Notes: generated by a model not told the origin, from the sequence alone. 37,329 bases of DNA from Planctomycetota bacterium (GCA_003553185.1 PUPC01000132.1:1-37329); one strand, 5' to 3'. Positions 1-37,329 are shown, counted from the first letter of the stretch. Program-made: numbers and translations.

Positions 1-30
1 CAAGGTTCGGATTGATATGGCCGCCGGCTC

Positions 31-399
31 TCAGTCGGGCGGTTCGGGCAGGTCCTGCTCTCCGGGCAGGTGGGTCTCGGCGTGACCGATGGTTCCGGAC
101 AGGGCCGTGCTGGTGCCGGATCCGAACAGGACGAGCGATGCCCCGACCTTGATGATGTCCCCGAAAACCAGGTTGTAGTCCGTGATCTTTCTTCCGTTGA
201 CCGACGTGCCCGGAGAGCTCTCGAGATCACGGACCCGGTAGCCCTGTTCGAACGGTTCGATGACGGCGTGGATGTGTGAGACGTGCTCGTCGGTCATTTG
301 CAGACCGCAGTCGGTCGACCGACCGATGGTCACCGGTTGGTCGTCAACCAGTACGGTCTTGCCCTGATCAGCACCGACAATCACCCGGAGCAGCGGCAT
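31..399 (-). CDS. FHA domain protein (122 aa)
   Basis: FHA pattern VTIGRS...VSHIHAVI...VRDLESS-PGT-VNG...L.FGD.IKVG; GAGG RBS upstream; own promoter. Confidence 0.88.
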   Translation of the reverse strand: MPLLRVIVGADQGKTVLVDDQPVTIGRSTDCGLQMTDEHVSHIHAVIEPFEQGYRVRDLESSPGTSVNGRKITDYNLVFGDIIKVGASLVLFGSGTSTALSGTIGHAETHLPGEQDLPEPPD

Positions 400-443
400 G
401 CCAACCTCGCAAGCTCCTGTCAGAAATGTAAGAACGACAGGCC

Positions 444-472
444 ATTGTAGAACCGGACATGTGGTGTGTCAA
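444..472 (-). promoter_or_regulatory. sigma70-type promoter for the FHA gene
   Basis: TTGACA (472-467), N17, TACAAT (449-444). Confidence 0.75.
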
Positions 473-507
473 CAACCGAGATGCAGTGGAACTGAGTGGT
501 GGGACTC

Positions 508-3500
508 TCATCCCTTTTTCATGCAACAGCTTTTGTATTTCTTGCCACTGCCACAAGGGCAGGGATCATTCCGTCCGGGCTCGTCGGCAGCCCGCACCGG
601 TCGCCTCACGCCGCGCGATTTGCCCCCCGCTCCGGCGGCCTGTTTCTCGGCTTCCGCCTGTTCGTAGGCGCTCACCGAACTGTGGACGAGGTTGAGGTCT
701 TCTTCCTCCTCTTCGACTTCGGTGCCCAGTTCGACCCGCACCTTGAGCAGCATGTCGCTGACCTCCTCATGGATGCTGTCGACCATCGCCTCGAACGCCT
801 CGTAGCCCTCCTTCTTGTAGGCGATCTTGGGGTCGATCTGGGCGTAGCCGCGCATCCCGATCCCGCTCTTGAGATGGTCCATCAACTCCAGGTGGTCCTT
901 CCAGCGGGAGTCGATCGCCTGGAGGATCAGGACGCGAGCCGCCCAATGGAGCTGCCTTCTCCCCATCTCGCGGGTTCGCTTTTCGAGGGCGACGAACGCC
1001 CGTTCTTCGATCAGGTCGCGGACTTGCGTCGCTGGCAGCTTGCTCAGCTCGAACGGGTCCACGCCGAGTCCGAACTTGCGGTTGATCTTATCGCCGAGCC
1101 CGGCGAAGTTACGGCCCTCGTCGTTCAGGTCGGAATGCAGGAAGATCCCGCCGACGTGCCGGGCCGCGTCCACAGCCACCGCCTGCGGGGAGCGTTCCTT
1201 GTATCCGGCCATGGCCGCCTCAACAAATACATCGAGGATGTCGGCGTTCACCGATTCCAGGAGTTCGTAGACATCGAGGTATCCGTCGAGGTCCGAATGC
1301 TTGAGCCAATCTTGGAAGGCCTCGGCGTACCACGTGTCGGGCAGGGTCTGCGGTGGGAGGAAGCAGTCGATGGCGGCGGCAATCACGTCTGTGACGATTC
1401 TCGACGGCTGCTTGCGGGCCAGCGATTTCTGTGCCCGCTCGCACACCAGATGAGTAAGTGTTCGCTCGTCGATATCCATCGTCTCCTGCATTTGTGCGGC
1501 GGGCACCGAGATATGCAGTTTCGAGTTGACCCACCGTGCGAGCGGTTCGAGAGCGATCTCCTCGGTCCCTACGGAGGTGGCAAAGTAGGCGGCCATCGCA
1601 TCGGCGATCAGCCGATCGATCACTTCGGGCTGGTCCCATCCTTCCGCCTCGACCTCCTTGGTCAAGTGCTCGATGAGAGTCTCCTTCGCCTCGCTTCGTT
1701 TGCTATCCACCTTCTTGGAGAGGGCACTGTCGAGCTTGATGGGCGAGGAAGCAAAGCTGAACCGGCCGCGCGACCACGCCGCAAGATGTTCGTAAGAGGG
1801 GTCCTCCGCAAACGCTTCGCTTGTGAGGAACTCTTCCACCGAAGACCGAACACAGCGCCTGGCGAAGCCCAGGGCGTCTTCCTCGGGCAACTCGAGCACC
1901 TGGCTGCCGAAAAGCACAGGGAGTTCCTGCCGGGTGAGAGCGAGCCACTGCTCTTTGGTGATGTGCAGACCGAGCCGTTCCGCCCAGTTGACCAGCGGCT
2001 CGAAGTTGCGTTCCTCCGGGGCGTCCTCGGCAGTGAGATAGAGGCCGACCGAGCTGTCGATCACCTCGTGCAGCATTCGGGCGATGATTTCGTCCAGGCC
2101 GCTGCAATAGATGTTCGGAGCTTTGCTCTCATCGATCGCGTGGGCAACCTTCTCGATCATGTCTTCGCCGGGGAGTTTGCTCAACTCGAACCCGTCGATC
2201 CGTATTCCGAAGTCATCTCGGAGGCGGCGTGCCAGGCCGTCGAAATCTCTGCCATTCGGCTTAAGCGTCTCGGTAACCGCGTTGAAGATGGCGGGATAGT
2301 GCCAGTAGAGGGCGACTCCTTCCGGCTCGTCCAGTTGCTCTGCTTTGCTTGCCGCGAGTTCATCAGCCACCTGGTTGGCGGCCTCATCGGCGATCTCCTC
2401 GAATTCGGTCGGTGAAATCCGAACGCCGAACCGACACTCGACCCATAACGAAAGGCGCATCGCCGACGGGCGGCGACGAAAGAACTCGGAATCGACGTAA
2501 AGCCGGACGGTACGGGTAACCAGTGTGTCGATGACCTGACCGGCCGGCATCTCGCCGAGCCCTTCGGTCAGTCGCTCGGCCACCAGGGGTTCGATCTTCT
2601 CCGGTCGCCCCAACAGCCCGGGCCATTCGGCGCCGTCCACCCGGCAGGGCAGGTCACCAATCCATTCCTTGAAGGTGTCGTAGTCCCACGAGTCAGCCCT
2701 CAGGACCGGCAGATCTGCATGAAGGCCGCGACGGGCCCAGTCACGTACCAAGTCCTTCGTTTCGGCCGGTTCGACCGCTTCTGAGAGCTTTGCGATCAGC
2801 AGTTGGGCGAACAGGTCGTCCCAGTCAACCCGGCTGTCGAAACCGAGCCGCTTGAACCCTGTTCGTTGTTCTTCGCGGGTGCCGCGGCGGGCATTTTTCA
2901 GGGGACCGACGACCTCGGTTACGGCCTGTTTTGCCCGTGCCTCGATCTCCTCCGGTTTAGGTCGTCCGTTTGCTGCGGCTTGTTCGGCGGCGTTTTCGCT
3001 GAATATTCGCAGTGTCCCGGCCCGCCATACATCGGGCTCGACAGCGACGCCTGCCGCTGCCCGGACGGCCGACGCCGCCGGCTGGAACGAGCGCTCGAGT
3101 TCTATTTCCTCGCCCCGCAGCCACTCGGGGTCGATGAAATCGTTAATGACCTCGCGGGCAATCTCGTCGGCTGGCCGTTCACGGAACGCCTCAAGTACTG
3201 CCTGCCGCTCGCTGTACACCAATTTCCGCTGCTCGTTCATCACTTCGTCATATTCGAGGACCTGCTTTCTGTAATTGAAGTTCTGCTCCTCGACTTTCTT
3301 CTGGGCCCGCTCGATTGCCCGGCTGACCATACCCGACTCGATCTCCTGGCCGTCGCTCAGCCCGGTTTTCTGCATAAACCCGCGGACCCAGTCGCCCATA
3401 AAGATCCGCATCAGGTCGTCTTCAAGGGAGAGGAAGAAGCGGGATGAGCCGGGATCGCCCTGTCGGCCCGCCCGACCGCGAAGCTGGTTGTCGATCCGGC

Positions 3501-5466
3501 GGGACTCATGGCGCTCTGTCCCGACGATGTGCAGCCCGCCGAGTTCGACGATGTTCTTATGATCGGCCTCGGCCTGGTCTTCCAGTTCGCTCAGACGTGC
3601 GAGCAGCTTGGCCCCGAGTTCCGGTTCGAGATCGATGCCCAATTGGCCGGCGATGCGGTGTATGTTTTCACCCGGCTGCAGATTCGGGTCCCACACCGCC
3701 CGTTCGCCCGGAGGAAGGCCCGGCAAGACGATCTGGGCGGGTTCGTCCGGCGGCGATTCTGTGAACCGTTTGGCATATCGGAAGACGTTTATCAGGTCGC
3801 GCGATTCGGTTTCCGTGCGATGATGCCGGACCTCGAGTTCCCCCTGAAGAGCGAGGGTCGGATTGCCGCCGAGCACGATGTCGGTACCTCGCCCGGCCAT
3901 GTTGGTGGCGATGGTGACGGCACCGGGTTCGCCCGCCTGGGCGACGACCAGCGACTCTTTCTTGTGGTATTTTGCGTTGAGGACATCGTGCTTGATGCCC
4001 CGACGCTTGAGCCGTTCGGACAGCATCTCGGAGCGCTCGACGGAGATGGTTCCGACCAGCACCGGTCGGCCAAGCTGATGAATCCGAGCGATCTCCTCGA
4101 TGATCGCCTCGACCTTCTCCTTGTCGGTCGCGTAGATGATGTCGGGGTGGTTCTGTCGGCGCAGTGGCCTGTTGGGCGGGATCGGGATGACCTCAAGGTC
4201 GTAGATCTTGTTGAACTCGCCCGCCTCGGTCATCGCCGTCCCGGTCATGCCGGAGAGCTTGTTGTAGAGCCGGAAGAAGTTCTGGAAGGTAATCGTGGCC
4301 AGTGTCTGGTTTTCTTCCTGAACCTGCAGGTTTTCCTTGGCCTCCACCGCCTGGTGCAGCCCGTCACTCCACCGGCGTCCCGGCATCAGCCGGCCGGTGA
4401 ACTGATCGACGATGATGACCTGCCCCTCGCGAACCACATACTCCTTGTCCCGTTGATAGAGTTCCTTGGCCTTCAGGGCGTTGTCCATGAAATGCGGCCA
4501 CTCGATGTTCTTGCCGGTATAGAAGTCGGTAACACCGCACAGCTTCTGTGCGGTCAAAATTCCTTCCTCGGTGAGGACCACGGAGCGCTCTTTTTCCTTG
4601 ACCTCGTAGTGGTCGCCCTTGCGAAGCCGTTGTGCGGCCCGGTTGGCCACGTAGTATTTGTCCGTCGCCCCTTCGCCGGCTCCCGATATGATTAGCGGTG
4701 TGCGTGCTTCGTCGATGAGAACGCTGTCCACCTCGTCGATAATCGCGTAGTGCAACTCGCGCTGGGCTTGGTCCTCCGCCCTCAGTTTCATGTTGTCCCG
4801 AAGGTAATCGAAGCCGAACTCGTTGTTGGTGCCGTACACGATGTCGCACGCATAGACCGGGCCGCGTTCACGCGGGTCCATATCGGACTGGATGGCTCCG
4901 ACCGACAGGCCGAGGAACTCGTAGACCGGGCTCATCCAGGCCGCATCGCGCCGGGCGAGATAGTCGTTGACCGTAACCACGTGCACGCTCTTTCCGGTGA
5001 GTGCGTTCAGGTATGCGGGAAGCGTGGCGACCAGCGTCTTGCCTTCGCCGGTGATCATCTCGGCGATCATACCGCGGTGGAGAACAATGCCGCCGAGGAG
5101 CTGGACATCATAGTGGCGCTTCGGATAGGGGTGGCCCTCGACCCGTCGTGCGGCTTCGCGGACCACGGCGAACGCCTCGACCAGAAGGTCATCGAGTGTC
5201 TCGCCGTCGGCATACCGATTGCGAAACTCGCCCGTCTTGGACGCCAACTGCTCGTCCGACAGCTCCATTAACTCCGGTTCGAGGGCATTGATGGCGTCGA
5301 TGGTTGGCTGCATCTTGGCGAGGGTTCGTTCGACGGCGGTGCCGCCGAGGACGAGTCGGAACACCGAGTCGAGAAAACGGCCGAAGTAGTTCGGCACCGT
5401 CTCCGCCAGGGAACGAAGCTTCTCTAATAAGGAACTGTGCGGTATTCCTGTCGGCATCTCACTCAT
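508..5466 (-). CDS. secA: Preprotein translocase ATPase SecA, unusually long (1652 aa)
   Basis: MITGEGKTL Walker [83 protein letters not shown]-terminal [18 protein letters not shown] zinc motif. Confidence 0.97.
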
Positions 5467-5891
5467 ATCGACAATAACCTCGATTCCGAAGCGGCATCCG
5501 AGAAAGCAGCCGCAGGTGTTCTTCGGTTGAAACTCGTTTCGTATTGCGCTGCGTCCCGCTTCTCGAGCCGGGAAGCCGCGTCATAACAACATTTTGCTCG
5601 GGCTGGATGATCGGTTCGACGATGATGAACCGGCAACGCCACACATAGCCCTCATATCGCCCTAAACAGGCGAATTCGTCACCAAAATTAGCATTTTATA
5701 TGATATCAGAACCCCGCAGATCGATCAAACCGAGTTAATGCATGCCGGATTGCAAGGACAGGGCGGTGCGACGGGCCGTGTCAGTTCGATTATCGGCAGG
5801 CAGGGGCCGGCGATCACGAGGCGGTCGGCGAGTTCTTTGAACCGGCTGGCAATGGGGACCCTGTTTTCGAGCGAGTGATGGATGCGGCGGT

Positions 5892-7391
5892 TTATCCGCC
5901 CGTCCACCGCAGCACGGTCGAACCCCAGGCGAGCCCTCCGCCGAACGCGACGAGCACCACCAGGTCGCCTCGTTGGATCAGGCCCTTGCGGTTCGCTTCG
6001 TCGAGGGTGATGGCTACGGACGCCCCCGATGTGTTGCCGTAGCGGTCGAGGGTCGTGTAGGTCTTTGACATAGGAATGCCGAGGGCGTCCATCCCGAACT
6101 TGATGATGTTGATGTTCGCCTGGTGTGCGACGAGGAAGTCGATATCGTCCACGGTCAAGTTCGCCCGTTCGAGTGCGGTCCGCACCGCTCGCGGGAACGC
6201 TCGAGTGGCAAACTCCCAGACGTGTTTCGGCTTCATCTGGAAGTAGTGCAGGCCGTGCTGCACCGTTTCGATGCTGGCGGGCATCCGCGTACCCCCGGCC
6301 GGTGCGGTTATCGTCTCGTACCCGGTCCCGTCGGTCTGCACGTATGAGGTGAGGATGCCGTGTTCGCCGGCCGATGCTCGGCCGAGCACCATCGCTCCGG
6401 CCCCGTCGCCGAAATAGATGCACGAGTTGCGATCGGTAAAATCGAGCATCCGGGAATAGACCTCCGAGCCGATAACTAGGGCGGACTCGGCCGAACCGTC
6501 CTCGATGTACCGGCGGACGATATCAATGGCGTAGACCGTCCCCGTGCACATCACGGGCAGATCGAAGGCCATGGCGTTCGGGGCGCCGAGTTCCCCCTGG
6601 ACGATACACGCGGTGCCGGGAAAGATGCGGTCCGGGACCGTGGTGGCCAGGACGATCATATCGAGTTCCTCGGCGCGAACGTCCGCCACGTCGAGCGCCC
6701 GCCGGGCGGCCTGGATGGCGAGGTCCGACGTCGCCTCATCGTCGGCCGCGAACCGCCGCTCGGCCACGCCGACCCGCTTGCGAATCCACTCGTCGCTGCT
6801 GTTGATATTCGCGATCGAGATCACGTCGTTGTTGGTAAGTACCCGCGCGGGGAGATAGGACCCGGTGCCCAGGATCGTCGCGGCATATCGTTTGCCCGCC
6901 CCGGTTTCTTTCGACGGGCCGGCTGTAGGTTCGGCCGATTCGACGAATCGTCGGACATCCTCCTCACGGATCACTCCCTGCTGTTTCACCTGATCGAGTT
7001 CGACACCGAGTTCGGCTGCCAGACGGCGGGCTTTCAGTGTCGCCCGCGCCCGCGGTGGCCGGGCCTCCTCGGGCGAAGCGGTCGATTTCGGAGCTGCCAT
7101 GTCCTCTGGTTCCGGCAGGGGCGAGTCGGGCCGTTCGGTGACAAACCCGAGCGCCTGGCCAACCGCGCACTCCTGGCCCGGCTGTATCCGGTGCCGGAGG
7201 AAGCCCGCGGCTCCGGCTTCCAAATCGACGGCGGCCTTGTTGGTCTCGACAGTGCAGACGACATCGTCCGGGCCGACCTTCTCTCCGTCATCGATGGCCC
7301 ATCCCACCACGATGGCGGTATCTTCGTTCACGTTCAGGCGGGGCAGGTGTATGGCGTGAATTTGCGCGTCTGGTCGTTGTTTGTTGCTCAT
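5892..7391 (-). CDS. fabH: Fusion of lipoyl domain, peripheral subunit-binding domain and 3-oxoacyl-ACP synthase III (FabH) (499 aa)
   Basis: ATG at 7391 overlaps the E1 beta stop (ATGA). Lipoyl motif VETNKA; Ala/Pro linker; PSBD-like ATLKARRLAAELGVELDQV...G.I.EEDV. FabH domain starts ILGTGSYLP, with triad AFDLPVMC(TG), VAHQAN, YGNTSGAS and AFGGGLAWG. Confidence 0.92.
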   Translation of the reverse strand: MSNKQRPDAQIHAIHLPRLNVNEDTAIVVGWAIDDGEKVGPDDVVCTVETNKAAVDLEAGAAGFLRHRIQPGQECAVGQALGFVTERPDSPLPEPEDMAAPKSTASPEEARPPRARATLKARRLAAELGVELDQVKQQGVIREEDVRRFVESAEPTAGPSKETGAGKRYAATILGTGSYLPARVLTNNDVISIANINSSDEWIRKRVGVAERRFAADDEATSDLAIQAARRALDVADVRAEELDMIVLATTVPDRIFPGTACIVQGELGAPNAMAFDLPVMCTGTVYAIDIVRRYIEDGSAESALVIGSEVYSRMLDFTDRNSCIYFGDGAGAMVLGRASAGEHGILTSYVQTDGTGYETITAPAGGTRMPASIETVQHGLHYFQMKPKHVWEFATRAFPRAVRTALERANLTVDDIDFLVAHQANINIIKFGMDALGIPMSKTYTTLDRYGNTSGASVAITLDEANRKGLIQRGDLVVLVAFGGGLAWGSTVLRWTGG

Positions 7392-8392
7392 TGCAGCATC
7401 ACTTTCTCGACAGCTCCTCTGACGGTTTCCACGCCGGGCAGGACGTGGTCTTCGAGTGGCCGGGCGGTGGGCAGCGGCAGGTCCCGCCCGGTAACACGGA
7501 CAGGTCTGGCCACAAGCCGGTCGCCCCATCGTTCTACGACGCGTGCCACCACCTCTGCCGCCCAGCCCCAGGACCGAGGGCCTTCTTCAGCCACGATAAG
7601 CCGACCGGTCCGGGCAACGGACTCGCCGATCAGGGCGGTGTCCAGCGGGGCGATTTCCGATGGGGCTAGAATCTCGCAGGCCACCTCGTCCTCGTTGAAC
7701 GTGGCTGTCATCGCCTCCTCGACGATCGGGAGCATCGGACCGTAGGTCACCACGGTTACGTTCGGCTGCTCGCCCGCCGCGTTATTGAGGACGGCAGCCG
7801 GATATGGCGGATGAGTGTGGGCGATGTCGTAGTGCTCGCTGACCGTGGCCTGCTCCGCGGCATAGAGCAGTTTGCCCTCGATAAAAACCACCGGGTTGGG
7901 GTCGTCGATCGCCGCCCCGATCAGTGCCGCTGCATCGTGGCGAGGCGTGGGGGCGACGATACGGAGCCCGGGGGTGGAGAGCAGCATCCGCTCCAACGAC
8001 TGGCTGTGGGTGGGACCGTAGCCGCGCCGCCCGCCCATCGGCGCCCGGACGACCAGGGGGACGGAGACGGCCCCGTTGTACATCCAACTGAACTTGGCGG
8101 CGTGGTTGATGAGCTGGTCGGCGGCGAGGGCGATGAAATCGCCGAACATCATCTCGACGACGGGTCGCAGGCCGCGAAGAGCCATCCCGGTCGTCACGGC
8201 CACCGTCCCCGCCTCGCTGATCGGGACATTGATCAGGCGGCCGGGAAATTCCGAGGACAGGCCGCGGGTGATCCGAAACGCACCGCCGTACGGGTCGCAG
8301 ATGTCTTCTCCGAGGAGATACACCGTGGGATCGTCGGCCAGCTTTTTTCGGAGCCCGGCTGCAATCGCCCGCCCGACGGTCAGCTTTTCCAT
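7388..8392 (-). CDS. 2-oxoacid dehydrogenase-type E1 component, beta subunit (334 aa)
   Basis: LLGEDI.DPYGGAF, PISEAG...G.A..GLRPVVEMMFGDF...AADQ..N, GPTHSQS, NPVVFIE.K; start ATG 8392 after GGGAAGGGA, overlapping the E1 alpha stop. Confidence 0.93.
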   Translation of the reverse strand: MEKLTVGRAIAAGLRKKLADDPTVYLLGEDICDPYGGAFRITRGLSSEFPGRLINVPISEAGTVAVTTGMALRGLRPVVEMMFGDFIALAADQLINHAAKFSWMYNGAVSVPLVVRAPMGGRRGYGPTHSQSLERMLLSTPGLRIVAPTPRHDAAALIGAAIDDPNPVVFIEGKLLYAAEQATVSEHYDIAHTHPPYPAAVLNNAAGEQPNVTVVTYGPMLPIVEEAMTATFNEDEVACEILAPSEIAPLDTALIGESVARTGRLIVAEEGPRSWGWAAEVVARVVERWGDRLVARPVRVTGRDLPLPTARPLEDHVLPGVETVRGAVEKVMLQ

Positions 8393-9333
8393 AATCCCTT
8401 CCCGATATCGCCCAAGTCCTGGACCGGTGCCTTCCTGGCAGCGGCGATGGCCCGCTCGATCCGCGCCTGGCAACGCCCTTCGATCTCCCGCCGGTCGGCC
8501 CCGTCGAGAGCTCCGGCCAGCAGAGCGAGCGGATCGCGTTTCCGCCACTCATCTTCCTCTTCCCGGGTCCGGTAAGCCCGTTCGTCGTTGATGCTGTGGC
8601 CGCAGAATCGGTAGGTCCGCAGTTCGAGCAGATAGGGGCGGCAGTTCTCGCGCACGTACTCGACGGCTTTCTCGGACGCTTCGATGATCTCGAACACATC
8701 TTCGGACTCGACGGTCGCCGACTCGATGCCCAGGGCATCTGCCCTCGGGACGATTCCGCCGGCCAGCGTATCCCGCACGTGGGTGCTCATCGCATAGAGG
8801 TTGTTTTCTAGCGCATAGAGGATCGGGGCGTTCCACAGAGAGGCCATGTTCATCGCCTCGTGCAGGATTCCCTGGGCGAGTGCCCCGTCACCGATGAACG
8901 AACACACGATATTGCCGGACTCTTGCTGCTTCTCGGCCAGTGCCATACCGGTCCCCACCGCACCCATTCCGCCGGTGATCCCGTTTGTGTAGAAGTTCTC
9001 GGCATAGAGGTGCTGGGAGCCGCCACGCCCGGCACACACCCCGGTTGCCCGGCCCATGATCTCGGCCATCAGGCCTTTGACATCGCCTGTCCATGCGAGG
9101 AAATGCCCATGACCACGGTGGGTACTGGTCACCACGTCGGTCGGTTCCAGCGCGGTCACCACGCCGACCGCTGTGGCTTCCTGACCGATGCAGGGGTGGG
9201 TGGTCCCGAACAGTTCTCCCCGGGTAAACAGTTCGGCGATGCGTTCCTCGAAGGCGCGGATGAGGTACATCTGTTCGTAGATGTCGAGCTTAGCGCATGT
9301 GGCCACAAGCCGCTCCAGAGCCGCCGGGTGCAT
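8380..9333 (-). CDS. 2-oxoacid dehydrogenase-type E1 component, alpha subunit, ThDP-dependent (317 aa)
   Basis: GQEA, THRGHGH, GRGGSQH, ThDP motif GDGA...ENN, TYRFCGHS. Confidence 0.94.
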   Translation of the reverse strand: MHPAALERLVATCAKLDIYEQMYLIRAFEERIAELFTRGELFGTTHPCIGQEATAVGVVTALEPTDVVTSTHRGHGHFLAWTGDVKGLMAEIMGRATGVCAGRGGSQHLYAENFYTNGITGGMGAVGTGMALAEKQQESGNIVCSFIGDGALAQGILHEAMNMASLWNAPILYALENNLYAMSTHVRDTLAGGIVPRADALGIESATVESEDVFEIIEASEKAVEYVRENCRPYLLELRTYRFCGHSINDERAYRTREEEDEWRKRDPLALLAGALDGADRREIEGRCQARIERAIAAARKAPVQDLGDIGKGLWKS

Positions 9334-9348
9334 TCGATTCAGATTATG

Positions 9349-9377
9349 ATTCTATGCCCGCTTCGGTTCTATTGCAA
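9349..9377 (-). promoter_or_regulatory. sigma70-type promoter of the E1 alpha/E1 beta/lipoyl-FabH operon
   Basis: TTGCAA (9377-9372), N17, TAGAAT (9354-9349), only 15 nt upstream of the ATG at 9333. Confidence 0.6.
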
Positions 9378-9474
9378 GCACAGCGGTTCCGAGGTCGCCG
9401 TCCGGCACGCTTCCGATAGGAAATATGACCGGAATGGCTGGGGCTGAAGTCGTTTTGCGGGTGGGGCAGGGGGG

Positions 9475-9909
9475 TCAGACAATCGTTGAGTCGTCATCGC
9501 CTGCGGACTCGCCGGGCTCCTTGCCGACGTGTTCGAGCACCTCGTCCTCGACAAAGATCGGTGCTTCGAGGCGGACGGCGAGTGCCACAGCATCGGACGG
9601 GCGGGAGTCGACCTCGACGACGCTCCCGTTCACCTGGAGGATGAGCTTTGCGTAGAAGGTGTTGTTCCGCAGGCCGCTGACGATAATGCGGTCGAGCCGG
9701 GCGCCCAGTTCGGTGATGACGTTTGAGAGGAGGTCGTGGGTCAAAGGCCTCCGGGTGGGGATGTCGCGGACCTTACGGTCGATGGCGGCGGCCTCCACGA
9801 TCCCGATCAGGATGGGGAATATCCGGGTGCCTTGTTTTTCGCGGAGCCAGATCACCTGATAGTCGCTCGTCTCGGTGATCAGGATTCTCGCCAGTTCCAT
9901 TTCGACCAT
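9475..9909 (-). CDS. Bifunctional nuclease family protein (DUF151/BFN) (144 aa)
   Basis: FPILIGIVEAAAI, RPLTHDLL, FYAKL, VDSRPSDAVALAVR...PIFV. Confidence 0.9.
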   Translation of the reverse strand: MVEMELARILITETSDYQVIWLREKQGTRIFPILIGIVEAAAIDRKVRDIPTRRPLTHDLLSNVITELGARLDRIIVSGLRNNTFYAKLILQVNGSVVEVDSRPSDAVALAVRLEAPIFVEDEVLEHVGKEPGESAGDDDSTIV

Positions 9910-9950
9910 TGGTTTTCCCCAATTGGATTGTTCGTTACCGCCTATCTGCC

Positions 9951-9978
9951 ATTCTAATTTCCGGGGCGCCAATGTCAA
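9951..9978 (-). promoter_or_regulatory. sigma70-type promoter for the DUF151 gene
   Basis: TTGACA (9978-9973), N16, TAGAAT (9956-9951). Confidence 0.65.
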
Positions 9979-10044
9979 CTTGTTCGTCTGCAGATATTCT
10001 TTGTTTGAAGGATTCCGGCGTTCCCTGGCAGTACGACGGACAAC

Positions 10045-11334
10045 TCATTTCAGTGCCGTCGTGATCGCCAGCTTGTTCGCACCGTCAACAAACAGGATCG
10101 GTTCGCCTTCGCGAGCCCAGCGCGATACCAGGCCCGTTGCGTTGGAACAGGCGATCAGCCCGGTCCCATCAAGCGTGGAAGAGGGAAGGGCGGTCGTCAC
10201 GTAAAGACCGGTAAGGCGCAACAGCATCTCGTGGAACAGGACGGCCTTGTGGCCGAACATGACATATTTCGCCCGGACGGTCCTTGCATAGGAGGCGGCA
10301 TCGCCTTTCAGCGGAGCGAAAAAGTTCTCGGCCGTCCGCTCGGACGCCGCCACGCCGTTGCGGCATTCGGCCAGCCACAACACCTCGGCCCCGTCGGCCA
10401 CACACTCCTTCGTCAACTCCAGCGAGCGCTGGGCGGTATAGAGTGTCTCGTCGTGCGGATATCCCCCGCAACTGATGACCGCCCTGCGATACGGTCGGTC
10501 CACGGCCACGGTCAAAGCGGCGTCTACCTGTCGTATCCCCTCTGCCACCACTTGCTCCAGGGGGCCGAACCGGGCCCAACGGGTGTTTCCGTCATCGCCG
10601 ACCGACGCCAGGGCAAAGACAGGTCGTTTGTCCGCCACAATCCGGGCGGCCTCCAACTGATTGCGAGCGACCGGATTGTCCCGGCGGGATGGGTCCGGGT
10701 GCAGCGGATGCCGGCAGGCGGCAGCCCCGGGCTGAAGAGTCAAAGCGTGGTCCTGCTCGACGGTTTCGTATCGGGCCAGACCGGGGAGGAGGAACTTGGC
10801 GGGGTTCGAGTATCCGGCGAAGTAATGCGGCTTCATCTCCGACACGATGCAGATGACGTCGGCCGACTCGATCCATCGATTGAGTACGACCGAAACGTCG
10901 AAGCTCGTCCGGTCCAGGTCAACCGACGGGCTCGACCGGCAGTCGTGGGCCCCGGCATCCACCAGCGGGAGCCGCTCCCGGCTGCACACATCCTCGACCA
11001 TCTTCAGGATGTGACAGTTGTCGGGGGTGTCCGCCCGGTGTGTCCCGGTGGAGATCAGGACTCTTATCGACCGGGCCGCTCGAAGCACCTGTGCCAATGC
11101 AGACAGTCCGGCCCGGTTCGGCTGATCGCGAGTGCCGTCGGCCAGGAGCACCAGCACGTCCTTCCCGGCAAAACCAGCATCGGCCTCTGCACTTGCCCGT
11201 TCAACAGCTTTTGCCAGGGACAATCGAGCGGGCTCCCCCTTGTCCAGTCGCGGCGGACGGACGACCTGTCCCACACACTCGTCTGGGACGTCAAACGCTA
11301 TCCGTCCGTCGCCATAGCCAAGCGAAATCCGCAT
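10045..11334 (-). CDS. LarA-superfamily (nickel-pincer lactate racemase-like) protein (429 aa)
   Basis: N-terminal L.YG; DGTR; STGTHR; PHYFAGYSNPAK.LLPG; SCGGYP.D..LY; AEC..G; start chosen after GAGGCAGAGAG. Confidence 0.82.
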   Translation of the reverse strand: MRISLGYGDGRIAFDVPDECVGQVVRPPRLDKGEPARLSLAKAVERASAEADAGFAGKDVLVLLADGTRDQPNRAGLSALAQVLRAARSIRVLISTGTHRADTPDNCHILKMVEDVCSRERLPLVDAGAHDCRSSPSVDLDRTSFDVSVVLNRWIESADVICIVSEMKPHYFAGYSNPAKFLLPGLARYETVEQDHALTLQPGAAACRHPLHPDPSRRDNPVARNQLEAARIVADKRPVFALASVGDDGNTRWARFGPLEQVVAEGIRQVDAALTVAVDRPYRRAVISCGGYPHDETLYTAQRSLELTKECVADGAEVLWLAECRNGVAASERTAENFFAPLKGDAASYARTVRAKYVMFGHKAVLFHEMLLRLTGLYVTTALPSSTLDGTGLIACSNATGLVSRWAREGEPILFVDGANKLAITTALK

Positions 11335-11464
11335 CTCTCTGCCTCTCGCCCCGTAATCCTGAACTTCTATTCTACGACAAACTCGCAACCTTTGCAGTCA
11401 ATCGTTGGTCGGAAGAAAACAGACCGGGGAAACCAGAAGGCGGAAGAAACTCGGTGATTCGTCC

Positions 11465-11494
11465 TTGACATCCCTTCGTGGTTGGGTCTACACT
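11465..11494 (+). promoter_or_regulatory. sigma70-type promoter for the lipoprotein peptidase
   Basis: TTGACA (11465-11470), N18, TACACT (11489-11494). Confidence 0.6.
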
Positions 11495-11556
11495 AGCCCG
11501 AAGAAAAATATACAGCGAACCAGCATCCATTATCCACCCGTCTGGTAATCAACCAC

Positions 11557-12345
11557 GTGACTCGTTTTATTCCGGCGGCCACCTGTTGCCTGTATCTGTG
11601 TTTCTTCGTCGGCTGCGCACCGACGATGCCGTCAACCCGCTTCGACGGCGAGTTGGTAACGCTCAATGCCGATGTTCCGCCCGCCGACGGTCGCCGCCTG
11701 ACGGAGTTTGCCGACTCCTTTCTCGTGGAGGTGAGCCGAAAGCTCGACGCCGAACCACCCGCGCCCTCCGTGTACGTGTTTGGCCGACGGCGGGACCTCC
11801 GCCGGTTCCTCCGCCGTGAATCCCCCGCCTTCGCCAAGCGAACGGGTGCCTGTTTTGTGTCCGAAGACGGGGACGTCATCATCGCTCTCCGGGCATCTCG
11901 GAACGGGCAGCCAGCCCTCGACTCACTTCGGCATGAATTGACCCACGCGGTGGTCGCTGCTAATTTCGCGCGCCCGATGCCGTGGCTGGACGAAGGCCTG
12001 GCCCAGTGCCTGGAGGAGGGGATGCCGCCCGGGGAACCGGCAGAGGTGCTCGATGAGCTCGCCGCTATGGACGACATCGAGGACCGCATCCTCCGGGTCG
12101 TGTCGATTACCGAACACGCCGATCTGACCGCGACCGACTATCGAGTGGCGTGGGGCTTGACGTGGTTTCTTATCCAGGATGGCGGGTATGGATGGCAGGC
12201 GATTCGGCGCTGTCTTGAACCGCCGGAGTTCGGAGAGACGCCGGCGCAGCGATTGGCTCGGGGGCTCGGTCTCGGACCGGAACCGATCGCCCGCAGTTTC
12301 AAGATTTTCCTGGAGCGCCGCAACGAACGCTCGTTGGGCGATTAA
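11557..12345 (+). CDS. Putative lipoprotein with gluzincin zinc-metallopeptidase motif (peptidase MA/DUF1570-like), 262 aa
   Basis: Lipobox-like FVGC; HELTH followed by P.WLDEGLAQ; Y..AW. Confidence 0.75.
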   Translation: MTRFIPAATCCLYLCFFVGCAPTMPSTRFDGELVTLNADVPPADGRRLTEFADSFLVEVSRKLDAEPPAPSVYVFGRRRDLRRFLRRESPAFAKRTGACFVSEDGDVIIALRASRNGQPALDSLRHELTHAVVAANFARPMPWLDEGLAQCLEEGMPPGEPAEVLDELAAMDDIEDRILRVVSITEHADLTATDYRVAWGLTWFLIQDGGYGWQAIRRCLEPPEFGETPAQRLARGLGLGPEPIARSFKIFLERRNERSLGD

Positions 12346-12421
12346 CCCGCCGTCCCCCGGTCTTCTGTCGGCCCTTGCCCGCGATATGTCGTTGCGACGA
12401 CCGGGCCTACCAGAGTCCGCC

Positions 12422-15400
12422 TCAGTCGTACAACTCGGGCCAGGCCGCGCGTTCTTCGTCCTCGGGGAACCGAGTGAGCACATCCATCTCGACCACGGCG
12501 TTTTCGCTGGGCGGAGCTTCGTAGCGTTCGACGTTCTGGCGGACCGCGCGGAGTGCGTCACCGGGTTCAAGTGCCGACGTTGAGGGGATGACGGCGAGAG
12601 CGAAGAAGGTGAAGTCCGGGCGTGAAAAGGCAAAGCTGGTGATACGCCCGATCGGAACGCTGTCCTGGTCGATGACCGCGTGCCCCGGTCGAACGCTTCG
12701 CCGCCCCTGCCCGCGTACCCTGATAACCTTCTGGTTCGCACTGCTTACGCGGTCGATGTACGCCCGTCGTCCGATGAAAAACGGGACGTGGAACCTGGCG
12801 ATGAAACCGTAGCCCGCCTCGGTGATCGAGAGGCGGCACGGCCCCTCGAGCTCGTGCCCGAACAGCGGAAATCCCGCCTCGGTCCGTGTCGAATCGCGTG
12901 CGCCCAATCCCGCCGGGCGCACGCCGAGCGGCTCACCGGCCGCGAGCAAGGCGTCCCAGAGTTCGACGCAACGTGCCGGATGCACATAAAGCTCGAACCC
13001 GACCTCTTCGCCGGTGTAGCCGGTGGCCGCGAGCAAGCACTCGATCCCGGCCAGCCAGACCCGGATGAACCGATTCTGCTCCAGGCGCGGGATGGCGAAC
13101 CGATCTTTGGCATCCGCGGCGAGCCGACAGAGCACTGCGGCCGACTTCGGACCTTGCAGGGCGAGTCCGACGAGCCCATCCTCGCGCAGATTACGGATTT
13201 CGACGGGGGCTTCGATCTGCCTGGCGGGCAGCTCGCCGTCGATGGCCACCTCCCGCGAGTTGACCGCGTTCATCCAGTCCCAGTCCCGCTCGGCATTCGC
13301 GGCGTTTGCGACGAGCACAAAACGGTCGCGCTCCAACCGGTATATGTACAGGTCATCGATGGCGGTTCCGTCGGGATCAAGCATGTAGGTGTATTGGGCA
13401 TGACCGGGTTCAATACGCGAGACGCAGTTGGCGAGCACCGTGTCGAGGAAGCCGACGGCGTTCCGGCCGCGGATCTCGAACAGACTCATATGCGATATGT
13501 CGAACAGCCCGGCGGCGGTTCGGACCGCCGCGTGCTCGGCGAACACGCCGTCCGGATACTGCACGGGCATCTCCCACCCGGCGAACGGGGCCATCTTTGC
13601 GCCGAGGTCCTTGTGGGCCTGGTTCAGGAGTGTGCGGCGGACGGGCCTATCGGCCTCCTTGTATTCATAGGCCGGCTTCGGATCCGGTTGTGCCCGGGCG
13701 TACTCAGCGGTCTGTCCGATGAAATACGGTTTGGTCACATCCGCCGTCGGTTCCGGCAATTGATCCGGCAGGCAGTCCATGAGGCCTTCCGGCAGCGGCT
13801 CGATCACCGTCGGACCATCGACCTTGGCGTACAGGTCTTGCTCGTCGAACAACAGATATCCATCCGAGAGTGCGGCCACGTGTTCAACGACCGCACGGCC
13901 TTTGTCCTGACTGGTCAGCAATGCGAATTGTTCTTCCCGTCCGCACAGTCCCAGGTTGACGACGGCGACGTCGTCGATGACCGCCCCGTCGCTGCGCAGC
14001 ATCCTGCCTACCGCCGCTTCGCCGACCTCCAGGCACGCCGTGCGGCAGGTCAGCATTTGGCCCAACGCGAGCGAGACCTTGTCGCCGCGCAGAAGCCAGG
14101 CGGCACGGCCCAGATGGACCGGCGGCTCGCAAGAAGAAGCGGGCGTTTTCGGCTCGGGAGGGTAGGGCAGGGCGCTTACGATTTTTCGGACGCGCTCTGC
14201 GGCCGCTGGCAGGACGTCCTCCGGGACGCGCCCGCGGCAGCGCTCCTCGCCGGCGGGCACCCAAACCCGGGTGGTGTGGACGTTGCTGAGGACCGTCTTT
14301 ATGATCGACGCCAGCTCGGCGATCTGCGCACGGTTGATCCCCCGCTGTGTCGCCCAGGGCATACCCAGCCGAATCCCGCTCGCCTTGCCGCCCGTCTCGT
14401 CCCCCGGCAGGACGTTCTTGTTGCAGACGATTCCAGCGATCTCGAGCAGCCGGGATGCGATCTCGCCGTCGATCGGGACGGTGGGGTTCGGATGGTCGTC
14501 GAAACGCTTCAGGTCAATGAGCAGCAGGTGTGTGTCTGTGCCGCCGTATTCGAGCGTGAACCCCTCGGCTTCGAGTCGTTCGGCGAAGTACGCCGTGTTG
14601 TCGAGCACGGTCTGCTGCAGTTCGACGAACCGGTCGCGTTCCTGCTCGATGAGTTCGAACCGTCGGGCGATAGCGGCGATAGAATGCAGGTGCGGGCCGC
14701 CCTGCAGCCCGGGGAAAACACCCGCCTTGATCTTTTTGGCCAGCGTGGGATAGGTGGTCAAAATCACGGAGCCACGCGGGCCGAAGAGTGTCTTGTGTGT
14801 GGTGAACGTGACCGCGTGAACGTGGGGGAGGGGATTGTTGAGCAGGCCGGCCGCCACCATCCCCGCCAAGTGTGCGATGTCGGCCAGCACGAACGCCCCC
14901 ACTTCGTCGGCAACAGCTCGCAGTTCCGCCCAGTCGAAGTCCCATGGGTACGACGACGCCCCGCCGATGATCAGGCGCGGCTTATGCTCGCGAGCCAGCT
15001 CAGCGATGCGGTTATAATCGAGCCGGCGAGTCTCGGGGTCAATGCCGTAAGGGACCACGTTAAATGTTTTGCCTGAGTAGTTGAATTCGCTGCCGTGTGT
15101 CAGGTGCCCGCCGTGCGCGAGGTCCAGACTGAGTATGGTGTCCCCGTGTTCGAGGACCGCCTCATAGACGGCGGTATTCGCGGGCGAGCCGGAAAGTGCC
15201 TGGACGCAGACGTGGATGCCCTCGGGGGGCGGACTGCCCTCGAGTTTTGCGAAACACTCGGCGATGAACTTGTGCGCGAGCAGTTCGGCTCGATTCGCGT
15301 TGACGCAGCCGCGATAGTATCGTCCGTCGGCGAGCCGGGTCTGCCAACTCGCAAACCGAGCGGGGTCAGTCGCGCTGTCCCTCGGGTCGTGTAAAAGCGG

Positions 15401-15571
15401 GGGCTCCGGCTGCCCCTCGGCGTAGATGTTCGAGAAGGCCGAGGATTCGATCTCGGCGGCCCGCGGGTCGCAGATGCTTTCGGAGGGGATGAGCACCAGT
15501 TTCTGCCATTGCCGGCGGCGCTCGGCCTCGACAAGTTCGACGATCTCAGATGGCGGTTGAGGTTGGGACAT
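12422..15571 (-). CDS. glyA-gcvT: Serine hydroxymethyltransferase (GlyA) fused to glycine-cleavage aminomethyltransferase (GcvT), with an intervening GcvT-like segment (1049 aa)
   Basis: SHMT: LIPSE, YAEG, RYY, GGHLTHG, DIAH, TTHKTL.GPRG, FPGLQGGP, NKN, SGIRLG. GcvT: RRT.L...H..LGAKM.PFAGWEMPVQY, EH.AVR..AGLFDISHM, IDDL, ALQGP, TGYTGE..GFE, GLGARDS.R.EAG. ATG 15571 follows GGAG. Confidence 0.93.
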   Translation of the reverse strand: MSQPQPPSEIVELVEAERRRQWQKLVLIPSESICDPRAAEIESSAFSNIYAEGQPEPPLLHDPRDSATDPARFASWQTRLADGRYYRGCVNANRAELLAHKFIAECFAKLEGSPPPEGIHVCVQALSGSPANTAVYEAVLEHGDTILSLDLAHGGHLTHGSEFNYSGKTFNVVPYGIDPETRRLDYNRIAELAREHKPRLIIGGASSYPWDFDWAELRAVADEVGAFVLADIAHLAGMVAAGLLNNPLPHVHAVTFTTHKTLFGPRGSVILTTYPTLAKKIKAGVFPGLQGGPHLHSIAAIARRFELIEQERDRFVELQQTVLDNTAYFAERLEAEGFTLEYGGTDTHLLLIDLKRFDDHPNPTVPIDGEIASRLLEIAGIVCNKNVLPGDETGGKASGIRLGMPWATQRGINRAQIAELASIIKTVLSNVHTTRVWVPAGEERCRGRVPEDVLPAAAERVRKIVSALPYPPEPKTPASSCEPPVHLGRAAWLLRGDKVSLALGQMLTCRTACLEVGEAAVGRMLRSDGAVIDDVAVVNLGLCGREEQFALLTSQDKGRAVVEHVAALSDGYLLFDEQDLYAKVDGPTVIEPLPEGLMDCLPDQLPEPTADVTKPYFIGQTAEYARAQPDPKPAYEYKEADRPVRRTLLNQAHKDLGAKMAPFAGWEMPVQYPDGVFAEHAAVRTAAGLFDISHMSLFEIRGRNAVGFLDTVLANCVSRIEPGHAQYTYMLDPDGTAIDDLYIYRLERDRFVLVANAANAERDWDWMNAVNSREVAIDGELPARQIEAPVEIRNLREDGLVGLALQGPKSAAVLCRLAADAKDRFAIPRLEQNRFIRVWLAGIECLLAATGYTGEEVGFELYVHPARCVELWDALLAAGEPLGVRPAGLGARDSTRTEAGFPLFGHELEGPCRLSITEAGYGFIARFHVPFFIGRRAYIDRVSSANQKVIRVRGQGRRSVRPGHAVIDQDSVPIGRITSFAFSRPDFTFFALAVIPSTSALEPGDALRAVRQNVERYEAPPSENAVVEMDVLTRFPEDEERAAWPELYD

Positions 15572-15597
15572 AGTCGGCTCCGCAGTCAGAGGGGTTT

Positions 15598-17037
15598 TTA
15601 CAGCAACGCCAGATCGAGCTCGCGTGCGGCGCCGTACTCGTCGATGCGAGTGACGGGGGCATTTACCGGTGCGCGGCGCAGGGCCTCCGGGTCGGATTCG
15701 GCCAGTCGGGCCAGTTCGATCATCGCGTCGCAGAAGGCGTCGAGCGTCTCCTTGCTCTCGGTCTCGGTCGGCTCGATCATCATCGCCTCTTTCACGATGA
15801 GCGGGAAATAAACGGTCGGCGGATGGAACCCGCGGTCTATCAGCCCCTTCGCGATATCGAGGGCGGAGACATCGTTCTTCCGAACGGCGGACAGCACGCA
15901 CTCGTGCATGCATTGTTCGCCGAAAGGGACCTCATAGTAGTCGCGGAGTCGGGCGAGCACATAGTTGGCGTTGAGCACCGCGTGCTCGGCCACCTCGATC
16001 AGCCCCTCGCGGCCGAGGGCCAGGATGTATGCATAAGCCCTGACCAGCACGGCGAAATTGCCGTAGAACGGGGCGATATAGCCAATCGTTCGCTTATTGT
16101 CATATCGGAGGCGATAGGTGTTGTCCGGCTCCTTCTCGACTGTGGAGATGGGCAGATATTCGACCAGGTGTTCCGCCACGCCGACCGGTCCGGCGCCCGG
16201 TCCGCCCCCGCCGTGTGGTGTGCCGAACGTTTTGTGGAGGTTCAGGTGTACCACGTCGAACCCGAGGTCGCCCGGCCGGCTCTTTCCCAGTATCGCATTC
16301 AGGTTTGCTCCATCGTAGTACATCAGGCCACCCGCCTCGTGGGTGAGGTCGGCGATCTCTTTCACGTGCGGGTTGAACAGGCCCAGCGTGTTCGGGCAGG
16401 TGAGCATCACGGCGGCGACCCGGTCGTCGAGCGCGTCGCGGAACGCATCGAGGCCCATGAAGCCGTTCTCGTCGGAGGGGACCGGCACCACCTTGAATCC
16501 GCCGATGGCCGCGCTCGCCGGGTTCGTACCGTGGGCGGAATCGGGCACAATGATGGTGGTCTTCTTGTCGCCGTGGGCACGGTGGAAGGCGGCGATCAGC
16601 ATGATCCCCGTCAACTCGCCGTGCGAACCGGCCAGCGGCTGCATTGTGAACCGGGCCATACCGGTGATTTCGCAGAGATGTCGTTCGAGCTCGTGGATGA
16701 CTCGCAGTGCCCCCTGGGTGAGCGTCTCGCCGCCGGGAAGCTGGGGGAGCAGGGGATGTAATTCGCGAAAGCCGTCATAGTCCCCGACCGCCTCGGCCAT
16801 CTTGGGGTTGTATTTCATCGTGCAGGACCCGAGGGGGTAGAACCCGCAATCGACTCCGAAGTTTCGGCGCGACAGCTCGGTGAAATGTCGGACGACCTCG
16901 AGCTCCGAGACCTCGGGCAGGGCGGCATCCTCGGAGCGGATCAGCGAGTTGGGAAGGTCGTGTTCCACGGGCACGTCGCATTCGGGTACGCTCGCCCCGG
17001 TACGCCCCGGTGCCCCTTTTTCGAAGATGAGTTTCAC
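15598..17037 (-). CDS. gcvPB: Glycine dehydrogenase (decarboxylating) subunit 2
   Basis: YPLGSCTMKYNPK, SAHGTNPASA, PLP-lysine motif HLNLHKTFGTPHGGGGPG, IEPTETE; GTG start overlaps the gcvPA stop. Confidence 0.96.
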   Translation of the reverse strand: MKLIFEKGAPGRTGASVPECDVPVEHDLPNSLIRSEDAALPEVSELEVVRHFTELSRRNFGVDCGFYPLGSCTMKYNPKMAEAVGDYDGFRELHPLLPQLPGGETLTQGALRVIHELERHLCEITGMARFTMQPLAGSHGELTGIMLIAAFHRAHGDKKTTIIVPDSAHGTNPASAAIGGFKVVPVPSDENGFMGLDAFRDALDDRVAAVMLTCPNTLGLFNPHVKEIADLTHEAGGLMYYDGANLNAILGKSRPGDLGFDVVHLNLHKTFGTPHGGGGPGAGPVGVAEHLVEYLPISTVEKEPDNTYRLRYDNKRTIGYIAPFYGNFAVLVRAYAYILALGREGLIEVAEHAVLNANYVLARLRDYYEVPFGEQCMHECVLSAVRKNDVSALDIAKGLIDRGFHPPTVYFPLIVKEAMMIEPTETESKETLDAFCDAMIELARLAESDPEALRRAPVNAPVTRIDEYGAARELDLALL

Positions 17038-18395
17038 AGTGCGGCCTCCAGTTCGTCGGCCAGTTTGTCAATCTCCGCCCTGGTCCGCTTCTCGGTCACG
17101 GCGACCAGCAGGCAGTCGCGCAACGAGGGAAAATAAGCACCGAGCGGAAAGCCCGCCGCAATTCCATGCTTGAGCAGCGGGGCGACCACCTCGGCCGTGT
17201 CATCCACGGGCAGTCGCACGGCGAACTCGTTGAACGTGGGGGCATCCGACAGCAGCTCGACTCCGGGAATTCCCGTGAGGCGTCGCCGGGCATACCGGGC
17301 GGTCGCCGCACAGGTCGTCGCCACCTGTTTCAGGCCGTGTTTGCCGAGGAGCGACAGGTAGATCACGGCCCGGAGGGCGCAGAGGGCTTCGTTCGAGCAG
17401 ATGTTTGAGGTGGCCTTCTCGCGGCGAATATGCTGCTCGCGGGCCTGGAGCGTCATTACGAACCCACGGCGGCCCTCCGTATCTCGAGCCGCGCCGATGA
17501 TCCTGCCCGGCATCTTCCGCACGTGCTTCTTTTTCGCCGCCATAAAGCCGAGGTAGGGGCCTCCGAACGAAAGCGGCAGCCCCAAGCTCTGCCCTTCGCC
17601 GGTCACGATGTCGAACCCCATTTCGCCGGGCGATTTCAGCAGCCCCAGCGAGATGGGATAAACCGAGGCGACGGCCAGGGCCCCGGAATTGTGCGCCGCC
17701 TCGACCAGGTCGGAAAAGTCGTCGACCACGCCGAAGAAATTGGGGTTCTGAAAGATCACGGCGGCGGTCTGATCGTCCAGCGCGTCCAACAGCCGCACGC
17801 GGTCGGTCCTGTTGATCGCGGGTTCGATAGTCTCCAGCTCGATGTCGAGTTCGCGCACATACGACTCGATCATCTTTCGGTAGATGGGGCTTACGCACCC
17901 GTCGATCACCACTTTGCTCCGGCGGGTGACTCGGGCGGCCATCATCATCGCCTCGTACAGGCCCGTGCCGCCATCGTAGAGCGACGCGTTCGCCACTTCC
18001 AGTCCGGTCAGACGGCAGACGGCCGACTGATATTCGTACATCGCCTGGAGGAAACCCTGTGACATTTCGGCCTGGTACGGGGTGTAGGCGGTGTAAAACT
18101 CTGACCGGCCGGCGAGGGCATCGACCGCCGACGGGATGAAGTGGTCGTAGAACCCGCCGCCCAGGAACGTGACCACATCGGTCGCGTTCGCGTCGGCGAA
18201 CTCCCGGAGCCGATTCCGCACGGCCATCTCGGAGCGCCCGGGCGGAAGATCGAAAAACGGCGTGGATCCGTCGGGATCATCCACGTCGGTTCGGAGGGCG
18301 GACGGGATAACCGAGAACAGGTCAGCGATGGAGCTGGCACCGATCGTTTCGAGCATCTCCCGACGCTCGGCGTCGGTATGGGGGACATAGGACAT
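17034..18395 (-). CDS. gcvPA: Glycine dehydrogenase (decarboxylating) subunit 1
   Basis: MSYVPHT, EFYTAYTPYQAEMSQG, NASLYDG, GGPYLG, TLQAREQHIRREKATSNICSN. Confidence 0.96.
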   Translation of the reverse strand: MSYVPHTDAERREMLETIGASSIADLFSVIPSALRTDVDDPDGSTPFFDLPPGRSEMAVRNRLREFADANATDVVTFLGGGFYDHFIPSAVDALAGRSEFYTAYTPYQAEMSQGFLQAMYEYQSAVCRLTGLEVANASLYDGGTGLYEAMMMAARVTRRSKVVIDGCVSPIYRKMIESYVRELDIELETIEPAINRTDRVRLLDALDDQTAAVIFQNPNFFGVVDDFSDLVEAAHNSGALAVASVYPISLGLLKSPGEMGFDIVTGEGQSLGLPLSFGGPYLGFMAAKKKHVRKMPGRIIGAARDTEGRRGFVMTLQAREQHIRREKATSNICSNEALCALRAVIYLSLLGKHGLKQVATTCAATARYARRRLTGIPGVELLSDAPTFNEFAVRLPVDDTAEVVAPLLKHGIAAGFPLGAYFPSLRDCLLVAVTEKRTRAEIDKLADELEAAL

Positions 18396-18400
18396 GTCGG

Positions 18401-18799
18401 TCAGGAGCTTTCCGTTTTAAGCAGCGCCCGGTATTGATCCGGCGAGAGCAGTTCAGCGAGGTCCGCATCGGGAACGTCGGCGAGCTTACACAGCCAGCCG
18501 TCGTGATAAGGGCTCTCGTTCACACGGTTCGGTTCTTCTTCGAGTAGGGCGTTGACTTCAATCACCGTACCGCTGACAGGGGCATAGATATCGCTCGCCG
18601 CCTTGAGCGATTCGACAACGGCGAACTCCTCTCCCTGCACGACATCAGCGTCCACGGCGGGCAGTTCAACGAACGTTACCTCGCCTAGGGCGTCCTGGGC
18701 GTAGTCGGTAATCCCGAGCGTTGCTGTGTTGCCATTGACACGAATCCACTCGTGCTCGGCCGTATAAAGAATTTCGTCGGGGACATCCACATCAGTCAT
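18401..18799 (-). CDS. gcvH: Glycine cleavage system H protein (132 aa)
   Basis: YT.EHEW, GITDYAQ..LG, lipoyl motif VESLKAAS, N.SPY..GW; RBS GGAGGAGG 6 nt upstream of ATG 18799. Confidence 0.96.
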   Translation of the reverse strand: MTDVDVPDEILYTAEHEWIRVNGNTATLGITDYAQDALGEVTFVELPAVDADVVQGEEFAVVESLKAASDIYAPVSGTVIEVNALLEEEPNRVNESPYHDGWLCKLADVPDADLAELLSPDQYRALLKTESS

Positions 18800-18827
18800 T
18801 TTCATCCTCCTCCAAAGGGTTATGCCA

Positions 18828-18857
18828 AGTCTACTCGTCACAGCCGGGACATGTCAA
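18828..18857 (-). promoter_or_regulatory. sigma70-type promoter of the gcv operon
   Basis: TTGACA (18857-18852), N18, TAGACT (18833-18828). Confidence 0.6.
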
Positions 18858-19016
18858 GTCACGGCCTCCGCCAACAAGTGGGTTCTCGTAGCGATATCGA
18901 TTGGAGGATCCGGCACGAATAACCGGGCTTTTTCGTTCGAATAGGGGCGGCTCTCATGCATCAAACGCGGGCGAGACGCCGGCCCGGGCAAGGTGCCCCA
19001 ATCACCGCCATTCCCA

Positions 19017-19044
19017 ACGTCCGATAATCATTCTTATGGGAAGT
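19017..19044. other. dif-like Xer recombination site candidate
   Basis: ACGTCCGATAA-TCATTC-TTATGGGAAGT: 11-6-11 layout with the ATAA-N6-TTAT core of dif sites; intergenic. Confidence 0.62.
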
Positions 19045-19070
19045 TCGGCCTGGGAATGTCGCAATTCCGC

Positions 19071-19099
19071 TTGACAAGGTCCCTGGCTCATGGGATAAC
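19071..19099 (+). promoter_or_regulatory. Possible promoter for the 60-aa zinc protein
   Basis: TTGACA (19071-19076), N17, weak -10 GATAAC preceded by TG. Confidence 0.4.
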
Positions 19100-19149
19100 G
19101 GCCACCTGACGGCGGATACCGTTGCCCACATTCATTCCAGGAGGCCACA

Positions 19150-19332
19150 ATGCCTTTCTTCGATTATCCGAAATACGCATTCGATCGTATTGTGGACATG
19201 ATATATTTGGTCCGCACGTGCCCTGCTTGTCGCGGTGAAGGTTGCGAGAAATGCAATCAGGACGGGCAGGTGTTGACCGAGCTTGGCGCGAAGATCGACG
19301 CTTTCATCGAGTATCGCAAACGGAATCGATAA
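19150..19332 (+). CDS. Small zinc-binding protein resembling anti-TRAP (RtpA) / DnaJ-type Cys finger (60 aa)
   Basis: Strong RBS AGGAGG 5 nt before ATG; CPACRGEG-CEKCNQDGQVLTELG...AFI. Confidence 0.75.
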   Translation: MPFFDYPKYAFDRIVDMIYLVRTCPACRGEGCEKCNQDGQVLTELGAKIDAFIEYRKRNR

Positions 19333-19377
19333 TATATTCCGACGTGCGAATGCGGGGGCCGGCCGAAATCGTTCCGG

Positions 19378-19884
19378 TCAGGGTTGGACTTCGAGTATTT
19401 CTGCAACGCTGCTCTGGGCGCTGATGAGCGACCACACGGCCGCTCGAAACACATCGAAGTTGAGCCCCTCGCTGAAGATGCGGTGAGTGAGGTAGAGCGT
19501 CTCCTCGTCGGGGACGAAATACAAGCTCACGCCATGTGCTCCGATTGCGTTCATAATCTCGGCGGCGTGGGCGCGGAACTTGAGTTGAATCTCGGGCGAC
19601 CAGTCGCGCAGAAGGCACACGTCTACCCAGGCGTCTTTTACAAAGCACGCGAACCCGTCGAACCGCGGCGATGCCTCGTCCAGAGAAACGGCAAAATGGA
19701 CGGCCAGATCATCATTCTCGAAGGCCCCGGTCTGTTGTATCTCTGTTGTTACCAACAGGTTGAGGTAGCCGAGAACACGTTCCATGTTGCGTTCGGATTC
19801 AAACAGTTCGCCCCCGGCCCCGTCGGAATCGTCGTTGTCCGGGTCGAACGAGCTGTTTCCGAAATCGTCGGGGAGGTCGTCCAA
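19378..19884 (-). CDS. Hypothetical acidic protein, possibly YbjN/CesT-like chaperone fold (168 aa)
   Basis: TTG start with GGAG RBS; acidic N-terminal tail; beta-strand pattern then C-terminal amphipathic helix (fold call is inference). Confidence 0.6.
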   Translation of the reverse strand: MDDLPDDFGNSSFDPDNDDSDGAGGELFESERNMERVLGYLNLLVTTEIQQTGAFENDDLAVHFAVSLDEASPRFDGFACFVKDAWVDVCLLRDWSPEIQLKFRAHAAEIMNAIGAHGVSLYFVPDEETLYLTHRIFSEGLNFDVFRAAVWSLISAQSSVAEILEVQP

Positions 19885-19908
19885 GTTCTTGTACTCCGCC
19901 GGTTGCGG

Positions 19909-20352
19909 TCAATGAAGGAGGAGTTCGGCCATCTCTTCGATTTGCCGACCGCCGACCGTGATGTGATTGATGTTGATCTGCTTCAATATGTCGATCACCT
20001 GTTCAAGATCGAGTCCCCATTCCGACGCCCAGAGTATGACCCCCAAGTTCTCCCAGCCGACGATCAGGCGGTCGGCCACACGGCTGAGCAATACGGGGTT
20101 GTGGCCGTGGTTTTGAAGTTTTGCAAAATTATCCCGACCCATCTCGATCCATATTTTCGTTCCGAGGACATGCTCGACCCATCGGGAGCGGAACCACAAT
20201 CGCCAGAACCGCCTCCGCCAGTGTTCGCTCGATGTCTCCTCGACATCGTAGCTGAGCCGTTCCCAATCCAAGTGTTTTGCGGCGGCATAATCTGCCGCGG
20301 CATGATACATCAAACTATGTTCTACGGCCTCTTCTGTGGAAGTCGAACTCAT
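19909..20352 (-). CDS. Hypothetical Trp-rich protein (147 aa)
   Basis: ATG 20352 lies 20 nt after the mreC stop; R.RWVEH..G.K.WIE...D.F and ENL..I.WA pattern, reminiscent of a conserved planctomycete hypothetical (recollection, unverified). Confidence 0.75.
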   Translation of the reverse strand: MSSTSTEEAVEHSLMYHAAADYAAAKHLDWERLSYDVEETSSEHWRRRFWRLWFRSRWVEHVLGTKIWIEMGRDNFAKLQNHGHNPVLLSRVADRLIVGWENLGVILWASEWGLDLEQVIDILKQININHITVGGRQIEEMAELLLH

Positions 20353-20372
20353 TGTGTGTTTTCCCTGGTCGA

Positions 20373-21233
20373 TTACTCCAGTTCCGGGAACTCTTCGCGC
20401 GTCGTTGTCGGCGTCGCTACGATCACGGTAACGAGCCGGTCGAGGTCTCGCACCGGTGAGACGGTCACGTCGTAAACCAGCTGGCCCGGCTCTCGCCGCA
20501 CCTGCGCGACACGTCCGATGAGCAGGTGTTTCGGGACGGTCCCGTCTCGCCCATCGGTGACGACCTGATCGCCGACCTCCGGCCTTCGCCGGGTGATGTA
20601 CTTCATCTTCATTGTACCATCCCCCTGCCCCACCACAATCCCCGGTTCGGGTTCTGCGTCGGGTGCTCCGGCTGGGATCAGCAGTCCTGCGAACCGCGAG
20701 CCGATGCTGGTGGGCAGCAGGGCGGCACTTACGGTCGGGCCGGTAGCATAGACGGTACCAACGACCGACTGTCCGGCCAGTATGACCATGCGGTCGCGAA
20801 CGCCGTGCCGCCCTCCCCTGTCGATGAAGACCACGTCGCCGTCGGGTCCCGCACCGCGGGCGATGACCTCGGCCTCGGCGACCGGTGCGGGTTGACACGC
20901 ATCCAGGGAATCCCGGTGGCGTACGAAGGCGCCTAGCATCTCGAGCCGGCGCTCGTACTCGTGGCGGTAGGCCCGTTCACGGGCGAGATGTTCGATCAGT
21001 TCGGCGGCCGGGGGCAGGCCGTTCTGTTCTCCGTTGTTCCGCGCCGGCAGAACCCTTCCGAGGCCCGACGCAACAGTCCTGCTCGCCCGGGCGAGGGTCC
21101 GCTGCACAGGGGAAACAGCCGACAGGTATCCCATAGTGGCTGTTGTGCGCCGGCTCGGTGGAAGAAGAAAGCTGCCGATTACGACCGCGGTTCCGAGGAG
21201 ATAGAGTGTGTATCGGCGGGTTCTAGAAGTCAT
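20373..21233 (-). CDS. mreC: Rod shape-determining protein MreC (286 aa)
   Basis: Directly downstream of and overlapping mreB; N-terminal TM, short helical region, A.VIAR, IDRG..HGV...M, VVG.V, VGD.VVT.G.DG..P..L.IG.V. Confidence 0.88.
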   Translation of the reverse strand: MTSRTRRYTLYLLGTAVVIGSFLLPPSRRTTATMGYLSAVSPVQRTLARASRTVASGLGRVLPARNNGEQNGLPPAAELIEHLARERAYRHEYERRLEMLGAFVRHRDSLDACQPAPVAEAEVIARGAGPDGDVVFIDRGGRHGVRDRMVILAGQSVVGTVYATGPTVSAALLPTSIGSRFAGLLIPAGAPDAEPEPGIVVGQGDGTMKMKYITRRRPEVGDQVVTDGRDGTVPKHLLIGRVAQVRREPGQLVYDVTVSPVRDLDRLVTVIVATPTTTREEFPELE

Positions 21234-22275
21234 CGTCGCCGCCCTCGAGCACAGAGGCCATCTTGTCGAGATGGAGCAGGACCTCGCGTGTGCCGCGGGC
21301 AACGGAGCCGAGCGGGTCATCGGCGACGGTAACCGACAGGTTGGTGCGTTCCTCGATGACCTTGTCGAGCGAGCGCAGCAGCGACCCGCCGCCGGTCAAG
21401 GTGATTCCCAGGTCGACCAAGTCGGCGGCCAGTTCGGGCGGCGTCTTGTCCAGCGTCTGGAGGATGGCCTCGCACATCACTTCGATTGGTTCTTCGAGCG
21501 CTTCCCGAATGTCCTCCGATCCCAGTTCCTGTGCACGTGGCAGGCCCGTCCCCAGGTCCCTTCCCTTGACGATTGTTCGGAGTTCGGATTCGAGGGGATA
21601 TGCGGACCCGACTTCGATTTTGACACGTTCGGCGCTTCGGAATCCGATGTCGAGGTTGAATCGTCGTTTGCAATACTCGATGATGCCGAGGTCCATTTCA
21701 TCCCCAGCCACACGGATGCTGCTGGAGTTGACAATGCCGCCGAGGGACATGACGGCGACCTCTGTGGTCCCGCCGCCGACATCGACAATCATACTGCCCA
21801 TCGGTTCGGTGATGGGCAGGCCGGCTCCGATCCCGGCCGCCTTGGGTTCTTCGATCAGATAGACTTTGCGGGCGCCCGCCCTTTGGGCGGAGTTGAACAC
21901 CGCCCGCTTTTCGACTGGCGTGATTCCGGATGGGATGGCGATGACCACACGGGGCTGGAACAGCCGGTGTCGGTTGTGGACCTTGCGAATGAAATAGCGG
22001 AGCATCGCCTCGGTGATGTCGAAGTCTGCGATAACTCCGTCTCTGAGCGGTCGGATGACCTGAATAGACGGTGGGGCTTTATCGGCCATCTCCTTGGCCC
22101 GATTTCCCACCGCTTCCCCGTTCATCAGGACGCGATTTGTTCCGCGCGTGACGGCAACCACCGAGGGTTCGGCGAGGATCTCATCTCGACCGGTCACACA
22201 CACCAACGTGTTGGCGGTGCCGAGGTCTATCCCCATGTCTTTGGAAAACAGCCCGACTATCCAGTCGAGAACCAC
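21223..22275 (-). CDS. mreB: Rod shape-determining protein MreB (350 aa)
   Basis: GIDLGTANT, EPSVVA, RPLRDGVIADF, IEEP.AA.IGAG, VDVGGGTTEVA, LTGGGSLL; GTG start with AGGAG. Confidence 0.97.
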   Translation of the reverse strand: MVLDWIVGLFSKDMGIDLGTANTLVCVTGRDEILAEPSVVAVTRGTNRVLMNGEAVGNRAKEMADKAPPSIQVIRPLRDGVIADFDITEAMLRYFIRKVHNRHRLFQPRVVIAIPSGITPVEKRAVFNSAQRAGARKVYLIEEPKAAGIGAGLPITEPMGSMIVDVGGGTTEVAVMSLGGIVNSSSIRVAGDEMDLGIIEYCKRRFNLDIGFRSAERVKIEVGSAYPLESELRTIVKGRDLGTGLPRAQELGSEDIREALEEPIEVMCEAILQTLDKTPPELAADLVDLGITLTGGGSLLRSLDKVIEERTNLSVTVADDPLGSVARGTREVLLHLDKMASVLEGGDDDF

Positions 22276-22340
22276 AGCAGCTCCTGGGATGTATGCGGTT
22301 CTGTTTGCCCGGGCCGGATCGGAATCCGGCGCGTCTTCAT

Positions 22341-22565
22341 TCAGTCCCGACCTTCAACAGGCCCTTCATTTTCGTCGATCACCCCCAAGTCGCCCTCGAT
22401 GAGCGTCGGCTCTTCGGCTCGCACCCGGCGGATTGCGGTCGGGGGTTGAGCTTCGGAGTACGCGTGCCATTGATAGGCGCCGAGGGCGATGCCGGCGATG
22501 ATGAAACAGAAGGTAGCTATGCTGAGAAGTGAGAAGCCGTTGCCCGTCGTTTGCTGGTCTGCCAC
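22341..22565 (-). CDS. Small single-pass membrane protein (74 aa)
   Basis: One hydrophobic helix LLSIATFCFIIAGIALGAY, then an acidic tail; fills the gap in a co-oriented cluster. Confidence 0.6.
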   Translation of the reverse strand: MADQQTTGNGFSLLSIATFCFIIAGIALGAYQWHAYSEAQPPTAIRRVRAEEPTLIEGDLGVIDENEGPVEGRD

Positions 22566-22643
22566 CTTGTGTGCCCCTGATTAAAGAACTGGGATGTCCC
22601 TTGCCCCGATACCGATAAAATCTTGTCGCCGTTCATCTGCCGT

Positions 22644-23522
22644 TCAGAACGTGAAGATGGCAGAGTCGCCGATCTCGATGGGCTCCTCTGTGGTCGGTTC
22701 CATTATTTCGGCGGCCGACATCCGGTCGTATACTGCCGTCACTTTCACCTTGGCGAGAAATGCGCCGTCCCGATGCACGAGGAACGTATATCCTTCTCGA
22801 ACCGCCGGATCGCTTTCCGAGCCGACGGTGAGGACGACAAGGCGATTCTCCATGTCGACGTCGCCGACGGTGGCCCGGATTCTGGCAGGCACTTCAACAT
22901 CTGCGACTGTGCCCAGTGCGGCCCGATGGGCCTCCGGGAAATGCATCCCGACGAACTCACGGTAGCGTTCAAAGTGCCTGGCATCCTCGGTGAGGTTGGC
23001 GATCTGGTTCTGGAGGTCGCGCTGGGTCAATTGCAGTTGTCCAATACGCACCTCGAGTCGGAGTTTTGCCCTGTCCCGTTCGCGTACCTTTTGCTCCTGT
23101 TCGGCGATGTTTCGCTCACGCTGGGCAATCTGCTCCCGGACGTTCTCTAACTGTTCTCGGACGCTCGCCAGGTCCCGTCTCGACTCGGCGATCTGTTCGT
23201 TGGCGCGCTCTTTATCGATCTGGAGCTGCTGCTTGTCGCTTCTCAGTTCCTCGATCATCGCTTGCGCCTGGTCCCGCTCGACCTCGAGTGTGTCCGAGCG
23301 ACCCTTTGCCTCCGCCAACGAGGTTTGCACCGACTGGAGTTGGTTGTCAAGGAGCTCCCGCTCCGACTGCAGATCGCTGATGTTGCCTTCCAGCTCTGCC
23401 CTCGTGTCGACATAACGCTGTCGCCAATGAGTTCGCTGCGCCAACACGGTTCCCGCCACCGCAACAAAAGCCACACTCAAAATAAGATTGACGACAACAA
23501 ATGCTTTGGTCAGCGTGTTCAT
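22644..23522 (-). CDS. Membrane-anchored coiled-coil protein with C-terminal beta-rich domain (292 aa)
   Basis: RBS AGGAGG; N-terminal TM (AFVVVNLILSVAFVAVAG); long Q/E/R/L heptad region; C-terminal LVVLTVGS...EG.TF.V.R...LA.V.V..V....SAAEI. Confidence 0.85.
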   Translation of the reverse strand: MNTLTKAFVVVNLILSVAFVAVAGTVLAQRTHWRQRYVDTRAELEGNISDLQSERELLDNQLQSVQTSLAEAKGRSDTLEVERDQAQAMIEELRSDKQQLQIDKERANEQIAESRRDLASVREQLENVREQIAQRERNIAEQEQKVRERDRAKLRLEVRIGQLQLTQRDLQNQIANLTEDARHFERYREFVGMHFPEAHRAALGTVADVEVPARIRATVGDVDMENRLVVLTVGSESDPAVREGYTFLVHRDGAFLAKVKVTAVYDRMSAAEIMEPTTEEPIEIGDSAIFTF

Positions 23523-23592
23523 CATTTCCTCCTGCCGGCAATTACCAAGTTCTTTGTCCCGGACAAGTACGACCATTATAGACGATGCAGCA

Positions 23593-23621
23593 ATAATATG
23601 CTTGCGCGTTCCCGTTGTCAA
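23593..23621 (-). promoter_or_regulatory. sigma70-type promoter upstream of the coiled-coil gene / mreBC cluster
   Basis: TTGACA (23621-23616), N17, TATTAT (23598-23593); a second candidate TTGTGG-N17-TATAAT lies at 23705-23677. Confidence 0.65.
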
Positions 23622-23711
23622 GCATAAAAACTGACCGACAGCACCCGGCCGTTACCCAGTAGAGTTCTAACATCATATTATAGACGACCGTATCCTGCTC
23701 CACAAGCGCAA

Positions 23712-25418
23712 TCACGAGGCATTCATAGCGGGGTTCTTTGCCGTTCGCCGGGCGCCTTTTGCTATGGAAGAATAGAATACGCCGATCAGACACAGGAACC
23801 ACGCTGCGGTACAGATCGCCCCGAACCATTCTCCCACGGTCAGGTAAGGTGATACTTGCTCGGTTTTTGTGGCCACGCCGTGCAGCACACCGGCCACTTC
23901 TCTGTCCCGCCCATCGACAACCAGCCGCTTACGAATACGTCCGGTCGGATCGATGAAGGCCGAGATGCCGGTGTTAGCCGCGCGGATCAGGCCCGCCCGG
24001 CACTCGATGGCCCGGAAGACGGCGATGGCCAGATGCTGGTCCATCTCGGTGCTATCCTTGAACCATGCCTCGTTGGTCAGGTTGGCGATGAAATCCATCT
24101 CCCCGTGTTCGCGTGCAAAATTGGCGACGACCCGGGGGAACGCATCTTCGTAGCAGATCGTCGGGGCGAATGTCCAGCCGTCGATCTCGAAAAGCTTGGG
24201 CGAATCCCCCGGCGTCATATCGTAATGATAGGGGACGATGAAATCGACCGCCCAACCGAACAGCCAGCGCAGTGGCACATACTCGCCGAACGGGACCAGG
24301 TGCAGCTTGTCGTAGCGGACTGCGTCCTCGACATCATGGTTCTGCGGAAGCAGGAAGGCGCTGTTGTAGGTAATTGTGGGGTCCTCGGGATACGGGTGAC
24401 TGTTTGCGCTGATAACCAGCGTGGCCTTGCTCGTCAGGGGGCGGACCCTCTCGATCTGGCGGGCGTATCTTCTGACACGACCGCGAATTCTCAGCCATTG
24501 CTCTGTGTGTCGCAGCTCGGGGTTGTCATTGAGCCACTGCCTCAGAAATTCCTGGCGTCGGAAGTCGAAAAAGCCCGGCGGGGCCATGGTCTCTGGCCAG
24601 AGGATGAGGTCGGGCGGCGGATCGTGGGCCAAGGCCTCGTCTGTCAGTTCCAGGTAGGTCTCGAACATCTTCTCGACGCTTTCGGTGGTCCATTGTTCCT
24701 TCAAACTCTGTGGGATGTTCCCCTGAATCACCGCGACGCGCGGCCCCTCGATTACCTCGACAGTGGCAAGCCGAAAGAAACCGTAAGAGACGGAGCCGGC
24801 GAATACCAAGACCACCGCAATCCCGGTCGCCAATGCAGGCCGCCGACGGCTGGGCGCCCTGCCCTTGCCGAAATGAAGGATGGCGTCGGCAACAAGCCCG
24901 TTCACCGCTACCAGCAGGAAAGTCACGCCCGGTGCTCCGAAGAAGTCGGCGATCTGTATCACCGGCAACACCCGGTACTGGGTGTGGGCGAACAGCAGCC
25001 AGGGAAGCCCGGTGAAAAGAACGCTCCGGAGCCCCTCGAGCCCAGTCCACGTGAGAGGAGCCGAAAGAGCAAATGGGATGCCTCCGCCGTATCCGAGCCG
25101 GCGGACCGCCGCGCAAAAGAGGATGAAATAGAGCGAGAGATATATCCCGAGAAGCGCCGGCAAGAACCACATGACATGCCGCAACCAGATGAAGCCGACC
25201 GTGCCGTGCACGAATCCGGCGAACCACAGGATGAGCCAGCCCAGCTTTCCGGGCTTTAAGCGGAGCGCGACCAGCAGGGGCACAAGGGCTACCCAGGCAA
25301 ACACGCTGGCTTCTGTGGGAGGCAGCGCCAGGAGAAGCAGACCGACGGTGGCGGCGGAGGCGATGGCAAGAAAAAGAATATTGCGATTCGACTTATTCGT
25401 TTTGTTCTCGGACAACAT
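23712..25418 (-). CDS. lnt: Apolipoprotein N-acyltransferase
   Basis: Multiple TMs, TGLPW, QGNI, nitrilase-type triad WPE / YDKLHLVPFGEY / ICYED, RAANTGIS. Confidence 0.95.
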   Translation of the reverse strand: MLSENKTNKSNRNILFLAIASAATVGLLLLALPPTEASVFAWVALVPLLVALRLKPGKLGWLILWFAGFVHGTVGFIWLRHVMWFLPALLGIYLSLYFILFCAAVRRLGYGGGIPFALSAPLTWTGLEGLRSVLFTGLPWLLFAHTQYRVLPVIQIADFFGAPGVTFLLVAVNGLVADAILHFGKGRAPSRRRPALATGIAVVLVFAGSVSYGFFRLATVEVIEGPRVAVIQGNIPQSLKEQWTTESVEKMFETYLELTDEALAHDPPPDLILWPETMAPPGFFDFRRQEFLRQWLNDNPELRHTEQWLRIRGRVRRYARQIERVRPLTSKATLVISANSHPYPEDPTITYNSAFLLPQNHDVEDAVRYDKLHLVPFGEYVPLRWLFGWAVDFIVPYHYDMTPGDSPKLFEIDGWTFAPTICYEDAFPRVVANFAREHGEMDFIANLTNEAWFKDSTEMDQHLAIAVFRAIECRAGLIRAANTGISAFIDPTGRIRKRLVVDGRDREVAGVLHGVATKTEQVSPYLTVGEWFGAICTAAWFLCLIGVFYSSIAKGARRTAKNPAMNAS

Positions 25419-26922
25419 ACGTTCCTGCTAAAACATCTCCTAGTCGTTGGGAACCACGCGTATTCAACAGCACAAACGAACCGCCAAGCCAGCTCAGCGG
25501 GATGGCCAGTGTGTCCGCAGCGGCACGGATCGCGTTGCGTAGCAGGGCTTCCGAGGCGCTGGGGTAACCGCCGTTGCGACTGACGACAATTATGCCCATC
25601 GCCTGCTTGCCGAAGGTATGCCCGGTCCGCGCCTCGAATATGGAAAAATACAAAAGCTCAAGGGCCGAGAAGCCGATGAGCAGTTCGACCCAGCTCGAAA
25701 TCCCCGCAAAATTACTCAGCACCGCCAGCACCAAAACGATCAGAATCAGGTCGATCAGGTACGCAGCCACTCGCCGGGGCCACGAGGCGAGGGTGTACTC
25801 CAGCCCAGCGATCTCAACCCGCCGGGGCAATGAACGATTCCGAACCAGCGACACAATCAGAACGATCACGCTGATGACCGCAATCGCGACCAGCCACACC
25901 AGGTGGTCGACCATCCCCTGCCAGACCGGGTCCGCCATAATGGGCCTTGGTACCGACCAGTCCGCGCCGTCGAACTGTGAGACGAGAATCCTGTGCTCCG
26001 TACTTAGAAACAGGTGGGCGGAATCCTCCCACGTGACGGCGACCATCTCAACCGTCTGCTCCACCGGCTCGTTGGTGATCGACTCGATGGTGTGAAAAGG
26101 CGGCCATTTCTCGTCTTTTCGGACACGGTAGGCAAGGAGTCTTTTCTCGCGCAGCCGGGCAGGAAGCGAGGTAAAAACGACCATCGGCCGGCCATCGTGT
26201 TCGGCGACGGCGAAGCCCAGGGCGTCCCTGGCGGTCGCAATGGTGTCCGGCTCACCAAGGCCGTCCGCTGTTAGTTCGGCGACGTTTAACGCTTTGCTTT
26301 CCTGATGGCGGTCGAGAACCCAGAATACCCAGCGAGATTCTGCGGTGAGCAGCGTCCGAACGTCGATGCAGCGGGGCGCGCCCGGGCCGGGCTGATAGAG
26401 AGGCCGGCGCTGCCAGTCCGCCCTCAGGAACCTGCTTGAACGAGATGCCGCCCCCTCATCGGCGACCGCGAGCGGAGCAGACGCAAGATGAAGTCCACCG
26501 TCTGGACCGGCCCCGAACGCCATGAGCGTCCCGTCTATTACCATTGCCGCCTGCGGCCGCCAGTTGAACCACCAGTCGGCGTGGCCCACGTTCCGAAACG
26601 ACTGGTCATCCAGCCGCACCACCGACGTTTTGAGAAACATATAAAAATGGCCGTCGTGCCAGATGATCGTACTGTAATCGCCGCGGAGTTCTGCAACACG
26701 GCTCCAGGAGCCGTGCTCGTCGCGGCGCCAGGCAGCGACCGTCTGCTCCTCCCCTTTCAACCTCTGGACAAAAAGGTGAAGTGCCTCGTCTGTGGTCACG
26801 GCGACCGGCCGGCGGAACCGCTCGAACGGTCCCTGTGCCAGACCGGGCGTGCCGATTGCGAGGAACACAACCGCCGCCAGCACCAAGCGGGAGGTGCGAT
26901 TTGTGCTGTGATGCTTCAACAT
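25393..26922 (-). CDS. RDD-family membrane protein with a large N-terminal extracytoplasmic (likely beta-propeller) domain (509 aa)
   Basis: Signal-like N-terminus; C-terminal R..AYLID, G.T.GK..MGI.V, LLRN..R..D, QRLGD.LAGT.VV. Confidence 0.85.
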   Translation of the reverse strand: MLKHHSTNRTSRLVLAAVVFLAIGTPGLAQGPFERFRRPVAVTTDEALHLFVQRLKGEEQTVAAWRRDEHGSWSRVAELRGDYSTIIWHDGHFYMFLKTSVVRLDDQSFRNVGHADWWFNWRPQAAMVIDGTLMAFGAGPDGGLHLASAPLAVADEGAASRSSRFLRADWQRRPLYQPGPGAPRCIDVRTLLTAESRWVFWVLDRHQESKALNVAELTADGLGEPDTIATARDALGFAVAEHDGRPMVVFTSLPARLREKRLLAYRVRKDEKWPPFHTIESITNEPVEQTVEMVAVTWEDSAHLFLSTEHRILVSQFDGADWSVPRPIMADPVWQGMVDHLVWLVAIAVISVIVLIVSLVRNRSLPRRVEIAGLEYTLASWPRRVAAYLIDLILIVLVLAVLSNFAGISSWVELLIGFSALELLYFSIFEARTGHTFGKQAMGIIVVSRNGGYPSASEALLRNAIRAAADTLAIPLSWLGGSFVLLNTRGSQRLGDVLAGTYVVREQNE

Positions 26923-27302
26923 TTGCCCTCTGCGATCGCGTGTGCGGCCGCGTAGTTTCCTGTGTGCGAAATCGATATGTGCATACGGCCGATGCCGCGT
27001 TCTTCTGCACGCTGCCGGGCACCGCCCGAGAGCCGGACCACCGGTTCGCCCGTGGGACGGAGCTGAACTTCTACATCTCGCCAGCGGACCTGTCCGGTCC
27101 AGCCGGTCCCCAGCGCCTTGAACACCGCTTCTTTGACAGCAAACCGGCCGGCTAGATGCTCGATCATCGACTCGGTCGATTCGGCATATTCGATCTCGCC
27201 CTCCGTGAACACTCGGCGGAGGAACCGGTCTCCGTGCCGATCGAGCACCTCCTCGATCCGCCTCATCTCAACTATATCGATGCCCGTTCCCACGATTCCC
27301 AA
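26916..27302 (-). CDS. acpS: Holo-ACP synthase (128 aa)
   Basis: GIDIVE..RI, RVFT..E, LAGRFA.KEA.FKALGTG, SISHT; TTG start after AGGA. Confidence 0.94.
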   Translation of the reverse strand: MGIVGTGIDIVEMRRIEEVLDRHGDRFLRRVFTEGEIEYAESTESMIEHLAGRFAVKEAVFKALGTGWTGQVRWRDVEVQLRPTGEPVVRLSGGARQRAEERGIGRMHISISHTGNYAAAHAIAEGKC

Positions 27303-27403
27303 GGTATCATTCCTGCCCGGTCCGACTATTATAGATTGTCCCCCAATCGATTTCCAGCACAGGGCCGGCCTATGAAGCCCGGGCAAAGTGCGGGGAGAGG
27401 GAG

Positions 27404-27439
27404 TTGACGTGGCTCATGGCCGTTGCTATCGTCTATACT
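27404..27439 (+). promoter_or_regulatory. sigma70-type promoter for the plus-strand envelope cluster
   Basis: TTGACG (27404-27409), N17, TATCGT; TATACT at 27434-27439. Confidence 0.45.
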
Positions 27440-27483
27440 GCTTGATCCTGGACCCAGTTGCCAAAAGTCTTCGGAGTTCGAGT

Positions 27484-28599
27484 GTGCTGATTTCATTTGC
27501 GATCGCCCTGTTCGCGTCTGCCGTGATCTGTTCGGCGGTCCTGTCGATTGCCGTCCGCCGGCTGGCGGTGAAAGTCGGGCTGATCGACAGGCCGGCCCAC
27601 CGCAAGATGCATTCCGAACCGACCCCATTGGGCGGCGGGATCGCCATCTTCGCCACGACTGCGGGGATTATTTGTGCCGCACTCCTTTTTTCCATTGTCC
27701 AGAACGCGCTGGGGATCAGCCCCTGGCTGCCTAATCTGCTGCACAGCCAGATACCGCTCGTGGTGGCCCGTGCCCCGGTGGCTTTCTATGTGCTCGCCGG
27801 GGGAGCCGTCATTTTTGTGCTCGGCCTGGTCGACGACATTCGCGGGTTGCGGCCCTGGCAGCGGCTTGCGGTCCAGGCGGGGGTGGCCGCGGCTCTTTAT
27901 TTCGCGTCAGAGGACCTTCGGCTGACCGCGTTCGCCGAGTGGCCAGTGCTCCCATTCTGCTACACGGTCTTGTGGATTGTCGGGCTGACCAACGCATTCA
28001 ACCTTCTTGACAACATGGACGGGTTGAGTGCCGGGGTCGCGATGATTGTCTCGCTGGTTCTTATCGTCATCGCGATTATGACCGAGCAGTACTTCATGGC
28101 GGCGACACTGCTGGTCTTTTGCGGGGCGCTGCTCGGATTCCTGGGTTTGAACTTCCCGCCCGCCTCGTTGTTTATGGGTGACGCCGGCAGCATGTTCATC
28201 GGATACATGCTGGGAGTTTCGACCATCCTATTCACCTATTTTGTTCCCGGCGAGGGCATCAGCCCGGTATCCGCCCTGCTCACGCCGGTCGTCGTGATGG
28301 CAGTCCCTCTCTACGACACCATCTCGGTGGTGCTCATACGTCTGGGCGAGCGGCGGCCGATCATGGTCGCGGACAAAAGCCATTTCTCTCACCGGCTGGT
28401 CGACCTGGGCATGACCCCGCGTTCCGCCGTCCTGACGATCTATCTGTTCACCCTCGCGACCGGTCTGCTCGCCCCGCTGCTGCTCAAGGTCAGCCCCGCC
28501 TTATCGTGGCTGGTGCTGGCCGACGTCGCTCTGCTGCTGTTTCTCGTATGGCTGCTCGAGCATGCCGGCCGCATTGGTCAGACACAGGAGGGCGAATAG
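27484..28599 (+). CDS. MraY/WecA/TagO-family polyprenyl-phosphate HexNAc-1-phosphate transferase
   Basis: D.P..RK.H..PTP.GGG, GLVDD, TNAFNLLDNMDGL, NFPPA.LFMGDAGS, D..HF.HRL; start GTG 27484 chosen from the GGAG RBS (ORF is open from 27388). Confidence 0.9.
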   Translation: MLISFAIALFASAVICSAVLSIAVRRLAVKVGLIDRPAHRKMHSEPTPLGGGIAIFATTAGIICAALLFSIVQNALGISPWLPNLLHSQIPLVVARAPVAFYVLAGGAVIFVLGLVDDIRGLRPWQRLAVQAGVAAALYFASEDLRLTAFAEWPVLPFCYTVLWIVGLTNAFNLLDNMDGLSAGVAMIVSLVLIVIAIMTEQYFMAATLLVFCGALLGFLGLNFPPASLFMGDAGSMFIGYMLGVSTILFTYFVPGEGISPVSALLTPVVVMAVPLYDTISVVLIRLGERRPIMVADKSHFSHRLVDLGMTPRSAVLTIYLFTLATGLLAPLLLKVSPALSWLVLADVALLLFLVWLLEHAGRIGQTQEGE

Positions 28600-30947
28600 T
28601 GACGAGCGACAGGCGCGACGGGAGCACACCCGACCGTTCCGCCGTTTTCTTCTCGCGGGCGCTTCTCTCGACAGGCCTTTTCCTGTTGGTGCTGACACCG
28701 ATCGCCGTTGTCACTATGGCCGGGACGGGGACGGACGCCGTGCATCTCCTGACTCTGTCTCTGGCGTTCGCCGGGGCGTTCTTTCTTTTCCTACAAATGA
28801 TTTTCGACTGGCAGCTTCGGGTGCCCTGGGGCTGGCCCGTATTGCTGGCACTGGGCATGCTGGTCATCGGGGTCGCTTCCGGGCTGTTTTCGAGCTGTCC
28901 CCAGGCCGCAATCATGACGCTGCTCACTTGGGTCGGCTATCTCGCCGTATTTCTGCTCGGAACACTTATGGGCCGCGGCGACGCCGGCTGGAAGGTCACG
29001 CGAGCCATCTGTGCCCTCGCCCTGCCCCTGGCTGTGTACGCGGTGCTGCAATATGGGGTCTTGCTCGATGAACTCGCCGAGATCATCCGCGAGGATAAAA
29101 GGGCGGTCCTGACCCAGATGGGATTGGCTGAGCGCGATTACGAGGCGCTGCTGCGGCGTGCCGAGAGTAGGCGTGTGTTTGGCACGTTCGCCCTGCCGAC
29201 GAGTCTGGCAGCGTTTTTCCTGCTCACGATTCCACCGTCAGTTGCTATGGCCTCGGCTGCTCGAACAAAAAAGGCGCGCTGCCTGTCAGCCGCTGTTGTT
29301 GCCTTGGCTGCAATCGGCCTGTTTCTCACGTTTTCCAAGGGCGGCTGGTTGGTCGCGTTGATGGTGCTGCTCCTCTTCTTCGTCGTGCAGGGCCGCGGTT
29401 GGTTACGTCGACAATGGAAGGTGTGCGGAATTTTGGTGTTCGCGGCGGCCCTAACATTTGGAGTGTTCTATTCCGTCTCGCCCGGCCTGCGAGGGCGTCT
29501 GGGGGCGATGCGACACGAGTTCCGAGCTTCTGCCAGGGTGCGTGTCCAGTATTGGACGGCCGGCCTTTCCATGTGGCGGACCCGGCCGGTTCTTGGCATC
29601 GGACCGGGCAACTTCCGGCACCACTATCTTAGCCACAAGCCGGTCGCCGCCGAAGAGGTGCGATACGCTCATAACGATTACGTCCAACTGCTCGCGGAAG
29701 GCGGACCGACTGCGGCGGCGGTCTACGGCCTGTTCTGGCTGGCGGTGCTGGCCATTGCGTGGCGGGCGGTAAAAATACGGGCGGGGGAAGCCGCCCCGAT
29801 TAAAGCGGGCGGGCCCGACCACGGTGAAGATACGAAGCCGTTCCCTGCCCGGTGGCTGGTGCCCGCTGCCGCGCTGTGCGGCATTCTGATGGCCGAAATG
29901 CTCGCCCGCCCGATGTCTGTCTCCGCGAGCGATTGGGTGAACCGGTTGGCGTTTCTGGCGTTTGCCGGTCTGTGGGCCGCCGGCTACGCCATCTCCGGCC
30001 TGGTATCCGTCGAAAGGCAATCCCGTCGTGCCCTGCAAATCGGCCTTGTGGCGGGACTGCTCGCCTTCGCTCTGCACTCTTTTCTCGATCCGAATCTATA
30101 CGTCGAGGGCGTTGCGACCGTGGCGTTCGCCCTCGCCGGGGTTGTCGTCGCCCCCAGCTTGCGGCATCGCACGGTACAGCTCCGGGCAACGCAGCGGCTG
30201 GTTGTGTTGATCGCCGGAGCGGTAATTTGTCTGGGTATTCTGTTTGTCGTATCGCGGGTGTCGCTCGCTCGTACTACGGTTCAACAGGGCGAGGCCGTCC
30301 TTGGTCAACTCCACGCGGCCGACCGGCCTGAAGAAGTGCGCCGGCTGGCAGCACAGGGAGAAGCCATCTTCTCGGAGGCGGTCCGCGGTAATCCGTTTGA
30401 TTTCCGAGCGCATCTTGGTCGGGCCGAATGTCTCGAGATAAAACTCGCGTTACATCCGACCCGCGAGCACTTCTCCAATGCCGTGGCGGCGTGGCGCAGC
30501 ACGATCCGGCGCAATCCGTCGGGTGCCGAGTTTCACTGGCGGCTGGGCCAGTTGTTCGCAGAGTATGCCGACCATGACCTGATCCGGATCCTGATATCGG
30601 ACCGATATGCCCCCGAGTACGCCGATGCCATGCCCCCCCTGCCCTCCCCTGTTCGGAAAGTCTATCGGCCGGCCGTGGCGCACATGGCGCGGGCAACGGA
30701 ACTTGCTCCCACCAGCCCCCGGGTGCGTCTGCGATACGGCCGCGTGCTCAAGCAGGCCGGCCAGGCCGAGGCGGCAACCGAGCAGCTTCATATCGCGCTG
30801 GAGTTGAACCGGCGGATGATCGCCGGGGACGCGCCCAAACGCCAGTTGCTTGACACTGCTGAACTGGACGAGATAAAGCGGGAGCTCAAGTTGATTGAGA
30901 GGGGCGGGGGTGGTATAATTCCTTTTGAAAGGCCCGGGCATCGATGA
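28599..30947 (+). CDS. O-antigen ligase (Wzy_C)-family membrane protein with C-terminal TPR-like region (782 aa)
   Basis: GTG overlaps the upstream stop, RBS AGGAGG; R.FGTF..P, T.SKGG, R..YW...L.M....P..GIGPGNF, AHNDY.Q...E.G; helical repeats with NP/AP turns. Confidence 0.85.
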   Translation: MTSDRRDGSTPDRSAVFFSRALLSTGLFLLVLTPIAVVTMAGTGTDAVHLLTLSLAFAGAFFLFLQMIFDWQLRVPWGWPVLLALGMLVIGVASGLFSSCPQAAIMTLLTWVGYLAVFLLGTLMGRGDAGWKVTRAICALALPLAVYAVLQYGVLLDELAEIIREDKRAVLTQMGLAERDYEALLRRAESRRVFGTFALPTSLAAFFLLTIPPSVAMASAARTKKARCLSAAVVALAAIGLFLTFSKGGWLVALMVLLLFFVVQGRGWLRRQWKVCGILVFAAALTFGVFYSVSPGLRGRLGAMRHEFRASARVRVQYWTAGLSMWRTRPVLGIGPGNFRHHYLSHKPVAAEEVRYAHNDYVQLLAEGGPTAAAVYGLFWLAVLAIAWRAVKIRAGEAAPIKAGGPDHGEDTKPFPARWLVPAAALCGILMAEMLARPMSVSASDWVNRLAFLAFAGLWAAGYAISGLVSVERQSRRALQIGLVAGLLAFALHSFLDPNLYVEGVATVAFALAGVVVAPSLRHRTVQLRATQRLVVLIAGAVICLGILFVVSRVSLARTTVQQGEAVLGQLHAADRPEEVRRLAAQGEAIFSEAVRGNPFDFRAHLGRAECLEIKLALHPTREHFSNAVAAWRSTIRRNPSGAEFHWRLGQLFAEYADHDLIRILISDRYAPEYADAMPPLPSPVRKVYRPAVAHMARATELAPTSPRVRLRYGRVLKQAGQAEAATEQLHIALELNRRMIAGDAPKRQLLDTAELDEIKRELKLIERGGGGIIPFERPGHR
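30891..30919 (+). promoter_or_regulatory. Internal sigma70 promoter for bamD-like/lptE/ftsH
   Basis: TTGATT (30891-30896), N17, TATAAT (30914-30919) with extended -10 TG. Confidence 0.6.
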
Positions 30948-31825
30948 TTTCACCGCGACAATATTTTCTGCTAATGCTGCTGCTCATCCCGGTAGGGTGC
31001 GGGCGCCCCGGCGCCGCGTATGTCCGGCCCGATGCGTTGTACGAACAGGCAACCGAGCTGGCTGATGACGGCCGCCACCTTGCGGCCGCCCGATCACTGG
31101 AGCAGTTCGCACGGGATTTTCCGCACGACGAGAGGGCGCACGTAGCACAGTATAACAGCGGGATAGAATATCGTGCCGCAGGCGAGCCGGCTCGGGCCTT
31201 CCGCGCGTTCAGGATATTGCGGCGTCGGTTCGAGTATTCCTGGCTCATACCGGATGCGAACGAACATGTCCTGGAGATCGGCCGGGAGCTTCTGGAGGCC
31301 GGTGATCGGCTGGGCCTGGATGCGTTAGAGTTTGTGATAACGTCCGCCCGGCGGAGCGCGGCGGCGGTCGAGGCACATCTGGCCCTGGGCGAGTATTACT
31401 ATGAACGGGGCCGGTTCGCCGATGCCCGTCACGAGTTTGCGACGGTCGGCGCCGAGTACCCGAATCACGAGAAAGCTCTGTACGCGGAGTTCCGGGCCGC
31501 ACTGTGCGCATATCGGCAGATCGGCCGGCCGGTGCGCAACATGCAGCACCTGCGGGAAGCCCGCGTCCGATTTCAGGAGCTGGTCGAATCCGACCTCGAG
31601 CCGCGGCAGCGGGAACTGGCGGAACGCTATCTCAAGGCCACGGCCGAACTCGGGGCCGACCGCCATTTGGACATGGCACGGTTCCACCTGAAACAGGGCC
31701 GGCTACCGCGCGCCCGGGCCCACCTGGAGGAAGTGATCCGCAGGTATCCGGAGGCCGGAGAACGAGTCGCTGCTGCACAAGAAGTTCTGGAACTGATCCA
31801 AAACCGGTATAATAAAGAGGAATGA
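30944..31825 (+). CDS. bamD: TPR lipoprotein, BamD-like (293 aa)
   Basis: Lipobox-like PVGC; TPR helices with FP/YP turns, LA...L..A.F pattern; adjacent to lptE. Confidence 0.65.
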   Translation: MISPRQYFLLMLLLIPVGCGRPGAAYVRPDALYEQATELADDGRHLAAARSLEQFARDFPHDERAHVAQYNSGIEYRAAGEPARAFRAFRILRRRFEYSWLIPDANEHVLEIGRELLEAGDRLGLDALEFVITSARRSAAAVEAHLALGEYYYERGRFADARHEFATVGAEYPNHEKALYAEFRAALCAYRQIGRPVRNMQHLREARVRFQELVESDLEPRQRELAERYLKATAELGADRHLDMARFHLKQGRLPRARAHLEEVIRRYPEAGERVAAAQEVLELIQNRYNKEE

Positions 31826-32343
31826 AGACATTGAATCGAAAAGCGATATGGCTCCTGCCCGTGGCGATTGCCCTCACGAGTTGTGCCGGATATACCCATG
31901 GGTTCCGCTTGCCGGAAGGGGCTGAAGATGTCGAGACCATCGCCGTGGACATGTTTCGGAACAGAACATTATATATGAACCTTGATAGCGAATTCACGCT
32001 GGCTCTGCAGCGCGAGATCGAGGCGAAAACGCCGCTGCGCATCGCCAGCCGTGACGAGGCGGACACCCTGATCACCGGCTCGATCGAAGATTATGAGCGA
32101 GTCGTCTTGAGAGGGACAGATACCGACGAGGTGTCCAGATATCGGATAATTATGACCGTTAACTACACCTTCGAGCGATTGCCATCGGACGGCGCCGAGC
32201 GCCGTGAGATTCGCAGAGCGGTCAACTTGAAGCGATCGGCCGAGTACGAAGTCCGCTCGGCGGTGACCGAATCCCAGGCCCGAGCGCGCGCGGTTCGGCG
32301 TACGGCGCGCGGGCTGGTCAGCCACTTGTTTGAAACCTGGTAA
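31822..32343 (+). CDS. lptE: LPS-assembly lipoprotein LptE family (173 aa)
   Basis: Lipobox LTSC-AGY; TIAV..F.N.T, T..L..E, ADT.I.G.I. Confidence 0.8.
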   Translation: MKTLNRKAIWLLPVAIALTSCAGYTHGFRLPEGAEDVETIAVDMFRNRTLYMNLDSEFTLALQREIEAKTPLRIASRDEADTLITGSIEDYERVVLRGTDTDEVSRYRIIMTVNYTFERLPSDGAERREIRRAVNLKRSAEYEVRSAVTESQARARAVRRTARGLVSHLFETW

Positions 32344-32358
32344 AAAGGAGTATATCAC

Positions 32359-34488
32359 TTGCCGGACATGCAGAAACCACCTGGAAAGAAAGGGCCCGGA
32401 CCGCCCGACCAGCGCCCGCCCTCACGATTCGGCCGGGGCTGGATATTCTGGCTCTTGATCATCGGCCTCATCGCCGTATTCTGGCACCTGAGCGCGGACA
32501 CAATGACCGATGCCAAATCGGTCGGCCTGACCACGTTCCGGAAGCACATATTGGCAGGCCACGTAGAACAAATCACCGTCAAGAGCGACTACTGGGAGGC
32601 CCGATTAAGAGAACCGGAAGAAGGCGAACCGTACCCTACAAAAGAAGGCGCCAAGGTCCAGGTCATTCGATATGAAACCCCTTACGAAGACGGTTCCTCG
32701 ATCGAGGCCCAAAAGATATATGATACGATCGAACGGTTCAACGAAAAGGTCGAGCGGGCACGGGCCGAGGAGGTTGAAGAGCCCGAACTGGCCAAGTACG
32801 CCCGATATGAGCCGCTCGATCCGATCAACGAGACCGCGGCAGGTCGGCTCTGGACTCTCTTCATTACGGTGCTCCCCTTCGTCTTGATCTTTGGGCTGAT
32901 GTACTTTCTCTTCTTCCGACACATGCGAGCGCCCGGCGGCCAGGGCATCCTGTCGTTCGGCAAGAGCCGAGCTCGCCTCTCCGAGAAGGAGAAGGTGAAC
33001 GTCACGTTTGACGACGTAGCCGGAATCGAAGAGGCCAAGGAGGAAGTCCAGGAGATCGTCCAATTCTTGAAAAACCCCGACCGCTTCCGCAAGTTGGGCG
33101 GCCGTCTTCCCCACGGTGTCCTTCTCGTCGGGCCGCCCGGCTCGGGCAAGACGCTGCTGGCCAAAGCGATCGCAGGCGAGGCGGACACGCCTTTCTACTC
33201 CATCAGCGGCTCCGACTTTGTCGAGATGTTCGTCGGTGTCGGTGCCTCGCGTGTGCGGGACCTGTTCCAGCAAGCGAAGGCAAATTCCCCCTGCATCATT
33301 TTTCTCGATGAGATCGATGCGGTCGGACGCCAGCGCGGGACCGGGCTCGGCGGCGGGCACGACGAACGCGAGCAGACACTGAACGCGATTCTGGTCGAGA
33401 TGGACGGGTTCGAAACCGATCAAGCAGTCATGGTCATTGCCGCGACCAATCGACCGGACGTGCTCGACCCCGCCCTGCGCCGACCGGGCCGGTTCGACCG
33501 TCAGATCATCGTCGATCTTCCCGACATCAAAGGCCGGGAAGGCATCCTCAAAGTCCATTCAAGCAAGATCAAGCTGGATAACGAAGACGACCTGAAAACG
33601 ATTGCCCGCAGCACCCCCAGCTTCTCCGGGGCGGACCTCGAAAACCTGATTAATGAAGCGGCCATACTGGCTACCATGCGGAACCACGACGCCGTCCTGC
33701 TGCGAGACCTGGAGGACGCCCGCGATCGCGTCCTGTGGGGACGAGAGCGGCGAAGCAAGGTGATTGACGATGCGGAACGACGGATCATCGCCATACACGA
33801 GGCGGGCCATGCCATCGTCGCCCATCTCGACCCCGACCACGAGCCGCTCCACAAAGTGGGGATCATTCCCCGCGGCATGGCACTGGGGGCTACCATGCAT
33901 CTGCCAGAGAAAGACCAGTACATGCTGGGCAAGCGCAAAGCCATGGCGAGCATTGCTACCCTGATGGCCGGTCGAGCGGCCGAGCAGCTATTCTGCGATG
34001 ATATCCACACCGGGGCCGCAGACGACATCCGGCGGGCGACCGACATCGCACGCCGAATGGTGACGCAATGGGGAATGAGCGACGACCTCGGCCCCATCGT
34101 ATATGGTGACGTGGAAGAACACCTGTTCCTGGGCAGAGAAGTCTCCCGCCACGAACAGGTCAGCGGCGAGATCGTCAGGAAGATCGACAAAGAAATTCGC
34201 CGTATCATCGACGAAGCCACGGAAACGGCCAGTAAATACCTGACCGAAAACGCAGAAGCAGTGGAGGCGGTCGTTACCGAATTACTCAAACGCGAGGTTC
34301 TCACGGCAGATCAGGTCGACCGACTCATCCGCGGCGAGGAACTGCCCGAACCGGAGCCGATTGCGACTCAGACACGCACTGAAGAAACTCCGCCGGAAGC
34401 AGATACCGCCGAGGACGCGGACCCGGAAACCGCCGAGCATCAGACCGATACCCCCGACCAGAAACCCGGTTACTCGCCCGTCCAGTGA
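32359..34488 (+). CDS. ftsH: ATP-dependent zinc metalloprotease FtsH (709 aa)
   Basis: Two TMs, [38 protein letters not shown]; TTG start after AAGGAG. Confidence 0.97.
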
Positions 34489-34528
34489 CGAAGCACACCT
34501 GACCCTATCGAGGTTCGCAAAGATACTG

Positions 34529-35593
34529 ATGAAAGACGATTGGGTGATTGCCCGCTCGGCACTCGAACTGAACCCGCGAGTCGTCGGGTGGGACGATGCC
34601 GGCGCCCCCAAACGAGTTGAAATGGACGACGGCAGCGTCATCGAGGGGAACGGGATGCCCGTGCGAGACCGAGCCCGCCAACTGGACGGTCCGGCCCAGG
34701 TGGTCCTGTCGACGCTCGACGCATTCGAGGCCCGCCCGCGGTCCTTTGAATGCCGCGGCCGGAGGTTGGAGATCGATGGCCGGACGGCGGTGATGGGAAT
34801 CATCAACACGACGCCGGACTCCTTCTCGGATGGCGGCAGGTTCCTAGACGCCGACCGGGCGATCGAGCACGGCCTGGCGCTGGTAGAAAACGGGGCCGAT
34901 ATACTCGATATCGGCGGCGAGTCCACCCGCCCGGGAGCCGAGCCCTGCTCCGCTGAGGAAGAACGCCACCGAACAGAACCGGTCGTCGCGGCCCTGGCGG
35001 AGAAAACTGATGTGCCCATCTCCATCGATACCAGCAAGCCGGAGGTCGCCCGCGCCGCACTGGAGGCAGGTGCCGGCCTGGTAAACGACGTGACCGGGCT
35101 GCGCGATCCAGAGATGGCACCGCTTGTTGCCGAGTACGATGCCGGGCTGATACTGATGCACATGCAGGGCGAACCGCGCACGATGCAGGAAGCCCCCCAT
35201 TACGAAGACGTCCTGGCCGAGGTCACCCTTTACCTGCGCCGGGCCATGGCCCGGGCGGCCGAAGGGGGCGTGCAACTCGGCCGGATCATTGTCGATCCGG
35301 GGATCGGTTTCGGCAAGACCCTCGCCCACAACACCGAGATCATCCGGCGGCTACCGGTGCTCGCTTCGCTGGGCTGTCCGATACTGATCGGCTGCTCGCA
35401 AAAATCGATGATCGCGCATGCACTGGGCCTGCCGGTCGAGCGCCGGCTGTTCCCGTCGCTGGCCCTCAACGTATTGAGCATCGCCGGCAGGGCTTCTATA
35501 ATCAGGGTTCATGATGTTGAGGCGGCCTGTCACGCTGCTGCGATGGCGGACGCTGTTCTGTACGGCACGAAACGGGACCTTGGGGGGGGATAG
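34529..35593 (+). CDS. folP: Dihydropteroate synthase with N-terminal extension (start approximate)
   Basis: MGIIN.TPDSFSDGG, DIGGESTRPG, SIDT, NDV, DPGIGFGK, IRVHDV. Confidence 0.93.
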   Translation: MKDDWVIARSALELNPRVVGWDDAGAPKRVEMDDGSVIEGNGMPVRDRARQLDGPAQVVLSTLDAFEARPRSFECRGRRLEIDGRTAVMGIINTTPDSFSDGGRFLDADRAIEHGLALVENGADILDIGGESTRPGAEPCSAEEERHRTEPVVAALAEKTDVPISIDTSKPEVARAALEAGAGLVNDVTGLRDPEMAPLVAEYDAGLILMHMQGEPRTMQEAPHYEDVLAEVTLYLRRAMARAAEGGVQLGRIIVDPGIGFGKTLAHNTEIIRRLPVLASLGCPILIGCSQKSMIAHALGLPVERRLFPSLALNVLSIAGRASIIRVHDVEAACHAAAMADAVLYGTKRDLGGG

Positions 35594-35598
35594 ATACG

Positions 35599-36402
35599 AT
35601 GCCACTCATACACTGGCTGACCAACAACTGGCAGATCGCGCTTGAGGTCCTTCTCCTCGCCTGCCTGTTCTATTTCGTCCTGTCGTTTTTGAAGGGAAGC
35701 CGCGGGGCGGGTGTATTGCGCGGTCTGGCCATTGTGTTTTTGATCGTAGTGGTCATCTTCCTCACACTCGCCGCCACTCTGGATATGTACGTGCTGAGTT
35801 GGCTTATCAACCGCGGTGCCACATTCGTGGCGTTCCTGCTCATCGTGATCTTTCAGCCGGAGCTCCGGGGGGCATTGCTCCGTGTCGGCCAGAATCCGCT
35901 TTTCACCCCTTTCTTCCGCGAGAGCTGGGACGCGTCGCAACAGATCACGGAAGCGGTGATGGCCATGGCACGAGAGCGGATCGGAGCATTGATCGCAGTA
36001 CAGAGATCGGTCGGGCTGAAAACGTTTACCGAGGGCGGAAAACGGTTGGACGCCGAGGTCACGGCCGAATTGCTGGTAAGTATTTTCCGCCCGGGAAGCC
36101 CGTTGCACGACGGGGCCGTGGTCATCAAGGGAGACCGCTTGATCGCCGCCGCATGCCTGTTCCCACTTTCGGAGAACCCGAACATCGATACCAGCTTGGG
36201 TACGCGACACAGGGCGGGGATGGGCGTGACCGAAGAATCCGACGCCATTGCAATTATCGTGTCGGAAGAGACGGGGCAGGTGTCGGTCGCTCAGAACGGA
36301 CGCCTGACGCGGAATGTTGAAGAGAAGACTCTGCGGCAGTTGCTCCACGCCGTTTCCTCTGAAGAGGGCTTCCAGGCCGTCCCCGCGAAGGAGGCAGGTT
36401 GA
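35599..36402 (+). CDS. cdaA: Diadenylate cyclase CdaA (267 aa)
   Basis: Three N-terminal TMs, FQPELR, HDGAV, GTRHRA, VSEETG. Confidence 0.95.
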   Translation: MPLIHWLTNNWQIALEVLLLACLFYFVLSFLKGSRGAGVLRGLAIVFLIVVVIFLTLAATLDMYVLSWLINRGATFVAFLLIVIFQPELRGALLRVGQNPLFTPFFRESWDASQQITEAVMAMARERIGALIAVQRSVGLKTFTEGGKRLDAEVTAELLVSIFRPGSPLHDGAVVIKGDRLIAAACLFPLSENPNIDTSLGTRHRAGMGVTEESDAIAIIVSEETGQVSVAQNGRLTRNVEEKTLRQLLHAVSSEEGFQAVPAKEAG

Positions 36403-37329
36403 ACAAAACGATCTCATTTCTGCTCAAAAACAAGGTGCTTAAGCTCATCTCTCTGGCCCTGGCCATTGCGACCTGGGTCTATGTCAGCGAGCAGCGAGAC
36501 AAACAAAGCGAGCTTCAGGTCCCGTTGACCCTGCGAGTGCCCGAAGGCAAGTTCCTGCTTGAGCCGCGCACTCCCCCCATGCTGGGCCTGGTTCTGCGCG
36601 GGCCGGCCAGGGCCGTCACCCAGTTTCGAGAGGAAGCCCTTTACGCCGACATCGCCATCACCGACAAGGTATCGCGCCTGCCTGACACCTCGGAGTCCCC
36701 CCAGCCGATCACCATCCAGATCGGCCCGGAAGACATTCAGAATGTCCCTGACAATATGACCGTGCGATCTGTCGAGCCCCAGCGCATCTCGATACTGATC
36801 GATGAGCTGACAAGAAAGCGCCTGGACGTGGAGGTCGATCCCCGGCAAGACCTGAAAGGCGAATTGCAAGAGGGTTACCGAATACATCGAATCAGCCCCG
36901 TGCCCAACAAGGTGATGGCACAGGGGCCGCGCAGTATTCTGGCGCGACGCCAGACCATCCGCCCGCTCCCGCTGGACATAACCGGGCTTGGCCCGCAACC
37001 GTGGAACCCGACTATCCAACTTGATACCGGCGACGCCGAGACAGGCCTGCGCGAATGTTTGTCGCCGGAGCCGCCCGAGGTCCAGGTCTGGTTCTTCTTC
37101 ACTCGGCCGACAATTGAAAGGACTTTCGAACAAATCCCGATCATTATCCACGCCCCGCCCGGTTTCAATTACAAGGTGCTGGACGCCCAGACACACGAAC
37201 CCCTGAAGAATATCCCCGAGGTCACCATACGAGGCCCCGAGAACCTGTTGGAAGACAACGGCGTGGTCGTTCGCGCCATCGTTAACCTGACAGAGGTGGA
37301 CCCGGCCGGGACGCCGGAAATCGAAGAGA
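36399..37329 (+). CDS. CdaR/YbbR-like regulator, truncated by the window end
   Basis: TTG at 36399 overlaps the cdaA stop, RBS AAGGAGG; N-terminus KNKVLKLISLALAIATWVYV then V.P..V...GP-type repeats; absent from the ORF track, consistent with running off the window. Confidence 0.78.
   Translation, partial: MNKTISFLLKNKVLKLISLALAIATWVYVSEQRDKQSELQVPLTLRVPEGKFLLEPRTPPMLGLVLRGPARAVTQFREEALYADIAITDKVSRLPDTSESPQPITIQIGPEDIQNVPDNMTVRSVEPQRISILIDELTRKRLDVEVDPRQDLKGELQEGYRIHRISPVPNKVMAQGPRSILARRQTIRPLPLDITGLGPQPWNPTIQLDTGDAETGLRECLSPEPPEVQVWFFFTRPTIERTFEQIPIIIHAPPGFNYKVLDAQTHEPLKNIPEVTIRGPENLLEDNGVVVRAIVNLTEVDPAGTPEIEE

Follow-up and report, generated by a model that had tools for sequence, protein, structure and literature searches.

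How an acyl group made by a 2-oxoacid dehydrogenase could leave its lipoyl arm when a ketosynthase stands in place of the E2 acyltransferase core is the question raised by a three-gene operon in a 37,329-nucleotide stretch of DNA from a Planctomycetota bacterium (GCA_003553185.1, PUPC01000132.1; this whole stretch is the window in which positions are counted). To our knowledge, the acyl group leaves the arm of all described 2-oxoacid dehydrogenase complexes via an E2-type acyltransferase that delivers it to CoA (to an ACP in the Qnc system of quinocarcin), and the primer of every KAS III described is delivered as an acyl-CoA or acyl-ACP thioester. Here, a lipoyl arm is joined covalently to a ketosynthase and retained together with a dedicated E1 within one bacterial family, which would imply direct hand-over between two classic swinging-arm systems. 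We read the operon as a 2-oxoacid dehydrogenase module that lacks an E2 core and feeds a ketosynthase, the acyl group passing from the lipoyl arm to the KAS III Cys; judged from sequence, the chances of this reading stand about even.

The three genes lie on the minus strand and encode E1 alpha, E1 beta, and a lipoyl-PSBD-KAS III fusion. Listing of open reading frames and direct reading of codons bear out the overlapping gene arrangement (13-nt and ATGA overlaps) of an initial annotation of this DNA, as well as the positions that it gave for the Lys, Cys, His, and Asn codons. The features are as follows.

9349..9377, minus strand: promoter-like site TTGCAA-17-TAGAAT, upstream of E1 alpha (9 of 12 matches in a consensus scan; weak)
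8380..9333, minus strand: E1 alpha, ThDP-binding, ATG start, 317 aa (Pfam E1_dh, 4.9e-65)
7388..8392, minus strand: E1 beta, ATG start, 334 aa (Transket_pyr and Transketolase_C); 13-nt overlap with E1 alpha (ATGGAAAAGCTGA)
5892..7391, minus strand: lipoyl-PSBD-KAS III fusion (P0001), ATG start, 499 aa; ATGA overlap with E1 beta; kept full-length in 19 further protein clusters
7128..7364, minus strand: lipoyl domain, residues 10-88 (Pfam Biotin_lipoyl; hhalign against E2 lipoyl domains)
7236..7238, minus strand: codon AAG of the lipoyl-attachment residue Lys52, motif ETNKA (VETNKAAVDLEA); invariant in 20 of 20 aligned fused proteins
6942..7049, minus strand: PSBD, residues about 115-150, between Pro/Ala/Glu-rich linkers (Pfam E3_binding 6.5e-4, below cut-off; hhalign)
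5901..6884, minus strand: KAS III (FabH) domain, residues 170-497 (TIGR00747; PDB FabH matches down to E 2.5e-77)
6546..6548, minus strand: codon TGC of active-site Cys282, equivalent to E. coli FabH C112; invariant
6123..6125, minus strand: codon CAC of His423, equivalent to E. coli H244; invariant
6033..6035, minus strand: codon AAC of Asn453, equivalent to E. coli N274; invariant

The operon had also been credited with its own promoter. A promoter-like site is indeed present at 9377..9349, but the evidence for it is weak because four such sites occur in positions 5300-10100, as compared with 1.1 +/- 1.1 in shuffled sequences. As close relatives of E1 alpha are mostly 308 aa long, the real start of this gene may lie a few codons downstream of 9333. 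No ACP or fab gene is found in the operon or its flanks. At another locus (L008), a pyruvate formate-lyase-like gene lies directly upstream of E1 alpha.

The third protein begins as an E2 subunit does. Pfam recognizes Biotin_lipoyl (5.2e-7; 29.8 bits against a cut-off of 22.1) and, at a score below its cut-off, E3_binding (20.3 bits against 23.7), and profile-profile alignment (hhalign) with 20 ordinary E2 proteins matches residues 10-153 to the E2 lipoyl domain and PSBD with 99.7% probability (E 5.9e-26). Because this alignment covers both domains, the PSBD, which falls at about residues 112-151 in the alignment and carries a 3-residue loop deletion, can be taken as real. Beyond residue 153, no alignment with the 20 E2 proteins is found; Pfam detects no 2-oxoacid_dh (PF00198) core in the fusion, and the DHRxxDG motif is absent from its sequence, whereas the genome's own ordinary E2 scores 263-265 bits on PF00198. 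The E2-type N terminus with its lipoyl Lys and PSBD is thus confirmed, as is the loss of the acyltransferase core that the initial annotation had reported. The lipoyl region also matches NF011457, a model of AcoC-type E2 (E 1.2e-12), over profile positions 2-82 of 372 only.

The remainder of the chain is, as previously claimed, a full FabH domain with an intact Cys-His-Asn triad that aligns with C112, H244, and N274 of the E. coli enzyme. It matches ACP_syn_III (2e-24) and ACP_syn_III_C (1.8e-33) in Pfam and exceeds the curated cut-offs of both TIGR00747 (fabH; 347.3 bits against 292.1) and NF006829 (367.4 bits against 249). Across all 20 fused sequences (63-95% identical), neither Lys52 nor any of the three triad residues varies. 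A quick tree recovers the fused sequences as monophyletic (SH-aLRT 100), with a long branch leading to them. Substitutions specific to this clade lie at E. coli positions 81-87, 110-111, 139-141, 155, 186-191, and 209, around the acyl pocket and tunnel. A canonical plsX-fabH is separately present in this genome and in four of the five other carriers tested; by these sequence comparisons, the fused domain is a separate subfamily and not the housekeeping FabH.

The CoA-contacting residues of E. coli FabH named in the available part of one report (T28, W32, R36, R151, and N247; PMC4606726) are mostly retained, as S/T, W202, R/K206, R321, and N426, respectively, so that the domain could still bind acyl-CoA or malonyl-CoA, and the original suggestion that CoA is bypassed is weakened. 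The basic ACP-docking patch of the E. coli type is not found, with R249 replaced by N428, K256/K257 by D435/A436, and K214 by E393, which makes the malonyl-ACP step uncertain. In the portion of a second report available to us, R249 and K256 are named for ACP docking, and the KAS III of A. baumannii, with an Asn in place of R249, nevertheless binds ACP via residues at positions 210/211 (PMC8036411), so that the altered patch does not settle the matter; position 210 is an invariant Lys in the fused proteins. As the docking substitutions are common to 76 of 101 unfused relatives, they predate the fusion rather than representing adaptations to the lipoyl arm.

These features also permit a different role, in which the KAS III domain is a transacylase only, receiving on Cys282 the acyl group carried by the lipoyl arm and passing it to CoA or holo-ACP without condensation, which would make the system an unusual PDH or a loader of acyl groups onto ACP. 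The position of the domain where relatives carry the E2 core, the CoA contacts retained with respect to that partial residue list, the loss of the canonical ACP-docking Arg, and the acyl-CoA:ACP transacylase side activity of FabH enzymes all fit such a role. We nevertheless consider it improbable, given that His423 and Asn453, which serve decarboxylative condensation, are invariant throughout the fused sequences, that the whole domain lies above the curated FabH cut-off, and that the genome already has an ordinary E2.

The nature of the acyl group can be approached from both ends of the proposed transfer. The adjoining E1 genes form a heterotetrameric-type pair, an E1_dh alpha subunit with the ThDP motif (GDG-27 residues-NN in the translation) and a transketolase-like beta subunit (Transket_pyr 3.4e-31, Transketolase_C 3.3e-20) whose PDB relatives are the E1 beta of a Thermus 2-oxoacid dehydrogenase and of PDH. 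The nearest solved structure to E1 alpha is human PDH E1 alpha (E 6e-51), but the scores of the operon's E1 alpha fall short of equivalog-level identity with pyruvate dehydrogenase E1 in both TIGR03182 (PDH_E1_alph_y; 296.6 bits against a cut-off of 393.85) and NF006667 (228.5 bits against 321). By family resemblance the enzyme is of a PDH/acetoin-like type, with E1 alpha closest to PDH/acetoin-type E1, so that an acetyl or other short acyl group is likely. At the positions that we take to line the acyl pocket (a role that, like those given to R249 and the ACP-docking patch, is in part presumed), alignment places bulkier residues than in E. coli FabH, which likewise points to a short acyl group. 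The unusual primers proposed in the initial annotation thus find no support.

The genome also encodes one E3 (508 bits), together with LipA and a member of the lipoate/biotin ligase family; its one ordinary E2 (C12) is on another contig, without adjoining E1 genes. With no E2 core in the operon, the Lys of the fusion is left as the sole acceptor encoded alongside this E1. At four of nine loci examined in relatives of the same class, an ordinary E2 comes after the E1 alpha-E1 beta pair (44-49% identical), indicating that the fusion occupies the E2 slot. In other planctomycetes (G067, G205, and G253), the gene after the E1 pair encodes a NeuD/PglB/VioB-type sugar acetyltransferase with a lipoyl domain attached (for the G067/G205 fusion, TIGR03570 gives 159.6 bits, its cut-off being 160.8). 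That of G205 lies directly behind a DegT-type sugar aminotransferase, and its pathway is probably amino-sugar N-acylation. The protein P0145 joins a lipoyl domain and PSBD to an SDR/epimerase domain. The partner in the lipoyl-PglD/NeuD-type fusions belongs to a second class of enzymes whose usual acetyl source is acetyl-CoA, and, by analogy, these fusions lend comparative support to direct transfer.

The same context bears on a further possibility, that the primer comes from free acyl-CoA and the lipoyl-PSBD region merely docks KAS III to E1/E3 or to a PDH-type complex, with proximity channelling from the ordinary E2. Conserved contacts to the adenine and pantetheine of CoA, as far as the source used for those contacts goes, are compatible with a mere tether, and an E2 without E1 genes of its own could in principle use this E1. 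A tether has no need, however, of an invariant lipoyl Lys in a conserved ETNKA turn; the ordinary E2 more probably pairs with the fused E1 alpha-beta (about 790 aa) that nine of the ten family genomes carry (including two of the three without the operon); and the parallel acetyltransferase fusions argue for the arm as an acyl donor. This explanation, too, is unlikely.

Within one Planctomycetota family of uncultured bacteria, 7 of the 10 genomes carry the three genes together, as against none of 391 other genomes of the phylum. The fusion, its cognate E1 alpha (at least 64% identical), and its cognate E1 beta (at least 67% identical) co-occur in the same seven family genomes, and the remaining three have none of them; across six loci with differing flanks, no unit other than these three genes is conserved. 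This is a very rare architecture, with a single 50%-identity cluster among 1.84 billion representatives, and a literature search found no paper on a lipoyl-PSBD-KAS III protein, in agreement with the earlier impression that this single-chain arrangement is uncharacterized. An artefact or decay (a misassembly, a frameshift joining two genes, or a pseudogene) might be suspected from a fragmented MAG (400 contigs, 89.5% complete) and from G076/L010, where tblastn gives two pieces in different frames, but is refuted for practical purposes. The G076 break consists of a stretch of N within the KAS III domain, away from the junction; fused ORFs of full length are found in 19 protein clusters and seven genomes; contigs from the likely source run together cover 5800-9368 and show 0 differences (one piece, 6786-7332, spanning the junction); and an independent soda-lake contig from a different study covers 6088-9076 through the junction with 196 substitutions and an in-frame 3-nt deletion as the only indel.

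Under direct transfer from lipoyl arm to ketosynthase, the sequence of steps that we propose, from substrate to extender carrier, would begin with decarboxylation of a small 2-oxoacid, most likely pyruvate, by the heterotetramer-type E1, which would then reductively acylate the lipoyl group on Lys52. The PSBD would be the docking site on the fusion for E1 and, in its turn, for the single E3 of the genome. The S-acyl-dihydrolipoyl arm would enter the KAS III pantetheine tunnel and pass its acyl group to Cys282, replacing the acyl-CoA of an ordinary FabH, and His423 and Asn453 would decarboxylate a malonyl thioester (malonyl-ACP by default, malonyl-CoA possibly) and condense it with the acyl-Cys. 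The product would be a 3-oxoacyl thioester (an acetyl primer would give acetoacetyl), and E3 with NAD+ would reoxidize the dihydrolipoyl arm. The case for direct transfer is comparative, resting on the co-occurrence of E1 and fusion in the same seven genomes and on the parallel lipoyl-PglD/NeuD fusions. A broader generalization, plausible but somewhat short of an even chance, is that in these planctomycetes the lipoyl arm serves as a general alternative to CoA as acyl donor, to KAS III here and to a PglD/NeuD-type acetyltransferase in families other than this one, with this operon converting pyruvate and a malonyl thioester to an acetoacetyl thioester without free acetyl-CoA. If true, direct transfer would add a CoA-independent route of chain initiation, an undescribed way of starting a fatty-acid or polyketide chain, and would offer metabolic engineering a compact module with a 2-oxoacid as input and a 3-oxoacyl thioester as output. 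Together with the lipoyl-acetyltransferase fusions, it would suggest a wider, unrecognized class of "E1 + lipoyl-X" systems.

Among known systems, the 2-oxoacid dehydrogenase complexes with heterotetrameric E1 (PDH, acetoin, and BCKDH) share the gene order E1 alpha-E1 beta-third subunit, a third subunit that opens with lipoyl domain, flexible linker, and PSBD, and the E3 and lipoate synthesis present in this genome. Their acyltransferase core, which is also a 24- or 60-mer scaffold, is replaced here by KAS III and, as FabH enzymes are dimers, the assembly should be small; the acceptor, CoA in those complexes, would here be a protein Cys. The AcoC-type E2 of acetoin dehydrogenase (NF011457) is alike in its N-terminal lipoyl region, and the AcoC of some bacteria likewise has a catalytic domain of a non-canonical kind following its lipoyl arm. 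With FabH/KAS III enzymes, the fusion shares the curated-family score, the catalytic triad, and the CoA-contact residues; it differs in its N-terminal lipoyl-PSBD arm, in lacking equivalents of R249, K256, K257, and K214, in the absence of fab-gene linkage, and in belonging to a subfamily apart from the genome's plsX-linked FabH.

In the glycolicacyl-unit system of quinocarcin (and in SclQ1-4 of scleric acid), a ThDP-dependent E1-like enzyme likewise loads a lipoyl domain for biosynthesis rather than for CoA (PMC6335953). According to the available text of that paper, QncN is a ThDP domain, QncL a lipoyl plus E2-type acyltransferase domain, and QncM an ACP; the acyltransferase moves the unit from the lipoyl domain to this dedicated ACP, and no ketosynthase is fused or named there, so that the separate KAS III-like protein attributed to quinocarcin biosynthesis in the initial annotation finds no support in it. 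The lipoyl-acetyltransferase and lipoyl-PSBD-SDR fusions show lipoyl-X kinship (and, for the acetyltransferases, the same gene order) with a different catalytic partner and pathway; being themselves uncharacterized, they are parallels, not precedents. In Gram-positive bacteria, finally, a branched-chain 2-oxoacid dehydrogenase and FabH prime fatty acids as separate enzymes, via free acyl-CoA released by an E2 core. The logic is the same, in that a 2-oxoacid is decarboxylated and its acyl group becomes the KAS III primer, but here no E2 core is encoded alongside, and carrier and condensing enzyme form one chain.

The third gene of the operon encodes a protein of 499 residues, P0001, in which a lipoyl domain, a Pro/Ala/Glu-rich linker and a peripheral subunit-binding domain (PSBD) are joined to a complete ketosynthase III (KAS III, or FabH) domain. 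It is the last of three close-set genes on the minus strand, from 9333 to 5892; the start of E1 beta lies inside the end of E1 alpha (13 nt overlap), and an ATGA is common to the P0001 start (ATG) and the E1 beta stop. Every start, stop and key codon was read off the sequence itself, and all coordinates in the initial annotation are correct.

Genes and key codon of the operon
9333..8380, minus strand: E1 alpha, ThDP-binding E1_dh subunit (ORF listing; codons read; Pfam and NCBIfam)
8392..7388, minus strand: E1 beta, transketolase-like subunit (ORF listing; codons read; Pfam and NCBIfam)
7391..5892, minus strand: P0001 fusion, 499 aa (start, stop and key codons read directly)
7236-7238, minus strand: codon of the lipoyl-attachment Lys52 in an ETNKA motif (codon read)

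Although the PSBD alone falls under its Pfam threshold, residues 10-153 align as E2 lipoyl domain plus PSBD with 99.7% probability when P0001 is compared, profile against profile, with 20 ordinary E2s; the alignment ends at residue 153. Neither a 2-oxoacid_dh domain (Pfam) nor a DHRxxDG motif (reading of the sequence) was found in P0001. The KAS III domain scores 347.3 bits against TIGR00747, compared with a curated FabH cut-off of 292.1 (NCBIfam), and Cys282, His423 and Asn453 are all present. A biotin-carrier identity for the N-terminal domain was rejected, as it aligns with E2 lipoyl domains including the PSBD and is preceded by E1 genes.

The architecture is confirmed as genuine, conserved and very rare. 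Six further loci in Planctomycetota metagenome-assembled genomes (MAGs) hold E1 alpha, E1 beta and the fusion, the last 65-95% identical, in differing flanks. Misassembly or a frameshift at the junction, which the initial annotation had named as a possible source of error, was not borne out: contigs from what is probably the source run cover 5800-9368 with 0 differences, one 547-nt piece (6786-7332) reaching from the lipoyl domain to inside KAS III, and a 2,986-nt contig from a different study's run, labelled soda lake metagenome, matches 6088-9076 with 196 substitutions and an in-frame 3-nt deletion as its sole indel. An apparent split in one relative (G076, locus L010) is a run of N within the KAS III domain, away from the junction.

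Among the matches listed from a 5.8-billion-protein collection, searched in one length class that places stand-alone lipoyl-PSBD proteins of <274 aa and longer fusions outside its range, 19 clusters have at least 90% query cover (62-95% identical, 471-527 aa), and the remaining 101 are KAS III proteins without the fusion, 318-367 aa long and no more than 55% identical. When 1.84 billion representatives were searched exhaustively with a profile and without a length limit, the best 150 matches included one at full length, with 923.6 bits; the runner-up, at 397.7 bits, is confined to KAS III. The first 170 residues as query gave 16 fusions and 22 ordinary E2s, besides a lipoyl-PSBD-SDR/epimerase protein and an unrelated one; no other lipoyl-KAS III protein was found. 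Across 401 Planctomycetota genomes the full-length fusion is confined to one family, where 7 of 10 genomes carry it; it was found in 0 of the other 391. Completeness is 81, 87 and 91% for the three family genomes that lack it. No description of this single-chain arrangement was found in the literature searched, a scope outside which most subscription journals lie.

The fused KAS III is not the housekeeping FabH; a canonical plsX-linked FabH is encoded on a separate contig of the same genome, and one was likewise found in 4 of 5 other carrier genomes tested. In the carrier G304 (93% complete) no FabH other than the fused one scores above the family cut-off, and unless this reflects a gap in the assembly, bulk initiation of fatty acids may there depend on the fusion. 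Seventy-six of the 101 unfused matches listed (P0021-P0121) belong to one subfamily, marked by Trp213, Tyr142 and a residue other than Arg at E. coli position 249, features also common to the fused domain; its members are annotated by their sources as ordinary FabH. In a quick maximum-likelihood tree, with SH-aLRT support only, the 20 fused sequences form a single clade (SH-aLRT 100) at the end of a long branch; this clade groups with the subfamily (support 99 for a 53-row group) and lies away from the FabH of planctomycetes and of E. coli. Metagenome loci recovered with the subfamily alignment are mostly canonical plsX/fabD-linked FabH, with Arg249 and F/Y213 in 78 of 80; the only subfamily-type locus among the 80 (L033, 3149-4129) has no E1 or fab genes that could be found in its flanks.

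The best available reading of how such a domain obtains its primer, to which we give about an even chance, is the one first proposed, that the acyl group would pass directly from the E1-loaded lipoyl arm to the KAS III cysteine, bypassing CoA. One main alternative is that the KAS III domain is tethered and its primer still CoA-dependent; by alignment to E. coli FabH, the CoA-contact residues named in the accessible part of PMC4606726 are largely retained in the fusion (S/T198, W202, R/K206, R321 and N426). The other main alternative is that the domain acts as a transacylase only, standing in for the E2 core. Other positions have changed, with E. coli R249, K256/K257 and K214 replaced by N428, D435/A436 and E393. 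The available part of PMC8036411 describes an Acinetobacter baumannii KAS III that binds ACP despite Asn at the R249 position, via basic residues at positions 210/211. Lys389, at E. coli position 210, is invariant across the fused clade. From these residues, the extender may be ACP-bound or on another carrier. At E. coli FabH positions 87, 142, 156, 186 and 205, which line the acyl pocket in that enzyme, the fusion is equally bulky or bulkier, as F87 is kept, L142, I156 and G186 are Tyr, and L205 is Phe. Because of this bulk and the clustering of clade-specific substitutions around these positions, a short primer is suggested.

The E1 component offers a candidate for the group carried. E1 alpha is nearest to the mitochondrial-type pyruvate dehydrogenase E1 alpha (176 bits vs about 97-105 for branched-chain enzymes), matches TIGR03182 under its cut-off, and has relatives with source names of pyruvate/acetoin dehydrogenase alpha subunit. 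In one relative, a gene for a pyruvate formate-lyase-like glycyl-radical enzyme (L008:27-1094, plus strand) lies directly upstream of E1 alpha, a weak hint of pyruvate as substrate. From these similarities, conversion of pyruvate to an acetyl group is the best guess for the E1 reaction.

The MAG (3.19 Mb, 400 contigs, 89.5% complete) encodes one lipoamide dehydrogenase and one BPL/LplA/LipB-family gene, and on its contig C220 lipoyl synthase LipA adjoins a 104-aa stand-alone lipoyl-domain protein (L136:904-1218 and 1166-2095, both minus strand); therefore the parts to lipoylate and reoxidize the arm are present. It also encodes one ordinary E2, with no E1 genes adjoining, and an E1 alpha-beta fusion of 791 aa; an AceE-type E1 was not found in the genome. 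Near the operon no ACP or fab genes were found, and the window yielded no Rfam families or tRNAs. Directly downstream is a very long SecA-like ORF (508-5466, minus strand, 1652 aa), found beside the operon only in the closest relatives (L005, L011). Upstream lie genes for a bifunctional-nuclease-domain protein (9475-9978, minus strand) and a LarA-N (lactate racemase N-terminal domain) protein (10045-11388, minus strand), a synteny retained only in the 95%-identical relative. Farther along, a single ORF of 1163 aa (12422-15913, minus strand) combines serine hydroxymethyltransferase and glycine-cleavage T-protein domains, an unusual fusion; it is downstream of gcvP subunits 1 and 2 (15598-17037 and 17034-18395, both minus strand), upstream of which a weak lipoyl-type match (~18551-18646, minus strand) is probably GcvH.

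The case for direct transfer from the lipoyl arm is strengthened by strict co-occurrence with E1 and by a parallel fusion to a different enzyme. The 7 fusion-bearing genomes of the family are exactly those with the cognate E1 alpha (identity at least 64%) and E1 beta (at least 67%); the E1 pairs that come next in similarity within the phylum show 44-52% identity. Among nine such next-nearest loci, an ordinary E2 follows the E1 pair in four, nothing recognizable was found in the ~1.5 kb of DNA available downstream in four, and in the remaining one (genome G067) the gene after the pair joins a lipoyl domain (LETTKATVEVEA) to a hexapeptide sugar acetyltransferase of the NeuD/PglB/VioB type. Of the 401 genomes, 3 have this second fusion at full length.

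Lipoyl-NeuD/PglB/VioB-type acetyltransferase fusions
L145:405-1460 (G067): directly behind E1 alpha-E1 beta
L162:7203-8330 (G205): directly behind E1 alpha-E1 beta
L155:239-1261 (G253)

In G205, a single-contig genome, the fusion is also directly behind a DegT/DnrJ/EryC1 sugar aminotransferase; radical SAM genes surround this locus. Another E2-like protein with its core replaced, P0145 (504 aa), combines in one chain a lipoyl domain, a PSBD and a domain of the NAD-dependent epimerase/SDR type (Pfam Epimerase 1.5e-30, E3_binding 8.5e-11).

Comparison with known systems was originally drawn to quinocarcin biosynthesis, for which a separate KAS-III-like protein had been cited; the description in the accessible part of PMC6335953 does not bear this out. 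A parallel is the acetyltransferase operon, apparently a second and undescribed type in which E1 is paired with a lipoyl-bearing enzyme, and which by analogy supports acetyl as the group that would be carried. As KAS III and acetyltransferase fusions both follow E1 pairs, enzymes that as a rule draw their acyl group from acyl-CoA have come to occupy the E2 slot, the gene position normally holding the acyltransferase, on at least two occasions. We consider this recurrence the strongest indirect evidence that the lipoyl arm may deliver the acyl group directly.
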